From: a bacterium
GTDB taxonomy: Bacteria > Sumerlaeota > Sumerlaeia > MVZB01
Assembly: GCA_021372575.1 (NCBI GenBank)
Contig: JAJFUE010000029.1
Location: forward strand, 22,646-86,645
Direction of reading: 5' to 3'
Length of the DNA: 64,000 nt
Under the pieces are notes generated by a model. It was not told the DNA's origin, did no database searches, and worked only from the letters and a program-made list of their open reading frames with translations. Positions 1 through 64,000 of the stretch are shown here, piece after piece. A program made the translations under genes and the position numbers. Every line of letters starts with the position of its first letter. The stretch's first letter is position 1.

Positions 1-2127
1 CAGCGCCAGGTTGAACCGCACCATGCGCGACAACTCGCGCTCGATCAGCGGATCGCCGATGAACGTGATGCGGTCGATCCCGGCCGCCATGCGCCTCGTC
101 ATCATGGTGAGCCGGTCGGGGCGGAACCCGGCGGCATGCGGATAAATCGCCGTCGCGACGTAGTATTTGCGGCCCTCGTGGTGAACGTAGCGCTGCACGT
201 TGGCGATAAACGCGTCCGACTCCTCGATGTTCCAATCGATGTATCGCGGGTGCGCGGCCTGCCGCTTGAAGTCCTCGAGCGTCTTCAGGAACGGCTCGCA
301 CACCGTGGGCTTGAACCCGGCTTCGCGGCTCGCGCGCTCGATGGTCCGCCGCAGCGGCTTGAGGTCGAGCTGCTTGAGCTGCCCCAGCGATTGCTGCTGC
401 GAGCGCAGCGACGGCAGCACGGTCCGCAGCGAATCGAACGCCAGCAGGTTGTATTCGGCCTCGCCCCCATACCTGCGGATCGACTGCAGGTTCTGGTGCA
501 GTTGATCGTTGCGCTCGAGCGCCTCCTGGAGCGTGTCGCCCTCGACCACGGCCACGATCGGTCGCCCCGGCCGCGGGAACGCCGGGTCCTCGGCCGTGGC
601 CGACTGTTCCGAATTGAAAAAGAATCCGGAAATGGACGCGAACGTCGAATCGAAATCGAGCCCGCGCGCCTGCCAGCCCAGAAACACGCACACGAACAGC
701 ATCGCGCCGAGCATTGATCGCGGACTTGTGATCGCCGGCTCGTAAAGCCGCTCGAGCCCGAACCGGAACAACTCCACCGGCTTCACGCGCCCCTTCGCCA
801 GCCGGTGCTTGACCGCCGCCATGATCGGCATCACGATCAGGCACGCCGCAAGCTGGCAGATCACGCCGATCGCCGCCACGATCCCGAGTTGCGCGAATCC
901 GCGTCCCTCGCGCAACGCGCGCAGCGCCGTCTCCGGATCGTGAACGCCCCATAGTGACGTCAGCGCCAAAAAACCGAACAGCAGCGCCACGCCGAGCCCC
1001 GACGCAAGCAGCCCCCGCGCCGTCTCGGCATACGCCCGCCGCAGCGCGCGATAGTAGTTCTGGTTGGTGTACAGCTCGACCGTGAAACGGTGATACAGAT
1101 GAATGCAATACTGCCCGCCGATGGCCGTGATCACGAGCAGGAACGCGAACGTCAGCGCCGACGTGGACCCCACCGCGTGATACGTGATCGCCTGCGCCCA
1201 CAACAGCCCCATCGTCGGCGGCAACAAAATGAACAGCACCGCCTCGACCTTCCTGAACACGAGCAGGATCAGCAGCAGCGTCATCGGAATCGACAATTTA
1301 ATAATGATCCCGAGCTCGTGCTGCATTTGCTCGATGTGCCGCGCGATCGTCACGTGCGACCCCGCGTAGTCGAACGTCATCTGGTCGTTCCACGAGCGAT
1401 TGCGCTTATACAGGTCCTCGATCGTGTGGACGATCGACCGGTACGCCCGCATCGCGTAGTGCCCGTCATCGGCCGACTGCAGCGGATACGCCAGCAGCAG
1501 GATCGCGCTGCCGTCGGGGCTCAAAAAATATCCGTCGCGCGGCGTGAGCCGCGTCGGCCCGCGGCTGTACGCCAGCTGCTCGCGAATCAAATCGAGCGCG
1601 CCGAGCGGATCCTGCGGCGAGATATTCTGGAACGACGCCGGCGCGAGCGCGTTGAGCCGGTATGCCTTCAGCAGCTTGAGCCGGTCGGCGCTGTACCGGT
1701 CGCTCATCGCCTGCCGCAGCCGCTCCCAGTCCTCGTCGGTCAACAGCTGAATGATGCGCAAATCCGAAAGCGACTGGTAATAACTCTGCGCCAGCTCATC
1801 GACGCGATACACGGCCCGCGCGAAATAGCGCTTGTCGAGCGTGTTCGAAAATTCCTGGGCCGCGGCGCGCAGGTCGGCCTCATGCCCCGGCTGCTTGTGC
1901 CGGATGATCACCGTCACCGGCTCGAGCGTCTGGTAATCCCCCACGATCTCGCGGATGATTCTCTCGCGCACGCGCGTGTTGGGCAGGAAATCGACCAGCC
2001 GCGTGTCGAACGTGCTTTGATACACCACCCACGCCGCGAGCGCCGTCATGGCGATCACCAGTGGCGCCAGCCACCACGCCTGGCGAAAAATGAAAATCCC
2101 GATGAAATTGAGAAAACGACGCCTCAT
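1..2127 (-). CDS. MMPL/RND-superfamily membrane transporter (HpnN/MmpL-like), 5' end (N-terminus) complete, 3' end runs off the window
   Basis: Minus-strand frame open from an ATG at 2127 (MRRRFLNFIGIFIFRQAWWLAPLVIAMTALAAW...) to the window edge. Shows an N-terminal TM helix, a large soluble domain, then a TM block (…GIIIKLSIPMTLLLILLVF…GLLWAQAITYHAVG…). The plus ORFs 136..717 and 1090..2166 are its Arg-rich antisense images. The ATG overlaps the stop of the upstream lipoprotein gene (ATGA). Confidence 0.55.
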   Translation of the reverse strand, partial: MRRRFLNFIGIFIFRQAWWLAPLVIAMTALAAWVVYQSTFDTRLVDFLPNTRVRERIIREIVGDYQTLEPVTVIIRHKQPGHEADLRAAAQEFSNTLDKRYFARAVYRVDELAQSYYQSLSDLRIIQLLTDEDWERLRQAMSDRYSADRLKLLKAYRLNALAPASFQNISPQDPLGALDLIREQLAYSRGPTRLTPRDGYFLSPDGSAILLLAYPLQSADDGHYAMRAYRSIVHTIEDLYKRNRSWNDQMTFDYAGSHVTIARHIEQMQHELGIIIKLSIPMTLLLILLVFRKVEAVLFILLPPTMGLLWAQAITYHAVGSTSALTFAFLLVITAIGGQYCIHLYHRFTVELYTNQNYYRALRRAYAETARGLLASGLGVALLFGFLALTSLWGVHDPETALRALREGRGFAQLGIVAAIGVICQLAACLIVMPIMAAVKHRLAKGRVKPVELFRFGLERLYEPAITSPRSMLGAMLFVCVFLGWQARGLDFDSTFASISGFFFNSEQSATAEDPAFPRPGRPIVAVVEGDTLQEALERNDQLHQNLQSIRRYGGEAEYNLLAFDSLRTVLPSLRSQQQSLGQLKQLDLKPLRRTIERASREAGFKPTVCEPFLKTLEDFKRQAAHPRYIDWNIEESDAFIANVQRYVHHEGRKYYVATAIYPHAAGFRPDRLTMMTRRMAAGIDRITFIGDPLIERELSRMVRFNLAL

Positions 2128-3065
2128 AGCTGGCTCAGAAATCGATCCATGTCCTCGAGCGGATAAAGCGGGTAGTTCTGTTCGATGACGCTGGGCGCGA
2201 TGACGAACGCCTTGGACGGAATCGTCGGGCTGAACACGTAGCCCGCCTTGATCTCGACGTCCAGCGTGATGCGCGGGTGATCGCTCGAGATGCGCAGCGC
2301 GCGCGGCAGCAGGCGCGCCGGCTGATCGGCGGCCCCCTCGTCCGTGAACATGTCCCATTGCTTGTAGGTCACGTCGATGCGCGCCGACTTGCGCTGCCAC
2401 CAGTGTTTGGCGTCGATCGGCCGGCGCCAGACGGCCCCGCGCGGCAGTCCCGACGCGCGATCGAGTTCGATTTTCACCGGCGCCAGCGGTTTCTCGTTTT
2501 GCGGCGCGAGCGCGGGGCGCCGCGCGCTCCCCTTCTCCTCGAACCCGCCGGCCGCGATCATCTGGCCAATTTCAAAAATCGAGATGAGGTCCGCCGGCTC
2601 AAAGCCGAAATGCCGGCCAAACGGCGAGCCGCCGTCCATGACTTCGCCCTGGAACACCGCACCCCTGAACTTACCGCTCTTATAGAACACCACGGTCATC
2701 ACGTTGTCGTGCAGCATAACGTCGAACAGGCTTAGGCCGCCGGCGGGGGGATACGTGTTGAGCCGCAGGTTCCGCGGATCGATCCCCAGAAACGTGAACT
2801 GGATGGAGTCCTTGCCGGAAAAAGCGCCCTTGGACGCGACGATCAGGCTCTGGCCGATTTTGAGCACCGGCGGCGGCGGATTGAAAACCTTCTGATAGCC
2901 TTGCAGGCGCGTCGCCGGATCGGCCAGCAGTTTCATCTCGGCCGGGGCATTGGCCGGAACCCCCACCGGCGCCGGCCGCAGTGCGACGCATCCCATCGGC
3001 ACGAGCGCCAGAACCATCAAAACGACAACGGCGCCCGCGCGCGCAACGGCATCCATCTTTTTCAT
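2124..3065 (-). CDS. Hypothetical secreted lipoprotein (signal peptide + lipobox Cys); ORF extends to 3104
   Basis: ORF 2124..3104. The internal start MKKMDAVARAGAVVVLMVLALVPMGC has a typical signal peptide and lipobox. Translationally coupled to the downstream MMPL transporter gene. Confidence 0.5.
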   Translation of the reverse strand: MKKMDAVARAGAVVVLMVLALVPMGCVALRPAPVGVPANAPAEMKLLADPATRLQGYQKVFNPPPPVLKIGQSLIVASKGAFSGKDSIQFTFLGIDPRNLRLNTYPPAGGLSLFDVMLHDNVMTVVFYKSGKFRGAVFQGEVMDGGSPFGRHFGFEPADLISIFEIGQMIAAGGFEEKGSARRPALAPQNEKPLAPVKIELDRASGLPRGAVWRRPIDAKHWWQRKSARIDVTYKQWDMFTDEGAADQPARLLPRALRISSDHPRITLDVEIKAGYVFSPTIPSKAFVIAPSVIEQNYPLYPLEDMDRFLSQL

Positions 3066-3169
3066 GTCACGTCCATTCCTGCCGGAAATGCGGGCCGGCA
3101 ACAACGCCGGCGCACGACTTCAACATCCATTTCATAGCAGAAATCGCAAGACGTGGCAAAGAATGTCGG

Positions 3170-3493
3170 TCACATCAACCCCAAATCCAATTTCGCAGCC
3201 TCGCTCATCATGTCCCGGTTCCACGGCGGGTCCCACACGACATCGACGATCGCCTCGGTCACGCCGGGAACCGACTCGGCCATCGACTTCACCTGGATCG
3301 GCAGGTATTCGGCCACGGGGCAGTTCGGCGCGGTGAGCGTCATCTTGATGATCACGCGCCCGTCATCCTGCGGATCGATTTCGTAGATCAGCCCCAAATC
3401 GTAAATATTCACCGGAATTTCCGGATCATAAATCGTCCGCATGGCATTCACGATGCTCTCATGCAGGTCGGGGTTGTCGTTCTGGTATTCCAT
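3170..3493 (-). CDS. sufT: SufT / DUF59 (MIP18-family) Fe-S cluster assembly protein
   Basis: 107 aa. DPEIPVNIYDLGLIYEI…TAPNCPVAEYL motif typical of the DUF59/SufT family. Last gene of the suf operon. Confidence 0.8.
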   Translation of the reverse strand: MEYQNDNPDLHESIVNAMRTIYDPEIPVNIYDLGLIYEIDPQDDGRVIIKMTLTAPNCPVAEYLPIQVKSMAESVPGVTEAIVDVVWDPPWNRDMMSEAAKLDLGLM

Positions 3494-3509
3494 TTCTCAA
3501 TCGCTTCTT

Positions 3510-3552
3510 CGTGCTCGTGCTCGTGCTCGTAATCGTAATCGTAATCGAATCC
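3510..3552. repeat. Hexanucleotide microsatellite (CGTGCT)3(CGTAAT)3-CGAATCC in the sufS-sufT spacer (copy 1 of 2)
   Basis: Direct reading. A 39-nt core identical to 7230..7268. Confidence 0.8.
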
Positions 3553-3582
3553 TGCGGCGTTGTTGCCTTTAACCGCGCGTCT

Positions 3583-4836
3583 CTACCTCAGCATCTCGAT
3601 GGCCTTCTTCACGGCCCCCGCAAGCACGTCGATCTCCTCGCGCGTGTTGTAGAACGAGAACGACGCCCGCGCTGTTCCCGGCAATCCCAATCGTTCCATC
3701 AGCGGCATCGCGCAGTGGTGGCCCGTCCTGATCGCGACGCCTTCCTGGTCCAGAATCGTCGCGATGTCGGTCGGATGCGTTCCATCCACGACGAACGAGA
3801 CGACGCTCGCCTTGTGCGGCGCCGTGCCGACGATGCGCAGCCCCGGGATCTCGCCCAACCGCGCCGTCGCGTAGTCCAGCAAATCCTGTTCATACGCCGC
3901 GATGTTTTCGATCCCGATCTTGCCCATATAGTCGATCGCCGCGCCGAGCCCGATCGCCCCCGCAATGTCCGGCGTGCCGGCCTCGAACTTGTACGGCACC
4001 ACGTTGAACGTCGTCTTGTCATACGTCACGCGGTCGATCATGTCGCCGCCGCACTGCCACGGCGGCATCTCGTCGAGCAGTTCGCGCCGCCCGTAAAGCG
4101 CGCCGATCCCGCTCGGGCCATAAATCTTGTGCCCGGAAAACACGTAAAAATCGCAGCCGAGCGCCGCAACATCGACCGCCGTGTGCGGCACGGCCTGCGC
4201 GCCGTCGATCAGCACCGGGACGCCGTGCCGATGGCCCATTTCAATCATCTCATGAACCGGGTTGACCGTGCCGAGCACGTTCGAGACGTGCGTCGCGGCG
4301 ATGATGCGCGTCCGCCCGTTGATCATTTTCTCCATTTTGTCCAGGAGCAGCACGCCGCGGTCGTCGATCGGCGCCACGCACAGGCTGGCCCCCTTCCTCG
4401 CGCATAGCATCTGCCACGGCACGATGTTCGCATGGTGTTCCAGCGCGGTGATCAGGACTTCGTCGCCGGCGCCCACGTTCTGCCAGCCCCAGCTCCACAC
4501 GACAAGGTTGATCGCCTCGGTCGCGCCCCGCACGAACACGATCTCGTGCCGGTCCGACGCGCCGAGGAACCGCCGCACCTTCTCGCGCGCGTCGTCGTGC
4601 GCCGCCGTCGCTTCCTGGCTGAGCTCGTGGATGCCGCGATGGATGTTCGAATAACTCTCGAAATAAAACCGGCTGAGCGCCTCGATCACCTGCCGCGGCT
4701 TTTGCGTCGAGGCCGCGTTGTCCAGGTACACGAGCGGCTTGCCGTGAACGCGCTTTTGCAGGATCGGGAAATCGGCGCGGATTTTCTCCACGTCCAAATC
4801 CCACTTGCGCTCGAGTGTCTGCGCCGCCGGGCTCAT
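3583..4836 (-). CDS. sufS: Cysteine desulfurase SufS (class II aminotransferase)
   Basis: The ORF track shows an 813-aa ORF, but the true start is the internal MSPAAQTLERKWDLDVEKIRADFPIL… at 4836 (ATGA overlap with the sufD stop). PLP lysine motif SGHKIYGPSGIGALYG; C-terminal RTGHHCAMPLM active-site Cys loop. Confidence 0.9.
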   Translation of the reverse strand: MSPAAQTLERKWDLDVEKIRADFPILQKRVHGKPLVYLDNAASTQKPRQVIEALSRFYFESYSNIHRGIHELSQEATAAHDDAREKVRRFLGASDRHEIVFVRGATEAINLVVWSWGWQNVGAGDEVLITALEHHANIVPWQMLCARKGASLCVAPIDDRGVLLLDKMEKMINGRTRIIAATHVSNVLGTVNPVHEMIEMGHRHGVPVLIDGAQAVPHTAVDVAALGCDFYVFSGHKIYGPSGIGALYGRRELLDEMPPWQCGGDMIDRVTYDKTTFNVVPYKFEAGTPDIAGAIGLGAAIDYMGKIGIENIAAYEQDLLDYATARLGEIPGLRIVGTAPHKASVVSFVVDGTHPTDIATILDQEGVAIRTGHHCAMPLMERLGLPGTARASFSFYNTREEIDVLAGAVKKAIEMLR

Positions 4837-6185
4837 ATCAATGCCTCCGCCAGCGGATTGTGCGCGTGGAATTTCTCCGAGATGATCCGCCCCAGCTCGT
4901 TCTTCAGCGCCTCGGCGCGCACCTGGTCGAGCACCTCGCCGGCGAACGCGAACGTCAGCAGCGCCCGCGCCTCCTCGAGCCCGATCCCGCGCGAGCGCAG
5001 GTAAAACGCCGCTTCCGAATCCAGCTGCCCGACCGCCGCGCCGTGCGTGCATTTCACGTCGTCGGCGAAAATCTCCAGCTGCGGCTGCGCGTTCACCACC
5101 GCGCTGTCCGACAGGAGCAGCGCCCGGTTCCGCTGATATGCATCCGTTTTCTGCGCGTCCGGCCGCACCACGATCCGGCCCGTGAACACGCCGCTCGCAT
5201 GGTCGTCCAGGATGCCCTTGTACAGTTCGGTGCTGTGGCAGTGCGGCACCGCGTGGTCGAGCCGCGTGTGCGCGTCGGCGTGCTGTGTGCCGGAGATCGC
5301 ATACAGACCGTTCAGCACGGTCTCGGTCCCCTCGCCCGCGAGCGTCACGTTCACGTTCTGCCGCGACAGCGCCCCCCCGATCGCGAACGCGTGCGTGCGC
5401 AGGTTGCTCGACCGCGCCTGCCGCGCGTACATCGAATGCACATGGAACGCGCCGGGGCTCTCGAGCTGGACCTTGTAATGATCGACCTGCGCGTCCTCGC
5501 CGATCGCCATCTCCGTCACGCCGTTCGTCAGATAAACGCCTTCGCCGAGCCCGCCGTAGGTCCCGATGATCGTGATCTGCGCGGCCCGGCCGACGACGGC
5601 CAGGTTGCGCGAGTGGAACGCCAGCGGCTGCGCCCCCGCCGTCGCGAGAAACACCACGTGCATCGGCTTCTCGATCACGCATCCGTCCGGCACGTGCACG
5701 AACACGCCGTTCTGCAGCCATGCGGAATTGAGCGCGGTGAACGGATTCTTCGGGTCCTCGGCGCAGCGCCCCAGGTTCTCGCGAAACACGCGGTCGCCGC
5801 TGCCGATCGCCTCGCCGACCGTCATCAGGCGCACGCCCGCCGGCAGCTCGCCGACATCCGAAATCTCCGGCTGATACACGCCATTCATAAAGACGAACCG
5901 GTGCGCGTCGAGCCCCGGGATGAAATATTTCGCCGCATCGCCCGCGAGCTTGTGATACGTCCGCGCCGGGTCGGGGCTGGCAAACACCGTGTTCTCGAGC
6001 GCCTCCAGGTTCGTGAACCGCCATTCCTCATCCTTGGCCCCCGGCAACCCGAGCGCATTGAACCGGTCCAGCGCCTTCCTGCGCATCGACCTGATCCAAT
6101 CGACATCCGCCCCCATCAGCTGCGGCTCCATCCGCAGATATTCGGCGATGAAGTGATCCTTGGCGCTGCCCGTCGCGATTGCCAT
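4833..6185 (-). CDS. sufD: Fe-S cluster assembly protein SufD
   Basis: 450 aa with SufD/SufB-family beta-helix features (…VHVPDGCVIEKPMHVVFL…IGEDAQVDHYKV…). Lies between sufC and sufS. Confidence 0.85.
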   Translation of the reverse strand: MAIATGSAKDHFIAEYLRMEPQLMGADVDWIRSMRRKALDRFNALGLPGAKDEEWRFTNLEALENTVFASPDPARTYHKLAGDAAKYFIPGLDAHRFVFMNGVYQPEISDVGELPAGVRLMTVGEAIGSGDRVFRENLGRCAEDPKNPFTALNSAWLQNGVFVHVPDGCVIEKPMHVVFLATAGAQPLAFHSRNLAVVGRAAQITIIGTYGGLGEGVYLTNGVTEMAIGEDAQVDHYKVQLESPGAFHVHSMYARQARSSNLRTHAFAIGGALSRQNVNVTLAGEGTETVLNGLYAISGTQHADAHTRLDHAVPHCHSTELYKGILDDHASGVFTGRIVVRPDAQKTDAYQRNRALLLSDSAVVNAQPQLEIFADDVKCTHGAAVGQLDSEAAFYLRSRGIGLEEARALLTFAFAGEVLDQVRAEALKNELGRIISEKFHAHNPLAEALI

Positions 6186-6192
6186 TTGATTA

Positions 6193-6462
6193 AGTCCTGA
6201 GTCCTGAGTGCTGAGTCCTGATTCAATTCAAACAAAAATGCAGTCACGAGATTCACGAAATGAAGACCATGAAATTTCACGAAAATGTTTTCAGAATTCC
6301 TTTATGCCTCTAATTCGAACGCTTGTTCTTTTTCGTGCCTTTTCGTGAGAATTCTTTCGTGACTTTCGTGACTGAGTTTGTATTTGTTTCGCCGTTTCAA
6401 GGCTGTTTCCCGATCGAGACTGCCGGTTCATAAACCTCAGCACTCAGGACTCAGGACTCAGC
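6193..6462. repeat. Palindromic MITE-like intergenic element: about 27-bp terminal inverted repeats (AGTCCTGAGTCCTGAGTGCTGAGTCCTGA / TCAGCACTCAGGACTCAGGACTCAGC) flanking an AT-rich core with TTCGTG / CACGAA motifs
   Basis: Left arm 6193..6221 and right arm 6437..6462 are reverse complements. The core 6222..6436 is much more AT-rich than its surroundings. The right arm supplies the last codons (LSPES*) of sufC. Confidence 0.5.
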
Positions 6463-7211
6463 GCTTCTTCCTCCACCCATCCGTATCCTTCACGCTCCAG
6501 CTCCAGCGCCAGCTCCTTGCCGCCGCTCTTGATCACGCGGCCGTTCACCAGCACGTGCACGAAATCCGGCACGATGTAATTCAGCAACCGCTGGTAGTGC
6601 GTCACGACGACGATCCCGCGATCGCCGCCGCGCAGCGAGTTCACGCCCTCGGCCACGATCCGCAGCGCGTCGATATCCAAGCCCGAATCGGTCTCGTCCA
6701 AAATCGCCAGCTTCGGCTCGAGCACCGCCATCTGGAACACTTCGTTGCGTTTCTTCTCGCCGCCCGAGAATCCCTCGTTCACCGATCTCTTCAACAGGCT
6801 CTCGTCCATCTTGACGAGTTGCATCTTCTCGCGCACGAGCTTCAAAAATTCCTCGCTCGAAATCTCGTCCTCGCCGCGATGTTTCCGCGCCGCGTTCAGC
6901 GCCGACCTCAAAAAATACGTGTTGTTCACGCCCGGGATCTCTACCGGGTATTGGAACGCCAGGAAAATTCCCGCCCGCGCGCGGATTTCAGGTTCCATCT
7001 CGAGCAGGTTCTGGCCGTCATAGACGACCTCGCCCTCGGTGACCGTGTAGGTCTCGCGCCCGGCGAGCACGCCCGCCAGCGTCGATTTCCCCGACCCGTT
7101 CGGTCCCATGATCGCATGCACCTCACCCGGATTGACCACAAGGTCGATCCCCTTGAGAATCTCCCGATCCTCAATCCGCGCGTGCAGATTTTTGATTTCA
7201 AGCAGACTCAT
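6444..7211 (-). CDS. sufC: Fe-S cluster assembly ATPase SufC
   Basis: 255 aa. Walker [13 protein letters not shown] signature FSGGEKKR, Walker [13 protein letters not shown]. Confidence 0.9.
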
Positions 7212-7224
7212 CCGTTTGCTCCAT

Positions 7225-7268
7225 TCGCACTCGTGCTCGTGCTCGTAATCGTAATCGTAATCGAATCC
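7225..7268. repeat. Hexanucleotide microsatellite (CGTGCT)2-3(CGTAAT)3-CGAATCC in the sufB-sufC spacer (copy 2 of 2)
   Basis: The same 39-nt core as 3514..3552. Confidence 0.8.
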
Positions 7269-7302
7269 ACCGCGTTATCGCCGATCCTCTCACGCCATCA
7301 AT

Positions 7303-8744
<1,442 letters not shown>

Positions 8745-8748
<4 letters not shown>

Positions 8749-9248
8749 CCGTTCGCTCTCCCCGAAGCCCCCAACGTTGGTTCGGTAGTCTTGTCGATTG
8801 GCATCGATGCGGTCTCGGCCAGCCGGATCAATTCAGGCCCGCGCGTCGGCTGGAACATCTCGGCCAGCGTGATCCCGTCCAGCGCTCCCTGGATCGCCTC
8901 GTTGATCCGGTTCCAGCTGATCCGCAGCGGGCAATGCGTCCCCACCCCGCAGCGCGCCTGATCGGTCAGGCACTCGGTGATCGCGATCGGCCCCTCGAGC
9001 GCCTGGATGATCTCCGAGATACGGATCTGCGAGGCCGGCCGGATCAGCCGGAAGCCCCCCTTCGTCCCGCGGTGCGACGCCAGGATCCCGCCCCGCGCCA
9101 GCGCCTTGAGGATCTTGCTGACCATCGGCAGCGGCAGCCGCGTCAGGCCGGCCAGGTCGCGCGCGTTATGCGTCGTTTCCTGCCCTTGAGTGGCCATCTG
9201 ACAGAGCAGGACGATCGCGTAATCGGTGATTTTGGTCAGGCGAATCAT
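8745..9248 (-). CDS. Rrf2-family transcriptional regulator (IscR/SufR-like); likely regulator of the suf operon
   Basis: 167 aa. N-terminal [19 protein letters not shown] wHTH typical of Rrf2. Three Cys ([14 protein letters not shown]) as an Fe-S ligand candidate. Stop overlaps the sufB start. Confidence 0.8.
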
Positions 9249-9413
9249 GTTTCAGACCCAATCGGACCGTTTCAGTACTCAATCGCAAATTCAATTTACA
9301 ACTCGGTCCATTATAGCGCAAGCTTTAATTCGAACCCAACCGGTACGATATCTCCGATCCATGCACATTCATCACTGAATTTATGTCGGATATGATACTC
9401 CTAAATAAGGATC

Positions 9414-9460
9414 ACCCCACCCGAATTCAGTCGTTCGGAGTGGGGTGTCCTGTGTTTTGA
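9414..9460 (+). terminator. Candidate hairpin (CACCCCAC…GTGGGGTG) followed by a T-rich tract, between the lipoprotein gene and the suf promoter region
   Basis: An 8-bp perfect stem with an internal sub-hairpin (CCGAA…TTCGG), then TCCTGTGTTTTG. Confidence 0.3.
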
Positions 9461-9478
9461 ACCGCTTGACGAATCGCG

Positions 9479-9877
9479 TCAGCGGACCTTGATGCCCGTT
9501 CCGGCCGCCTTATCCACATAAATGCCGATAAACACGAACGGCAGGCCGGTGTAAATCTCGCTGTGCGGCATGACGTTGATCATGGCCGTCGCGCCATCGG
9601 CTTTGGCGGCCTTGCCGGCGTCGCCGAGCAACGCTTCATTGGAATACATCGGCAGCAGTTCCATGATCTTGCAAATGAGCGGGATTCCCACCGCAATCCC
9701 GACTTCGGTCTGGTCGTAACGGCCCGTCGCGGTGTAATTCTCGAACGTGCCGTCGCCGGTCGTCACGTTGGTGAGGCCGCTTTCCCGGGCCACCTGGGCC
9801 AGGTCGGTCTTGGAGCCAAGCGACATGCAGCCGGTCAACACTGCCCCCAACATGATCGCGCACATAATTGTCCGCAT
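9479..9877 (-). CDS. Small lipoprotein, TRL-like family (tentative)
   Basis: Start chosen at MRTIMCAIMLGAVLTGC (signal peptide + lipobox), with a GAGGTG RBS 7 nt upstream. The ORF track extends to 9955. Confidence 0.5.
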   Translation of the reverse strand: MRTIMCAIMLGAVLTGCMSLGSKTDLAQVARESGLTNVTTGDGTFENYTATGRYDQTEVGIAVGIPLICKIMELLPMYSNEALLGDAGKAAKADGATAMINVMPHSEIYTGLPFVFIGIYVDKAAGTGIKVR

Positions 9878-10036
9878 CGTGCCACCTCGCTTTGAGCGAT
9901 GTTTTTCGCTCGGTTTAGATTGAAACAGCTTGTGTGAGTAAAATTGATTATTCACCGATCGCGGCGCAAAATCAAAATTTTTCGCCCTCGTTCCAAATTA
10001 ATGAAATTTATCCGCGGTTGAGGTTTAGTATTCGCG

Positions 10037-11683
10037 ATGCGTCGTCGAGCCACATTTCTTTTGAACCGGTTGCCCGAAATCCTGTGCTTCGCGCTGCCGC
10101 TGGCGTATTGCGCGTTCTTTGCCGCGCCGGCGCGCGAGCTGAAGCCCGATCAGGCGTTCCTCGGTTTCCTGCACACCGATCAGGTCGTCTATTACGCCCT
10201 CGCGCGCGAGGCCTTCGAGAGCGGCAACGGCCTCGTCTATGCCTCCCCTTACAGCAACGAGCCCGCGAGCCCCCGGATCTATTCGCATTTTGGTTTTCTG
10301 GTCATGGGCTGCATCTGGAAGGCAACCCACCTTCCGCTTCCGTGGCTCGATTACCTCCTGCGCGCGGTCGTCGGCGCGGCGATGATGCTTTTATTGGTCC
10401 GGCTGTTTCGCGCGGCATTGCCGAAAGGCGCGCCGGCCGCCTTCGGCGCGGCGGCCGTGATCGCGCTCAGCGGGATCGCGTGGCTGATCGCCGGGATCCA
10501 GTTCCTTCAGGATTCGTTTCTCATGGGCGCCGGGCCGCCGAACATGGAAGCGTTCCTGCTGGCTTTCAAGCGCGTCGAGAGCGGCTATGGCGAATGGTAT
10601 CTGAACGTCTTCGGCAATCTCACGTTCGTGCACGAGCTTCTGTTCCACGTCCTGTTTTTCGGCGCGATGCTGGCGCTCGTTCGCGGCCGGGCGTGGATCG
10701 CGACCTTGATTCTCTTCCTCACGTGGTGGTCGCACCCATATACCGGGCTTCAGCTCGGCCTGATCGCCGGCGCGTTCCTGTTCCTTGAAGTCATCCTCGG
10801 CCGGCGCGCGTGGGTGCTGCCTCTCCTCGCCTGCGCGTTCATCAACTTCATCGCGCTGGCCTACTACCTTCTTTTTCTTCCGCGCTTCCCCGAGCACGCA
10901 TCGGTCTATGAGCAAATGCGCCAGTTCTCGCACCCGATGCTGTTCTCGAAGCTCCTGCCGGCCTACGGCCTGTTTCTGGCATTGCCGTTGTTTTTTGCCG
11001 GCGCGCCCGATTTCCGAAGATTGCTCAAAGAATCCCCCGCCGCGCGGCTGATGCTCGGCTGGCTCGTGATCACGGCCGCCCTCATGTTCCACGACCGCAT
11101 CCTGTTCTTCATGAAGCCGTTCCAGCCGATGCACTTCACGCGCGGCTACCTGTTCGTGCCGCTCGTTTATTTTTCGATCTGCGCACTTGGCTGGCTGCGC
11201 GACCGCTGGAATTTGTCGCCGGGAAAATATGCCATCCTGCTGGCAATTCCATTTCTGCTGCAATTGCCCGACAACCTGATCCGCACGGCCATGTTGCGCG
11301 ACGAGGTCCGCAACCGGGAATATTTATACTGGATCCCGCGCGCCGACCTGGACCTGCTCAAGAAAATCGACGCGGTCGAACCCACGCTCACGATCCACGC
11401 CGTCGGCAACGGCGAACTCGAGCGCATGATCCCGGTCCTGACGCATCACCGCGCCGTGTTCGGCCATCTCTACAACACGCCGTTCAAGGCCGAAAAGACC
11501 CGCCTCGTCTCCGAATTCGACGAGAATCTGGACATGCAATCCCTGCGCGCGATGAAAGCCGAAGCCCTTCTCCTGCCCGCATCGGAGTTGGAGAAACTCC
11601 GCGCGAACCTTGGGCCCAACGAATGCAAAATCGTTTTTCAACAGGGACACTTGTTCTTTGTGAAGATCACGTTCAAGGATTGA
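10037..11683 (+). CDS. Polytopic integral membrane protein of unknown function (more than 10 predicted TM helices)
   Basis: 548 aa, repeated hydrophobic segments, no recognisable catalytic motif. The minus ORF 10391..11263 is its antisense artefact. Confidence 0.5.
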   Translation: MRRRATFLLNRLPEILCFALPLAYCAFFAAPARELKPDQAFLGFLHTDQVVYYALAREAFESGNGLVYASPYSNEPASPRIYSHFGFLVMGCIWKATHLPLPWLDYLLRAVVGAAMMLLLVRLFRAALPKGAPAAFGAAAVIALSGIAWLIAGIQFLQDSFLMGAGPPNMEAFLLAFKRVESGYGEWYLNVFGNLTFVHELLFHVLFFGAMLALVRGRAWIATLILFLTWWSHPYTGLQLGLIAGAFLFLEVILGRRAWVLPLLACAFINFIALAYYLLFLPRFPEHASVYEQMRQFSHPMLFSKLLPAYGLFLALPLFFAGAPDFRRLLKESPAARLMLGWLVITAALMFHDRILFFMKPFQPMHFTRGYLFVPLVYFSICALGWLRDRWNLSPGKYAILLAIPFLLQLPDNLIRTAMLRDEVRNREYLYWIPRADLDLLKKIDAVEPTLTIHAVGNGELERMIPVLTHHRAVFGHLYNTPFKAEKTRLVSEFDENLDMQSLRAMKAEALLLPASELEKLRANLGPNECKIVFQQGHLFFVKITFKD

Positions 11684-12170
11684 CTGAAATCCGAAGAAGA
11701 TATCCACCAGAGCGCCGAAGGCGCGAATCATCCCAGCCTGGGGCGCAGCGAAGCGAAGCCCCAGGACGGAAGATCCCATATCTTAAAATGAGCGCTGAAA
11801 GCGCGGCAGAAATATCGATGGTCTCTAATCCCGTATTTTTTTATGCGCCTTGACCTCTGATGTGGTGCTTTTGATGCGTTTTTCTTTTTGGACCGCGAAG
11901 CGGTTCGATCTCCAAGCCCGGTCTCGTCACGATGATCAAGCCCCCATCCTCGTAACCCCGCGATTCATCGCGGGGTCCGCGCAATCCTTTCTTCGGGAAA
12001 CCGTTTCAACGGTTTCCCTTCGCATTGATCCTGTTTGAGACTTTTGAAAAATGTTCCCGCATTCATATCGCCTGAAAATCCGCAAAAATATTTTATTTTT
12101 TTTCAAATTAAGGGTCGTTAAGTTTCCTAAGGGTTCCTAAGGGAATATACAAATCAAAACATTTTGGTTT

Positions 12171-12854
12171 ATGCTCGCGACCGACCTCGGGAACGCCCGA
12201 GTCACAGAGCTTTCGGCAGAATCAACGAACATGCCAGCCGCCACCGACATCTCCAACCTCGTCTCCGGCGCCGATTCCGCCGAGCGTCTTCTGCTGGCAT
12301 GCCTTAAAACCGCGGAAACGAATGGCACGACGTTCTCCACGCTCGACAAAATGGTCACCACGCTCGCCCGCCTGACCGCCATCCGCAAATCATTGATCAA
12401 TCTTTCCGATAGCCCCGAACCCGAATCGCCTGATTCAACAGATCATTCCCATTCATCCCATCATTCCCATTCCCCCGAAAACCCATCAACTACCGATTCC
12501 ATCTGCGAGCCGTCGATACGTGAAGTCCGGGAAATCCCCGCAATGCCCCTCGACCGCATCGCCGGTGAACTCAACCGCATCAACTGTGATCTCACCGAAC
12601 AACTGCAATTCGCACAAATCGTTCGTAGTCCCGCCTTCAGGCGGAACGATCAATTCATCCAATCCGCGCAATCCGCGTTCGGCCCGAATTCCGATCCGCC
12701 CCCATCCGTTCAATCCACGTCATCCAAGTGTGGCCCGAATTCCGATCCGCCCTCATCCGTTCAATCCGCGTCATCCGCGTGTGGCTTGGATTCCGATCCG
12801 TCCCCATCCGTTCAATCCGCGTCATCCGCGTGTGGCTCGGCAGGCTATGCCTAG
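12171..12854 (+). CDS. Hypothetical Ser/Pro-rich protein with three 51-bp tandem repeats (GPNSDPPPSVQS(T/A)SS(K/A)C)x3; contains one copy of the 26-bp palindromic element
   Basis: ORF in the lower-GC patch. Tandem repeat at 12681..12833; palindromic element at 12621..12646, in frame. Confidence 0.35.
   Translation: MLATDLGNARVTELSAESTNMPAATDISNLVSGADSAERLLLACLKTAETNGTTFSTLDKMVTTLARLTAIRKSLINLSDSPEPESPDSTDHSHSSHHSHSPENPSTTDSICEPSIREVREIPAMPLDRIAGELNRINCDLTEQLQFAQIVRSPAFRRNDQFIQSAQSAFGPNSDPPPSVQSTSSKCGPNSDPPSSVQSASSACGLDSDPSPSVQSASSACGSAGYA
12621..12646. repeat. 26-bp palindromic element GTTCGTAGTYCCGCCTTCAGGCGGAA (copy 1 of 4)
   Basis: Stem CCGCC/GGCGG with loop TTCA. The same sequence occurs at 15873..15898, 15919..15944 (inverted) and 16108..16133. 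Confidence 0.8.
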
Positions 12855-12965
12855 CTGATAGCAACTGCCCAACCACGAACATATATCGAAAATAAACGAG
12901 CTCCAACGGAGCGCGGCGAGGTACAACTGTACCCATCAACCGCCCCATTGGAGCTTGTCGATTAT

Positions 12966-13033
12966 GAAGCCCGTGAACACCGCTCTCCTGAGCGGCATAT
13001 CTGCCGGGCCGAGCGGAAGATCAGCTTTCCCGA
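12966..13033. repeat. About 68-bp structured direct repeat (GAAGCCCGKGAACACCGCTCTCCYGAGCGG…), degenerate copy, upstream of gene 13114..14223
   Basis: About 85% identical to 14223..14288. Confidence 0.6.
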
Positions 13034-13113
13034 GCCTCGAAATCTAAATGGCGAATAACAGACGAGAGGTTGTCCCTGACACTTGACCTTGCGATTACGC
13101 CGCGGTTGAATGT

Positions 13114-14223
13114 TTGACGCCTTTTGAAAGGCATAAATCACACGTGAGAAAGTTCTGGCTAACACTGGCGGCCATTCTGCTGATTTTCGGGATCTGTTTC
13201 TACTTGATGCCATGTTCCGGCAATGGACGGAATCACCGGAACAGCCTGAGAATCGTGGATGTCCTGGCCGAGATCGAAATTCCCAGGGAAATCCCGCACG
13301 AGGACTTGAACAGTATCAGGCTGTCCTGTTCCACCGATTGCGAGGATATTCTGGTCACGTGCCGAAATCCCAATCCCTTTCCAGATCCGCCGAATCACAA
13401 GGTGTATGGAGTTCTTCACCGCGAACGCAGCGGGAAAATCAACTTCATCCAAAAGCCGCAAAGCGACGGGCGGTGGGTGGTGGACGGAAGAGTCGTTTCG
13501 GAAACGGGTGTGCAGGGTTTTCAAGGCGTGCAACCCAGGCCATCTCCGGAAACCGTCCGACGGTTCAAGAAGGTATATGTTGACATCGGCAAGCGATACG
13601 AGATCGAAATCGAGCAACCGGGCGGCAAAGAACTTGAGGATATGAAGGCGATTCTGCAAATAGACGGCACGCGATTTGAAAATATCTACGAGACCCCGGT
13701 TTTCCCCAGCGAGCATCTGATGCAGTATGTCTTTCATGGGGGAGGGCCGGGCAACGAAGGGCTCTTTGCTTTCTACAACAACAAGAAAATCGAAATCACC
13801 GAGCCGGCGCCAAATAATCGTTTGGACGAATTTAATTACGATCCCCTCAAGCACCGCGTCATGTATCAAGGAACCGTCTTTGATCTGGGCACAAAGGCCC
13901 GACGCGCGATTCCCGTTTTCGTCGGGAACGATTACGTGGAATTTTTTATCATCCCCGGCCACGATCTGCTTGTGCGACAACTTCGTTACAATGTGGATGA
14001 CGATCCAGAAGCGGACTACACGGATTCGGCGGGCGATCTCGAGGTGTGCAATCTATACGGCGAGCCGTTTGCGGCGTTGCGATTGCAAAAGAACCGTAAA
14101 ACCGAAAATTGGTTCCCGTTTTCAATCGCCGCATCAAAAAATCTGATCGCATACACGTTGAAGGAAAAAGACCGGCTGGTGATCAGGGTCCATGGGACAG
14201 GAGAGTTGCGCAAGACGAATTGA
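13114..14223 (+). CDS. Hypothetical membrane-anchored protein (single N-terminal TM helix)
   Basis: 369 aa with an N-terminal FWLTLAAILLIFGICFYLM helix. Flanked by about 68-bp direct repeats. The competing minus ORF 13159..13980 is shorter. Confidence 0.4.
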   Translation: MTPFERHKSHVRKFWLTLAAILLIFGICFYLMPCSGNGRNHRNSLRIVDVLAEIEIPREIPHEDLNSIRLSCSTDCEDILVTCRNPNPFPDPPNHKVYGVLHRERSGKINFIQKPQSDGRWVVDGRVVSETGVQGFQGVQPRPSPETVRRFKKVYVDIGKRYEIEIEQPGGKELEDMKAILQIDGTRFENIYETPVFPSEHLMQYVFHGGGPGNEGLFAFYNNKKIEITEPAPNNRLDEFNYDPLKHRVMYQGTVFDLGTKARRAIPVFVGNDYVEFFIIPGHDLLVRQLRYNVDDDPEADYTDSAGDLEVCNLYGEPFAALRLQKNRKTENWFPFSIAASKNLIAYTLKEKDRLVIRVHGTGELRKTN

Positions 14224-14288
14224 AGCCCGGGAACACCGCTCTCCCGAGCGGCTATCTGCCGGGCCGATCGGGAGATCGGCGTTCCCGG
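14223..14288. repeat. About 66-bp structured direct repeat, intact copy: outer stem CCCGGGAAC/GTTCCCGGG enclosing two hairpins (CCGCTC-TCCC-GAGCGG and CCGATC-GGGA-GATCGG)
   Basis: Direct reading. Paired with 12966..13033. Confidence 0.6.
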
Positions 14289-14578
14289 GGCGCGAACTCG
14301 CGCTCGATTACTGCATCAAAAAACGAACCGGAAGAAAGAATCGAGATCCACGGAACACACGGAATTAGAATTTCTCCGTTTTCTCCGTTTCCTCCTGTTC
14401 AATTCTTCTGTTCAGAAATATTCTCTGCCTCTCTGCCAAACTCTGCTTCTCTGCGACAAAAATCTTTTTCGTGTTTTTTCGTGCTCTTCTTTCGTGTGTT
14501 TCGTGTTTGCATTTTTGGGTTGCGGCTCCGCTGCGCCAAGTATTCAGTGTATTCCGTGGTTCAGAGCGACCTGCTGAC

Positions 14579-15787
14579 CTACTCTTTTCCAAGCACGGTC
14601 TTGATGAACTGGTCGCCTTCGAGGAGGCCGTAGCCGCCCTTGGCGCAGGCGGCTTCGTCGTAGCGCTCGACGGAGTCCGCCTCGATGCCGGGGCTCATGA
14701 TCGCGAACGGCACGTCGCCATGGATGTGCACGCGGCTCTCGACGGGCGTCGGGTGATCCGGCAGGAGCGCCACGACGGCGCGCTCGTGTTTCTTTTCCAG
14801 CTCGCCCAGAATGCGCCCGATCAGCCGTCGATCCAAATCTTCGATCGATTTGATCTTGCGCTCCAAGTTGCCTTCGTGGCTCGCCTCGTCGGGGGCCTCG
14901 ACGTGCAGATAGACAAAATCGTGGTCCTTGAGCGCGTTGAGGCACGCGTCGGCCTTGCCCTCGAAGTTGGTGTTCCACAGGCCGGTCGCGCCTTCGACCT
15001 TGATCACGTCCAGCCCGGCATAGACGCCGATGCCGCGGATGAGATCGACGGCCGAGATGACCGCGCCGGTGACGCCGAAACGGTCCTTGTAAGTCCACAT
15101 CGTCGGCCGGCGGCCCGGCGACCACAGCCAGATGGAATTGGCGGGGTCCTTGCCCTCGGCGCGGCGGCGCTCGTTGAGCGGGTGGTGTTCGAACAGCTCC
15201 CACGAGCGGCGCGTGATGCGGTTGAGCAGCTCGGCCGTGGCCTTCGCCTGTGAGTTCTTCGGCTTGATCATGAGGTCCTCGACGAGTTCGCCGGGGTGGT
15301 CGTGCGGCGGCATGCAGATGAGGTCCGGGCTCAGGCCGTGGCCGACGAACAGGTGCCGGTAATCGACGCCGGTGTAGAAGCTGAGGCCGTGACCGCCGAC
15401 CTCGGCGCGCAGCACGCCGAGCAACTCGTCCGACTCGGCCGAAGTGATGTGGCCCGCCGAGTGGTTCTTGATGCGCTTGTTCTCGATGCACAGGACGTTG
15501 CAGCGCATCGCCATGTCGTCGTCGCCGATCTCGACGCCCATCGACGCGGCCTCGAGCGCGCCGCGCCCGTAGCCGCACGTGCGCGCGTCGAAACCCATCA
15601 CGCCGAGGTTCGCGACCTCGCTGCCGGGAGGAAGATCGGCGGGCACCGTGCGAAACAGTCCGCAGCGCCCCTCGCGCGCGATGCGGTCCATGTTGGGCTT
15701 GTTCGCCACCTGAAGCGGCGTCTTCCCATTGAGCTTCTTGACCGGAACGTCCGCCATCCCGTCGCCGAGGATCACGATGTACTTCAT
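14579..15787 (-). CDS. apgM: 2,3-bisphosphoglycerate-independent phosphoglycerate mutase, archaeal-type (ApgM family)
   Basis: Start MKYIVILGDGMAD (alternative upstream start at 15820). Metal-binding DGMAD, HVEAPDEASHEG and LLPDHPTP motifs typical of cofactor-independent PGM / alkaline phosphatase-superfamily ApgM. Confidence 0.8.
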   Translation of the reverse strand: MKYIVILGDGMADVPVKKLNGKTPLQVANKPNMDRIAREGRCGLFRTVPADLPPGSEVANLGVMGFDARTCGYGRGALEAASMGVEIGDDDMAMRCNVLCIENKRIKNHSAGHITSAESDELLGVLRAEVGGHGLSFYTGVDYRHLFVGHGLSPDLICMPPHDHPGELVEDLMIKPKNSQAKATAELLNRITRRSWELFEHHPLNERRRAEGKDPANSIWLWSPGRRPTMWTYKDRFGVTGAVISAVDLIRGIGVYAGLDVIKVEGATGLWNTNFEGKADACLNALKDHDFVYLHVEAPDEASHEGNLERKIKSIEDLDRRLIGRILGELEKKHERAVVALLPDHPTPVESRVHIHGDVPFAIMSPGIEADSVERYDEAACAKGGYGLLEGDQFIKTVLGKE

Positions 15788-15872
15788 GACGATGCCTTTC
15801 CGAATGGACTGCCTGACCAAGCCATTTTTTCAGGAAACGAGGGAATACGGAATCGAAAAAAGTAACGTAAGG

Positions 15873-15898
15873 TTCGTAGTTCCGCCTTCAGGCGGAAT
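15873..15898. repeat. 26-bp palindromic element (copy 2)
   Basis: GTTCGTAGTTCCGCCTTCAGGCGGAA. Confidence 0.8.
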
Positions 15899-15918
15899 AT
15901 GCACGCCGCTTGGTTATG

Positions 15919-15944
15919 TTCCGCCTGAAGGCGGCACTACCAAC
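15919..15944. repeat. 26-bp palindromic element (copy 3, inverted relative to copy 2); it abuts the stop codon of the sigma54 activator
   Basis: TTCCGCCTGAAGGCGGCACTACCAAC, the reverse complement of the consensus. Copies 2 and 3 form a long inverted pair. Confidence 0.8.
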
Positions 15945-15945
15945 T

Positions 15946-16935
15946 CTATGTTTTAATCTTGTCCTGGTATTTCCTGTAATAACCGCGGAACTGGTGGTAG
16001 GTCAGGCCGAGGCACTCGGCAGCCTGACGCTGGTTGTAGTGGGTGGCCTCGAGCGCCTCGCGCAGCCGCCGCAGCTCGAGCTCGGCAATCTCGTCGGTAA
16101 GGGTAATGTTCGTAGTCCCGCCTTCAGGCGGAACAACAGGGTTGCTCGCGTGATTCGCCCACTCCGACTCGAACGGGTTGAAGATGATGTCGTCGATCGG
16201 CTCGCCGCCGCAGCGATAGACCATGCGCTCGATGACGTTCTTGAGCTCGCGGACGTTGCCCGGCCATTCGTAATCGAGCAGCATCGCCCTCGCGCGCCCG
16301 GTGAGCTCGGGGGCCTTCTCATAGCCCATCTCGGACGCCATGCGGCGCGCGAAGTGCTCGGCGAGGATCGGGATGTCGTCCTTGCGCGCGCGCAGCGGAG
16401 GCAGCGTGATCACCTCGAAGCTGAGGCGGTCCAGCAGGTCCTGGCGGAACTGGCCGTCGCGCGCCATCGCGAGGAGGTCGGCGTGCGTGGCCGCGATCAG
16501 GCGCACGTTGGCGATGATGGGCGTCGAACTGCCGACGCGCTCCATCTGGCCGTACTCGACGACGCGCAGAATTTTCTCCTGGACCGTGGGCGGGATGTTG
16601 GCGACCTCGTCGAGGAACAGGGAGCCGCCATCGGCGATCTCGAAGCGCCCCTTGCGCTGGCGCAGCGCCCCGGTGAACGCGCCGGCCTCGTGGCCGAACA
16701 GCTCGCTCTCGATCAGCGTCGGGCTGAGCGCGGCGCAGTTGAGCGTGACGTAGGGCTGGCTCCAGCGCGTCGAGAGCATGTGCAGGCGCGCGGCGGCGAG
16801 CTCCTTGCCGGTGCCGCGCTCGCCGATAAAAATCACCGGCCGGCTGGTGCGCGCGGCCATCGAAATGCGCTCCTGCAGCTCGAGGAACGCCTCGGACTGG
16901 CCAAGGGCCTGGTTGTCAAGAACCCCGTCGCTCAT
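15946..16935 (-). CDS. Sigma-54-dependent transcriptional activator, AAA+ and HTH domains only (PspF-like, no sensor domain), with an in-frame palindromic-element insertion in the linker
   Basis: 329 aa. Walker A GERGTGKE, GAFTGA loop (…ESELFGHEAGAFTGA…), Walker B, C-terminal HTH (…QRQAAECLGLTYHQFRGYY…). The peptide VVPPEGGTTN is encoded by the 26-bp element at 16108..16133. Confidence 0.8.
   Translation of the reverse strand: MSDGVLDNQALGQSEAFLELQERISMAARTSRPVIFIGERGTGKELAAARLHMLSTRWSQPYVTLNCAALSPTLIESELFGHEAGAFTGALRQRKGRFEIADGGSLFLDEVANIPPTVQEKILRVVEYGQMERVGSSTPIIANVRLIAATHADLLAMARDGQFRQDLLDRLSFEVITLPPLRARKDDIPILAEHFARRMASEMGYEKAPELTGRARAMLLDYEWPGNVRELKNVIERMVYRCGGEPIDDIIFNPFESEWANHASNPVVPPEGGTTNITLTDEIAELELRRLREALEATHYNQRQAAECLGLTYHQFRGYYRKYQDKIKT
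16108..16133. repeat. 26-bp palindromic element (copy 4), in frame inside the sigma54 activator CDS
   Basis: GTTCGTAGTCCCGCCTTCAGGCGGAAC. Confidence 0.8.
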
Positions 16936-17047
16936 GATCCGCTCCCGGGAAAATCGCGAGAAATGCCAACGTTACGGAACAAGGTAACACCAACGGCGGG
17001 TTTTTTGTGAAGCGGAAAAGGTGCACAAAAAAGATGGCAAAGGAAAC

Positions 17048-17077
17048 TTGACAATCGGGGTGCAAAATCGGTTTAGT
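17048..17077 (+). promoter_or_regulatory. Candidate sigma70 promoter for the tRNA pair (TTGACA, 17-18 nt spacer, TTTAGT/TAGTAG)
   Basis: TTGACA at 17048..17053, an AT-rich -10-like region 17 to 18 nt downstream, about 30 nt upstream of tRNA-Gln. Confidence 0.3.
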
Positions 17078-17108
17078 AGTAGTGGTTGCGGCTTTTGATG
17101 GCCAATGC

Positions 17109-17184
17109 TGGGGAGTGGTGTAGTTGGTAACACGCCTGACTCTGGATCAGGAGTTCGTAGGTTCGAGTCCTACCTCCCCAGCCA
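17109..17184 (+). tRNA. tRNA-Gln (anticodon CTG), CCA encoded
   Basis: Cloverleaf read by hand. Acceptor TGGGGAG/CTCCCCA, anticodon stem CCTGA/TCAGG with loop CTCTGGA, T-arm GTAGG-TTCGAGT-CCTAC, discriminator G, CCA. Confidence 0.8.
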
Positions 17185-17214
17185 CTTCAAACCATCGATT
17201 CCCTACCAACAGGT

Positions 17215-17290
17215 GGCGCTATCGTCTAGGGGTCTAGGACGCTGGCCTCTCACGCCGGAAACAGGGGTTCGAATCCCCTTGGCGCTACCA
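17215..17290 (+). tRNA. tRNA-Glu (anticodon CTC), CCA encoded; the integration target of the island
   Basis: Aligns with E. coli tRNA-Glu along its whole length (TCGTCTAG…AGGAC…CTCAC…AACAGGGGTTCGAATCCCCT). Anticodon stem CTGGC/GCCGG, loop CTCTCAC, T-loop TTCGAAT, discriminator A, CCA. The acceptor stem has G1:U72 and U6:G67 wobble pairs. Confidence 0.75.
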
Positions 17291-17303
17291 AACTGAATTC
17301 GCA

Positions 17304-17337
17304 AGACTTAGCTGATGAAGCTAGGTCTTTTTTATTG
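17304..17337 (+). terminator. Rho-independent terminator after the tRNA-Glu gene
   Basis: 9-bp stem AGACTTAGC / GCTAGGTCT (one G:U), 7-nt loop, followed by TTTTTTATT. Confidence 0.5.
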
Positions 17338-17375
17338 TAGTAAGACCCCACGTTACACGGGTCATGTTACACGGG

Positions 17376-18470
17376 TCACTCCGATACACCATCTTTCTTG
17401 GGCTCAGGAAGCGCGATCTCCAGGATCGGAGCGGTCGGATGACAGTAACGCTCCGTAGTGCTGATCCGGTTGTGTCCAAGCGCCGCCTTGAGCGCGAACG
17501 CATTGTGCCCAACCATCTCAGCCATCAATGTCGCGTAGGTGTGGCGAAACGAATGCCCAGTAAGCTTTTGCCCGAGTGCATCATACTTGGGGATACCCGC
17601 TTTCTTTAGAACATCATCGAACTGGCGGCAGGCAGCGAAAAGACGCTTGAATACAAACGCTGTCTTTGAACGCTTCATTTGCGATTTAAGAGGCTCGATG
17701 ACCCATTCGGGCAACGGAATCACGCGCACCTTCGGATTCGCCTTAGCTGCCCCTTGACGCTGTTTGGCTGTTCTTAGCCTGATTAGGCTGTGCTCGAAGT
17801 CCACCTCGGTCTTGAGCAGCGGTTTGTGGGTGCTCATCGGAGAAGGCACGAGTTCTGCCTGACGCGCACCGGTGGCAAGCATGAGCAAGTAAAGCGGTTT
17901 GAGTCGAGCAGGACAAGCCTCGAAAAATTTGGCGAGTTCTTCATTGGTTAAAGCACGTTGTGCGGTTACCTTGCCTGGTTTAGGAGTGGGCTTCTGCACG
18001 TGGAATCCATTTACGCGCAGCATCCGGATCATATAGATCAGTTCCCGGTTGACGGTGCCGAGAGATCTCGTCTTTAGGCGATAACGTTGGAATTTCTCCA
18101 GTAGCTCGGTTGTGATCCTTTCCAGTTTGATGTCGCCGGCGTAGTTCAGGAAGTTCTTTAGCGAGAACTCAACCCGCTCACTCTGAAGGGGCGAGACGTC
18201 TATCTTGAGCCGCTGCACCTCTGCCTTGATCGCGTTGGAGAGAGTCAACGGGTCCCTTGGGTCAATCCGATAGCTCTCCGCCATCTCTTTGAGGCGCGGG
18301 ATCTCTTTAAGCGCTCGTTTCTTGTCCGTCTGCCCTGTTGAACGGCTCCAAGTCTTGCCATTCACCTCAGTCTGATAAATCCAAACGTTTCGACCTTTCA
18401 TACGACGTAAAACCATCGACAAAGCCTCTGTTGGGCTGCGCGCCCAGGAATGTATCTGCATGCGATTCAC
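17376..18470 (-). CDS. int: Tyrosine-type site-specific integrase (phage integrase family)
   Basis: 364 aa. C-terminal catalytic motifs …GHSFRHTYAT… and …LGHNRISTTERYCH… (H-x-x-R and the catalytic Y). N-terminal SAM-like/AP2-like DNA-binding region. Confidence 0.85.
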   Translation of the reverse strand: MNRMQIHSWARSPTEALSMVLRRMKGRNVWIYQTEVNGKTWSRSTGQTDKKRALKEIPRLKEMAESYRIDPRDPLTLSNAIKAEVQRLKIDVSPLQSERVEFSLKNFLNYAGDIKLERITTELLEKFQRYRLKTRSLGTVNRELIYMIRMLRVNGFHVQKPTPKPGKVTAQRALTNEELAKFFEACPARLKPLYLLMLATGARQAELVPSPMSTHKPLLKTEVDFEHSLIRLRTAKQRQGAAKANPKVRVIPLPEWVIEPLKSQMKRSKTAFVFKRLFAACRQFDDVLKKAGIPKYDALGQKLTGHSFRHTYATLMAEMVGHNAFALKAALGHNRISTTERYCHPTAPILEIALPEPKKDGVSE

Positions 18471-18974
18471 GTGATGACTTGAAGTGAGAAACTAGCCTAA
18501 ATGCATATGGGTGGGGTCTGATCATGTTTCGCCGCCGAGCAACTTAATATTTAAGTGAAGGTGCATAAGATTCAGAAACCTCGATGCTCATGGCGCGTCC
18601 AGCGGATTCGGATTTCTCGGAGTTCTTTGATCGCCGCCGATCTGTGCAAGATCACGCGCGGACACGACAGACCTCTACACCAAGCGCGCCGACCAAAGCG
18701 CACTTGATCCCCTATGGACTCCACAGCAATCTGTAGAGCCCCTACTATGTTGGTGTACTTCGAACCCTGACCACCTACACAACGGGCTCGGCACGAGGGG
18801 GTGGTTTCACAACTTTCGTTGTGTAAGTGCCGGAAAAGAACGTTGGGTCCCAATTCATTTAATTCAGGCAAGTCCAAAAGTTTCGGTCGCGCTGACATGA
18901 TGCACGGATCAGTTTGATTCATCTGATGATGAATCGCATCTCGTCCCCTCTCCAAACGCCAGCTTGTGACGGCT

Positions 18975-19205
18975 TCACGAAGAAGGTTTCATATCCAGGT
19001 GACTATACCGAGAAATCATCTCGATTGTGGAATGACCGAGGAGTTGCGCTACGCTGTATATGGGAGTTCCATTCATGACGAGATGTGAGTCATAGGCGTG
19101 TCTGAGGTCATGGACACGCACATTAGGCAAACCTGCATATTTCAGACTTTTTGAATTTGGTGCGGAAGTTTGTATCTTCACCATAGACTGCCTCTCCCGG
19201 TTCAC
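18975..19205 (-). pseudogene. C-terminal fragment of a tyrosine recombinase (remnant)
   Basis: The 76-aa ORF encodes only …VHDLRHAYDSHLVMNGTPIYSVAQLLGHSTIEMISRYSHL, the box II catalytic region, with no N-terminal domains. Confidence 0.5.
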
Positions 19206-19237
19206 CTTTTGCCATGCCCGCGAACAAAGTTCCAGGG

Positions 19238-21847
19238 TTAATCTTGAGCCTTTTGTTGCAGAAAATCAGACAACTCTTTCTTCACAAGTACTGGCATATC
19301 CACATCGCGCCATGTTTCTTGTTTTATCCAATCAAGACATTCTTCTTTTGTCAGTGAATCATTCGCAATTAAAGATGATATTTCTAGAGTCGTTGTTCGC
19401 GACAAGCCCATAGCAACCAATGCAAGTTGGGTTTTCTGTGAAACACCAAATTCCAACATATTGCTTATCTCTGGTATCTCAATGACAAGGTCTTGGCGTT
19501 CTTTACTACGGTAGAATAGATTTAGCATATCAATGTAGCATGCGAAATATTTGGGGGCTTCAAAGCGAGCATATTGTTCAACATCTTTCATTACATCCCG
19601 TATTACTTTGGCAACATGTTCCGGATGGCTCTTGAGCCGTTTGGATATCAGGACAGCCAACGGCATACCTCTCATCCAGAGAAGAATCAGATATGATATT
19701 TGGTAAATACGTTTTTCTGAAGGACCGAACGTGTTTGACAGGAATTCGTTAATAATTTTTATAATCCTTGCGTATACATCATACGCATCTCGACTTTCAG
19801 GCATTACAGGCTGCAATTGCGTTATGTCACCAGAATACGATTCGAAATACTTGACCAGATTTTCCATCGCATACGGACTGATGCCAGGGTGTTTTATAAT
19901 CATATTTTCAGGTATCGCAATCTTATTATGCGCTTCATCTATAAGCTCACTTAATAACTGAACTTTTTCAGGATTGATTCGTTTTGCCCACGGAGCTTTC
20001 TCGATTGACCCATACCGTGTTTTGTTCCACATTAGATACGATAATAAATAATCATATTCAGGTTTTTGACGAGCTATATTCCTTGGAGTTCTTTCATTCA
20101 CATAGGATATAAAATCATGTGCATCATTCATTATTCTGTCACTTGATCTCTCGATCATATACTTCTCTCTTATGCGTGGCGCACCACCCTCCCATACGTT
20201 TTCCTCTCTTGCGTCTATACAAAATATGTTTCCTTGGAATTCTTTTCCCCATCTTCCTGCTCGACCGGCTAGATTCCAAAAGTCCGCCGCACTCATTATG
20301 TTTCCATTGCCACGCTTAGGACCGCGCACAAAGATGTTTTTACAAGGAAGATTTACACCCTCCAGCAATGTAGATGTTGTGAATAAATACTTAATAACAT
20401 TCTTTACAAATAACCTCTCGATATTCATGCGTATTAGCAATGGCATATTGCCATAATGAAAAGCTATACCTTTTCTTAATACCGTTGCCAACAAGTAATG
20501 TTCATGTATAGTCTTTTGTACCAACTCAATCAATTCCCTCAACTCTCCATCAAGTTCCATTTCAGGCATAAGGTCGTACAACACGAATGATTCCTTTTCG
20601 GCGACCGCCGCCCCATTAACATAAATGAGATTGCCACCATCTGAACTTCCCAACCTTTCCGCAATAAAGGGGACCTTCTTCATTACACCGACCGGGCGAA
20701 ACAACAATTCGATAGTTCCCAGTGGCAACTCGCATTCTTGCACACATAATTCAAGCTTATATATTTTGGAATTGCGTGGTATTTGCGATATCCATATTAG
20801 ATTCTGGTTTACTGTAATTTGTTCGCTTGGAATTGATTTATTATTATCTTGCCTGGGTGCATCCTCAAAGAATATTTCTGGGTTTTGGGTGAGTGGGCTT
20901 GCAAATATGATCTTAATTTGCTCATTGATGGCACAACAATAGTCTAACACCTGTTGCAAAAGAGTCCCGCGATACCCATCACTAATCTTATGAGCTTCAT
21001 CAACGATGATTAGGTCTATTGTTCGATCCCTGAGTTCCATCAAAAGCAAATGAAGTCTCTCTTGGGTTAGAATGAACACATTGTGTTTACTGTTCGACAG
21101 TTCCACATTTAAGGGCATCTGGGAAATGATGACATTGGCAGATAAACCATTATCCTTCACCATAGCAAGACAATCCGATTCTACCTGTGTAATTAACGCA
21201 CGCGTCGGAACCACATAAACAGCACACATCATCCTATCGGATTTGCTGATTCGATCCATCAACCAATTTAACAATATATAGGATTTACCTGATGATGTCG
21301 GAGCCGATACGCTGAGCCAATCAATTTGCTCGGCTTCTTTCCACACCGATAATTGTAGGTCATTTAACGTAAGTACATTTCCATTTGCCATACCCACAGT
21401 ATGCTCAATGTTGTTATGTATCCATTCACAAGCAAGTCCCAGAGGAAGACGCCTTTCAAGATTCGTTTCCAAATAGCATCGATGAACTGCCAGATTAATT
21501 GCTGGGTAGTTCGCAAGTCTTTGCAATATAATCGCTGCTGTTTCCTTTTGTATTTTGGATGTATTCTCGTCAATCATGCAGGCTTGGGCTATCCGCAAAG
21601 CTGCATCCTGTTGTGATTCTTTATTAGATTGACACAAAATGCTGGCGCAAAATAATAAATATTTCCAGTCATGCTCGATCTCATACACGTTCTTTGTTAG
21701 ATTGGGGAACTGCGACATAACGGATTTAGCGGTCAGAAACGATAGCCGTTGCCGAAAATCCGTATTGTTCAATATCCATTCTTGTATTTTAACTAACCCC
21801 ATTTCCCCCCTCCAATTCTCTGCGAAACGATGTTCTAAAATCATCAA
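19238..21847 (-). CDS. Superfamily 2 DExH-box helicase, HamB-like (putative Hachiman helicase component)
   Basis: 869 aa. Motif I SAPTSSGKS, motif II VDEAH, motif V-like TSTLLEGVNLP, motif VI LAGRAGRWG. Sits immediately downstream of, and overlapping, a 340-aa partner gene, in an AT-rich island. Confidence 0.65.
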   Translation of the reverse strand: MMILEHRFAENWRGEMGLVKIQEWILNNTDFRQRLSFLTAKSVMSQFPNLTKNVYEIEHDWKYLLFCASILCQSNKESQQDAALRIAQACMIDENTSKIQKETAAIILQRLANYPAINLAVHRCYLETNLERRLPLGLACEWIHNNIEHTVGMANGNVLTLNDLQLSVWKEAEQIDWLSVSAPTSSGKSYILLNWLMDRISKSDRMMCAVYVVPTRALITQVESDCLAMVKDNGLSANVIISQMPLNVELSNSKHNVFILTQERLHLLLMELRDRTIDLIIVDEAHKISDGYRGTLLQQVLDYCCAINEQIKIIFASPLTQNPEIFFEDAPRQDNNKSIPSEQITVNQNLIWISQIPRNSKIYKLELCVQECELPLGTIELLFRPVGVMKKVPFIAERLGSSDGGNLIYVNGAAVAEKESFVLYDLMPEMELDGELRELIELVQKTIHEHYLLATVLRKGIAFHYGNMPLLIRMNIERLFVKNVIKYLFTTSTLLEGVNLPCKNIFVRGPKRGNGNIMSAADFWNLAGRAGRWGKEFQGNIFCIDAREENVWEGGAPRIREKYMIERSSDRIMNDAHDFISYVNERTPRNIARQKPEYDYLLSYLMWNKTRYGSIEKAPWAKRINPEKVQLLSELIDEAHNKIAIPENMIIKHPGISPYAMENLVKYFESYSGDITQLQPVMPESRDAYDVYARIIKIINEFLSNTFGPSEKRIYQISYLILLWMRGMPLAVLISKRLKSHPEHVAKVIRDVMKDVEQYARFEAPKYFACYIDMLNLFYRSKERQDLVIEIPEISNMLEFGVSQKTQLALVAMGLSRTTTLEISSLIANDSLTKEECLDWIKQETWRDVDMPVLVKKELSDFLQQKAQD

Positions 21848-22811
21848 CAGATGGAAATGGCAGGCAAAAGACTTCTATTTTGAAATTCTCAAGGTTCTCA
21901 TCTTTAATCCTAGCGCGTATCCGTTCGTGCCAATATGGGACCAACTCTGTCATTTCTTTAATGATTATTCCAATTTCCTTTTCATGGTTGACTAGTGGAT
22001 ACTTGTCAGAATCAAAACCGACTAAACATACGCCGCAATAATCATAGCGCAAGTAATTTGCGCTTCGAGGGTCTAGGTAGCTTATTAGTGCTCTTTCAAG
22101 CGCAGCGTCATTCAAATCCATATCACTTCGCAACAACTGCAAATCACGTTCCTGAGTTGCTCGTGATGATCCTTCATCCAATAAGAACGGAGCAAGACTG
22201 CTAAAGCACTCGCGAACTGAAGTGGCGGTATCCTTATGAAGCTTCGATTCCCCCCAATATAACTCCAATCTTCCAGTGTCCTCAACAACCATCGCATGAA
22301 CACCATCGCATCCGTGATAGTGCACTTGGGGGTTCGTCTTTAATGACATTTTCGATATTATCTGAGGCAAACCCAGGACGGATTCTGTCATCATCGATAA
22401 AAGAAGTTCCCCGCCTTCACCCGAAGTCTCAACGTTGGCAAACAAGTTTCGGGCTTCTCGTTCCAACCGGCAAAGATAACTTGATGATCCGGATCGCGCT
22501 CGAATGTTAATTGCGTCTTCGATTTTAGATCGGGGAATTGCATAATCCAATCGATCGTCGAATATCTTCATTATCAGATTGCCGACACAGGGAAGACCAT
22601 TCGGTCCATTTTTAAGCACATGGCAATACGCACGGGCTTTAGTGCCATCGACCTCGATTTTCACATCAAGCGATTCGAATAGCGTATCAACTTCGTATCG
22701 CTCATGCCGAACAAGACGTCTCAAGTGTGATGCAAGTAGTGGAGCGTCCGTCTGTAGATCTTTCGGTTCATAACTAGGAAGTGCGTCAGGACTCATGATG
22801 CCCCCGTTCAT
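21789..22811 (-). CDS. Hypothetical protein, candidate HamA (DUF1837)-like partner of the SF2 helicase
   Basis: 340 aa, co-directional with the helicase gene, which overlaps it by 59 bp. Family assignment rests on size and synteny only. Confidence 0.35.
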   Translation of the reverse strand: MNGGIMSPDALPSYEPKDLQTDAPLLASHLRRLVRHERYEVDTLFESLDVKIEVDGTKARAYCHVLKNGPNGLPCVGNLIMKIFDDRLDYAIPRSKIEDAINIRARSGSSSYLCRLEREARNLFANVETSGEGGELLLSMMTESVLGLPQIISKMSLKTNPQVHYHGCDGVHAMVVEDTGRLELYWGESKLHKDTATSVRECFSSLAPFLLDEGSSRATQERDLQLLRSDMDLNDAALERALISYLDPRSANYLRYDYCGVCLVGFDSDKYPLVNHEKEIGIIIKEMTELVPYWHERIRARIKDENLENFKIEVFCLPFPSVDDFRTSFRRELEGGNGVS

Positions 22812-22957
22812 ATATGAATCTTGAATTCACATTCATGACCACATCTATCAGACATTATCACTTTTTATAAATAACTCATCATCTAAAGTGGCTTACAGCA
22901 ACCGATATGTTATCAAAGTGATTATAGAAAGCAAGCCCAGTGGTGCTCCCAAATGGT

Positions 22958-24247
22958 TTAGAACAAATCTTTCAATCCTTTGGGTCTCGCTTTTGGCATA
23001 TCAGTGACAGGGATCTTCCGGTCGATCGTCGCTTCCTCGTCCAGTTCACCGATAAAGTCGTTCTTGATTCTGGATACTTGCATGGATATGCATTTCTCTT
23101 TGACCAAAGGCTTGATCTGATCCAGTTGCGGCAACTCGCGCCCTCTTTGGGTGCTCATGTAAACCCATCGTGTCGCGCGGGTAATCCCAACGAACAGCAA
23201 ATTCCGGATACGGTCAGGACTCATCTTATCGAAAAGCACTGGATCGAGCTTCGGCAGGAAAACCGAATCGAAGGTAAGTCCCTTGGCGCTGTGATATGGC
23301 ATCAGCTTGGGGTAATCGCTTCCAAAGTCCAAACCACGATACGTCGATTCTTTATGTCCCGCCTTCACTGGGACTTCCACTTCCAGACCAGCTTCCATGA
23401 GTGCTTTCGCGTAGCCATACACAAAACGTTTTTGCGGGAAGAGAATCGCGATGCGATCCCCCTTTTGCTGACGCGTCTTAATGGCTTCGATCAGACGATC
23501 TGTTTCTTCATCCTTGTCTGTCGCCAGGACGATCAAAGGCGTTTCCCGTTCGCCTTGCGACGTTTTAGTCTGACGAAGGTAGGCTTCGCGCTCTTGCGGA
23601 TCATCGATGAAGGTTGAAGCGATTTGAGAGATATAAGGGCAGCAACGATACGCTTCGAGCAACGACAGGTTCCGTTTGCGCAGTCCCAAAGCTTTCAGTA
23701 TGCCATCCTCAGAGGAACCGTGATCATAGATCTGCTGTTTATGATCCATGCAGACAGTCACGTGTTTGGCGATTTTTCTGAGGATTCCAAATACTGTGGG
23801 GGATAGATCCTGCCCTTCATCGACCAGAACGAAATCATAGGGGTGATTTTCAAAGCCTGGCATCTGGAGCTTCTTGAGAACGCCTTCCCGAATCGCTGTG
23901 AAATCAGGAGATTTACTTGTTTCATTCCACGGCGGTCGCTTGTTGATATGAACCGTATAGAAATCTCTGCACCATGCGTCAAAACTGATCACACACCCCG
24001 GATGTATGTTCAGCAGATCAAGCGCGCCATGGATGTAATCCTTGAGCGCATTGGTGTATACGAAAATGCGAAATCTGTCTGGCTCGATATTGTAGTTGTC
24101 GAGCAAGAAACGGGCGCGGTGAATCAGCGTCAAGGTCTTCCCCGACCCAGGCGCACCGAAGATCACCTTGTGCTCGTTCATCGGCATTTCAACTGCCCGA
24201 ATCTGATCGGGCGTCAATTCTTCCCTGGGAACCAGCCAGCTACTCAT
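22958..24247 (-). CDS. Short UvrD/Rep-like SF1 helicase (GajB-sized, about 430 aa)
   Basis: Walker A GAPGSGKTLTL, motif II VLVDEGQDLS, motif VI VGITRATRWVYMS. Start overlaps the stop of the upstream Hsp70-like gene (ATGA). Confidence 0.75.
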   Translation of the reverse strand: MSSWLVPREELTPDQIRAVEMPMNEHKVIFGAPGSGKTLTLIHRARFLLDNYNIEPDRFRIFVYTNALKDYIHGALDLLNIHPGCVISFDAWCRDFYTVHINKRPPWNETSKSPDFTAIREGVLKKLQMPGFENHPYDFVLVDEGQDLSPTVFGILRKIAKHVTVCMDHKQQIYDHGSSEDGILKALGLRKRNLSLLEAYRCCPYISQIASTFIDDPQEREAYLRQTKTSQGERETPLIVLATDKDEETDRLIEAIKTRQQKGDRIAILFPQKRFVYGYAKALMEAGLEVEVPVKAGHKESTYRGLDFGSDYPKLMPYHSAKGLTFDSVFLPKLDPVLFDKMSPDRIRNLLFVGITRATRWVYMSTQRGRELPQLDQIKPLVKEKCISMQVSRIKNDFIGELDEEATIDRKIPVTDMPKARPKGLKDLF

Positions 24248-26694
24248 TGCCGGTCCTCCTTATGCGCCCGTTCGGGGAGTTCCCCCGTGACACCTAGTGC
24301 CTGGGTCTTCAGCTTTCGCGATTTTCTCGTTCTATCTACCTCGGCTATTCGCTTCGCATCGTTTTTCATGCGCGAGGCGCGCTCATACCATAAAAGCTCC
24401 CATTCCGTCATCGTCTCAACAGATTGAAATAGCTCAAAAGCCATTTCGAGGGACTGGTCGCGTGTCTTCGCTTCTTTCATCGAATCCGCGATCTGGGCTT
24501 TTAGGACAAGATAGGCAGGAGCTACTTGAACGTCCAGCGCTTCATCAATTGCTTTGGCAGCTTTATCCAGCAATCCCCGACTGCGATAACTCAAAGCAAG
24601 GTTGAAGAGCGGTCCGCCCCAATTCGCAAAGCGAGCCGATTCCCGGAGGAATTTTTCCTCACGGTTGTAATCGCCCATCTCACCAGCCAGCAGCCCCATC
24701 TTGTTCAGGATTTCCTCGTCCTGCCCGCCGCGCACTCGTAACATCTGGCTATAAAGATGCATCGACTTGTCCCGCTGTCCAAGTTCCGAGCAAAGCCCGG
24801 CAATTTCCATCACGACTTCTTCCTGCTTGGCTTGGGACATCTTTTTGCTGCGCATCTGCTCTTCAAGCTCATCGATCCGTATTTTCTTGCTGTTTGGATT
24901 GACGATATTACTCAAGGGGTTTTCGATCGTGGCGTCGAATCCCTGGTGCCCCTGATTGCTTTGCGTATCAATCCGCAAGTTGATGATCTGATTTTCATCC
25001 ATGTGATACTGGAGGACTAATCGCTCACCTTGAGTTGGTCGGGTTTCCATGTTCCAGACACCGGAGAATAAACTCTGCCCTTTCTCACCCACCAACTCCA
25101 CATGCAACTGCAAAGGCGACCGGCTGCTTCCCTTTGGCACAACCAGGGAGTCGTTTTCGGACCATTCACCTTCAGCCGGATAGGGCAATCGCGCCCCACG
25201 AGGAATCAGCTCAAGCGGCTCGTCCGCTGTTTTAATGGACACGCTTTCAGCGCATACCGGACGTACCAATCCATGCCCGCACATTTCCAACATCAAGGCA
25301 TGGTAAGCTGCACCTTTGGCGACCGCAGTCTGGATATCATCCTGCGAGTCGTAGCTCAAAACTTCAGCCAACCCAAAGTATTCCGAGACCGCCTCAACGA
25401 CCTGAGGAATCAGGCAACTCCCACCAACGAGCAAACATAAATCAATGTCGTCGCTCGTCAGAGATGCCCGATCGAGCCCGTCGGCAAGCGGGGCGAAGAT
25501 TGAACAAGTCATTCGGTATTCGGATTCCCGATGGAAAACAAAATCCGAGTCGAGGAACGGAGTTAAGACGGTGTCCAGTTGGATCGCGCTCAGACGAGGC
25601 GATTGAATCCGAAGTTCCCGCCCATTGGGCAGCTTGCAGGTGTGAACGCCGGGCTGGATCTTAAACGTCTCGCTTTTGCGTGCCTCATCGTATTTTCCAA
25701 ATCGTTTGAGTGTTCGGATTTCACTGCACAACCCTATTTTCAATGACTCAGCGAGACTAAGGAACGCCGGTTCAAGCTGATTCTTCTTCGTGTCGAAATC
25801 CAGATCGTGAGCGCACAAGCCGTTTTGTTCAATGATCTGCGGGATCAGCACTTCGTAGAGGATTGACGAATCGATGTCCCCTCCGCCCAGGCGATGATAG
25901 CGCGATACGGAGAGCGGTGAGATCTCAAGCATAGCCTCGTCTTCGGCGATGCCTATTCTGAAGATCGCAACGTCACATGTGCCGCCACCGAAATCGAACA
26001 CCAGGAGATTCTTCGTTTCGCCGGGTTCGAGGATCGTGCTGAGGTCGTGGGTTAAGACGTAATCCAGGAACGCGGCGATCGGCTCGTCAAGCAGATCTCC
26101 GCCACGCACATCGTATCCAGCCAGACGTGCGGCATCGAGCGTGTCCTGGCGCTGAGCGGCTTGGAACGAGGCGGGAACGGTGATCACGGTCCGAGCCACT
26201 GGTTCGTCCTGGTCTGACGAGCTTTGAGTTTTCAGGAAGGCGAGGACCTTGGAGGCGATATCCTTGGCGGACTGGAAGCCATCGGGGGCACGGTGATAGG
26301 TCTTATCGAGCCCCATGTCGTTCTTGCAGTCCCAGAAGATGTTGCGGTTACGCGCGAGACCGTAGTCGGGATCGGCGGCTTTGCCCCTGAGTCGCTTGGC
26401 ACCCTCGCCGACGAAAAGCTGCCCATCATGAACGGCAACAACCGAGGGGACAAGCGAATGGGTGTATCGCCCTTCCAGGGTTCCCTGGTCGATCTCGACA
26501 CATCTGGCGGCTGCCTCTTCCTCGTCCTTGGGATTAAACACAACCTCGGCGACCGTCGAGTTGGTTGTCCCCAGGTCAATGCCGATGACCCGAATGGGTT
26601 GCTTCGATTTTCGTGCTCCAGCCCCCCGCAACAGGTTGGCGATCTTCATTCGACAGTTCCTTCCTGAGCCGAAATGACCCGTAAGCTCGTGCAA
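24244..26694 (-). CDS. Hsp70/DnaK-like actin-fold ATPase (nucleotide-binding domain) fused to a C-terminal TPR-like helical domain
   Basis: 816 aa. Phosphate-1 IGIDLGTTNSTVA, connect-1 LLVFDFGGGTCDVAIF, adenosine motif, then a C-terminal roughly 250 aa with TPR-like repeats. No Hsp70 substrate-binding-domain signature is evident. Confidence 0.7.
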   Translation of the reverse strand: MHELTGHFGSGRNCRMKIANLLRGAGARKSKQPIRVIGIDLGTTNSTVAEVVFNPKDEEEAAARCVEIDQGTLEGRYTHSLVPSVVAVHDGQLFVGEGAKRLRGKAADPDYGLARNRNIFWDCKNDMGLDKTYHRAPDGFQSAKDIASKVLAFLKTQSSSDQDEPVARTVITVPASFQAAQRQDTLDAARLAGYDVRGGDLLDEPIAAFLDYVLTHDLSTILEPGETKNLLVFDFGGGTCDVAIFRIGIAEDEAMLEISPLSVSRYHRLGGGDIDSSILYEVLIPQIIEQNGLCAHDLDFDTKKNQLEPAFLSLAESLKIGLCSEIRTLKRFGKYDEARKSETFKIQPGVHTCKLPNGRELRIQSPRLSAIQLDTVLTPFLDSDFVFHRESEYRMTCSIFAPLADGLDRASLTSDDIDLCLLVGGSCLIPQVVEAVSEYFGLAEVLSYDSQDDIQTAVAKGAAYHALMLEMCGHGLVRPVCAESVSIKTADEPLELIPRGARLPYPAEGEWSENDSLVVPKGSSRSPLQLHVELVGEKGQSLFSGVWNMETRPTQGERLVLQYHMDENQIINLRIDTQSNQGHQGFDATIENPLSNIVNPNSKKIRIDELEEQMRSKKMSQAKQEEVVMEIAGLCSELGQRDKSMHLYSQMLRVRGGQDEEILNKMGLLAGEMGDYNREEKFLRESARFANWGGPLFNLALSYRSRGLLDKAAKAIDEALDVQVAPAYLVLKAQIADSMKEAKTRDQSLEMAFELFQSVETMTEWELLWYERASRMKNDAKRIAEVDRTRKSRKLKTQALGVTGELPERAHKEDRQ

Positions 26695-26725
26695 GCAGGC
26701 ATTTGGGTCCGCGACATCCGATCGT

Positions 26726-27355
26726 TTATCGCATGATAACGTCGAAGTTTTCAGGAATCAATGGTTTAGCCCCGAGGTTGAGGAGATCAGCGTTTGCCGG
26801 CGCGTCGAAGGTCCAGACGGGCTTTCCTTCACGTATGATCTCCTGGGCTAAGGCGAAGGTATGGCTGGAGGGTTCGGAGTGGATGATCAGGCAAGCCGAG
26901 CTGAGGGCGGCAGCGAAACGGTTTCGCTCCTGAGCGGTTTCCTTGCAGACGCGTTGTTCATTCTCGGCGAAGCAGGAGAGGAGTAACATCCGACCTTGGT
27001 CGATGGGTTTGCGCCAGGGCTGTGGGATACGCATCCCTTCCAGACTCCGTGCGACACATACGATGATCGATAGGCTTCCCCGCAACAAGACCTCCAGGCA
27101 CTCCTTCTCGACGGGGCTATGAAATCCGCTGATGACTGTGACGCTTTGATCTCGTAGCCCTTTGGCGAAGTCGTGGGCTTGCAGGATAAGGCTGGCGGGG
27201 CATTTTGAGGAGCAGAACAGTCCGATTTTCCGATGCTTGAGAATTTCGAAATTGCCAATGCCTCTGGAGGTATTGTTATATCTCATAAATTCATGTTTAA
27301 CATCCAGATGAAGAACTGAATCAAAAGGGCGAATATGAAAAATACCAGATGTCAT
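26726..27355 (-). CDS. DprA/Smf-like Rossmann-fold (SLOG superfamily) domain protein
   Basis: 209 aa. VISGFHSPVEKECL…SLSIIVCVARSLEG…GRMLLLSCF…RNRFAAALSSACLIIHSEPSSHTFALAQEIIREGKPVWTFD follows the DprA pattern ISGxAxGID…TIAV…LLSE…RNRIIAGLS…VVEA…SG…A…G..VFAVP. No SAM or WH domains. Confidence 0.55.
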   Translation of the reverse strand: MTSGIFHIRPFDSVLHLDVKHEFMRYNNTSRGIGNFEILKHRKIGLFCSSKCPASLILQAHDFAKGLRDQSVTVISGFHSPVEKECLEVLLRGSLSIIVCVARSLEGMRIPQPWRKPIDQGRMLLLSCFAENEQRVCKETAQERNRFAAALSSACLIIHSEPSSHTFALAQEIIREGKPVWTFDAPANADLLNLGAKPLIPENFDVIMR

Positions 27356-27361
27356 GTTGGT

Positions 27362-28039
27362 TCAGTCCAGTGCATCTCGATCTTCTCGAAGATAGACGAT
27401 CACCTCTGTCTCAAGAATTCCAAATGTTTTCAATAGGCGTCTAATATTATCCCGAAGACTGTTTGCCGAAAGATTGACCTCGGCATAAAGCTTTTCAGTG
27501 ATTTTCATCGAAGAACGGAGTTGACCAGGATCTTGTGCAAATGAGCGATTACCACGACTGGATTCAAAATCAGGATTGTTGGGTAGTTGTTCCATCAATC
27601 GTCGATTTTTAACCAGCAAATGTTGGCAGACCAATTCATAGACCCGCTTCCAAGTGACTTGGTCTTTGTAAGCCTTGCCTTGGATTACAAACCCATATGG
27701 ACGCTTGTAACGATAATCCTCCGATAGCGAATGTGGCGTCTCCTTGTCCAATTCACGTATGATACGCTGGTTTGCTTCATCATTTCGTGCATGTATTTCA
27801 TTCTCAACAGGTCTCTCCAGGGAAACGGATGTAAATTTTTGGATCAGCGTTGATAGATCAGTTGCCACACGGTCAAATTCCATCATCTTCTCATTGTATT
27901 TGCGTTTGAACTCGACTCCGGCGTCTAGCGCTTTGGAATTGTTATGGTCGATACTTAGCCATATATCGTCTGAAAGGGATAAAAGATTTTCCTTGGTACG
28001 CTCTAACTCGCTTAAAATGGCATGTATTTTATTTTCCAT
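27362..28039 (-). CDS. Hypothetical protein (predicted coiled-coil N-terminus), first gene of the four-gene operon
   Basis: 225 aa. Ends 7 bp upstream of the DprA-like start. Same strand and same AT-rich compositional block. Confidence 0.45.
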   Translation of the reverse strand: MENKIHAILSELERTKENLLSLSDDIWLSIDHNNSKALDAGVEFKRKYNEKMMEFDRVATDLSTLIQKFTSVSLERPVENEIHARNDEANQRIIRELDKETPHSLSEDYRYKRPYGFVIQGKAYKDQVTWKRVYELVCQHLLVKNRRLMEQLPNNPDFESSRGNRSFAQDPGQLRSSMKITEKLYAEVNLSANSLRDNIRRLLKTFGILETEVIVYLREDRDALD

Positions 28040-28176
28040 GCGTCCACCGCTCCTTGTCTTTCCTATTAGTTATCACTGTAGCTTTCATCATTCGATCCCA
28101 TTCGATACTTTATTTCATAGTTTGTACATGCTCGATGTTTTTGAGACACATTTTTTTGGAAACCGGGTAACACGTT

Positions 28177-29259
28177 TCACCCCCGCGCCAGTTTGATGAT
28201 TCCATTTTGTTCCATCCAGTGTTGCGCGGCCAGGCGCCAGGCCTGGGCTGCGCTGACCCGTCGCGGGCCGCTCTGCGACTTTTCCACGATCTGCGCTGCC
28301 ACCGATTCGATCCACGCACACACCTCCCTTCTTTTACGCCGAGTATAAATCCGGGCCTGTTGACAACCAAGTGAAAACACGGCGCACGGGGTTTGCCGGC
28401 CGAGGCACGGGCGCGGCCGATGATTGAGTCGGTCGGCCGCCCGTTCGACCAGCTGATCGCCCGCGGCACCACCGTTTTCCCCCAGTTGTTTGACAAATTC
28501 CTCCTTGATCTCGCGCTGGGCCCGCTCCATGGCGCCGTTGTAGGGCGGGTAATAGGGCGGGCTGTTGAGCGGCAGGACCAGCGCGCGCGCCATGACCTCA
28601 TCGACGCTCCCGCCGTTCAAGTTGCCATGATTGTCGCGCTTCAAAAACAGCGGCGCCCCGAAGCGCCGGAACAATGAATCCAAATGCTCGGCGACGGCCT
28701 GGCCGTCCGCCAGACGCGTTCCTACCAGTGGCGGCATCTTGAACCGCGCCCCGACGTCCTCGACGGCATGCACGTGGAGCTTGCCGCCGCCGTTCTCGTT
28801 CGAGATCTCGAGGTCGTCCATCGACCAGACAACGCCGGCCTTGAGCCAATCGATCCGCTCCTTGGATGCCCGCGCCTCGGCCGTCGCCCGGGCGCGGGCA
28901 TCGTGAATCACGCGCATCAGGTCGCGCCGCGAAATACAGTCACGGTTGCGCCTGTAGAGCGCGCCCGTGCCCGCCGTTCGGTGCCGGCCGTGACTAAGTG
29001 CGATGATCTCCTCGTTGAGCCGGTTCCAATCAAGCCACCGGCCCTTGGCCGGTCCGGGCCGGCGCACGGCCGGCTCGCCGCGCTCGATGCGGCCCTTCCA
29101 GCGCATGAGGCTCGAATATGCCACGGCGCAGGCGAGGCACTGCGCGCGCAGCGACAGCCCAACGTGTTTTTTCAAGCCGCTCATGCGCTTAACGATCATC
29201 GTGCGGATCTCGTTCTTTTTTTTTCGTCGCCGGGCCGGGGGCGGTGTCTCGCGATTCAA
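28177..29259 (-). CDS. IS3-family-like transposase OrfB (DDE / rve integrase core)
   Basis: DDE triad candidates WSMDD, KRDNHGN and NGAMERAQREIKEEF. Overlaps the upstream orfA by 71 bp in the -1 frame. Confidence 0.7.
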   Translation of the reverse strand: MNRETPPPARRRKKKNEIRTMIVKRMSGLKKHVGLSLRAQCLACAVAYSSLMRWKGRIERGEPAVRRPGPAKGRWLDWNRLNEEIIALSHGRHRTAGTGALYRRNRDCISRRDLMRVIHDARARATAEARASKERIDWLKAGVVWSMDDLEISNENGGGKLHVHAVEDVGARFKMPPLVGTRLADGQAVAEHLDSLFRRFGAPLFLKRDNHGNLNGGSVDEVMARALVLPLNSPPYYPPYNGAMERAQREIKEEFVKQLGENGGAAGDQLVERAADRLNHRPRPCLGRQTPCAVFSLGCQQARIYTRRKRREVCAWIESVAAQIVEKSQSGPRRVSAAQAWRLAAQHWMEQNGIIKLARG

Positions 29260-29578
29260 TCTTTTCGATCGCCTGTTGAATGCCGGCGCGCTGCTCGGCC
29301 AGCAGCACCCGGCGTTTGAGGCGCTCGTTCTCGCGCCTCAGGCGCGTCCGCTCCTCGTCACGCGGCGCCTTCGGCCGGCCGCCCGCCCTCGCGTCCAGCG
29401 CTTTCATCAGCCCGGCCAGGCCCCGCTGCTCCCATTTGTAGTAGGTCTTGCGGCTCACGCCCAGGCGCCGGGCCGCCTCCGCCGCCGTCATCGTCCCGCT
29501 GCGCACCTGGACGATCAGCTCCGCTCTCACCCGCTGCATCTCTTCCGACATCTGCTGCTGCTTCGGCTTGCCCGCCAT
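29189..29578 (-). CDS. IS3-family-like transposase OrfA (HTH)
   Basis: 129 aa. HTH …TAAEAARRLGVSRKTYYKWEQR… and a leucine-zipper-like C-terminus. A poly-A slippery run (A9 G) lies in the orfA/orfB overlap at about 29207..29225. Confidence 0.6.
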   Translation of the reverse strand: MAGKPKQQQMSEEMQRVRAELIVQVRSGTMTAAEAARRLGVSRKTYYKWEQRGLAGLMKALDARAGGRPKAPRDEERTRLRRENERLKRRVLLAEQRAGIQQAIEKIESRDTAPGPATKKKERDPHDDR

Positions 29579-31223
29579 CGCATTCGCTCCTCAATGCCGT
29601 CAGATCGTTCAACTGGATGTCTTCGCCATCGGTTCCTTCGCCTCGGCCGGCTTCGCCGCACTCACCGGCGGCCGTCCCTGCTGCAGGCGCGCCAACCGCT
29701 CCTGGAAGCGGATCATCTTGCCGCTGCGCGAGATCGCCTTGCGCTCGAGCAACTGCTGAAGCCGCGGCCCCAGGATCGGCCCCTTCTCCTCTTCCTCGCG
29801 TGTTCTCGGTTCCAAGGCTTTCAGCATACCCTCCATCGCCTGGTCCTGCCACTGATTGAGCTGGCCCCACTGAATCCCCAGCTCCTTGCACACCTCCGAG
29901 GGCTTGCGCCGCTCGGCCCAGATCGACAGGATCGCCTGGCATTTCTCCCGCGCCGACAAGTGATTGCGCGGCGCGCGCCGCTTCGGCTCCGCCGCCGTCT
30001 TGGCCTCCGTTTTCATTGCTTTCGTCCTCCTTCATTTCATAGACCAGTTCGCGCGGCTCGTCCTCCCCGTCGCTGCCCACCGTCATGCGCAGCTTGCCCT
30101 TTTCGGCCCGGATCACCACCGACTGCTCGCCCATGCGCCCGACCATGTAGAACGGGTCGCGCGGCTTGCCGCGCAGCGCCATCTCCAAAAGGTTCTCCTG
30201 CATGCCCTGCTCGATCGTCTGGCGCAGCGCGTGCTGGATCTCGTAGAAGCGATCGGCCGGGCACAGGCCCCCGATCCCCTGGTGCGGGCGGCGGTGGTTG
30301 TAGTATTGCACCCACATGCGCGTGCGCTCGGCCGCCTCCTCGAACGAGCCGAACTGCGCGCGGCACAGATACTCCGTCCAGATCGTCTTCCAAAAGCGCT
30401 CGACCTTGCCGAGCGTCATCGGGTGGTGCGGCGACGAGCGAAAATGGTGGATGCGGTCCTTGGCCATCTCCTGCTCGAAGCGCGTCTTGCCGCGCCAGTT
30501 CGTGTACTGGCGGCCGTTGTCGGTCAGCATCTCGCGCGGCACGCCGTATTCCGTCACCGCGCGGCGGTAAACTTCCAGGACGTGTTCGGCCGTCTGGCTG
30601 TGAAACAGCCCGAGGCCCGTCACGTAGCGCGAGTAGTCGTCGACGAAGCCGATCAGGTAGGCCTGGCGCCCGCCGAGGCGAAACGTGAAGATGTCGCTCT
30701 GCCACATCTGGTTGGGAGTCGAGCGCTCGAAGAAGCGCGGCTTGGGAGGGTTGCGCGGGGCCCGGTCCCGTCGCGGCTCGATGAGCTTCTCCTCGTGCAG
30801 CGTCCGGCGCACCGTCTCGGCGCTGGCCGGCAGAAAAAACCAGCGCCGCAAGAGCTGCGAGATGCGCCGCACGCCCAGCCCGCCGTCGCGCCGCTTCATC
30901 TCGACGATCCGCTCGCGCACGGCCGGAGCCAGCCGCGGCTGGCTCCGGCCATGCGCGGACTCCAGCCCCGCCGCGCCATGCTCCCGCCAGCGCCGCACCC
31001 ACAGGCTCACCGAGCTCACTCCTACCCCCAACTGCTCGGCCACCAGCTTGACCGGGTAGCCGTCCTCCACGTGGAGATTCACAGCCCGGAGCTTGAGCTC
31101 GTGCGAATGCCGCACCCTGCGGCTACGCCCGGCGTTACCCCCGCGCCGCCGCTCAGATTTGCTTCTCTTTTTCTTTGTGATTTCTTGTTCTTGATCTAAC
31201 TGCTGCTCATCCATGGTAGACAC
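29358..31223 (-). CDS. IS481-family transposase (HTH + DDE). The true 3' end is probably near 30050-30100; the ORF reads through into the neighbouring IS
   Basis: N-terminal HTH, DDE motifs MWQSDIFTF, GFVDDYSRY, TDNGRQY and HPMTLGKVERFW (IS481 signature). The C-terminal roughly 200 aa is low-complexity Gly/Ala-rich and overlaps two HTH ORFs in other frames. Confidence 0.7.
   Translation of the reverse strand: MSTMDEQQLDQEQEITKKKRSKSERRRGGNAGRSRRVRHSHELKLRAVNLHVEDGYPVKLVAEQLGVGVSSVSLWVRRWREHGAAGLESAHGRSQPRLAPAVRERIVEMKRRDGGLGVRRISQLLRRWFFLPASAETVRRTLHEEKLIEPRRDRAPRNPPKPRFFERSTPNQMWQSDIFTFRLGGRQAYLIGFVDDYSRYVTGLGLFHSQTAEHVLEVYRRAVTEYGVPREMLTDNGRQYTNWRGKTRFEQEMAKDRIHHFRSSPHHPMTLGKVERFWKTIWTEYLCRAQFGSFEEAAERTRMWVQYYNHRRPHQGIGGLCPADRFYEIQHALRQTIEQGMQENLLEMALRGKPRDPFYMVGRMGEQSVVIRAEKGKLRMTVGSDGEDEPRELVYEMKEDESNENGGQDGGGAEAARAAQSLVGAGEMPGDPVDLGRAAQALGGVQGAGDSVGPAQSVAGPGDGGYAESLGTENTRGRGEGADPGAAASAVARAQGDLAQRQDDPLPGAVGAPAAGTAAGECGEAGRGEGTDGEDIQLNDLTALRSECDGGQAEAAADVGRDAAGESGADRPGAQRDDDGGGGGPAPGREPQDLLQMGAAGPGRADESAGREGGRPAEGAA
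29609..30016 (-). CDS. Transposase-associated HTH protein (OrfA-like), belonging to an adjacent or nested IS
   Basis: 135 aa HTH (…SAREKCQAILSIWAERRKPSEVCKELGI…). Confidence 0.4.
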   Translation of the reverse strand: MKTEAKTAAEPKRRAPRNHLSAREKCQAILSIWAERRKPSEVCKELGIQWGQLNQWQDQAMEGMLKALEPRTREEEEKGPILGPRLQQLLERKAISRSGKMIRFQERLARLQQGRPPVSAAKPAEAKEPMAKTSS

Positions 31224-31318
31224 TCCTTCAAGAGATCTTCAAAAAACCTCTTTACGAAGTGTTACCCGTTTCCGTTAAATGGGGTGTCTCAGAATCTGGT
31301 TGCTAGGACAGGCACGCG

Positions 31319-31660
31319 ATGCGTGGCGCCGATATCGCGTTTTATCTCATCCATCCTGAGGAGTTGGGTGTCGGCGACACCGTGGATTGCTGGCGCGTGG
31401 AGGGCATCGAACCCGATTCCCTCCTGCGTCTCTGGTCGGAAATGAGGCTGCCCGGGCGCGCATGGCTGCAATTCGAGGTCGATCGTGAAGGCGCCGGATC
31501 AATCATTCGACAGACTGCGATCTTTGACCCTTGCGGCCTGGGCGGTTTGATCTATTGGTATGCATTGTATCCCATGCACCGATTGGTTTTCGTCGGAATG
31601 CTCCGCGAAATCGCGCGCCTGGCCCAAAACGAGGTGCGAGGATCGCGGGGGCCTGAATAG
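31319..31660 (+). pseudogene. 3' fragment of a gene (DUF2867-like C-terminal domain) apparently truncated by the IS insertion
   Basis: The 113-aa ORF starts about 90 bp after the IS481-like end and lacks an N-terminal domain. The assignment is from sequence memory only. Confidence 0.3.
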
Positions 31661-31777
31661 GGTTGCGGAAAATTCCGTTTTTAAGCATTGATTGACAAAT
31701 AATTTTCGATCCTTGATACATTAGTTCAGAAGTCCGGGTGCAATATTATGATTTAGAGCAAGGGTGGAACCCGATCG

Positions 31778-32800
31778 ATGGTCCGTGAGGTTACTCCCGC
31801 ACCGCCCCCAAGCCCCTCCGTATGGAGCGAGGCGACATGGGATCATCTGGAGTGCGCACTGCGCCGCAAGGCTTTGAATTCGCCAACGGACGATGCCGCC
31901 TGGCTGTCGATCGTTCGCGCCTCGCGAAGAATCATGGCGCGCTACACGACAAGTTTTTTCATCGTCAGCCGTTTTCTGCCGCTATTCAAGCGCCAGCGGG
32001 TCGAGGTCATTTACGCGGCCGTGCGTTATCCGGATGAAGTGGTCGATACTTTCCCCCTGAGTGCCCAGGATCGTGGCGCGCGCCTGGCTCGCTGGGCGGA
32101 GGCATACGAACGCGGGCTGAACTGCGCCGGTTTGCGCGAAGCCCTCAAGGCCGAGGTTCCCGCGTTTCTGGCTGCCTTTACGCGCGTGGTGCGCGAGTAT
32201 CGAATCCCCCCGGAACACTACCGCTCATTTCTGACGGCGATGCGCCGCGATATCTCGCCGCGCCCGTTTCAATCGCTTGAGGATCTGATCGAGAACTACG
32301 TCTATGGCAGCGCGGTTGTTGTCGGCTACTTTCTGGCTTATGTTTACGGCCACTCAACAGGGAGCCGGATGGACGATGCGCTGGCCTGCTCGCGGGATCT
32401 GGGCATTGCCCTGCAACTAACGAATTTCCTGCGCGACGTGAAGGAAGACCAGCGGCGCGGGCGACTATACCTGCCGCTGGACCTGTTGCGCCTGGCCGAA
32501 GCCGATCCTGACGATCTGGATGAACCGGCCAACAGACGCAAGATCCTGACGGTCATCGGGCAAATGACCGATATCGCGGATCGGTATTATCAGCATGCCG
32601 CCATGCGGCTGGATGTCTTCGCGCCGGACTGCCGGGTGGCGATCAAGGCCTGCATCGACGTTTATCGCAAACTCAACGGCCGGATCGCGGCCAGCCCCGA
32701 TTGCATCGGCTGCCGCGAGTCGGTTCCCATGCGCGAGAAACTCGCCGCATTGCCACCGAACAAATACTGGCGTTTGCCCCTGTCGCTGCTAGGGTGGTGA
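31778..32800 (+). CDS. crtB: Phytoene (squalene) synthase family, CrtB-like
   Basis: 340 aa. Trans-IPPS head-to-head motifs (…YAAVRYPDEVVDTF…, …LQLTNFLRDVKEDQRRGRLYLP…). Confidence 0.75.
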   Translation: MVREVTPAPPPSPSVWSEATWDHLECALRRKALNSPTDDAAWLSIVRASRRIMARYTTSFFIVSRFLPLFKRQRVEVIYAAVRYPDEVVDTFPLSAQDRGARLARWAEAYERGLNCAGLREALKAEVPAFLAAFTRVVREYRIPPEHYRSFLTAMRRDISPRPFQSLEDLIENYVYGSAVVVGYFLAYVYGHSTGSRMDDALACSRDLGIALQLTNFLRDVKEDQRRGRLYLPLDLLRLAEADPDDLDEPANRRKILTVIGQMTDIADRYYQHAAMRLDVFAPDCRVAIKACIDVYRKLNGRIAASPDCIGCRESVPMREKLAALPPNKYWRLPLSLLGW

Positions 32801-32804
32801 ATCA

Positions 32805-34301
32805 ATGGGCCCTGGCCAAACAAGTAACTTGCGACGCGTCGCGGTGGTCGGGGCGGGGCTCGGCGGGCTCAGCGCCGCGATTCATCTTCGTCTGCGCGGA
32901 TTCGACATCACGCTCTACGAAGCAGGGGAACAAGTTGGCGGCCGCGCGAATCGGATTTCCGAGGGCGGGTTCACCTTTGACACGGGTCCGACCCTGCTCA
33001 ATTATCCCTGGGTCTTCGAACAGCTTTTCGCGGACGCCGGCAAAAGGCTTGAGGATTATGTGGAATTGCTGCCGGTCGAACCCTCCATCCGATATCTGTG
33101 GCCCGGGGGCGAGAGCCTGGGGCTGACGAGCAATCTGATCGGACTGGTGCGGGAATTCCAACGCCTGGAGCCGGGGTCGGGACCCGGGCTGTTCGCCTTT
33201 CTCGACGATGCGGCCGAAAAGTACCGTTTCTCATTCGACAAAATGGTCTGCTGCAATGTCGACAACCCGCTGCGATGGCTGGGCGCCTTAACCCCGCGGG
33301 AAATGCTGCGCTCCGGAATCTGGCGCAGCCTCGACCGGGAACTGGCGCGGTTTTTCCGCAGTCCGCTGATTCGCGAGGCGCTCGGGTCCTATGGCATGTA
33401 TCTTGGCGGTTCCCCGCATCGGCTACCCGGGATCTTCTCGATATTGCCTTACGGCGAGCTGGCGATGGGGCTCTGGCTGCCGCGCGGCGGGATCTACGGT
33501 CTGGTTCTTGGGATCGAAAAATTGGCGCGCGAAATGGGCATTCGCATTCTCACCAGACAGCGGATCCAGCGCATCATCCAGCGCGCCGGCGCCATTGCCC
33601 AGTTGGAGTTTGCCGATGGCCGAATCGAGGACTGGCCGCTGGTCATCGCCAATGTGGACGTCCCCACGGTCCAGCATCGGCTCCTGGCCGGCGACGGCTA
33701 CCGGCCGCCCAAACCCCTGAAGATGACCCCCGCGGTCATGACCTTTTACTGGGGTGTTCAAGGCGAGATCGGCGGCGCCGGGCATCATACGGTCTTCATG
33801 CCTCAGGATAGCGCGCGCGCTTATCATGAACTCATCGTGCGCCACCGGATCCCCGAAGTACTTCCGTTTTACATGAGCATCGCTTCGGCGACCGATCGGG
33901 CGCTGGCGCCTCCCGGCGCTTCAACCGTGATGATCCTGGTCCCCTTGCCTCAGCCGGCCCATTTGCAGGGTATCGACGAAAGCCGACTCAAGGACGATAT
34001 CAGGCAGCGGGTTCTTGACAGACTGGGACAACATCGAATCGAAATCCCGCGGCAGGCCATCGTCATGGAACGGATCATGGCACCGGCGCAATGGGGCGAA
34101 CGCTTTGGACTTTTTGAGGGCTCCGCATTCGGCGCGGCGCACACTCTTTTCCAGATGGGCGCGTTCCGCTACCCCAATCGCGAGCGGGGCGTCCGGGGAT
34201 TATACTACACCGGCGCCAGCACAACGCCCGGAACAGGATTGCCCATGGTGGTCCTCAGCGGAAGAATGACCGCGGAAAGGGTCTGCTCGGATGTTTGTTA
34301 A
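32805..34301 (+). CDS. crtI: Phytoene desaturase family FAD-dependent oxidoreductase (CrtI-like)
   Basis: 498 aa. N-terminal dinucleotide fold VAVVGAGLGGLSAAIHL…EAGEQVGGRA. CrtI-family length. Confidence 0.7.
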   Translation: MGPGQTSNLRRVAVVGAGLGGLSAAIHLRLRGFDITLYEAGEQVGGRANRISEGGFTFDTGPTLLNYPWVFEQLFADAGKRLEDYVELLPVEPSIRYLWPGGESLGLTSNLIGLVREFQRLEPGSGPGLFAFLDDAAEKYRFSFDKMVCCNVDNPLRWLGALTPREMLRSGIWRSLDRELARFFRSPLIREALGSYGMYLGGSPHRLPGIFSILPYGELAMGLWLPRGGIYGLVLGIEKLAREMGIRILTRQRIQRIIQRAGAIAQLEFADGRIEDWPLVIANVDVPTVQHRLLAGDGYRPPKPLKMTPAVMTFYWGVQGEIGGAGHHTVFMPQDSARAYHELIVRHRIPEVLPFYMSIASATDRALAPPGASTVMILVPLPQPAHLQGIDESRLKDDIRQRVLDRLGQHRIEIPRQAIVMERIMAPAQWGERFGLFEGSAFGAAHTLFQMGAFRYPNRERGVRGLYYTGASTTPGTGLPMVVLSGRMTAERVCSDVC

Positions 34302-35073
34302 GCAATATGGATCGGGCGATCGGCTCTTTCTTTGCCTGCATGGCTGGGGTGGCGACCACCGGGAGTTTGCCCCCCTGGCATCTCGACTGCCCGAAGGCGC
34401 GTGTCTGCTGAGCGTCGATTTGCCGGGCTATGGACAAAGTCCCAGACCGGCTGAGTGGACGATGGATTCCATCGTGTCCGGGTTGCGTGGCGAGCTTGAC
34501 CGCCGCTCGGATCAACCCTGGACGCTTGTCGGATTCTGCAGCGGCGCGATCCTGGCTCTGCTTATCGCCACGCAGGCCCCGGAACGGGTGCGGCGTGTTG
34601 TCCTCATCGATCCGTTCGCATTCGTCCCGTGGTACTTCCGGATATTCCTGGCCGGCGAATTCGGCCGCCGCGCATATCACACAACCTTCCAGACCCACGC
34701 GGGCCGCGCGCTCACCGATTGGGTGCTCAAACGATTCCAGACCGCCGATGCCGACTTCACGCGCTCCTTCGTCAACCTGGATCACGAAGTCACCCTGCGC
34801 TACCTGGAATTACTCGGCACCGTTGAAATCCAACAGTTCCGCGGCCTCTCGATGGCCATCGACATCATTCATGGCAAGCACACATTCCGTGCCGTCCGCC
34901 GCTCGGTCGGGATTTACCGCAAGCTCTGGCCGCACTCGCAGGTGAGGATTCTGCCCGGCGTGGGGCACCTGCCGATGATCAAGGGTGCCCGGCAATTGGC
35001 GGCAATCATTTTCGGATCTCCCGACGGCGAGGCTGCCGGCAGTCAACCGTTGCGGGACCCATCGTCAAAATGA
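34291..35073 (+). CDS. Alpha/beta-fold hydrolase/acyltransferase with a GxCxG (Cys) nucleophile elbow
   Basis: 260 aa. HGWGGD oxyanion region, nucleophile elbow VGFCSGA, C-terminal GVGHLPM His region. Confidence 0.55.
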   Translation: MFVKQYGSGDRLFLCLHGWGGDHREFAPLASRLPEGACLLSVDLPGYGQSPRPAEWTMDSIVSGLRGELDRRSDQPWTLVGFCSGAILALLIATQAPERVRRVVLIDPFAFVPWYFRIFLAGEFGRRAYHTTFQTHAGRALTDWVLKRFQTADADFTRSFVNLDHEVTLRYLELLGTVEIQQFRGLSMAIDIIHGKHTFRAVRRSVGIYRKLWPHSQVRILPGVGHLPMIKGARQLAAIIFGSPDGEAAGSQPLRDPSSK

Positions 35074-35212
35074 ACCGATGGACCGGGGCTTGGATAATCT
35101 TTGGGCTTTTCCCACATGGGTGCGATGATGTAAAAAGAAACGGTCAACGAGTAGAACATTTTTATCAGCGTCAATCGGGTCATAACCTTCTCCGTCGTGT
35201 GAGTGATGCAAG

Positions 35213-36157
35213 GTGTCCATGATGAGCCGTGAACTTGCGGAATTCCTGGCGCGCTATGGCAAGCAACTCGAAATGAGCCTGGTTGAGTGGCTGCCGCGAT
35301 CGGACCGGCCCGGAACCGACAGGTTCAACGAGGCGCTGCATTACGCCCTGTTTCCCGGCGGAAAACGGATGCGTCCGCTTTTTTCGCTGCTCGCGGTCAA
35401 TACGGTCGGCGGCGATCCCGAAGCCGCCCTGCCGATGGCCTGCGCCATGGAATATCTGCATACCTGCTCATTAATATTTGACGATCTGCCGGCCATGGAC
35501 AACGCGCCGCTGCGTCGCGGCCGCCCTGCCGTCCATGCGGCCTTCGGCCAAGACGTTGCCATCCTGGTTGCATTGGCCCTGTTCAATCAGACCTATGCGT
35601 TGGTTCATCAGGCCGGGTGCAGGGGCTCCGACACGGCACGGCTGGCGCGCCTCATGAATGAGCTGGCCGTCTGCATCGGGCCGGACGGCATGATCGGCGG
35701 GCAGGTGGTGGACCTCTGGTTGAGAAGCCATGCGGATGAGCGTCTCCGGCCGATCAGTTACCTGAAGACGACCGCTCTGATGCGCCTGATGCTCATGGCG
35801 GGCGGGATCGTCGCCGGGGCACGCGAGGATCAATTGGAAGCGCTGTTGAAATATGGCGAAAACCTTGGCATGGCTTATCAGCTCCTCGATGACATCGTCG
35901 ATGAGGCGGAAGATCCCGCAACTTCGGCCCATGGCGCGGGCGTCGATGCCGCCGCATACCGGAGGAACGCCGACGCATATCTGGCGGAAGCGCGCCGCGG
36001 ACTCACCGATCGCCTGCCGCATGCCCAGACGAAGCTGCTCCTGGAATTCACGGACCTGATATTTGAACAGCTCAAAGCGCAAGCCATCCCCACCCTGGAA
36101 GGTCTGTCCGCATCACCCATGGTCAATTCCCCGGCCGCCCAAAGCCCCGCATGGTGA
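35213..36157 (+). CDS. crtE: Polyprenyl (geranylgeranyl) diphosphate synthase, CrtE-like
   Basis: 314 aa. FARM LIFDDLPAMDNAPLRRG and SARM YQLLDDIVD. Confidence 0.75.
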   Translation: MSMMSRELAEFLARYGKQLEMSLVEWLPRSDRPGTDRFNEALHYALFPGGKRMRPLFSLLAVNTVGGDPEAALPMACAMEYLHTCSLIFDDLPAMDNAPLRRGRPAVHAAFGQDVAILVALALFNQTYALVHQAGCRGSDTARLARLMNELAVCIGPDGMIGGQVVDLWLRSHADERLRPISYLKTTALMRLMLMAGGIVAGAREDQLEALLKYGENLGMAYQLLDDIVDEAEDPATSAHGAGVDAAAYRRNADAYLAEARRGLTDRLPHAQTKLLLEFTDLIFEQLKAQAIPTLEGLSASPMVNSPAAQSPAW

Positions 36158-36164
36158 GCAGTTC

Positions 36165-37331
36165 ATGGAAATCGTCCTGATACTGCTGCTGTTCACCAAC
36201 CTGGGAATCCTTGCTCTGGTCGTCTGGAACAGCCTGGCCTGGCCCAAAGCGGGAATATCCATCGAAAACCGGAACGAGACGGGGGAAACCTGCTCGATTC
36301 TGATTCCGGCGCGAAACGAGGAAAACAACATCGGCGCCTGTCTGGACGCGGCGATGGCCCAGGCGAGCCCCGTGCGCGAAATCATCGTCTGTGACGATCA
36401 TTCCGAAGACGCCACCGCCGCCCTCGCGCGCGGATATGCCCTGCGGGACTCACGCATCCGGCTGATCGAGGCGATGGAACTTCCCGAGGGCTGGTGCGGC
36501 AAGCCATTCGCCTGCGCCACGCTCGCCGCGGCCGCCCGATGCGACTGGCTTCTGTTTATCGACGCCGACACGCGTCTGGCGACCGGGGCCGCCGAGCGGA
36601 TGATGGACGAAGCCATCCGGAAAAAGCTCAGCTTGCTTTCCTGCTGGCCGGGCCTGGTTCTGGAGGGTTTCTGGGAAAAGACGTTGATGCCCATGCTGAA
36701 CTTCGTGGTCTTCACGCTTTTCCCGGCCCCCCTCTCGCTTCTGCGCCCCGATCCCTCGCTCGGCCTGGCCCATGGCGCCTGTATCCTGATCCGGCGAGCC
36801 GACTACGAAAAAAACGGCGGCCATCGCCTGGTGTCCGATCGATTATTCGAGGATACCGCGCTGGCTCGCGCCTGGCGCGCCGGCGGCCGGCGCAGCCTCT
36901 GCCTGGATGGCCAGGACCTCGTTCGCGTTCGGATGTATGATTCGCTGGATGGAATCTGGACCGGATTTCAGAAGAACTTTTTCCCCGCGTTCAGGAAAAC
37001 GCACGGCTTCTGGATGTTCATCCTGCTGCATATGGTCGTATTTTGGTTTCCATTTATTGCCTGTCTCCTGTCCGCCATCCTGGGTTGGGGGTTCCGGCTC
37101 GCCGCAGCAAGCGCCGCGTGCGTCCTGGCGATGCGAGCCGTCCAGGCCTGGCGTTTCCGCTATCCGGCCTGGTCCGTGTTGCTCCACCCACTTGCTGAAG
37201 GGATGCTGCTTGCGGTTGGACTCAGTTCCTGGTGGCGCTGCCGGAGCGGGCGTGGCGTAACCTGGAAAGGCCGGATCTATTGCCCATCCAGAGCCCCGGG
37301 GGGTATGAAGCGGAGTCCCATGCATGAATAA
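36165..37331 (+). CDS. Family 2 glycosyltransferase (carotenoid glycosyltransferase CruC/CrtX-like)
   Basis: Start MEIVLILLL at 36165 (ORF track begins at 36063). N-terminal TM helix, GT-A motifs ILIPARNEE, CDDHSED…, DAD. Confidence 0.6.
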   Translation: MEIVLILLLFTNLGILALVVWNSLAWPKAGISIENRNETGETCSILIPARNEENNIGACLDAAMAQASPVREIIVCDDHSEDATAALARGYALRDSRIRLIEAMELPEGWCGKPFACATLAAAARCDWLLFIDADTRLATGAAERMMDEAIRKKLSLLSCWPGLVLEGFWEKTLMPMLNFVVFTLFPAPLSLLRPDPSLGLAHGACILIRRADYEKNGGHRLVSDRLFEDTALARAWRAGGRRSLCLDGQDLVRVRMYDSLDGIWTGFQKNFFPAFRKTHGFWMFILLHMVVFWFPFIACLLSAILGWGFRLAAASAACVLAMRAVQAWRFRYPAWSVLLHPLAEGMLLAVGLSSWWRCRSGRGVTWKGRIYCPSRAPGGMKRSPMHE

Positions 37332-38796
37332 ACCCCACGCCGCTGTTATTGGTGGAGGCCTCGGCGGATTGGCCGCCGCGTTGCGCTTGGCCGTCCGCCA
37401 CTGGGATGTGACTGTCTTTGAGCAGGGAAACATGCTCGGCGGCAAAATGAATCGCTGGTCGCGGGACGGTTTTCAGTTCGATACCGGACCCTCGCTAATC
37501 ACCATGCCTTGGATTTTCTCGGAACTCTTCGCGGCCGCGGGCGAAGACTTGCGGGACCATCTCCAATTGCAGCTTGTCGACCCGCTCGCCAATTATATCT
37601 TTGATGATGGCGTTCGGTTTCAGGTTGCGGCGTCGCTGCCGAAGTGGCTTGCGACCCTGCGTCGGCTTGAGCCTCGCGGCGACCGCCATTTTCTCGAATT
37701 CATGCAGCATGGCTCGCGAATTTATGAGCTTTCCGCGCGCACCTTTTTCCGCCGCCCGCCCACCGAGCCCCCCGATCTGGCGGGACTGGCCGCGTTGCGC
37801 TTTTTCCCATTGCGTCGCGCCTGGGGCCGATACGACCGGGCCGTGGAGTCCTTCTTCAAGAGTCCCCACCTGCGCCAGTTGTATCAGCGTTTTTCCACCT
37901 ACGTCGGCTCCTCCCCCAGCCGCATTCCGGCCATGCTGCTCCTGATTCCCTACCTCGAACACGCTTTCGGCGGATGGTATGTTCCGGGCGGACTCTATCG
38001 TATCATCGAGAGCCTCACCGCCCTGGCGGAGCGGCGGGGAGTCAGCCTGCGCATGAATCAGCGCGTTGCGCGGATCGTTTCCCGCGCCGGCAAAGTCGTC
38101 GGCGTTGAACTGGGAGACGGCTCGTTTCACGCCTGTGACGTGGCGATCATGAACGGTGACGCCTCGATGGCGCAAGTTCTGCTCGGTGAGAAGAACGCCG
38201 CCCCGCTGCCCGAATCCCAACGCTCGCTCTCGGGCTTCGTGATGCTGCTGGGCATCAGGCGGCGGCTTGCGGACCTTGGGCATCACACGGTTTATTTTTC
38301 CGCGGATTATCGGCGGGAATTCGATGATCTTTTCACGCGCCGCCGCTTTCCCGCGGAACCGACGGTCTATGTCAGCATGCCCAGCCGCAGTGATCGATCG
38401 ATCGCGCCCGAAGACGGCGAAGCGCTGTTTATCATGGCCAACGCTCCGGCCAACGATTGCGACGCATGGGACGATCATGCTGTCGGCGAGGCCCGCCATC
38501 GCATTTTTGAACGGTTGCAAAAAGGCGGTTTCCCCGAGATTGAGCGGGATATCGCCGTATCGAACATCTGGACACCCCGACGCATGGCGGCCGCATATGA
38601 CATGCCCGGCGGCGCGATTTACGGCTCGCACTCCCACGGCTGGCGCCACGCCTTTCTGCGTCCGCCCAATCAAGATCGGCGCCATCGCGGCCTTTACTAC
38701 GTGGGGGGGAGCGTTCATCCCGGCGGCGGAACGCCGACCGTTCTGATGTCGGCCCGCATCGTCAGCGAGATGATTTGCAAAAATGAAGCCCAGTAA
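37324..38796 (+). CDS. Phytoene desaturase-family enzyme, CrtD-like (carotenoid 3,4-desaturase) candidate
   Basis: 490 aa. AAVIGGGLGGLAAALRL…FEQGNMLGGK. Second CrtI-family paralog in the cluster. Confidence 0.65.
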   Translation: MNKPHAAVIGGGLGGLAAALRLAVRHWDVTVFEQGNMLGGKMNRWSRDGFQFDTGPSLITMPWIFSELFAAAGEDLRDHLQLQLVDPLANYIFDDGVRFQVAASLPKWLATLRRLEPRGDRHFLEFMQHGSRIYELSARTFFRRPPTEPPDLAGLAALRFFPLRRAWGRYDRAVESFFKSPHLRQLYQRFSTYVGSSPSRIPAMLLLIPYLEHAFGGWYVPGGLYRIIESLTALAERRGVSLRMNQRVARIVSRAGKVVGVELGDGSFHACDVAIMNGDASMAQVLLGEKNAAPLPESQRSLSGFVMLLGIRRRLADLGHHTVYFSADYRREFDDLFTRRRFPAEPTVYVSMPSRSDRSIAPEDGEALFIMANAPANDCDAWDDHAVGEARHRIFERLQKGGFPEIERDIAVSNIWTPRRMAAAYDMPGGAIYGSHSHGWRHAFLRPPNQDRRHRGLYYVGGSVHPGGGTPTVLMSARIVSEMICKNEAQ

Positions 38797-39514
38797 GTTA
38801 CTGCTTTCAGTGCTGATCGCGGCCTACGCCGTTCTATGGGTGGGCGGCGTGATCAGTTATGTTTTTCGAGGGACTCCACCCTCCGATAGCCGATGGACCG
38901 CGCCGCTCTTTCTGGCCCTAGCCGCCGCGGTTGCGCTTGTCCTGACAGCGCCATCATTTCGCCTTTCCCTGCTAAATGTGGGATTGATCGGACTGGCCGC
39001 CGAACTTGCCGGGGTGCGCTGGGGGTATCCGTTTGGCCGCTACACATACACCGGAACGCTGTCTCCCCAAATCATGGGCGTGCCGGTCGTCATGGGTTGC
39101 GCCTGGTTGTTGCTGTTTGCCTATGTCAAGACGATGCTTCATTTATGCGGGATGAACCGATCGTGGCAGCCGATTTACGGCGCGGTCTGGATGCTCGCGC
39201 TGGACCAGCTGATCGATCCGCTCGCCTCCGGCCCTCTCGGCTATTGGATCTGGCTGGATCAGGGGTGGTACTACGGCATTGCCCCGATGAATTTCGCCGG
39301 CTGGTTTCTAGTCGGTCTTGTCTTGTTTGTGATTTTTCGCGGCCCGTGGCCGTATCGCTCCGGAATCGCCAGGGTGGGTCTTAGCATCATTATATTTTTC
39401 TCCTTGATCGCCTTGGCCCGCGGCCTTTACGGCCCCCTGCTGGTTGGCGTTGCCTTGTGCCTGCTGCATGGATACCTGCGGCGGCGTTGGCGGAGTCGGA
39501 CGAGCGGACTTTAA
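38783..39514 (+). CDS. Integral membrane carotenoid biosynthesis protein (CruF / carotenoid 1,2-hydratase-like family), tentative
   Basis: 243 aa, 6 to 7 TM helices, Trp/Tyr-rich GYWIWLDQGWYYG segment. Last gene of the carotenoid cluster. Confidence 0.45.
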   Translation: MKPSKLLLSVLIAAYAVLWVGGVISYVFRGTPPSDSRWTAPLFLALAAAVALVLTAPSFRLSLLNVGLIGLAAELAGVRWGYPFGRYTYTGTLSPQIMGVPVVMGCAWLLLFAYVKTMLHLCGMNRSWQPIYGAVWMLALDQLIDPLASGPLGYWIWLDQGWYYGIAPMNFAGWFLVGLVLFVIFRGPWPYRSGIARVGLSIIIFFSLIALARGLYGPLLVGVALCLLHGYLRRRWRSRTSGL

Positions 39515-40042
39515 TCCATCGATGACGGCGTAAAGCTGTTGCAGCGACGCCGGGACAGCCTGGCTCAATGTCCGGTGTTGAATCAACCCGTCGGGATTCA
39601 TCACCACAACGAATGCCTTGCCCCCGGGATATTCGTATTTTCGAGCCACATCGCCAAGCCAATCGAGCATGACCGGAAACTTGATGTTACACCTGAAAAG
39701 ACCCTTCACGAGGGGTCGAATCCTGACAGGCACATTGCCCAACTGGGCCACGCCGAGGATAACAATCGTATCCTTGTATCGCTCATAGAGCGGTCGCACC
39801 CAACTATCAACCTGGGCGCTGCCAGTTTTATCGGCAAAAACGAGCACGCATACTTTTTCCTGGGGATAATGAATCTCGTAGCGCTTGCCATATTGGTCGT
39901 CCAGGCTGAAGGAACTGGCCAGCGTGCAAGTTGTCTGGGCTGAAACCGCGAGCACGGGCGGAAAGATCGGAAACAGTCCAATCCACATCATACAATGGAT
40001 TATTCCTCGCAGCTTCATCGTGAATTCCCGGCATTTCTTCAT
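39308..40042 (-). CDS. Secreted thioredoxin-fold / redoxin-like protein (tentative)
   Basis: Signal peptide MKLRGIIHCMMWIGLFPIFPPVLAVSA. Convergent with cruF and overlapping its 3' end. Low-complexity C-terminus. Confidence 0.4.
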   Translation of the reverse strand: MKKCREFTMKLRGIIHCMMWIGLFPIFPPVLAVSAQTTCTLASSFSLDDQYGKRYEIHYPQEKVCVLVFADKTGSAQVDSWVRPLYERYKDTIVILGVAQLGNVPVRIRPLVKGLFRCNIKFPVMLDWLGDVARKYEYPGGKAFVVVMNPDGLIQHRTLSQAVPASLQQLYAVIDGLKSARPTPPTPPQVSMQQAQGNANQQGAVKAAGQGDQGEKYNDAKTHPGDSGAIRPRAAKNHKQDKTD

Positions 40043-40247
40043 GGTGTTCGGAATGCGTGAATTTATTTTATCGTGTATCAGGCAGAAATCAAAATCGAAT
40101 CGGAACAGATAATTAATCGCATCCTGACTTCGACATCGGTTCCCCATTGTGGTTCCCCATTGGCCATGATTTTACTTGTTCAAATGAATCTTGATGACGC
40201 ATAACAGCGTTGTAATTAATCATCTTGCGAAATATTGAGAGCCCGTT

Positions 40248-40295
40248 TGGCCTTTCACGCCGGAAACAGGGGTTCGAATCCCCTTGGCGCTACCA
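40248..40295 (+). repeat. 48-bp direct repeat of the tRNA-Glu 3' half (attR-like); carries anticodon TTC instead of CTC
   Basis: TGGCCTTTCACGCCGGAAACAGGGGTTCGAATCCCCTTGGCGCTACCA matches 17243..17290 at 47 of 48 positions. The upstream sequence does not continue the tRNA 5' half. Confidence 0.7.
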
Positions 40296-40721
40296 AAATG
40301 AAACTAAAGCACTTACGGCCCGGAGCTCACCCTCCGGGCCATCTTAACGTACACCGGCAGCGTACACCGGATGGGGGCGAGCCGCCTAGCCCATTCGATG
40401 CGTCTTTATCTAACTCCCACGGGATATCGAGGTTGATCGTCGGTATCTGAGTATGAGCTGGTAGCCGAAACGAGCGCCAGCTTTATGAATGGAAAAGCTT
40501 CTCGCATGGTTATGCGCCCATACCTACCATAATGAAAAAATCGAAGGAAAATATTAAAGTTATTCAGAATACAGATAAAGTTTATAAAGTTTCTTGACAA
40601 CAGCGAGGATTTCATGCTTTCTGTTGCCAGCTGTAGCTGTAATTACCGTCAAAAATGAGTCGAACGGATCAGCGGTGAGGTCGTTTTTACCCGCCGATGC
40701 CCCAATTTGGAGGTAAACGAG

Positions 40722-41789
40722 ATGAAAATGCCGTTCTTGCGTTTGTCGCAACTCCTATCTCTGGCTGTAACAATTACATTCTTGTTATTGGCTTGCAACA
40801 AACCAAGTGACACAACGAATCAAAATAGCAATGCGACGCAAACAGCAAGCGGCGGCAATAGCAAAAACGAACTCACCAAAGTCAGTGTTCGTTTCCCAAT
40901 TCCGATCGTCGAATCCGGCCAGACCACGTTTTATGTGGCGCAGGACAAGGGCTTTTATGCCGCCGAAGGATTGGACGTCAGTTTCGGCATGGGGTCGCGT
41001 GAGCTGAATCCCATTAAGACAGTTGCGACAGGCCAGGACATGTTCGCCATCGTCGGCGGACCGGATACATTATTGGTCGCACGTTCCAAAGGCCAGCCGG
41101 TGAAAGCGATTGCGGTCCTCCACCGAAATTCGAATTTTCCGTGCCTGCTGACGCTAAAAAAATCCGGCATCACAAAAGTACAGCAATTGGAAGGGAAAAA
41201 GGTCGGATTCAACTATGGGCACATCTCGACGGACGTGTTGCGCAATCTATTCCGAAAGGCCAATGTCAAGGTCACCGAAGTCGATAGTGGATTCGACTAT
41301 AATCAGTTGATCACTGGGGGAGTGGACGCGGAATGGGCGTTCACGGTAACGGCTGGTCTGGACCTTCCCGCCAAGGGTGTCGAGGTCAACGTGATTAGTC
41401 CCGCCGATTACGGGATCGTCACGAACGGCTATACAATCTTCGCCACCGACAAGACGATCGCCGAAAAACCAGACATCGTTCTGAAATTCCTGCGCGCCAG
41501 CCTGCGGGGAGTCAATTACGCCGTCGAGCACCCGGAAGAGGCGAACAAGAGTCTCATTAAGCGTGATCCCAAACTTGATGAGGCACTCAACCTCAAACGG
41601 CAGCTGGCTTACAACACGGTGACCAGCAGGGCCGATCCGTATCCGGCAGGCTATATGGACAAGGAGATGTTCCAGACCACCTACGACCGCCTTGTCCAGG
41701 AAAAAGTCATCGAAAAGCCGTTTAACGTCACTGACGCGTATACGACGAGATTTCTTGAAGAAATCTATCGCCGGCCCTTTACGAAATGA
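40722..41789 (+). CDS. ABC transporter substrate-binding lipoprotein, NMT1/THI5-like (sulfonate/nitrate/bicarbonate family)
   Basis: Start MKMPFLRL with a GGAGG RBS. Lipobox LLAC. SsuA/TauA-like fold. Confidence 0.7.
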   Translation: MKMPFLRLSQLLSLAVTITFLLLACNKPSDTTNQNSNATQTASGGNSKNELTKVSVRFPIPIVESGQTTFYVAQDKGFYAAEGLDVSFGMGSRELNPIKTVATGQDMFAIVGGPDTLLVARSKGQPVKAIAVLHRNSNFPCLLTLKKSGITKVQQLEGKKVGFNYGHISTDVLRNLFRKANVKVTEVDSGFDYNQLITGGVDAEWAFTVTAGLDLPAKGVEVNVISPADYGIVTNGYTIFATDKTIAEKPDIVLKFLRASLRGVNYAVEHPEEANKSLIKRDPKLDEALNLKRQLAYNTVTSRADPYPAGYMDKEMFQTTYDRLVQEKVIEKPFNVTDAYTTRFLEEIYRRPFTK

Positions 41790-41796
41790 TTGAATC

Positions 41797-42546
41797 ATGA
41801 CCGCTCATGAACAGATCGTTGAAGCGGTAAACCTGTCGAAGACTTATCCGGACGGCAAGGTTCAGGCCCTGAAGGATATTTCCTTTAGTGTGGCCAAAGG
41901 CGAATTTATTTCGATTATCGGTCCGAGCGGGTGCGGAAAGAGCACCCTGATCAAGATTCTCGGCGACATTACCGAACCCAGCATGGGAACCGTACGCGTC
42001 AACGGATTGAACGCCCGTCAGGCCCGCCTGAAAGGCATGTTCAGCTTCGTGTTTCAGAATCCCGTCCTGCTGCCGTGGCGGCGTGTGATCGAGAATGTCT
42101 CGCTGCCGCTCGAGATCCTGCACAACGGCACGCGCGATCCCAATAGCCTGCTCCGCGTGTTCGGCCTCGAGGGATTTGAGAACGCGTATCCGGCACAACT
42201 GTCCGGCGGAATGAAACAACGTGTTGCGCTGGCGCGCGCCCTGACGTTCAACCCGAAAATTCTGCTGATGGACGAACCGTTCGGCGCGGTCGACGAACTC
42301 AATCGCGCCGCATTGGACCTGGACCTCGCCCGTATATGGCAGGAAATCGGCGTAACCGTTTTTTTCGTCACCCACAGCATCAGTGAGGCCGTGTTTCTGG
42401 CCGACCGCGTGTTCGTGCTTTCGGCCCGACCCGCTCGTTTAAAGACCGTCTTGAACATAAGTTTCCCCCGGCCAAGGAACAAGGAATTGCAGGAAACGGA
42501 ACCTTTTCAGGAGGTCGTACGGTGTCTGCGCAAGGAATTGGAATAA
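41797..42546 (+). CDS. ABC transporter ATP-binding protein (NitT/TauT family)
   Basis: Walker [10 protein letters not shown], signature [15 protein letters not shown], Walker [12 protein letters not shown]. Confidence 0.85.
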
Positions 42547-43283
42547 GACCGGTCGTCGTTCCGGCGGTTGCGCTGGTCGTCTTGCTGGGTGTTTGGCAGG
42601 CGGCGCATCGCATATTCCATTTCAACAGCATCGTCCTGCCGGCGCCGACCGAAATCGTGGCCGCTTTCGTGAAAAACGCCGGAAGCATCCTGACCGAAAC
42701 GGGATTGACGATGTTCGAGTCTGTGATGGGATTCATCATCGGATGCGGCGCAGCTTACCTCCTCGCCATCGCCTTTGTCCACTCGCGCACCGTGCAGCAG
42801 GCTGTCTATCCATATGCCGTCGCGTTGAAATCCACGCCTCTGATCGCGATCGCCCCGCTCCTGGTGTTATGGTTCGGCAACGGCATCGCGTCCAAAATTG
42901 TCATGTCGGCGCTGGTCGCATTCTTCCCAGTGCTGGTCAATTCCGTAAGCGGCTTGACGGCTGTGGACGCCGAGGCGCTGGATCTAATGAAATCCTACTC
43001 AGCGACGCGACGGCAGGTCCTCCTCAAGATCCGCATTCCGAATTCGCTGAGCTATCTCTTTCCCGCGTTGAAGATCGCCAGTTCACTTGCCGTCGTCGGA
43101 GCGGTGATTGGCGAATTCACCGGCTCCACGCGAGGCATTGGGCATTTAATCAATACATCATCTTATTATCTCGACACAGCCCTGGTTTTCTCGGCAATTG
43201 GGAGTATTTCACTCGGTGGGATTCTTTTCTTCGGCTTTGTCGCATGGTTTGAAAAACGGATCGTATTTTGGCAGAAAGCATGA
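42522..43283 (+). CDS. ABC transporter permease (NitT/TauT family)
   Basis: 253 aa, 6 TM helices, EAA-like loop (…[26 protein letters not shown]…). Confidence 0.8.
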
Positions 43284-43318
43284 ATTTTTTTCATCAGCAC
43301 CATTAAAGGGGCGCACTA

Positions 43319-44434
43319 ATGAACGCAGATATTATTTCACTAAGTGAAATGCTTGATGTTCATGCGGACCGCTGTTTTTCAGAATTACCAGTTGACGGCG
43401 TTAACGGTGTCTTTGGAAAGGAGCAATTGCAGTTTTGTTTCGGGGCCGGTATTTGTCGTGGAACCTACATGCGGCATCGCTCGCAACCGGTAAAGGGCTC
43501 TTGCTTAGTCATCGGAAAATCCAGGTCAGATTTCCCATCTTCTCAGCCATTCCAACCAATTACGCTGCACGAAGAACCTGTTGTTTGGATTGCGAAACAG
43601 TTTGCACAGCCGTTCTGCGAAGATGTAAGACTTAGCGAGCATCTATGGCCAGATTTGGCTGACTTGGAATACGCTCTCTCTGGCGACCACCATTGTGCCC
43701 CACACAAGATTATACCACCGGAGTTGATTAATAAGTACGTGACCGTCCTTGCACCAGACTGTTTTGAGTTTACAAATCTTGCCTACACGGAGAATCATGC
43801 AATACATTGGTGGACCAGACTCCGCAATATCGAGGAACAAAGAAAGAAAGAAAGGGTCAAGGTGGTTGGGATTTATGGCGAAGGAACAAGCGTGGTGCTC
43901 GATGATCTTGTATCGATCCCTTTTATGACGCATGCGAATGGAAATCCCCCCATTATGCAAGGCCTTTTCAATCTAAATAATCCACATGAGTCTGTATTTC
44001 AAGTTCCTCAAGTTGAAAAACTGGTGTTTGATAAGGCGTTCACACTGGTTGAAAACCTCCATCAATGGCTTGCTACATTTTCCGTTGACTTGTCGACCCG
44101 AAGGCCGGACGAGGTGGAGTTGTGCACTGTTCGAAAAGCGGACGAACACGAACTGCTGGGAGCAATAGAGCAATTGGCTATTATTTTGGCGAACACTGAC
44201 ACCGAGGAATCGCTTGCAAAAGCTAGAGAGATGAAGGTGAAGTCTTCGCAGCCACAGCTCACAAAACTACGGAATCAAGTTGTGAACAGACTCACTGCCG
44301 AAAAGGAATCAATAGACTGCCTGGTCAAGGAGTTGGGTTTAGGCCATAAACGAACTCGTGCAATGGTCATGGGTTTTGCCGGGATTATGGTAGTGATGGC
44401 AATCGAAACAATATTGGTAATGATGCACAAATAG
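43319..44434 (+). CDS. Hypothetical protein
   Basis: 371 aa. The C-terminal roughly 25 aa are hydrophobic (TM anchor). No recognisable motif. Confidence 0.4.
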   Translation: MNADIISLSEMLDVHADRCFSELPVDGVNGVFGKEQLQFCFGAGICRGTYMRHRSQPVKGSCLVIGKSRSDFPSSQPFQPITLHEEPVVWIAKQFAQPFCEDVRLSEHLWPDLADLEYALSGDHHCAPHKIIPPELINKYVTVLAPDCFEFTNLAYTENHAIHWWTRLRNIEEQRKKERVKVVGIYGEGTSVVLDDLVSIPFMTHANGNPPIMQGLFNLNNPHESVFQVPQVEKLVFDKAFTLVENLHQWLATFSVDLSTRRPDEVELCTVRKADEHELLGAIEQLAIILANTDTEESLAKAREMKVKSSQPQLTKLRNQVVNRLTAEKESIDCLVKELGLGHKRTRAMVMGFAGIMVVMAIETILVMMHK

Positions 44435-44449
44435 GAGGAGGGAAACGAA

Positions 44450-44818
44450 ATGAGCACTGCAATTTCTGATCTATTAAGAATTGGCTTGGAAAAGTTGTCT
44501 GACGAAATCTGGGTGTTTGAAGTGATTTGTCTCTTCGTTTTCTTGACAGTTCTTTATCTATTGCGTGCTGAGGAGAAGATCCGGCCAACGGCAGGCCAAG
44601 TTTTTACAATTAGCAGCCGTTACTATTGGAAAGACCGGCAGAGCAGAAGATTAACATATTTAGTTGGTTGGATTTGCACTTTTATAATTGCCTTAGGAGT
44701 AAGTATTTTCTTAATTAGTGTTAACCCTGCGCCGAAGCCGTCGAAAGGGGCTGTGTCTCATGGAGATGTCACAATCATCCCCAGTGTAACGGGTTCAGGA
44801 ACAAGCAAGATCGAGTAA
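44450..44818 (+). CDS. Hypothetical small membrane protein (2 TM)
   Basis: 122 aa. RBS GGAGGAGGG upstream. Confidence 0.35.
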   Translation: MSTAISDLLRIGLEKLSDEIWVFEVICLFVFLTVLYLLRAEEKIRPTAGQVFTISSRYYWKDRQSRRLTYLVGWICTFIIALGVSIFLISVNPAPKPSKGAVSHGDVTIIPSVTGSGTSKIE

Positions 44819-44862
44819 TTAACCCTTGATTCTTCACGCCAAAGGCAAATTGAGAGCGAAAC

Positions 44863-46698
44863 ATGGAGAATAAGATTATGAGCGATTGTAGATATGGAAC
44901 AAATGGATGGATTCTCGGCATCAACTCCGCGTATCACGAGCCTGCCGCATGTTTGATTCGCGACGGCGAGATAGTCGCCGCTGCGGAAGAGGAACGATTC
45001 AACCGGATCCGGCATGGGAAACGCGCGGATTTGCTGAATCCGCATGAGATTCCCGTGAACTCGATACGATATTGCATGGATGTCACCGGGATTTCGGCGA
45101 AGGATCTGGACGCCATCGGGTTTTCGTTTCTCCCGGACAAACGGTTGCAAGCCAACGCCGCACTGGACCCGGACCCCGAACCGGGTTGCGCCGGCACACG
45201 CGACGGCGAGGAACGGTTCCATCAGTTGCTCCTGACTGTCCCCCGGCGCCTGGGCGATTTTCTGGGCGAGGACGTCACGTCACGATTCCATTGGATCGAA
45301 CATCACCTGTGCCACGCCGCCAGCGCGTATTTCGTCTCCCCGTTTGATGAGGCGGCGATCCTGAGCGTCGATGGCATCGGAGAAACGACGAGCGCGTGGC
45401 TCGGCGTGGGACGCGGCAACCACATTTTCCCACTGAAGGAAATCGCCTATCCGAATTCGCTCGGCTTTCTCTGGACCAAGGCATCGCGCTTTCTCGGATT
45501 CGGCGAATACGGGCAGTGGAAAGTGATGGGGCTGGCGGGGTTTGGCGATCCCGACCGCTACTACGGCGCGTTCCGTGAGTTTGTATCTTATGACGAGGAC
45601 GGAAACTTCTCCGTCAACAATGGCGTGTTGCAATTCCGCGCGAATCGATACGACGGATACGAACAACTCTTCGGTCCGCACCGTCTTCCCGGCGAGGACA
45701 TCGAGGAACGGCATCGGGACATGGCGGCGGCGCTTCAAAAGATCACAAACGAGGTTCAATTGGCCCTCGCACGCTATCAGCATCGCGCGACGGGACTCAA
45801 ACGCCTCTGCCAGGCGGGCGGCGTTGCGCTGAACTGCATCGCCAACCGCGTCATCCTCGAGGAAGGGCCGTTCGATGAGGTCTTCATCCAACCGGCGGCA
45901 AACGATGCGGGAACGGCGATGGGCGCGTGCTTTTATCTCTGGAATCACGAGATGAATCGGCCCGAACGCTCGCAACTTTCGCATGTTTATCTGGGACCGG
46001 AGTTCGATGCGGACGAAACCGCCGCAAAGTTGTTCCCACACGCTCAAAAATCGAACGATATCGCCAGGGATGTTGCGGCGCTGCTGGCGCACGGCGAGAT
46101 CGTTGCATGGTTCCAGGGACGAATGGAATGGGGACCGCGCGCGCTGGGCAATCGCAGCATTTTGGCAGATCCGCGTCGGGCTGATATGGTCCACACCCTG
46201 AACGAGAAGGTCAAACACCGCGAGTTTTTCCGCCCGTTCGCGGCGAGCGTGCTGTCGGAAAAGAGTAGCGAATGGTTCGAGTTCGGCAAGCATGCGCACG
46301 GCGACGCATTCATGCTTTATGCACGCAGGATTCGGCCGGATAAAACGGGCCGAATTCCGGCGGTGACGCACATCGACGGCACAAGCCGGATTCAAGTTGT
46401 GGAAGCTGCGGCGAATCCATCCTTTCATCGCCTGATCGCGGAATTTAATGAACTCACCGGCGTTCCGCTCCTGTTGAACACCTCGCTCAACGACCGTGAA
46501 CCTATCATTTGCACGCCGCGGAATGCCGCGGAAACATGCCACCGGGCCGGGATTCGATACCTGGCAATCGGGGATTGCCTTGTGGATTTCCAGCAAGAGG
46601 GAGTCATGACAGAAAACAGGTGGACGGCAAGTTCTCTCGACAACTTCGAAACCGAGCTCTTGAGCCAACCGCTTGAACTGACGTTCCGGAGCCGGTGA
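44863..46698 (+). CDS. Carbamoyltransferase, NodU/CmcH/TobZ family (Kae1-like N-domain + YrdC-like C-domain)
   Basis: 611 aa. N-terminal GINSAYHEPAACLIRDGEIVAAAEEERFNR (ASKHA/Kae1-like). Characteristic family length. Confidence 0.75.
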   Translation: MENKIMSDCRYGTNGWILGINSAYHEPAACLIRDGEIVAAAEEERFNRIRHGKRADLLNPHEIPVNSIRYCMDVTGISAKDLDAIGFSFLPDKRLQANAALDPDPEPGCAGTRDGEERFHQLLLTVPRRLGDFLGEDVTSRFHWIEHHLCHAASAYFVSPFDEAAILSVDGIGETTSAWLGVGRGNHIFPLKEIAYPNSLGFLWTKASRFLGFGEYGQWKVMGLAGFGDPDRYYGAFREFVSYDEDGNFSVNNGVLQFRANRYDGYEQLFGPHRLPGEDIEERHRDMAAALQKITNEVQLALARYQHRATGLKRLCQAGGVALNCIANRVILEEGPFDEVFIQPAANDAGTAMGACFYLWNHEMNRPERSQLSHVYLGPEFDADETAAKLFPHAQKSNDIARDVAALLAHGEIVAWFQGRMEWGPRALGNRSILADPRRADMVHTLNEKVKHREFFRPFAASVLSEKSSEWFEFGKHAHGDAFMLYARRIRPDKTGRIPAVTHIDGTSRIQVVEAAANPSFHRLIAEFNELTGVPLLLNTSLNDREPIICTPRNAAETCHRAGIRYLAIGDCLVDFQQEGVMTENRWTASSLDNFETELLSQPLELTFRSR

Positions 46699-47954
46699 CG
46701 GTGGACGGCACAATAACTCCAGCCGCGGGAAAGCATGTCCTCGGCCGTGGCAATCCCAAGGAATTGGGCGCCGATCGAGTCGGAATGTATCCGTATTCCG
46801 GGAAGGTTTGGCCGCCGACGGATTTTGTCGCTGAATACGCGACCGTGCTGAGCGGCCACGAGCAAGCCTTACTACGCCGCCATGCCGTCGCCTTGGCCGA
46901 CGCCCCGGCGGTAATGTCCCTTCCCGCTGAACTCACTCATTGTCTGGCGCGTTCGCCGGAATCGGAATCGGCGATCCCGGCGATGGTCATCAAACGCAGC
47001 GGAGGTCGATCCGCCTTTTGGCCCGAGCGGAAACTGAAATTCAAAGGCTGTCGTCCGGTGCTGGACGGCGCAACGTATCCGCTCGAGGTTCTGGCCCCCG
47101 GTTCACATTGCATAGAACACACCGCCATCCCGTTCGGGACGCTTGGCCCCGAAGGAGTGATGCGTGAAGTACTGGCATGGGCATTCTGCCGCGAACACGG
47201 TTTGCCGGTCCACGCGATACCAGTGCTCGTCTTCGAGTATATCGTGGATGGCCGTTCGGTGGGCTGCTGCCTGATCTCGGAAACTTGCGGCGAGGAGCGT
47301 ATCGAGGCACACATTGAATATCCCCGGTGCACAGTGCAGGACCTCATTGAAGCCAAGCGCAAAGGAACCGCATCGGTCGGAGGGGTGCCTATTGGGTCGG
47401 AATTACAACTGCGCGACTTGAATCTGTGGCAATATGTGGAAGACAAAAGCCGTCTGCTTTGCGATATGCATTTCCAAGGTGGGTTTCGAGGAATCCTGAA
47501 TAGCAATATCGGCAATGACGTACTGCAGCGCGTGTCGAATGAATATTTTAAATTATGCCTTTGCGATTTTGATTCTTTCCGCATCGTGCGGATTCCCGAT
47601 CGGCCATGCCAGGATTTTCTGAACGATTTCGTCCTGCGCACCATGATCGAAGTCATCAAGGGTAGTTTATCCATCTGCGATTACGTGGTAATTCCGGAAG
47701 CTGCAAATGTATCGGAAACCGCGGAGAAGCTGGGGACGGCGTACTTCGCGAAAAGCAGCCTATGGCACGCTTACTCGCGTCGATTCGGAAACGCGGCAAA
47801 AGCTGGGGGTTGGGATATGAAATGTGTTTATGAAGCGTTTGTTCGTGCGAAACGAACCGAAGCCGCCGCCGAAGTGTTGGCGTCGTGCGTCATTAACAGC
47901 CACTATCTCCGCCGAATGAGCGGCGATCGAAACGTATTCTATCCGCATAACTAG
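46695..47954 (+). CDS. Hypothetical protein with protein-kinase-like/phosphotransferase-like motifs (tentative)
   Basis: GTG start overlapping the upstream stop (GTGA). A catalytic-loop-like FRGILNSNIGND and a DFD (DFG-like) motif. Confidence 0.35.
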   Translation: MTVDGTITPAAGKHVLGRGNPKELGADRVGMYPYSGKVWPPTDFVAEYATVLSGHEQALLRRHAVALADAPAVMSLPAELTHCLARSPESESAIPAMVIKRSGGRSAFWPERKLKFKGCRPVLDGATYPLEVLAPGSHCIEHTAIPFGTLGPEGVMREVLAWAFCREHGLPVHAIPVLVFEYIVDGRSVGCCLISETCGEERIEAHIEYPRCTVQDLIEAKRKGTASVGGVPIGSELQLRDLNLWQYVEDKSRLLCDMHFQGGFRGILNSNIGNDVLQRVSNEYFKLCLCDFDSFRIVRIPDRPCQDFLNDFVLRTMIEVIKGSLSICDYVVIPEAANVSETAEKLGTAYFAKSSLWHAYSRRFGNAAKAGGWDMKCVYEAFVRAKRTEAAAEVLASCVINSHYLRRMSGDRNVFYPHN

Positions 47955-47978
47955 GGCTGGTCTCGGGCTGCATGTCAT

Positions 47979-48938
47979 ATGAGAACGACGCTTCCCAGAA
48001 CGTCTGAATTCGTATTCCCGGTCCGCGTGGATCAGAACGGATTCCGGCCCGTTTATAAACTCGGCAATGAAGGGGGTTATTGTTCATTTGGCTGCGAGTT
48101 TTGCGGCGTCGGCAAATCCCGGCGTGTTACATCCGCGGAGAACATCTCGCTGTTTGACGAGTTGCACGCCAAATATTCGGTCGATATTGCCGGCCCCTAT
48201 CATCCAGCCATTTTTAATCGTGGCAACGTGACCGATCCGAAAGCGTTTTCGCCGGCGACGCTCGATCATATCCTCGGCGTTTTCGAGAAAGACAAACGTG
48301 TCACGTATCTCTCGCTGAATTCGCGCGAAGCCACCGCGACGGCTGAGGTATTGGACCGTTTGGCTGAACGGCGTCTGCCTTTTCCGATTCATTTCATTTT
48401 CGGGCAGGAAAGTTTCAGCGAAACGGCCCCGCAGATTCTAGGCAAGAACAATCGAGGCGAGTTGCATCGTTTTATCGAAAAACTGGAACCGTATAATTCC
48501 GCCACCGGACTCAAACACGAAAAAAGATATGTCTTCGGGTTGGATGTAAACCTGATTTACCTGCCTGAGTTGTATCTCAAAGCCGACGAACCGAGGATTG
48601 GTAACGAGTCCATGATAGCCACGGGACTGGCCAACGAGCTTCGAACGTTGCTCGCTCATTGCAGTCCATTGGTGCCCGTCGAGGTGAACATCCATCCATA
48701 TTACGAAGTCGAGGCGTTGACTCACAAAAAGGCGGATCTGTTTCTCTTGATGCGGATTCTCCCGCAGCTCAGACAAATCGTCGAGGAACATAATGCGAGG
48801 TCGGGAATGCCGAGGACGCATGTGTTCATCGGAGTTGTGTTTCTCGATTTTTACCAATCCAACTTGAACACAATTCAATCCAAAAAATTGGTATGGCTTC
48901 AAACCGCAATCAACGATTTCAATCGAACCGGCGTCTGA
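47979..48938 (+). CDS. Radical SAM domain protein
   Basis: 319 aa. CxxxCxxC cluster motif GGYCSFGCEFCGV near the N-terminus. Confidence 0.6.
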   Translation: MRTTLPRTSEFVFPVRVDQNGFRPVYKLGNEGGYCSFGCEFCGVGKSRRVTSAENISLFDELHAKYSVDIAGPYHPAIFNRGNVTDPKAFSPATLDHILGVFEKDKRVTYLSLNSREATATAEVLDRLAERRLPFPIHFIFGQESFSETAPQILGKNNRGELHRFIEKLEPYNSATGLKHEKRYVFGLDVNLIYLPELYLKADEPRIGNESMIATGLANELRTLLAHCSPLVPVEVNIHPYYEVEALTHKKADLFLLMRILPQLRQIVEEHNARSGMPRTHVFIGVVFLDFYQSNLNTIQSKKLVWLQTAINDFNRTGV

Positions 48939-48963
48939 ACAAGCAAACGTTTCGTGGAGAGGA

Positions 48964-49206
48964 GTGAAAATAAAAATGAATTGTCCTGACTGTGGCCATG
49001 ATTCGGACAAGGGCAACTGTGAGCTGTGCGGGGGAACTGGGATCATAGATTGTTTCGGCATGAATCTTCTTATTGGCAGCGGAATGATTTCGGTCGATAA
49101 ATCATGTCCAAGATGTGGAGGGAGTGGCAAATGTCAGACATGTGGCGGATCGGGTGTGGTATGCACTGATTGTCATACGAATGCGAACTCTGAACAAGAG
49201 AGCTAA
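48964..49206 (+). CDS. Small Cys-rich protein with three CxxCGG(T/S)G repeats (DnaJ-type zinc-finger-like)
   Basis: 80 aa. CPDCGHDSDKGNCELCGGTG…CPRCGGSGKCQTCGGSG…CTDCH. Confidence 0.45.
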   Translation: MKIKMNCPDCGHDSDKGNCELCGGTGIIDCFGMNLLIGSGMISVDKSCPRCGGSGKCQTCGGSGVVCTDCHTNANSEQES

Positions 49207-49281
49207 TGCTTAATGAGAATATCAGGGACGGAATACGGAATATCAAGGAGGCGCACTTGATTATGATTTATACCATATAGC

Positions 49282-50154
49282 CTATATCCCCTCGCCCATG
49301 ATGTTTTCTGGATCGTTCGGATCTGGTTCTCCCACGATTTCCGTGAGATCCATTGAAAGATCGGGGATTTTGGCTTCGACGTAGATGGCTGTCGTGGATA
49401 TCTGTGAATGGCCCAGGGCTTCCATAAGGGTGAACACGTCACCATTCGCGCGGGTATTGGCGTGGGTTGCATACGTGTGGCGGAAGCAGTGTGCAGTGAT
49501 TTTGCGGCCTAATTCGTCAACCAGTTTGAGCCCGGCCCTTTTGGCGATCAGGCGAAAGAGACGGAACAGGTTCGTTCTGTATCGAAACACATACGGCCAT
49601 CTTGCTGGCGTCTTTTTACATTCCTCCACAAGCAGGTTCATCAACATCTGGGAGACCGGCACACTGCGGATTTTGCCCGTTTTCCCCGGCAAAAGTTTGG
49701 ATGGGCGGATCAGGACTCGTTGTTCCTTGACCAGGACCTCACTCTTAAGCAGCGGCTTGTGAGTAGATTTTTTGGAAAATAGAACTTCGGCCGGACGGGC
49801 GCCGGTTGCAAGCATGGTGAGGAACATGGTTTTGTAACGCCCCTCATCTCCCTGCGGATACTCGTCGCAGGCCTTAAAGAATGCCTGTAATTCTTCGGTT
49901 GTAAACGGCCGTTGTTTCGTTTTGATGCCGGGTTTGGGATCGGGCTTAATGACGAGGTAACCGCATTTTTTGAGGGCGCGGATCACATAAATCAGCTCTT
50001 TATCCACCGTGGCTTTTGCGCGGATTTTGAGACGCGCCCGCTGGAAGTTCTCAAGCAGAGCGGTCGTGACTTCCGTAATCGGGATGTCCCTGCCGACCCA
50101 TCTGGCGAAGTTGTTCAGTGCAAAATCGATTCGCTCGGATTGCGAGACAGACAC
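49282..50154 (-). CDS. Tyrosine-type integrase, N-terminally shorter paralog of the island-1 integrase
   Basis: 290 aa. HCFRHTYATH… and LGHSQISTTAIYVEA catalytic motifs. Aligns to Int1 from residue about 75 onward, so it is possibly truncated. Confidence 0.75.
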   Translation of the reverse strand: MSVSQSERIDFALNNFARWVGRDIPITEVTTALLENFQRARLKIRAKATVDKELIYVIRALKKCGYLVIKPDPKPGIKTKQRPFTTEELQAFFKACDEYPQGDEGRYKTMFLTMLATGARPAEVLFSKKSTHKPLLKSEVLVKEQRVLIRPSKLLPGKTGKIRSVPVSQMLMNLLVEECKKTPARWPYVFRYRTNLFRLFRLIAKRAGLKLVDELGRKITAHCFRHTYATHANTRANGDVFTLMEALGHSQISTTAIYVEAKIPDLSMDLTEIVGEPDPNDPENIMGEGI

Positions 50155-50405
50155 ATCGGTCTTGATGCGCTCGACTTCGCGATCGAATGCCGCGGACAGT
50201 CTGAGTTTTCCGTTCCCATCGCCGCCATCATCAGGTTTTCATCCGCCTTCCGGCCTGGCACGGCATCGGGCCGGGGATGCGCCGGCTTTTGACTGGTTTT
50301 CGGATGCAACCGTCTCTTTATATTCGCCCGCCATTCGTGTATATTGAAACAATCAAGGTTTAATCAGAAACCACTTCGAAAAAAATCGACCCATGGTGAA
50401 CCGGG

Positions 50406-51587
<1,182 letters not shown>

Positions 51588-51680
51588 TTGCTCAAGCCGG
51601 AACGGCATGTCGGATACAATATGAGCAAACCCAAGACCCCTTGAATCGACTTGTAAAATTCGAACCGCCGGAGGATTCCA

Positions 51681-52142
51681 TTGAATCCCATCGCGACCAT
51701 CATTTCGCGGCAGCAGTTCTTCGCCGGCATGGACGATGCGCTGATCGAGCGGATCGCCGGGTGCGCGGCTGAGAAGCAATTCGACCAGGACGAAGTCATT
51801 TTCCGCGAAGGCGAGTCGGCCGACCGCTTCTTCGTGATCCTGGAAGGCCAGATCGCGGTCAAGATCCACGGGGTGCAGCGTGGAGACATCATGATCCAGA
51901 CGCTCGATGCGGGGGATGTGCTCGGCTGGTCGTGGCTCGTGCCGCCGTACCAGAAGCAGTTCTCGGCGCAGGCCACGCTGCCGTCGCGCGCGCTCGTGTT
52001 CGACGGCGCGATTCTGCGCCGCATGTGCGAGGGCGACCACGATCTCGGCTACGACATGCTCAAGCGTTTCATCCGCGTCATCGCGGCCAGGCTCCAGGCG
52101 ACCCGGCTGCAGCTGATCGACGTCTATGCGAGCGAAAAATAG
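51681..52142 (+). CDS. Stand-alone cyclic-nucleotide-binding (CAP effector) domain protein
   Basis: 153 aa. cNMP-binding beta-roll signature (…FREGESADRFFVILEGQIAVKI…). No HTH or other output domain. Confidence 0.6.
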   Translation: MNPIATIISRQQFFAGMDDALIERIAGCAAEKQFDQDEVIFREGESADRFFVILEGQIAVKIHGVQRGDIMIQTLDAGDVLGWSWLVPPYQKQFSAQATLPSRALVFDGAILRRMCEGDHDLGYDMLKRFIRVIAARLQATRLQLIDVYASEK

Positions 52143-52151
52143 GGGCATCCT

Positions 52152-52991
52152 ATGGCCAGCAACGCCGTTGCCGATCCGTTGGTTTCGCGGCCGTGGCGCG
52201 TCAAGCGCAGGATTCGCGAGGCCCACGACACGTTCACGCTCGAAATCGAATCCCGCGCCGGCGAGTCGTTCCCGTTCACGGCGGGCCAGTTCAACATGCT
52301 GCACGTGCACGGCGTCGGCGAGGTCCCGATTTCGATCAGCAGCAACCCGGCCGAGACGGCGCTGATCCGGCACACGACGCGCGAGGTCGGCCCCGTCACG
52401 AAGGCGATGCGCAAGCTCGACGCCGGCGACACGATCGGCGTGCGCGGACCGATGGGGGTCGGCTGGCCGATCGAGGCCATCGAGGGGCGCGACGTGGTCC
52501 TGGTGGCGGGCGGCATCGGCCTGGCGCCGCTGCGCCCCGCGCTGTACCGGCTCATCGCCGAGCGCGAGAAATACGGCAAGATCGTGCTCCTCTACGGCAC
52601 GCGCTCGCCGCAGGACATCCTGTTCAAGCACGAGCTTGAGCACTGGCGCGCGCAGTTCGACCTGGAAATCCACGTCACCGTCGATCGCGCGATCGGCACG
52701 TGGCGCGGCCACGTCGGGGTCGTGACGACGCTGATCGCGCGCGCGCCGTTCGACCCGCTCGAGACCGTCGCGCTGGTGTGCGGCCCGGAGATCATGATGC
52801 GCTACACGCTGATGGAACTGGGGCGGCGCGGCGTCCGCGAAAGCGACATGTACCTGTCGATGGAGCGCAACATGAAGTGCGGCATCGGCACGTGCGGCCA
52901 CTGCCAGATGGGCCCGTTCTTCGTCTGCCGCGACGGCCCGGTCTTCAACTACGCGCAAATCAAATGGCTGCTCGGAAAGGCGGAGGTGTGA
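52152..52991 (+). CDS. hydG: FAD/NAD(P)-binding + [2Fe-2S] oxidoreductase subunit, hydrogenase gamma-like (HydG/AsrB-like)
   Basis: 279 aa. Flavin-binding region, NAD(P) fold [13 protein letters not shown]-terminal [10 protein letters not shown] cluster motif. Confidence 0.75.
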
Positions 52992-52994
52992 CCG

Positions 52995-53792
52995 ATGGGG
53001 CGCAAGCATCCCAAACCCAAGCTGGCGGTGTGGAAGTTCGCCTCGTGCGACGGGTGCCAGCTCAGCATCCTCGACTGCGAGGACGAGCTGCTCGACATCG
53101 CGGGAGCCGTCGAGATCGCGTATTTCCCGGAGGCCACGCGCGCGGTCGTCAAGGGCCCCTACGACATCTCGCTCGTCGAGGGCTCGGTGACGACGCCGCA
53201 CGACGCCGAGCGCATCCACAAGATCCGCCGGGCCTCGACGGTTCTGATCACCATCGGCGCATGCGCAACGACCGGGGGCATCCAGGCCCTGCGCAACTTC
53301 ACCGAGGTCGCTGACTACGTCCGCGCCGTGTATCCGACGCCGCAATACATCGAGACGCTCAGCAAATCGACGCCGATCACCGACCACGTGTTCGTCGATT
53401 TCGAGTTGCGCGGATGCCCGATCAACAAACTTCTGCTGCTGGAGCTGATCAGCGCGTACCTCAACGGGCGCAAGCCGGTCGTTCCCGAATACGCCCTGTG
53501 CCTGGAATGCAAGCGCCTCGGCAACACGTGCGTGATGGTGGCCCATGGCGCGCCGTGCATGGGGCCGGTCACGCAGGCCGGGTGCGGCGCACTCTGCCCG
53601 TCGTACAACCGGCCTTGCTACGGCTGCTTCGGCCCCAAGCGCACGCCCAACACGGGGTCGCTCGCCGAGTGGTGGCGCCATCACCGGGACATGAGCGAAG
53701 AGGAACTGGTGCGCGCGTTCCGCGGCTTCAATGCCTGGTCCGAGGCGTTCCGCCGCGCCAGCGAAGCGCACGAGCAAACCACCATGAAATGA
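52995..53792 (+). CDS. hydD: NiFe hydrogenase small subunit, group 3 (delta)
   Basis: 265 aa. N-terminal [12 protein letters not shown] proximal-cluster motif. Additional Cys clusters in the C-terminal half. Confidence 0.8.
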
Positions 53793-53796
53793 TCGG

Positions 53797-55118
<1,322 letters not shown>

Positions 55119-55122
<4 letters not shown>

Positions 55123-55616
55123 GTCCTGTTTCATCCAACTCGCGCCCCCTGGTCCTCGGCATCGGCAATCGGCTTCGCGGCGATGACGGCGCGGGCGGGA
55201 TGGTTGCCGCGCGTCTGCGCGCGGCCATGCCGACCGATGCCGTCGATTGCCGAACGCTCGACGGCGAAGTCGCCTCGATCATCGACGCGTGGGCGGGACG
55301 CCGCCTTGCGATCGTCATCGACTGCGCGGTCTCGGGCGCGCCGCCGGGCTCGATCCGGCGATTCGACGCAACCGCTGCGCCCATTCCCGCGCTCTTCGCA
55401 AAGACGTCCACGCACGGCATCGGCCTGCCGGAGGCGATCGAACTGGCGCGCGCGCTCGGCCTGATGCCGGGGCGCCTCATCGTCTATGCCATCGAGGGGA
55501 AGCGGTTCGGGATGGATGGGCGGGTCTCGCCCGAAATCGAACAGGCGCTCATCAAATTGACCGGAATGATCGAAGAAGATGTGGAGAGCAACAACAGGAG
55601 GGGCGGCGATGCATGA
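55119..55616 (+). CDS. Hydrogenase maturation endopeptidase (HycI/HyaD family)
   Basis: Start overlaps the hydA stop (ATGA). [20 protein letters not shown] and HGIGL motifs. Confidence 0.8.
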
Positions 55617-55872
55617 GTCGTCGATGATGACCGGCCTGATGCGGCAGATCGAGTCGATCGCGCGCGTGCAGGATGCCACGCGCGTCGTCGGCGTGACGCT
55701 ACGCATCGGGGTGATGACCAACATTTCGCCGGACCATTTGCGCGAGCATTTCGCCATGGCCGCGCGCGGAACGATCGCCGAGGACGCCGACCTCAGCATC
55801 GTCGAGGAAGAAAATCCGGCGAGCCCGTTCGCAAACCAGATCCTGCTTGAAGCCATCGACGTCGCAGGCTGA
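55609..55872 (+). CDS. hypA: HypA-like nickel-insertion protein, N-terminal (MHE nickel-site) domain only; lacks the Cys4 zinc finger
   Basis: 88 aa, AGGAGG RBS 7 nt upstream. Aligns with the HypA N-terminus (MHE…RV.GV.L.IG…). No cysteine anywhere in the protein. Confidence 0.5.
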   Translation: MHESSMMTGLMRQIESIARVQDATRVVGVTLRIGVMTNISPDHLREHFAMAARGTIAEDADLSIVEEENPASPFANQILLEAIDVAG

Positions 55873-55873
55873 C

Positions 55874-58144
55874 ATGACGCTGACCAGGACCAGATCGCCC
55901 GTCGAGCGCGTGCGCGTGCACATCAGCGGCGCCGTGCAGGGCGTGGGCTTCCGGCCGTTTATTTATCGAATCGCCCATGAGTTGAGGCTGGCCGGCTGGG
56001 TCGGCAATTCGTCGGAAGGAATCGTGATCGAGCTCGAAGGCCCGCGCGCGGCGATCGAGTCGATGTGCGACCGGATTCATCGCGAGCGTCCGTCGCCGGC
56101 CGAAATTCATTCCATCCAGTTCGAGCCCGCGATCGCCACCGGCGAGCGGGGCTTTCATATCGCGCCGAGCCTCGGCGGGAAGCCGACCGCGCTCGTGCAG
56201 CCCGACCTGGCCACCTGCCCCGACTGCGCGCGCGAAATCCTCGACCCCGCGAACCGCCGTTATCGTTACCCGTTCACGTGCTGCACGGCGTGCGGACCGC
56301 GCTTCAGCATCGTCGCCGCGCTGCCTTACGACCGCGCCAACACGACGATGGCGCGCTTCGAGATGTGCCCGGCCTGCCGCGCCGAATACAAGGACCCCGC
56401 CGACCGCCGATTCCACGCCCAGGCCAATGCGTGCCCCGCATGCGGCCCGCATATCGAGCTTTGGGATGCGGCCGGAAATGTGATTGCCTCGCACGAGGGC
56501 GCGCTGAGACTGGCCGCGCGCGCGATTGGCGAAGGCAGGATCGTCGCGCTCAAGGGACTCGGCGGATTTCAGCTTCTGTGCGACGCGCGCAACGGCGATA
56601 CACTTGCATCACTGCGCCACCGCAAGCGGCGTGAGGCGCGGCCGTTCGCGGTGATGATGCCGGCGATCGGCGACGCCGCGCGCGCCTGCCTGGTATCGCC
56701 GGAAGAAGCGCGGCTTCTCGCCTCGCCCGAGGCGCCGATCGTGCTCATGCGCCGCGCCGAAGGCGGGTTTATCCATGAGGCCGTGGCGCCGGGCGTGCCC
56801 GACGTGGGCGTGATGCTCCCGACCACGCCGCTGCATCACCTGCTGATGGCCGAACTCGGATTCCCGATCGTCGCCACGAGCGGCAACCAGAAGGACGAGC
56901 CGATCTGCACGGACGAACGCGCCGCGCTCACCCGCCTCGCCGGCATGGCCGACCTGTTCCTCGTGCACAACCGGCCGATCCTGAATCCGGTCGATGATTC
57001 GGTGGCGCGCGTTGTGGATGGCCACGTGCAATTGTTGCGCCGCGCGCGCGGGTTCGCGCCGCTGCCGGTCGGACCGCTGCTGAATCCCCCCGCAAGGCGC
57101 GCGGTTTTGGCCGTCGGCGCCCAGCAGAAAAACACGGTCGCGCTGGCGGCGGGCGAATACATTTTCATCAGCCAGCACCTGGGTGATCTGCAATCCGCCG
57201 AAACGCTGGACGCGTTCAATCACGCGATTCATCATCTCGAAAATCTATTCGACGCGAAGCATGAGTCACTGGCCCGCGACCTGCACCCCGACTATTTGTC
57301 TTCCGTGCATTGCCTGAATTCCACGGCGCCGGTCCTTGGCGTTCAGCATCATCATGCGCACGTGCTGGCCGCGATGGCCGAGCACGATCTCGCCGGTCCG
57401 GTGCTGGGCGTCGCATGGGACGGCTCGGGGCTCGGCACGGACGGAACAATCTGGGGCGGCGAGTTCCTGCGTGTCGATCGGCGTGGATTCGAGCGCCTGG
57501 CCTGGCTGCGCCCGTTCGCGCTGATCGGCGGAGAAGCGGCCGTTCGCGAGCCGCGCCGCGCCGCCCTCGGATTGATTTTGGAACTGACGAATCCGGAGCG
57601 GTTTGAGCCCGACCTGCTTGAACTGTTTTCTGCCCGCGAATTATCGATCTTCAAAAAGATGGCCGCGGGCAAACTGAACTCGCCGTTCACGAGCAGCGCC
57701 GGCCGGCTGTTCGACGGCGTCGCCGCATTGGCAGGGCTGCCACCGCGCGTCTCGTACGAAGGCCAGGCCGCGCTGGCGCTCGAGGCGGCCGTCCTCGGCG
57801 TCAACGCGCCCGCGTATCCATTTGAATGCGTCGATGCCGCGATCGATTGGCGCCCAATGATCGAGTCCGTGCTGGATGACCGCCGCGCCGGCGCAACCGT
57901 GGCCGCGATTTCGGCGCGGTTCCACGCCACGATGATTGAAATGGTCATCGACGTGGCGCGGCGCGCGGGCCTTGACGACGTTGTCCTGTGCGGCGGGTGC
58001 TTTCAGAATCGCGTTTTGCTGGAAGGCGCGATCAGTCGCCTGCGCCACGAACAATTCCGCCCGTGGTGGCCGCGCCTCGTTCCGCCGAACGACGGCGGGA
58101 TCGCGCTCGGCCAGGCCGCCGCAGCCCTGTGGAGTGAACGCTGA
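55874..58144 (+). CDS. hypF: Carbamoyltransferase HypF
   Basis: Acylphosphatase domain, two CxxC…CxxC zinc fingers (CPDCAREI…CCTACGPRF; CPACRAEY…CPACGP), YrdC and Kae1-like domains. Start MTLTRT at 55874. Confidence 0.9.
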   Translation: MTLTRTRSPVERVRVHISGAVQGVGFRPFIYRIAHELRLAGWVGNSSEGIVIELEGPRAAIESMCDRIHRERPSPAEIHSIQFEPAIATGERGFHIAPSLGGKPTALVQPDLATCPDCAREILDPANRRYRYPFTCCTACGPRFSIVAALPYDRANTTMARFEMCPACRAEYKDPADRRFHAQANACPACGPHIELWDAAGNVIASHEGALRLAARAIGEGRIVALKGLGGFQLLCDARNGDTLASLRHRKRREARPFAVMMPAIGDAARACLVSPEEARLLASPEAPIVLMRRAEGGFIHEAVAPGVPDVGVMLPTTPLHHLLMAELGFPIVATSGNQKDEPICTDERAALTRLAGMADLFLVHNRPILNPVDDSVARVVDGHVQLLRRARGFAPLPVGPLLNPPARRAVLAVGAQQKNTVALAAGEYIFISQHLGDLQSAETLDAFNHAIHHLENLFDAKHESLARDLHPDYLSSVHCLNSTAPVLGVQHHHAHVLAAMAEHDLAGPVLGVAWDGSGLGTDGTIWGGEFLRVDRRGFERLAWLRPFALIGGEAAVREPRRAALGLILELTNPERFEPDLLELFSARELSIFKKMAAGKLNSPFTSSAGRLFDGVAALAGLPPRVSYEGQAALALEAAVLGVNAPAYPFECVDAAIDWRPMIESVLDDRRAGATVAAISARFHATMIEMVIDVARRAGLDDVVLCGGCFQNRVLLEGAISRLRHEQFRPWWPRLVPPNDGGIALGQAAAALWSER

Positions 58145-58380
58145 TGTGCCTTGCAATCCCCGGCCTTATTGTCGGCATCGAAGGCGACGACGCGCTCACG
58201 CGCACCGCGCGCGTCAGCTTCGGCGGCATCGAAAAAACGGTCAGCCTCGCCTGCGTCCCCGAGGCGCGCGTCGGCGATTACGTTCTGGTCCACGTCGGGT
58301 TTGCGTTGCAGCGCATCGACGAGGCCGAGGCCGAAACCATTTTTGAAATGCTTGAACAATCGGATGAGGCCAAATCTTGA
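58144..58380 (+). CDS. hypC: Hydrogenase assembly chaperone HypC
   Basis: 78 aa. N-terminal MCLAIP motif. Confidence 0.85.
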
Positions 58381-59468
58381 GATTCCTCGATGAATACCGC
58401 AACCGCGACGCGGCACTGAAACTCGCCGGCGAGATCGCGCGCATCGTGACGCGGCCGTGGTCGATCATGGAGATCTGCGGCGGTCAGACGCACGCGATCC
58501 TGAGGTTCGGCATCGACCAGCTCATCCCGGCGGGCGTGGCGCTGCTTCACGGACCGGGCTGCCCGGTCTGCGTGACGGCCATCGAGACGATCGACGCCGC
58601 GATCAAACTGGCCTCGCGGCCCAATATCATTTTTTGTTCGTACGGGGACATGCTGCGCGTTCCCGGCAGCCGCGGCGACCTGATCGGCGCGCGCGCAGCC
58701 GGCGGCGATGTGCGGCTGGTTTATTCTCCGCTCGACGCGCTGCGCATCGCCCGCGAAAACACGCGGCGCGAAATCGTGTTCTTCGCGATCGGATTCGAGA
58801 CGACCGCGCCCGCGAGCGCCGCCGCCGCGATCCAGGCGCGCCGCGAAAACCTGGCGAATTTCTCGATGCTCGTGGCGCACGTGCTGGTGCCGCCCGCGCT
58901 CGAGGCGATCCTGTCCGACCCCGCCGCCGGCGTGCAGGGCATCCTCGCCGCCGGCCACGTCTGCACGGTCACGGGCTGGCGATTGTACGAGCCCATCGCG
59001 GCGCGCCGCAGGGTCCCGATCGTCGTCACCGGATTCGAGCCGATCGATCTCCTGCGCGGCATTCATCGCTGTGCCGCGCAACTCGAAGCGGGCCGCTTCG
59101 AAGTCGAAAACGCCTACGAGCGCGCCGTCCGGCCCGACGGCAATCCCGCCGCGCGGCATATGATCGATGAAGTCTTCGAGGTCACCGACCGCCGCTGGCG
59201 CGGGATGGGCGCAATCCCGTCGAGCGGCCTCGCGCTCAACGATGCGTATTCCGGGTTCGACGCCGGGCGCCGATTTGAGTTACGCATCGCGCCGTCCACG
59301 GAATCCGATGCCTGCATGAGCGGCGCGATTCTGCGCGGCGCGGCCAAGCCGTCGGAGTGCCCGGCGTTCGGCGGAAGCTGCACGCCCGACCACCCGCTCG
59401 GTGCCACGATGGTCTCGAGCGAAGGGGCCTGCGCCGCCTATTTCAAATACGCGAGGTCAAACGCATGA
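58377..59468 (+). CDS. hypD: Hydrogenase maturation factor HypD
   Basis: 363 aa. [14 protein letters not shown] and FAIGFETT motifs. Confidence 0.9.
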
Positions 59469-60511
59469 GCGACACGAACCTCACCTGCCCCGCGCCGGTT
59501 GCCGACCCGACGCTCGTCACGATGGCGCACGGCGGCGGCGGCCGGCTCATGCACCAGTTGATCGAGCGCGTTTTCATGGACGTTTTCAAAAACGACTATC
59601 TCGATCGCCGCCATGACGGCGCCGTTCTGCCAAATCCCGGCGCTGCGATCGCGATGACCACCGACAGCTACGTCGTCCGGCCGCTGTTTTTTCCCGGCGG
59701 CGACATCGGCTCGCTCGCGGTGAACGGGACGGTCAACGACCTCGCGATGTGCGGCGCGCGGCCGGCGTGGCTGTCGGCGGGGTTCATCATCGAGGAAGGG
59801 TTCGCGATCGAGGACCTGCGGCGGATCGCGGGTTCGATGCGCCGCGCGGCCGATGAAGCGGGCGTCGCGATCGTGACCGGCGACACGAAGGTGATCGAGC
59901 GCGCGCGCGGCGACGGCGTCTATATCAACACGGCCGGCGTCGGATTCACGCTGACCGCCGACCCTGTCGAGCCCGCCGCCGTGCGGCCCGGCGACGCCGT
60001 GATCGTGAGCGGCGACATCGGCCGCCACGGGATCGCGATCATGGCGCGCCGCGAGGGACTCGAGTTCGACACGCCGATCGAAAGCGACTGCGCGGCGCTG
60101 AACGGCCTTGTCGAAACACTTATCCGGAATCGTGTCGCGATCCATTGCCTTCGCGACCTGACGCGCGGCGGGCTGGCCGCGGCGCTCGTCGAGATCGCGC
60201 AGGCCTCCGCGCTTCATATCGAGATCGACGAGCCCGCCGTCCCGGTCCGCGAGCCCGTGCGCGGCGCGTGCGAACTGCTCGGCCTCGATCCGCTTCACGT
60301 CGCCAACGAAGGCCGCATGGTTGCGTTCGTCGCGCCGGAGCATGCCGGCGAAACGTTGCGCCTGATGCGCGCAAATCCGCTCGGAATTGATTCGGCCATC
60401 ATCGGCGTTGTCGCCGAATCCGGCACCGGCCGGGTCATTTTGCGCGGAATGCTGGGCGGCCGCCGCATCCTCGACCTGCCAACCGGCGAGCAGTTGCCGA
60501 GGATTTGCTAG
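59465..60511 (+). CDS. hypE: Hydrogenase maturation factor HypE
   Basis: Start MSDTNLTCP overlaps the hypD stop. PurM-like fold. C-terminal …PRIC (HypE C-terminal Cys). Confidence 0.9.
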
Positions 60512-60617
60512 GCGCCGGCAGAACCATTGACGATGATTCCCGGAATGTTTAAAAGTGAGCCGTGTCGTTGTTTTCAATATGGCACGTTTGCATTTTGCAT
60601 TGGCAAAGGATTGAGCC

Positions 60618-61139
60618 ATGACCCGAATTCTTTTCGTTTTGATGCTTGCGTCCATGCTGACCCTGGGATGCGGCAAAAGCCATCAGGAAAAGACGATCGA
60701 AAACGCCATCGAGAACCAGACCGGCGGCAAGACCGACGTGAATCTCGACAAACAGAAGATGACCATCGAAACCAAGGAAGGCGATAAGATGGAAATCGGC
60801 GGCGGAGAGGAAGGAATCAAGCTTCCCGCCGATTTCCCGAAGGATATTTACGTCTATCCCGGCGCGAAGATCGAGGCCTCGTTCAAGAACAACGACAGCC
60901 ACCAGCTTCACCTGGTCACGGCTGACGCCGCCGCGAAGGTGATCGCGGAGTATCAAACCCAGTTGAAGAAGAACGGCTGGAACGAGAAGACCGTCACCCG
61001 GACCGGCGAGTTCTCCATGCTGGAATACGCGAAGGACAACCGGACCGTCGTCGTCAACGCATCGCCCGAGGGCAAGCAGACGAAGGTCATGATCGTGATG
61101 ACGAAGGAAGAACAGGCCGAACAAAAGCAGGAACAGTAG
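60618..61139 (+). CDS. Hypothetical lipoprotein
   Basis: Signal peptide + lipobox MTRILFVLMLASMLTLGC. Lys/Glu-rich. Confidence 0.5.
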   Translation: MTRILFVLMLASMLTLGCGKSHQEKTIENAIENQTGGKTDVNLDKQKMTIETKEGDKMEIGGGEEGIKLPADFPKDIYVYPGAKIEASFKNNDSHQLHLVTADAAAKVIAEYQTQLKKNGWNEKTVTRTGEFSMLEYAKDNRTVVVNASPEGKQTKVMIVMTKEEQAEQKQEQ

Positions 61140-61250
61140 AAGCCGCCGGTTGTCGGCCGATCAAAGCCCGCGTAACGACGAACAAGAAAACGCCGGTTGA
61201 GGCTCAAAGCTGCGATGCCTCAACCGGCGAATGTTTACTGACGCGGGCAA

Positions 61251-64000
61251 TTATTCGTACAGCTGCCACCATTCGGCGGCGTTCGAGTTCGCGATCCTGA
61301 CGGTGACGGCCGTGGCGTTGACCGTCTGGGCCACCGCTGCCGGCGTGGCGATCAGCGCGTCGCGGACGCTGATCTTCGTCGGGCCCACGGGCGCGTTCGG
61401 CAGGGCCTTCAGCGTAAACATCAGGACCTTGCCCTCGCCGCTGAAGCCCGTAAGCGAACCGCGGACAATGCCCGAGGTGCACGACTGCGAGGCCGGCCCG
61501 ACGTCGGTCTGCACGCGAAGCGGATCGCCGCTTTCGCCCCGGCTCAGCAGGTTCAGATCCTGCCAGCTGATGTAGCTCAGGCATTTGTCGTCGAACGCCA
61601 GGCCGAGCTGGACCGCGCCGATCGTGTAGCCCTTGAGATGGACCGCGACGGTGAATGTCTCGCCCTGCCTGACGACGGGGCTCGAGGCCAACAGCGTGAC
61701 GTCCGCCGTGAACGTGGCCTGCGGCCGCGGCGAGGCGGCCGTCCGCTGCGGGTAGGTCGTCTGCCCGAAGCACAAGACCACCATCTTCCAATCGGCCGAG
61801 TCGATCTTGCCGTCGTGGTTCAGGTCGTAACGCGCGTCGTAGGGCTTGCCCTTGCTGGTGAAGTGGCTGAGGATGATCAACAGATCGAGCACATCGACCT
61901 TGTTGTCGCCGTTGAAGTCGGCCGTGAGCGGAGCGGGCCAGCGGGCATCCAGAAGCAGGTCCGCGTAGCCGGTCTGCGAGCCGTTGTTCACCACGAGCCG
62001 CAGCTTGTAGTAGCCGGCCATGTCGGTCTTGAGCGTGGCCTTGGACGACGTCGCGCCGCCGAGGACCGGCTTGCTGCCGGCGGGCGACTTGACGATCGAC
62101 CACTGGTAGGTCAGGGCGCGGCCGCGCGGATCGTAGCTCGACGAACCGTCAAGCGTCTCGGTGTGGCCGACGCAGATGATGTTGTCGGAATACGGCGCCT
62201 TCGCGATCGCGACCGGCAGGAACAGCTGGTTGACGGTCACGGTGACCGTGGCCGTGGCGCTGCCGCCGCGGCCGTCGCTGATCGTGTATTGGAAGCTGTC
62301 CGTGCCGTAGTAATTGGTGACCGGCCGATACGTGATCGTGCCGTTCACGTTCGTGAAGGTCGTCCCGTGGGCCGGATTGGTCACGGATGTGATCGACAAC
62401 GGATCCCCGTCGGGGTCGCTGTCGTTGGCCAGGACGGGAATGGTGAGCGCGGTGTTCTGCGTCGTGGAGACGGACTCATTGACCGCCTTCGGGCTGCGGT
62501 TGAGCACGAGGTCATCGACGGGGCAGGCTCCTATCACGTCAAGCACCAGCGATGCCGCGCCGAGCGTGCCGCCGCGGGCCTCGACGATCAGCTTGTCGCC
62601 GTTCGAATAGCTGAAGAACGACCCGCCGCCCGAGGCGCGGATCGAGCCCAGCGGCACGCACCAGTAACCGCCCTCGGTCACGAGGGCCGACAGCATGCCC
62701 GAGCGCCCGGCCGTGCCGGCGCCGTTCTGGTCTTCAACCTGGACGTGAACGATCGTGCCGTAGGCGAGATTAACGTGGTTGTAAATATAAACCTGGCCGT
62801 ATGCGTTGCCGAACGGCGGCAGGCCGATGTCGGCCCCGGTCATGACCGAGTAATGCGCGCCGCCGTTGTTGTCGCGAACGCCGTTGGTGATCACGTCGAA
62901 GTAGTAGCGCGTGTTCGCTTCAAGCCCCGTCACATTGACGAAATGCGTGCTGGAGCTGGTTGCGACGCCGCGGACATCCGTTGCGGAGCGGCCGAGCCCC
63001 GCCGTGGTTCCGAATTCAACGGAACCGGTCGCGTTGGCGTCGGTCGTCCAGGACACCGTAAACGAATTCTGCGTGACGTTGCTCACCTGGACGGGCGTCG
63101 TCGTCGCGACCGGCATGACGCCGGCCGGCTCGGAAACCTGCGGCCCGGTTTCGGTTTGGGCCTCGGGTTCCGCCGCCGGTTGCGCCTGCGCCGGAGCGGT
63201 CAACGTATATGTGGAACTGCCGGTGCATTTGACGATGTAACACACGCCGGGGTTGACGTCGAAGTTGCTGAACGGCCGCCCCATGATGTGCGATTGCCAC
63301 AGGCCCGTCTCGCGGACGAAGCGGATCACTTCGGTGACGGAGCCGCCCTGCTGGTTGATCGCGATGCCCAGCGCCTCGGCCTTGGTGTTCGGAGCCCAGC
63401 CCGGAAGCGCGATCGGGTTATATCCGGCAGCCAGGCCGATCAACAGCGGGCTGGTGATGGCGGGGCTTTCCTGGATCCACTGGCTGGCCGTGCCGGTCTT
63501 GACAAAGTAACCGGCGCCATTCTGGATGTTGAAGTTGTTGGAGGACGAGCCATCGGCATGCGACTGCCAGCCGCCCGTGCCCAGGTAACGGTATGCGTTC
63601 ACGGCCGTGCCGCCATCGGAATTGATATCGTCGATGAGGCCTTGCGCGGTGTAGCCCACGTTGACGGCCGGGCCGACCGGGTTGTAGCCGGCGCCCAGTT
63701 CGATGACGAAGCGGCTGCCGGGGGTCGATCCATACGTCGCATATGCGGTGGCGTTGCCGCTCTCGGTGATCGCGACGGTCTGGTCGGCCGGCGTCACCCA
63801 GCCGGTCTTGGGCTGGAACGTGAGCGTATAGGTGCCGGCCGGATACGCGACCGTCGCCCCGCCGTTGTGCCAGACGATCGGGTTGGGCGCCTCCTCGCGG
63901 CCCTTCAGGTGCCATGAGGCCGAGGAGCAGGCGGGGGGATTGACCGTGACGGTCAGGTTGCCGTTGCGCGGGTTGTAGATCCCGACCTTGGACTGCTGGA
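61251..64000 (-). CDS. Large secreted multidomain surface protein (dockerin-like, PKD/Ig-like, FN3-like repeats); the N-terminus probably lies beyond the window
   Basis: C-terminal dockerin-like DVLDLLIILSHF…DLNHDGKIDSADW. Ig-like/cadherin-like segment (…SFQYTISDGRGGSATATVTVTV…). FN3-like segment (…FTVSWTTDANATGSVEFG…TRYYFDV). About 150-aa internal repeats near the N-terminal side. The frame stays open past 63797. Confidence 0.55.
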   Translation of the reverse strand, partial: QQSKVGIYNPRNGNLTVTVNPPACSSASWHLKGREEAPNPIVWHNGGATVAYPAGTYTLTFQPKTGWVTPADQTVAITESGNATAYATYGSTPGSRFVIELGAGYNPVGPAVNVGYTAQGLIDDINSDGGTAVNAYRYLGTGGWQSHADGSSSNNFNIQNGAGYFVKTGTASQWIQESPAITSPLLIGLAAGYNPIALPGWAPNTKAEALGIAINQQGGSVTEVIRFVRETGLWQSHIMGRPFSNFDVNPGVCYIVKCTGSSTYTLTAPAQAQPAAEPEAQTETGPQVSEPAGVMPVATTTPVQVSNVTQNSFTVSWTTDANATGSVEFGTTAGLGRSATDVRGVATSSSTHFVNVTGLEANTRYYFDVITNGVRDNNGGAHYSVMTGADIGLPPFGNAYGQVYIYNHVNLAYGTIVHVQVEDQNGAGTAGRSGMLSALVTEGGYWCVPLGSIRASGGGSFFSYSNGDKLIVEARGGTLGAASLVLDVIGACPVDDLVLNRSPKAVNESVSTTQNTALTIPVLANDSDPDGDPLSITSVTNPAHGTTFTNVNGTITYRPVTNYYGTDSFQYTISDGRGGSATATVTVTVNQLFLPVAIAKAPYSDNIICVGHTETLDGSSSYDPRGRALTYQWSIVKSPAGSKPVLGGATSSKATLKTDMAGYYKLRLVVNNGSQTGYADLLLDARWPAPLTADFNGDNKVDVLDLLIILSHFTSKGKPYDARYDLNHDGKIDSADWKMVVLCFGQTTYPQRTAASPRPQATFTADVTLLASSPVVRQGETFTVAVHLKGYTIGAVQLGLAFDDKCLSYISWQDLNLLSRGESGDPLRVQTDVGPASQSCTSGIVRGSLTGFSGEGKVLMFTLKALPNAPVGPTKISVRDALIATPAAVAQTVNATAVTVRIANSNAAEWWQLYE

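Follow-up and report, generated by a model that had tools for sequence, protein, structure and literature searches.

We found that genes C and D, which encode an Hsp70-type ATPase and a compact helicase, form a conserved, horizontally spread two-gene unit, a widespread candidate anti-virus system that appears not to have been described before. The pair lies in a 64,000-nucleotide stretch of bacterial DNA (the window), downstream of genes A and B, and the original prediction had taken the four genes for one unit. That grouping did not survive comparison with other genomes. Of the 80 species-level GTDB loci compared, 74 extended at least 500 nt beyond C, and 67 of these had a D-like gene immediately after it, but a profile search of all 80 found A in 2 and B in 1, and A and B were associated with each other independently. 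Because the four-gene set is not conserved as a unit, the novel candidate is the two-gene C–D module; its defence role is proposed because of its genomic context (guilt by association). We favour, with moderate confidence, the reading that two separately inherited defence-island modules lie head to tail at the window locus, in a Hachiman-bearing integrative element, with C–D a candidate defence pair in which C senses and its partner acts. The claim that no named system has this gene content held: no PADLOC v2 model, HEC and PDC models included, matched C or A, and the part of the literature that we covered held no description of the pair, although the PADLOC release dates from 2023 and recent naming is possible.

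C and D co-evolve, and their distance matrices were correlated (Mantel r = 0.61, with 0 of 2,000 permutations as high). Beyond these two, all-against-all clustering of neighbouring open reading frames revealed no gene conserved across C loci, nor any conserved third member following D. Relatives of C were present in 353 of 185,579 species-level genomes from at least 15 phylum-level lineages, and the C–D hosts were mostly uncultured bacteria. The distribution was patchy, and the identity of C was about 45–53% whatever the phylum. The family was absent from the 72,556 plasmids and 50,697 phages searched, and 2.9 million viral contigs contained almost no members. The helicase beside C had given way to an HD phosphohydrolase in a few genomes: in loci L068 and L083, C was followed by an HD_4 protein instead, and the two reading frames in L068 overlapped by 4 bp.

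In the window, A to D were found as four co-directional genes where they had been predicted (Table 1), and we regard them as real genes because each has full-length conserved homologues. The spacings claimed for them (7, 31 and 4 nt) stood in part. The C and D reading frames overlap by 4 bp (ATGA) as described, the A–B gap is 6 nt, and a B–C gap of 31 nt requires a TTG start for C. From the ATG, which is preceded by a GGAAGGA ribosome-binding site and gives a protein matching NCBI protein P0001 with 100% identity and coverage, the gap is 76 nt. A promoter-like site in this region could be an internal promoter for C–D, but it is a weak candidate, as the promoter scan overall yielded no more sites than shuffled sequence. 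A roughly 23-kb element integrated at tRNA-Glu carries the four genes and a Hachiman system. The proposal of a tRNA-integrated island was borne out by an integrase gene beside the tRNA and an exact 43-bp repeat at both ends, which had no chance match in 100 shuffles; the integrase is read as tyrosine-type from its sequence pattern and position alone. The island had also been called AT-rich, with the four genes in its low-GC part; GC is low only at 19–28 kb of the element, and it varies by gene (A 0.42, B 0.52, C 0.54, D 0.50 and HamB 0.40, against 0.60–0.66 in the flanks). The adjoining Hachiman-like pair proved to be true Hachiman, and the defence-island context was likewise confirmed. Hachiman is a neighbouring system and not part of C–D.

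Table 1. Features of the window locus and domains of protein C (nucleotide positions in the window unless residues are given)
Feature	Position	Strand	Details
tRNA-Glu	17215-17290		Adjoins integrase ORF
attL-like repeat copy	17250-17292	+	Exact 43 bp, 3′ part of tRNA-Glu
Integrase ORF	17376-18470	-	C-terminal HxxRHxxxxxxxxxxxxxxxxxxxxxxxGH...Y pattern; beside tRNA-Glu
HamB (Hachiman helicase)	19238-21847	-	PADLOC HamB E = 0, 1019 bits
HamA (Hachiman)	21789-22811	-	Pfam HamA 7e-53, PADLOC HamA 6e-106; 146 nt downstream of D
Gene D	22958-24247	-	429 aa; compact UvrD-like SF1 helicase
Gene C	24244-26649	-	801 aa from ATG at 26649; alternative TTG start 26694
C, Hsp70-type nucleotide-binding domain	residues ~19-457
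C, beta-sandwich	residues 462-576
C, TPR-like helical array	residues 587-783
Promoter-like site	26733-26761	-	Within 3′ end of B, upstream of C; TTGATT-17-TATCAT, 9/12 matches
Gene B	26726-27355	-	209 aa; stand-alone DprA/Smf-type Rossmann domain
Gene A	27362-28039	-	225 aa
Two insertion sequences	28177-31223	-	Directly upstream of A
IS orfB-like ORF	28177-29259		From ORF list
IS HTH orfA	29189-29578		From ORF list
IS ORF	29358-31223		rve, HTH_32 and related matches
attR-like repeat copy	40255-40297	+	Exact 43 bp; far end of the ~23-kb element

It is improbable that all four genes make up one obligate four-component system, with A and B as sensor or regulator subunits of the Hsp70–helicase pair. 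The genes are co-directional and tightly spaced, and a coding-strand scan between them detected no terminator-like site. In six independent loci (the window, L012, L017, L033, L154 and L160), A or B was also the gene immediately before C, which is more than chance for such rare families and could point to a functional link instead of just a common niche. In addition, dprA is the last gene of a distant Hsp70 and HEAT-repeat operon on a Priestia plasmid. However, besides the scarcity of A and B in the GTDB C loci, C was present in only 2 of 84 A loci, and the base composition of A is unlike that of its neighbours (GC3 of 0.40 versus 0.58–0.63 for B, C and D). B was beside C only in the window and L033, and lay 6 kb upstream of C in L003. 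A also heads unrelated genes, among them DUF3800, an HsdR-like gene and a sigma70-like gene. Of 62 informative A loci, 29 had a B-like gene close to A, and A–B was usually found downstream of Eco57I-like methyltransferases. A–B is a second recurrent module, separate from C–D and only rarely alongside it.

C–D was found inside a type III CRISPR locus in L001 and L002, and elsewhere with Eco57I and PDC-S68, with DruA of Druantia, with HmaC, or with type III restriction–modification and Schlafen genes. The neighbours also included ordinary genes, for instance for histidine kinases and sugar enzymes. Pfam matches in 114 immediate neighbours numbered 7 for ResIII, 7 for PLDc_2, 4 for Eco57I, 3 for NERD and 2 for WYL, and only about a quarter of C loci (raw share) had a recognisable restriction or defence gene as immediate neighbour. 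When the window was counted with the 80 GTDB loci, 13 of the 81 had an Eco57I/ISP-like methyltransferase within 10 kb of C and 12 had a PLD–SNF2 helicase, each often immediately upstream; in L040, C–D is flanked by a PLD–SNF2 helicase on one side and a type ISP/IIG methyltransferase on the other. These associations, and the type III CRISPR loci, favour a reading in which C–D is not autonomous and serves as an accessory or regulatory add-on to methylation-based restriction (type IIG/ISP, Hma-like) or type III CRISPR, for example to remodel or unload the complexes of those systems. We consider this unlikely, as such a partner is missing from the majority of loci with 10-kb flanks, the window among them, and the systems beside C–D are diverse and unrelated, which would be expected of island co-location and not of dependence. 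We are very doubtful that C–D is instead a specialised chaperone–helicase for DNA repair, stress response or mobile-element maintenance. Both superfamilies are best known for housekeeping and some neighbours are ordinary, but the patchy distribution with similar identity whatever the phylum, the low-GC stretch of an integrated element that holds the window pair and the recurrence of defence-type neighbours all argue against such a role, and absence from plasmids and phages speaks against element maintenance in particular.

C is an actin-fold ATPase, apparently active, joined to an SBD-like beta-sandwich and a TPR array. Its earlier assignment as an Hsp70–TPR protein agreed with a Pfam HSP70 match (2e-34) and sub-threshold TPR matches; the catalytic residues were invariant across homologues, and the architecture was fixed across the family. 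D had been called a UvrD-like helicase, and it matched Pfam UvrD-helicase, UvrD_C and UvrD_C_2 at 1e-8 to 1e-13. Across 55 homologues, its conserved SF1 motifs (Q motif, GxPGSGKT, VDEGQDL, KGLTFD and FVGITRAT) were kept in 60% or more of the sequences, and mostly in 90% or more. Most homologues are no longer than about 415 residues, and D is too short for full-size 1B/2B accessory domains. Neither protein has a close relative among solved structures, and neither carries a nuclease or other obvious toxic effector. We propose that C would be the constant sensor and regulator, with its beta-sandwich and TPR surface capturing a phage-made protein or nucleoprotein 'client', and that its Hsp70-type ATP cycle would turn client binding into a switch that recruits or releases the partner enzyme. 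The partner would usually be D, which might strip or unwind intermediates of phage replication, recombination or transcription, or else exhaust ATP; in some lineages, an HD-type phosphohydrolase would take its place.

Helicases act as sensors in Gabija and Hachiman, and C–D could follow a reversed, Gabija-like logic, which we think rather unlikely. D would then sense phage DNA ends or single-stranded DNA and, through its ATP turnover or a conformational signal, switch on C as the effector, for example to sequester or unfold an essential protein, polymerise or deplete ATP. Consistent with this, the best PADLOC matches of D were GajB and NERD+UvrD helicases, and an effector role in other conflict systems has been proposed for Hsp70 and tubulin assemblies (PMC7159879). 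By contrast, the finding that C is constant whereas an HD_4 enzyme can stand in for the helicase is in keeping with a shared sensor, C, and a variable effector, its partner. TPR arrays, moreover, are typical recognition surfaces, which also favours sensing by C.

The type III-B and III-C CoCoNuTs (CnuD and CnuH; a computational prediction, PMC11090510) resemble C–D in that a separate Hsp70-like NBD/SBD protein with helical repeats is encoded beside an SF1 helicase in defence-type operons. However, C–D has no McrB-like GTPase (CnuB), DUF2357 McrC homologue (CnuC), CnuE effector or coiled-coil proteins; D is UvrD-like whereas the CoCoNuT helicase is UPF1-like, the repeats of C score as TPR rather than HEAT, and its ATPase motifs are invariant, in contrast to the degenerate ones described for CnuD. 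Compact UvrD-like helicases have been recruited to several defence systems (PMC13069673), and Gabija (GajA–GajB) and 'type II Gabija' (GajB–GajC, PMC13069673) are likewise two-gene island modules with a UvrD-family helicase (for background on Gabija and Hachiman helicases, see PMC13069673 and PMC11914072). The expected likeness of D to GajB without an OLD-family partner was recovered, with many GajB models matching D (best 7e-19) and no GajA match for C, A or B. C is neither an OLD/TOPRIM nuclease nor MazF-like, and D is shorter (about 415–430 residues versus 430–635 positions in GajB profiles), and its match to C3a187, a PADLOC candidate that is a NERD+UvrD fusion, is the stronger one (7e-25). 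In toxin–antitoxin–chaperone systems, phage proteins are described as diverting chaperone client binding, which serves to sense infection (Mets et al. 2024, as cited in PMC13069673). The likeness to C–D is an analogy in principle only, a chaperone component as infection sensor; the chaperones in that account are SecB-like whereas C is Hsp70-like, and C–D has no toxin–antitoxin pair. Hma-embedded modules and the PADLOC 'PDC' candidates are also small modules embedded in or attached to helicase–methylase loci (compare L040, L012 and L027), but no PADLOC v2 model matches C or A.

The DprA/SMF assignment of B was supported by Pfam DNA_processg_A (7e-13) and PADLOC PsyrA (7e-17), with a weak ShosA match (7e-3) and a score far below the cut-off of NCBIfam dprA. 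A had no match in Pfam, PADLOC, NCBIfam or PHROGs; its family comprises about 225 clusters and carries the motifs LSDDIWLSIDHND, YKRPYGF, NLSAN and YLREDRDA. In the AF2 model of A (pLDDT 90), a long helical hairpin forms the N-terminal part and an alpha/beta domain the C-terminal part. It had no significant match in the PDB, with weak similarity to the SeqA C-terminal domain only, and predicts a new fold. B shares its DprA-type Rossmann domain with the antitoxins of the ShosTA and PsyrTA defence pairs, of which ShosA binds single-stranded DNA (PMC11961720). Unlike these pairs, A–B has no PRTase toxin (ShosT) or RecQ-like toxin (PsyrT), B has neither the SAM domain of ShosA nor the extra region of PsyrA, and the partner of B is the predicted new-fold protein A. 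The A–B module joins a small new-fold protein with a DprA-like partner that probably binds single-stranded DNA. The module normally trails an Eco57I-like type IIG methyltransferase gene, and in the window this neighbour appears to have been lost; the position that it usually occupies upstream of A in other genomes holds the two insertion sequences.

The four minus-strand ORFs named in the original prediction, here called genes A to D, were all present in the window, and Pfam matches upheld each of the domain calls that had been made from motifs. B matched DNA_processg_A (7e-13), C matched HSP70 (2e-34) with additional weak TPR matches, and D matched the N-terminal and C-terminal domains of UvrD. 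A had no match in Pfam, PADLOC, NCBIfam or PHROGs, and no model beyond generic HSP70 matched C in these four collections. A and B are separated by 6 nt, and C and D overlap in an ATGA. The spacing between B and C depends on where C starts: a TTG at 26694 gives 31 nt, and an ATG at 26649, preceded by a ribosome-binding site and in agreement with the database protein, gives 76 nt. A scan for promoters and terminators gave site counts not above those of shuffled sequence.

Genes A to D (window positions) and the structural parts of the C protein (residues)
Feature	Position	Strand	Description
Gene A	27362-28039	minus	ORF, 225 aa
Gene B	26726-27355	minus	ORF, 209 aa
Gene C	24244-26694	minus	ORF; 801 aa counted from ATG at 26649
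Gene D	22958-24247	minus	ORF, 429 aa
C, Hsp70 nucleotide-binding domain	~19-457		AF2 model
C, beta-sandwich	462-576		AF2 model
C, helical repeat array	587-783		AF2 model

C belongs to a large family of ~800-aa proteins that share 45-53% identity with it over many phyla. One genome was scanned for each GTDB species; 353 species had a relative of C, and we fetched 80 of these loci and compared them by tblastn with the four window proteins. Of the 74 loci having at least 500 nt after C, 67 carried a D-like gene directly downstream of it. Across the 80 loci, which were fetched for their C relatives, the partner of D was always the Hsp70-TPR protein, and all-against-all clustering of every ORF left C and D as the sole conserved genes. 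Nothing conserved was found downstream of D among the C loci, and the small ORFs upstream of C formed no family, the occasional A or B excepted. A run of ~157-aa ORFs after D seemed promising at first as a conserved third gene and proved to consist of unrelated proteins. Pairwise distances of C and D were correlated over 53 loci (Mantel r 0.61, reached by 0 of 2000 permutations), indicating joint inheritance and joint divergence. C-D is almost certainly a real, conserved two-gene module. The family was absent from PLSDB plasmids and INPHARED phages and appeared in IMG/VR on one or two short contigs only, which argues that C-D is a cellular accessory pair and not a phage or plasmid function. 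It occurs in scattered species (353 of 185,579), at an identity that is approximately equal whatever the phylum, and both observations point to horizontal spread.

The original prediction had treated all four genes as one operon and a candidate new anti-phage system. If A, B, C and D were components of a single obligate system, they should travel together, and they did not: A was present in only two of the 80 C loci (L012 and L017) and B in only one (L033), in agreement with a profile search, and among 84 loci fetched for relatives of A, C followed A in only two (L154 and L160). Some association nevertheless exists. A or B directly abuts C upstream in six independent loci, too many for chance given how rare these families are, and a Priestia plasmid carries a distantly related Hsp70 and HEAT-repeat operon that likewise ends in dprA. 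The simplest explanation for A or B beside C is a shared niche, as both modules gather 3' of type IIG/ISP methyltransferase loci, and we regard one four-component system as improbable. The original interpretation holds in part: the two-gene Hsp70-TPR and helicase pair makes a good candidate new system, and the four-gene cluster does not. A tight co-directional cluster in an island therefore need not be one system, a lesson for annotation.

In the Priestia operon (P. megaterium plasmid pNCT2_2, L172, 2657-13422), Hsp70-like and DprA-like genes occur together a second time, independently, the order being MBL-fold hydrolase, hypothetical, Hsp70 family, HEAT-repeat, two hypotheticals, HAD hydrolase and DprA. 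On the Antarctobacter plasmid pSMS3-3 (L173, 5449-10880), the gene for a 959-aa Hsp70 family protein precedes those for an AAA ATPase and a hypothetical protein, with insertion sequences at both flanks, forming another Hsp70-centred operon that resembles a conflict system.

A-B is a module separate from C-D, linked to methyltransferases and likewise undescribed. The A family comprises ~225 clusters with strong motifs, and its AF2 model (pLDDT 90) has a long helical hairpin and an alpha/beta domain. No solved structure matched A significantly, the C-terminal domain of SeqA being the sole recurring, weak lead, and none matched B. Near-duplicate contigs among the A loci mean that the following counts overstate independent events: a B-like gene was near A in 29 of 62 informative loci (of the 84), and an Eco57I-like methyltransferase of 1100-1290 aa was found in 30 of 84, nearly always just upstream of A, with measured gaps of 11-36 nt. 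The B-like gene lay directly downstream of A, past a sigma70-like gene, or upstream. A also heads a DUF3800 gene and an HsdR-like gene in other loci, and in the window insertion sequences fill the position upstream of A. A-B may serve type IIG or BREX-like restriction as an accessory that has so far gone unrecognised. In several metagenomic loci, a ~470-aa protein with sigma-70 regions 2 and 4 lies between the A-like and B-like genes (L144 7653-9110, L096 1172-2563 and L135 7703-9109), downstream of Eco57I-like and Schlafen/AlbA_2 genes.

B is a DprA-like protein of the Rossmann part only; among defence proteins it comes closest to the antitoxins PsyrA (7e-17) and ShosA (7e-3), matched over that part; together with its DNA_processg_A match, this is what is expected of a DprA-like antitoxin. 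ShosA binds ssDNA (PMC11961720). However, A-B is not ShosTA or PsyrTA, because the cognate toxin (the PRTase ShosT or the RecQ-like PsyrT) is missing: A is without matches, and D is an SF1 UvrD-like rather than a RecQ-like helicase. B also differs from the DprA of natural transformation, scoring 35.8 bits against a TIGR00732 cut-off of 191 and, at 209 aa, lacking the architecture of SAM plus Rossmann (plus DML1) domains.

The AF2 model of C (pLDDT 85.5) has three parts (see table). Among 22 diverse homologues, the invariant residues of C were GIDLGTTNS with D25, K85, DEP with E189, and FDFGGGTCD with D219 and T224, which we take to be the counterparts of the DnaK catalytic set. C has the actin-fold nucleotide-binding domain with catalytic Asp, Lys, Glu and Thr that characterizes the Hsp70 superfamily. 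The C-terminal 342 residues alone retrieved 348 representatives from 1.84 billion proteins; about half of the 150 matches listed were proteins of 780-810 aa with the region at ~455-795, and the others were shorter. From these sequences, C looks like a closed family of fixed architecture. D kept the Q motif and motifs I, II, V and VI in 55 homologues and matched an NCBIfam model of the HelD-type RNA polymerase recycling motor (1.6e-12). At ~415 aa, it would lack room for full-size UvrD 1B and 2B domains. Because their catalytic motifs are conserved, both C and D look like active ATPases, and neither contains a recognisable nuclease. For C and D, searches of solved structures returned generic matches to Hsp70 nucleotide-binding domains and to UvrD/PcrA, and nothing closer.

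We found that the partner of C is exchangeable. Seven loci, mostly from Desulfuromonadales and related lineages, had no D-like gene despite room after C (L067, L068, L075, L077, L082, L083 and L085). In two of these, both Desulfuromonadales, C is followed instead by an HD_4 phosphohydrolase of ~180 aa (L068, 12352-12918; L083, 4599-5135), the ORF of which overlaps that of C by 4 bp in L068; most of the others had unrelated small proteins after C. Such a pattern, in which the Hsp70-TPR protein stays constant and its enzymatic partner varies, would be expected if a sensor worked with interchangeable effectors. The HD_4 protein resembles a small alarmone hydrolase. A protein of ~800 aa with VIT and von Willebrand A domains was also observed near C (L082 1210-3588, L048 3138-5555 and L080 5965-8394), and in L082 its gene is directly upstream of a C without a helicase partner.

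The genomic context of C-D is that of defence islands. In L001 (8001-11731) and L002 (467-4197), both from a Desulfotomaculum-like genome, the two genes are embedded in a type III CRISPR-Cas locus, with a csm6/Cas02710-like gene on one side and cas6 on the other. Elsewhere the neighbours of C-D include an Eco57I-like enzyme with the PADLOC candidate PDC-S68, DruA, HmaC/DUF499, and type III RM with Schlafen-AlbA_2. A PLD-SNF2 helicase (~1050 aa) and a type ISP/IIG methyltransferase (~1130 aa) recurred beside C-D in L012, L017, L028, L040 and L069, on opposite sides of the pair in L040 (6756-17188). This layout recalls the embedded candidates of Hma systems. An Eco57I/ISP-like methyltransferase was present in 13 of 81 C loci (the 80 GTDB loci and the window). 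Among the 114 immediate neighbours, the Pfam tally was headed by ResIII 7, PLDc_2 7, Helicase_C 6, SNF2 5, Eco57I 4, NERD 3 and N6_Mtase 3; it was more useful than an aggregate PADLOC scan of the same proteins, which was uninformative because five PLD-SNF2 proteins matched many models each.

Our profile searches (PADLOC of 2023, Pfam and NCBIfam) and a literature search of partial coverage found no named or candidate system matching C-D. D matched many GajB profiles of Gabija over parts of the profiles only (best 7e-19) and scored higher against the NERD and UvrD candidate C3a187 (7e-25). C-D is not Gabija, because GajA (an OLD-family ATPase with a TOPRIM nuclease) is missing: A, B and C had no GajA match in PADLOC, and C is Hsp70-like. 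The nearest described layout is that of type III-B/C CoCoNuT, in which CnuD, a stand-alone Hsp70-like protein that carries HEAT repeats, accompanies the SF1 helicase CnuH (PMC11090510). C has the domain order described for CnuD, NBD/SBD followed by helical repeats. However, the ATPase motifs of C are invariant and intact, whereas those of CnuD are reported to be degenerate (PMC11090510). No AAA_5/McrB or DUF2357 match was found in the six genes at 19238-28039, and neither CnuB (McrB-like NxD GTPase) nor CnuC (DUF2357), the McrB and McrC homologues that define CoCoNuT, was represented in the 25 Pfam families commonest in the 114 neighbours. In addition, CnuH is UPF1-like, whereas D matches models of the UvrD/PcrA/Rep/HelD type and not AAA_11/AAA_12, placing it in another SF1 clade.

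C also differs from canonical Hsp70 proteins. It scored 127 bits against the NCBIfam model of DnaK (cut-off 648) and 115 against that of HscA (cut-off 620), and it has a TPR-like array in place of the C-terminal lid. DnaJ and GrpE domains were missing from A, B and D, the 25 commonest families of the neighbours included neither, and the gene downstream of C encoded a helicase rather than a co-chaperone in 67 of 74 loci. In the part of the literature covered, the only papers to link Hsp70-type proteins with UvrD, TPR or defence were those on CoCoNuT and on the GTPase-centred systems of the Aravind laboratory, both different, and neither the MANTIS preprint nor the domain-centric discovery paper mentions the C-D pair. 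Other conflict systems have been predicted to use comparable components (PMC11090510, PMC7159879). We rate C-D as outside every described kind of system, with a function that we infer.

That function is probably defence or another activity against mobile elements. More tentatively, C may sense and D or the HD enzyme may act, a specific mechanism that we put forward as one of several possibilities. The client captured by the beta-sandwich and TPR surface of C would be a phage protein or nucleoprotein, and the Hsp70 ATP cycle of C would turn client binding into a switch. The output, delivered by D or the HD enzyme, would be either stripping or unwinding of phage replication, recombination or transcription intermediates, or consumption of ATP; the likeness of D to HelD-type motors and to GajB is compatible with either. 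Compact UvrD-like helicases have been recruited repeatedly by defence systems (PMC13069673), and references given in that paper point to sensing through a chaperone in toxin-antitoxin-chaperone systems.

It is conceivable, if rather unlikely, that C-D is the first example of a new class of prokaryotic immune module with an Hsp70-type chaperone cycle at its core. In such a class, a catalytically competent Hsp70 NBD-SBD, joined to a TPR sensor, would treat phage proteins as its clients, and ATP-driven clamping would license interchangeable partners (SF1 helicase, HD phosphohydrolase and others). A protein-folding machine would then have been turned into a detector of infection, one that is widespread among uncultured phyla and that screens focused on E. 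coli and Bacillus have overlooked. Should C-D defend its hosts, its Hsp70-type, ATP-driven client clamp would be a new sensing principle in bacterial immunity and a nuclease-free way to stop infection. The pair would also give the predicted Hsp70-like components of type III CoCoNuT a minimal, tractable counterpart and would imply that large defence-gene families are still hidden in uncultured Acidobacteriota, Nitrospirota, Desulfobacterota and the PVC group.

In the window, C-D adjoins Hachiman, as originally predicted: PADLOC identified adjacent genes for HamA (DUF1837; 6e-106) and the HamB helicase (E = 0), the pair that defines this system. The tRNA-integrated island was likewise borne out. 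An ORF read as an integrase abuts tRNA-Glu, and the 3' part of this tRNA gene recurs as an exact 43-bp direct repeat (17250-17292 and 40255-40297), which bounds an element of ~23 kb. A search within 16.9-30 kb found no att repeats, the true copy lying at 40.3 kb. Low GC is limited to 19-28 kb of the element, and the individual genes have unequal GC (A 0.42, B 0.52, C 0.54, D 0.50 and HamB 0.40), which points to a mosaic origin. The cargo also includes two insertion sequences and a carotenoid cluster at host-like GC. The att-bounded element is far larger than the low-GC stretch originally described. A search for non-coding RNAs found two tRNAs and nothing else.

The two insertion sequences are adjacent (28177-31223) and directly upstream of A; an orfB-like ORF (28177-29259) had no Pfam match, and 29358-31223 is a clear rve transposase. 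The carotenoid biosynthesis cluster (31778-39514), unusual cargo beside defence genes, encodes phytoene synthase, two desaturase-like oxidoreductases, polyprenyl synthetase, a GT2 glycosyltransferase and a Caroten_synth protein. Directly past the distal att copy begins a second mosaic low-GC stretch (40300-50000, 0.45-0.59), which may be a second island integrated in tandem. At the other end of the element, a tandem 14-nt repeat at 17349-17376 (CACGTTACACGGGT / CATGTTACACGGGT) abuts the integrase stop codon and could be a recombinase binding site.

Follow-up and report, generated by a model that had tools for sequence, protein, structure and literature searches.

O-Carbamoyltransferases of the TobZ/GdmN/NovN/NodU type act as solo late tailoring enzymes in antibiotic or Nod-factor clusters, and the Kae1-Bud32 pair of KEOPS functions in t6A synthesis. 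The prokaryotic viperins (pVip), which are patchily distributed, are radical SAM proteins of ~300 aa that carry an N-terminal CX3CX2C motif. In the ArcS-RaSEA system the archaeosine C-N lyase RaSEA converts preQ0-lysine to the amidine archaeosine with removal of the lysine carrier (PMC11298593). The locus described here lies in a 64,000-nt stretch of bacterial DNA (GCA_021372575.1, JAJFUE010000029.1:22646-86645; the window) and shares features with each of these systems.

The range flagged by a first-pass annotation (43319-50154) was found to hold six ORFs on the plus strand followed by one tyrosine recombinase on the minus strand (Table 1), and the sequence features described in that annotation were all present in the window. 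The flagged genes include a genuine, very rare three-enzyme module, usually supplied by an importer. Synteny in other genomes, the absence of which was to count against the annotation, was observed for three of the six genes and not for the other three; the conserved unit consists of the carbamoyltransferase, the 419-aa protein and the radical SAM enzyme. It begins upstream of the flagged range, at an ABC importer (40707-43283).

Table 1. Features of the locus (positions counted from the first nucleotide of the window)
Feature	Position	Strand	Basis or remark
Copy (~50 nt) of the tRNA-Glu 3' end	40248..40298	+	right-hand direct repeat
Importer substrate-binding lipoprotein, NMT1/THI5/ThiY-like	40707..41789	+	PF09084, E 6e-50
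ABC transporter ATPase, nitrate/sulfonate/taurine group	41797..42546	+	PF00005
ABC transporter permease	42522..43283	+	PF00528; 25-nt overlap with ATPase gene
Orphan 371-aa ORF, C-terminal membrane helix	43319..44434	+	GC3 0.47; singleton cluster
Orphan 122-aa ORF, two predicted membrane helices (hydropathy scan)	44450..44818	+	GC3 0.42; singleton cluster
NodU/CmcH/TobZ-type carbamoyltransferase	44863..46698	+	Pfam; full-length matches to GdmN, NovN, TobZ
419-aa protein, new family, protein-kinase-like fold	46695..47954	+	confident structure model
Divergent 319-aa radical SAM enzyme, remote RaSEA (TIGR01210) homologue	47979..48938	+	CX3CX2C; hhalign
Putative gene, 80-aa Cys-rich ORF (76 aa from ATG 48976)	48964..49206	+	GC3 0.43
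Tyrosine recombinase	49282..50154	-	PF00589, E 9e-17; PHROG integrase

The lower GC noted previously was borne out, at 0.42-0.58 per gene against 0.62-0.69 in the host-like neighbours, with GC3 values of 0.42-0.70 against 0.71-0.87 in the flanks. The low GC was heterogeneous: the 371-aa, 122-aa and Cys-rich ORFs had GC3 values of 0.42-0.47 and the conserved genes 0.59-0.70. The composition of the conserved genes is thus unlike that of the host, which is consistent with horizontal acquisition.

The NodU/TobZ-type identity of the carbamoyltransferase was supported by Pfam matches far above the cut-offs for both Carbam_trans_N (PF02543; E 1e-53, 182.9 bits, cut-off 24) and Carbam_trans_C (PF16861; E 6e-65, 218.4 bits, cut-off 27). 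The protein has a Kae1/TsaD-like N-terminal and a YrdC/Sua5-like C-terminal domain, the same two-domain architecture as the TobZ group, and aligns full-length with GdmN (E 4e-97), NovN and TobZ, the similarity to this group being at E ~1e-97. When it was aligned to GdmN (7vzu), HHLCHAAS corresponded to HHEAHAYS, DGIGE to DGRGE and NDAG to HDAG; the metal-site motifs HxxxH and DG(I/R)GE are kept, as is the DAG core. Carbamoyl-AMP chemistry like that of TobZ, GdmN, NovN and NodU is expected by analogy. Unlike those solo enzymes, carbamoyltransferases of the window type are always coupled with a kinase-fold partner and usually with a RaSEA-like radical SAM enzyme, to which their relatives are sometimes fused. 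The GTGA overlap reported between the first two core genes held in that the TGA stop of the carbamoyltransferase overlaps the GTG start of the 419-aa ORF, but it depends on the start chosen. The NCBI annotation begins that ORF two codons later, at the following GTG (417 aa), and the two genes abut under either choice.

The 419-aa protein gave no match to Pfam or NCBIfam and none to PDB sequences, even by profile, and no kinase, APH or IucA/IucC model of Pfam was matched by 42 members of its family. Its structure was modelled confidently as a protein-kinase-like bilobal fold, in keeping with the kinase-like character first suggested from its motifs. The closest structures were those of NIS synthetases, SelO and Bud32/PRPK, with the Kae1-Bud32 fusion 3en9 also matching, and the best structural matches transfer AMP. 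Catalytic residues were placed from the model and the sequence alignment, i.e., by position along the chain. On this basis K117 (strand 114-117) and E158 (helix 152-168), both invariant in the family, would be the beta3 Lys and alphaC Glu, and N274/D275 and D291 (the Asp of the DFD motif, likewise invariant) follow in the order expected of ATP-site residues. The invariant loop R-G-I-L-N-S-N-I-G-N-D has Asn/Ser in place of the expected catalytic-base Asp (HRD/HxD), and we infer for this reason that the protein is not a classical hydroxyl kinase. It is predicted to be an ATP-using enzyme, possibly an adenylating one.

As in KEOPS, a protein with a Kae1-like domain is always encoded beside a small atypical kinase-fold protein, and Bud32 and PRPK are among the top structural matches of the latter. 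The 419-aa protein differs from Bud32 in having no sequence similarity to it, about twice its size and additional segments at both termini. Here the Kae1-like domain is part of a carbamoyltransferase, not of a t6A enzyme, and no other KEOPS subunits are present. The NIS siderophore synthetases (IucA/IucC, SbnC, AcsD) differ from the 419-aa protein in that it lacks an IucA_IucC Pfam match and is ~150 residues shorter; most of the loci are without siderophore genes.

The radical SAM assignment of the third core protein was upheld by the motif C35-x3-C39-x2-C42 (CSFGCEFC), whose three cysteines are invariant in 46 homologues. PF04055 scored below its cut-off of 29.5 with the window protein (14.4 bits, E 0.042), and matched 40 of the 46 family members at E<=1 (best 3e-8). 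The structure model showed a partial or full TIM-barrel radical SAM fold, most like small-molecule enzymes (queuine lyase, BioB, NosL, HydG, ThiH). Since the protein has only four cysteines (35, 39, 42 and 228, three of them conserved), it is predicted to have a single [4Fe-4S] motif and no auxiliary cluster, and no SPASM domain was matched.

No NCBIfam model was matched by the window protein at E<=1, TIGR01210 (cut-off 212 bits) included. In profile comparison, hhalign of the radical SAM family with a RaSEA-like profile built from 20 proteins, all TIGR01210 matches, gave a full-length alignment (99.5% probability, E 1.6e-22, 291 columns), and 55 of 57 distant profile hits matched TIGR01210. 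Among 1.84 billion cluster representatives the nearest sequence relatives were likewise RaSEA/TIGR01210-like. The two radical SAM enzymes have in common the motifs NxG(S/N), SLxSRE, G(Q/F)E(S/T), LGK and a C-terminal FN, and each is tightly paired with a partner enzyme that makes a C-N adduct beforehand. The partners here differ, being a carbamoyltransferase and a kinase-fold enzyme; there are no ArcS, ArcTGT or preQ0 genes, and the hosts are mostly bacteria. TGT and ArcS-type Pfam families were absent from the gene tables of the 16 loci obtained through protein look-up (L001-L016). The substrate, in contrast to that of ArcS-RaSEA, is probably not tRNA.

The ABC importer lies outside the flagged range yet is part of the conserved operon. 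The nearest solved relatives of its binding protein were 4nmy and the pyrimidine-binding ThiY (3ix1), and orthologues 68-76% identical adjoin the module in the four closest loci (L010, L004, L019, L021). The permease orthologue in L010 is up to 83% identical. The ATPase, whose scores against the NCBIfam models SaoA, ntrCD, SsuB and TauB were all under their cut-offs, is conserved beside the module in 6-7 of the first 13 loci. A NitT/TauT-type importer with a ThiY-like binding protein was present in 11 of 25 loci, the window included.

Genes for the carbamoyltransferase and the 419-aa family occurred in one operon in all 25 non-redundant loci, which were from Planctomycetota, Acidobacteriota, Nitrospirota, Bacteroidota, SAR324 and archaea; 15 of these had a radical SAM homologue. 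The module was found in only 13 of 185,579 species genomes, and no homologues were found in 2.9 million viral contigs, 50,697 phage records or 72,556 plasmids. The operon looks rare, patchy and horizontally spread. Mobile or defence genes were observed near several copies: Vsr, a DNA methylase and HerA at L001; a type IIG restriction-modification gene, an SNF2/PLD gene and a resolvase at L010; a transposase and a group II intron at L011; integrase fragments at L012; and a TIR_2 gene within the L014 operon.

The sparse distribution and these frequent mobile or defence neighbours (L001, L010, L011, L012, L014) speak for viperin-type anti-phage defence, one of two readings offered in the first-pass annotation. 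A modified nucleotide would then be the product of the radical SAM enzyme, and the kinase-like protein and carbamoyltransferase would be accessories. We regard this reading as highly improbable. None of the seven proteins matched any PADLOC-DB family at E<=1, and there was no match to a pVip model. Viperin was not the closest structural or sequence relative of the radical SAM enzyme, whose relatives are RaSEA-like. The partner genes are other than those of pVip, the kinase-fold protein not being a P-loop nucleotide kinase; an ABC importer often shares the operon; and the viral, phage and plasmid collections searched held no homologues.

The gene content around the core was variable. In three proteins (P0136, P0150, P0157) a RaSEA-like radical SAM domain is fused behind a complete carbamoyltransferase, and ~16 metagenome loci had carbamoyltransferase and RaSEA-like radical SAM genes either adjacent or fused. 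Two-gene modules of these enzymes exist without the kinase-fold protein, and PRMT-like methyltransferases were encoded directly upstream of such a related module. In five loci without a radical SAM gene, the 419-aa gene was followed by a gene for an arginase-like protein (L006, where it is fused to an N-methyltransferase, L024 and L027) or an amidohydrolase (L014 and L022). Other fusions or neighbours included a radical SAM::YcaO fusion, MTS/RsmC/PrmC-type methyltransferases and an N6 DNA methylase. Accessory genes differed from locus to locus. An SbnA/SbnB-like pair (PALP and ornithine cyclodeaminase-like) and a methyltransferase stood beside the L001 operon, L029 had an NRPS-type adenylation domain after the 419-aa gene, and L008 had an additional SPASM radical SAM gene and a 58-aa ORF.

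A rival reading is RNA or DNA base modification. The carbamoyltransferase, with its Kae1/TsaD-like and Sua5/YrdC-like domains, and the kinase-fold protein would be a Kae1-Bud32-like pair that decorates a nucleobase with a carbamoyl-derived group, the RaSEA-like enzyme would trim it as happens in archaeosine synthesis, and the importer would supply a base precursor. The structural match to 3en9, the action of RaSEA on tRNA, the MTS/RsmC/PrmC-type methyltransferases and N6 DNA methylase, and the resemblance of the binding protein to ThiY are all in its favour. We consider it quite unlikely, however: the carbamoyltransferase resembles GdmN, NovN and TobZ (E 1e-97) far more closely than it does any tRNA enzyme, loci L001-L016 contain no TGT, ArcS, PUA or 7-deazaguanine synthesis gene, presence in so few species genomes ill suits a translation-related function, and the arginase and amidohydrolase partners are at odds with a substrate that is nucleic acid.

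The product might instead be a specialised metabolite that the cell secretes, perhaps a metallophore or else a non-proteinogenic amino acid such as a ureido/guanidino derivative of diaminopropionate or ornithine, with the ABC transporter re-importing the product or a precursor. The gene pair and methyltransferase at L001, the adenylation domain at L029, the antibiotic-tailoring role of the closest characterised carbamoyltransferases and the patchy, seemingly horizontally transferred distribution agree with such a role, which is still unlikely given that most loci have only the three enzymes, with neither scaffold-building genes nor an exporter, that the transporter, an importer dependent on a binding protein, belongs to the sulfonate/nitrate/ThiY kind and not to the siderophore type, and that the accessory genes vary between loci.

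Peptide arginases and PRMTs have peptide or protein arginine as their substrates. In a RiPP-like modification of peptides or proteins, Lys or Orn would be carbamoylated and converted further, the arginase-like proteins being peptide arginases and the PRMT-like enzymes methylating arginine. The PRMT-like genes, the second radical SAM gene and 58-aa ORF of L008, the radical SAM::YcaO fusion and the Cys-rich mini-ORF of the window could be placed in this scheme. A search for conserved small ORFs argues the other way: nearly all similar short ORFs were alternative-frame shadows of large genes, except for one weakly matching pair, from L011 and L021, that lies upstream of the 419-aa gene. The Cys-rich ORF, cast as the peptide in the first-pass annotation, occurs only in the window and has a different composition; auxiliary-cluster cysteines are missing from the radical SAM enzyme; no Pfam peptide-recognition (RRE-type) domain was found in the core proteins; and the importer is better suited to a small-molecule substrate. 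This scheme is judged very unlikely, and the version with the Cys-rich peptide was not supported.

What remained of the earlier proposals, small-molecule tailoring, fitted best. Tentatively, and as something quite possible though short of probable, we propose by analogy with the partner families a small-molecule pathway in which carbamoylation, ATP-dependent activation and C-N cleavage (ureido/guanidino chemistry) act on an imported substrate. The importer would take in a nitrogen-rich small molecule carrying an amine or a hydroxyl, for instance an amino compound or N-heterocycle. The carbamoyltransferase would form carbamoyl-AMP from carbamoyl phosphate and ATP and transfer the carbamoyl moiety to give a ureido or carbamate group, a chemistry suggested because TobZ, GdmN and NovN are close relatives. 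The kinase-fold enzyme would then use ATP to activate either this group or a carboxylate next to it, with adenylation the probable means, as in NIS synthetases and SelO, and the activated group would be coupled to an amine. Finally, the radical SAM enzyme would cleave a C-N bond, removing the carrier as RaSEA does, to leave a guanidino- or amidine-type group. Data on relatives underlie the fourth step only, and for the operon of the window we infer all four. In the five lineages without the radical SAM gene, the arginase-like protein or amidohydrolase could provide hydrolytic C-N cleavage instead.

The proposed order (carbamoylate, activate the ureido group and add an amine, cleave a C-N bond) is that of ornithine carbamoyltransferase, argininosuccinate synthetase and argininosuccinate lyase, and arginase-like genes are recurrent neighbours of the module. 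None of the classical arginine/urea-cycle enzymes is homologous to the module enzymes, the resemblance being drawn from the partner families. In favour of the pathway are the constant synteny, the fused proteins, the family placements, the likeness of the radical SAM model to small-molecule enzymes and the accessory genes, whose arginase-like, amidohydrolase and PRMT-like products, with the radical SAM::YcaO fusion, have guanidino, ureido or amidine groups as their targets. Against it, about half of the loci are without the importer, tRNA modification likewise supplies the nearest characterised relatives of every core enzyme (Kae1 and Sua5, Bud32, RaSEA), and the module is often near the mobile or defence genes listed above. 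Because two-gene modules work without the kinase-fold protein, the other two enzymes can be linked with no activation step between them. Once a guanidine had formed, an arginase would reverse what the pathway achieves, and the variants with an arginase may therefore have another logic.

A narrower form of this proposal, with only a small chance of being correct, is that the trio places guanidino or amidine groups on an imported small molecule by a novel route independent of arginine. The TobZ-type enzyme would carbamoylate an amine, the kinase-fold ligase would adenylate and aminate the ureido oxygen, and the RaSEA-like enzyme would remove the amine carrier by radical C-N cleavage. If true, non-homologous enzymes would have reinvented the ornithine carbamoyltransferase/argininosuccinate synthetase/argininosuccinate lyase sequence, and the RaSEA-like radical SAM clade would gain its first bacterial function.

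The remaining genes of the flagged range, namely the integrase and the 371-aa, 122-aa and Cys-rich ORFs, are bystanders and not pathway components; none had a counterpart in the related loci fetched. The 371-aa ORF gave no Pfam, NCBIfam, PADLOC, PHROG or PDB match and had no homologue in any related locus. The same slot in the closest relatives is occupied by an unrelated membrane-anchored family (0.1% probability by hhalign of the 371-aa ORF with families x442 and x444), and the ORF is probably a later insertion. The 122-aa ORF, also without Pfam, NCBIfam, PADLOC or PHROG matches, was probably inserted together with it. The Cys-rich ORF does contain the three CxxCGGxG repeats first reported (CELCGGTG, CPRCGGSG, CQTCGGSG), plus two more CxxC motifs, and resembles a DnaJ-type zinc finger (PF00684, E 0.0055, under the cut-off); no homologue was found in related loci or in phages. 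It is apparently unannotated in the public record, since accession numbers run directly from the radical SAM gene to the integrase.

The integrase is 43% identical to a paralogue in the window (17376-18470). The alignment begins at residue 96 of the paralogue, and the integrase is apparently truncated, missing ~95 N-terminal residues. The association of the cassette with an integrase did not extend to other loci, where no homologue adjoins the module; the sole match (27% identity) was to integrase fragments ~8 kb downstream in L012. No meaningful repeat enclosing the cassette was found across 39.9-50.5 kb. An exact 27-mer was repeated at 17264-17290 and 40269-40295 (none expected by chance), within a ~50-nt alignment with one mismatch; a tRNA hit in Rfam was sub-threshold. 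This tRNA-Glu repeat, the only significant one, bounds a neighbouring ~23 kb integrated element (17.3-40.3 kb), not the module, and its right-hand copy forms the left boundary of the low-GC block.

The six plus-strand ORFs and the minus-strand integrase of the flagged region were recovered at the positions reported for them in the first-pass annotation, and are listed with the other features in the table. On sequence, the 611-aa product was unambiguously assigned to the NodU/TobZ-type carbamoyltransferases, as had been proposed (Pfam Carbam_trans_N, E 1e-53; Carbam_trans_C, E 6e-65). It was aligned over its full length with GdmN (E 4e-97), NovN and TobZ were matched too, and the HxxxH and DG(I/R)GE metal-site motifs of these relatives are kept. 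The described GTGA coupling was seen, in that the TGA of the carbamoyltransferase overlaps the GTG start of the 419-aa ORF, although the public annotation places that start two codons later. Also found were the CSFGCEFC motif of the 319-aa radical SAM protein (C35, C39, C42) and the three CxxCGGxG motifs of the 80-aa ORF, with two further CxxC motifs in the latter. Upstream of the binding-protein gene there was no riboswitch or other Rfam family, a tRNA fragment being the only match, and sites returned by promoter and terminator scans were no commoner than in shuffled sequence.

Positions of features in the window and in related loci
Sequence	Positions	Strand	Feature
Window	11711-11765	-	Acido-Lenti-1 sRNA
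Window	17215-17290		tRNA-Glu(CTC)
Window	17376-18470	-	Second integrase, 364 aa
Window	37324-39514		CrtD-like desaturase and CruF-like hydratase
Window	40248-40298		50-nt copy of tRNA-Glu 3' end
Window	40707-43283		ABC importer
Window	40707-41789		Importer binding protein
Window	41797-42546		Importer ATPase
Window	42522-43283		Importer permease
Window	43319-44434	+	371-aa ORF
Window	44450-44818	+	122-aa ORF
Window	44863-46698	+	NodU/TobZ-type carbamoyltransferase
Window	46695-47954	+	419-aa protein
Window	47979-48938	+	Radical SAM enzyme, 319 aa
Window	48964-49206	+	Cys-rich 80-aa ORF
Window	49282-50154	-	Integrase
Window	50406-58144		[NiFe]-hydrogenase-like operon (by eye)
Window	55847-58144		HypF-like maturation carbamoyltransferase (by eye)
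L001	81-2976		PLP-dependent enzyme, ornithine-cyclodeaminase-like gene, methyltransferase
L004	5530-6858		Membrane-anchored family after permease
L008	9823-16105		Archaeal variant of the module
L014	5146-7909		TIR_2-domain gene, 444-aa gene, 94-aa ORF
L046	6875-10669		Two-gene module, example

Genomic contexts were collected by protein look-up, by a scan of 185,579 species genomes (13 hits) and from one metagenome collection. Among 5.8 billion clustered proteins the radical SAM protein had only 51 relatives and the 419-aa protein 43, every one of metagenome or MAG origin, and members of both families occur on shared contigs; the families are small, at only ~45-115 cluster representatives in collections of billions of proteins. 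In all 25 non-redundant loci the carbamoyltransferase lies in one operon with a 419-aa family member; a radical SAM homologue occurs in 15 of them and a NitT/TauT-type ABC importer (NMT1/ThiY-like binding protein, ATPase, permease) in 11. In the window this importer lies directly upstream of the flagged range, and the binding protein shares 68-76% identity with its counterparts in the four closest loci. The order of genes is 419-aa, radical SAM, carbamoyltransferase in two of the related loci (L011, L021) and radical SAM, carbamoyltransferase, 419-aa in two archaeal ones (L006, L025), which speaks for selection to keep the genes together and against common descent of one arrangement. Hosts in the species-genome scan were Phycisphaerae, Acidobacteriota, Nitrospirota, Krumholzibacteriia, Bacteroidales, SAR324, Holophagales, Methanosarcinales and a nanoarchaeon; phage and plasmid collections (tblastn) and a viral-contig scan held no match to the 419-aa, radical SAM, 371-aa or Cys-rich ORFs. 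The archaeal variant L008 has a carbamoyltransferase, a 58-aa ORF, a 419-aa family member and a RaSEA-like radical SAM gene that is only distantly related (E 1.7e-5 against the family profile), as well as a SPASM radical SAM gene, an unknown 394-aa gene and a LuxC-type reductase.

The radical SAM protein of the window scored under the Pfam threshold for PF04055 (E 0.042), a model matched by 40 of 46 family members, and gave nothing significant against PDB sequences as a single sequence or as a profile. Its structural model (pLDDT 91.6) matched queuine lyase (16.1), BioB (15.1), NosL (14.5), HydG and HydE (13.9) and viperin (13.5). HMMER with the family profile recovered only 115 proteins among 1.84 billion cluster representatives. 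TIGR01210, the model for the archaeosine radical SAM enzyme (RaSEA), was matched by 55 of the 57 distant full-length profile hits, and profile-profile comparison with 20 TIGR01210-type proteins gave 99.5% probability (E 1.6e-22, 291 columns). The window protein itself did not reach TIGR01210 and no ArcS or TGT genes lie nearby, so it is classed, by sequence comparison, as a relative of RaSEA outside the family proper. Working in complex with ArcS, RaSEA turns the preQ0-lysine adduct that ArcS produces into the amidine archaeosine (PMC11298593). The window enzyme has only four cysteines and so no auxiliary cluster; biotin-like ureido-ring and sulfur-insertion chemistry was rejected for want of auxiliary-cluster cysteines.

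A viperin-like defence function had been offered earlier as one of two readings. The module is often found near mobile or defence genes, and a TIR gene sits inside the operon of L014, but of all the cassette proteins only the integrase had a match in PADLOC or PHROG; the lack of a PADLOC match for the module, the affinity to RaSEA shown by its radical SAM enzyme and the ABC importer in the operon make such a function highly improbable.

For the 419-aa protein, searches of Pfam, NCBIfam, PADLOC, PHROG and PDB sequences gave no match, also when a 42-sequence profile was used, and a profile search to widen the family brought in no more than one 224-aa fragment. Its AlphaFold2 model (42-sequence alignment) had a pLDDT of 90 and a pTM of 0.90, and Foldseek returned WaaP, PRPK/Bud32 and AcsD with weak scores (E ~5e-4, TM 0.25-0.47). 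The invariant K117 lies in a beta-strand and the invariant E158 in the following long helix; together with the invariant loop R-G-I-L-N-S-N-I-G-N-D and D291 of the invariant C-D291-F-D they sit where the ATP site of a kinase is expected. We infer an active ATP enzyme and, since Asn or Ser replaces the classical catalytic-base Asp, not a hydroxyl kinase. The best matches were NIS synthetases and SelO, which transfer AMP, and Bud32, the ATPase partner of Kae1. Modification of nucleic acid would be in keeping with the Kae1-Bud32 and RaSEA analogies, and is considered unlikely.

A second related module (L030-L047, L060, L061) pairs a NodU-type carbamoyltransferase with a RaSEA-like radical SAM enzyme. 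In ~16 metagenome loci these two are adjacent or fused and the 419-aa family is absent. In three of the distant hits one polypeptide comprises a complete carbamoyltransferase and, after it, a RaSEA-like domain; fusions of this type are ~870-910 aa long. A neighbour-joining tree built from the carbamoyltransferases was too coarse for use and showed no more than that 419-aa-partnered and radical-SAM-only-partnered enzymes are mixed in one broad clade. Several carbamoyltransferase/radical SAM loci have a PRMT-like (arginine N-methyltransferase-like) gene immediately upstream, and a second methyltransferase family, directly upstream in L060, recurs in two-gene loci and some carbamoyltransferase-only loci. 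Among loci lacking the radical SAM gene, the carbamoyltransferase/419-aa pair is followed by an arginase-like gene in L024 and L027, by an amidohydrolase gene in L014 and L022, and in L029 by one for an NRPS-type adenylation domain. The next gene is arginase-like in L006 too, a locus that has the radical SAM gene, and there the arginase domain forms a fusion with an MTS-type N-methyltransferase. Further fusions of RaSEA-like domains, to an MTS methyltransferase, an N6 DNA methylase domain and a YcaO domain, are found among P0131, P0161 and P0201.

Divergent beside the L001 operon, together with a methyltransferase gene, the PLP-dependent enzyme and the ornithine-cyclodeaminase-like gene form an SbnA/SbnB-like pair, as in diaminopropionate synthesis. 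Biosynthesis of a secreted metabolite would be consistent with this pair, with the L029 adenylation domain and with the NIS-like fold of the 419-aa protein, and is thought a rather slim prospect. Peptide tailoring was part of the other reading in the first-pass annotation; across the family no precursor-peptide candidate was found, similar small ORFs being alternative-frame shadows of large genes with the sole exception of a weak short-ORF pair, in L011 and L021, that precedes the 419-aa gene. Modification of a peptide or protein side chain is held to be very unlikely.

The C-N bonds of guanidino, ureido or amidine groups are where arginases, PRMTs, cyclic amidohydrolases, YcaO and RaSEA act, and it is from this common theme that a mechanism is proposed. 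Synteny, fusions, folds and family relationships are what the analysis shows; the chemistry would be as follows. The importer would supply a small molecule bearing an amine or hydroxyl, to which the carbamoyltransferase would add a carbamoyl group; the kinase-fold enzyme would activate this group with ATP and couple an amine, and the radical SAM enzyme would take off the carrier by C-N cleavage. The order of steps formally parallels ornithine carbamoyltransferase, argininosuccinate synthetase and argininosuccinate lyase. Action on a small molecule in general is given slightly less than an even chance, and the guanidino route via the trio is judged rather unlikely. Against the proposed mechanism, the two-gene modules need no kinase-fold partner, arginase would undo guanidine formation, the importer is missing in half of the loci, and all core enzymes also have tRNA-modification relatives. 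Thiamine pyrimidine salvage was rejected, the ThiY-like binding protein being its only support.

Two of the three core proteins represent families absent from Pfam and NCBIfam and without a PDB sequence match. The component enzymes belong to known superfamilies, but neither the 419-aa family nor this radical SAM clade has been characterised. The assembly is without a described counterpart, and literature searches turned up no account of this gene combination. The strict 25/25 pairing, the carbamoyltransferase/radical SAM fusions and the spread over bacteria and archaea point to self-contained, previously undescribed chemistry. Should that chemistry be confirmed, radical C-N cleavage of the RaSEA type would no longer be confined to tRNA, the kinase-fold clade between Bud32 and the NIS synthetases would gain a function, and a new way to build or remodel ureido or guanidino groups might emerge.

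The remaining ORFs are not part of the conserved set. The 371-aa, 122-aa and Cys-rich ORFs had no homologue in any related locus; the first two are singleton clusters with no match in family libraries or PDB sequences. The lower GC than in the flanks held, but not uniformly across genes: GC3 was 0.42-0.47 in these three ORFs, 0.59-0.70 in the core trio and the three upstream transporter genes, and 0.71-0.87 in host-like neighbours. After the permease, where the window has the orphan 371-aa and 122-aa ORFs, the closest relatives (L004, L011 and L019-L021) carry a conserved membrane-anchored family of another kind (motifs NLEDATRR, WYVNF and GCxxFLVG). The 371-aa ORF was rejected as a divergent member of the same-slot accessory families (hhalign probability 0.1%). 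In L014 the TIR_2-domain gene, the unknown 444-aa gene and the 94-aa ORF lie inside the operon, between transporter and carbamoyltransferase, and the 444-aa family recurs in L022 and L027.

The supposed integrase association was not borne out: no homologue of the integrase stands beside the module elsewhere, the sole match being integrase fragments ~8 kb downstream in L012 (27% identity). The window integrase is 43% identical to the second integrase, beside tRNA-Glu, and begins at residue 96 of that protein; it is probably a remnant. The cassette is not enclosed by any direct or inverted repeat, only short, chance-like matches having been found. The only significant repeat is the 50-nt copy of the tRNA-Glu 3' end, a direct repeat with TTC at the anticodon position, which with the tRNA brackets a separate ~23-kb element ending just left of the cassette. 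This span (~17.3-40.3 kb) looks like an integrated element, and its core at 19-23 kb is very low in GC (0.40). The cassette thus sits at an island-prone tRNA locus and looks horizontally acquired, and the integrase is its neighbour. A radical SAM, kinase and small Cys-protein pattern beside an integrase can mislead annotation; the informative signal here is synteny across distant genomes.

The carotenoid genes just left of the tRNA fragment have host-like GC. The hydrogenase/HypF-like genes lie directly right of the integrase; a link of the cassette to them (cyanide-ligand chemistry) was rejected, and the adjacency, seen in no other locus, is treated as coincidence. The Acido-Lenti-1 sRNA match (39.7 bits against a gathering score of 37) hints at the host lineage.
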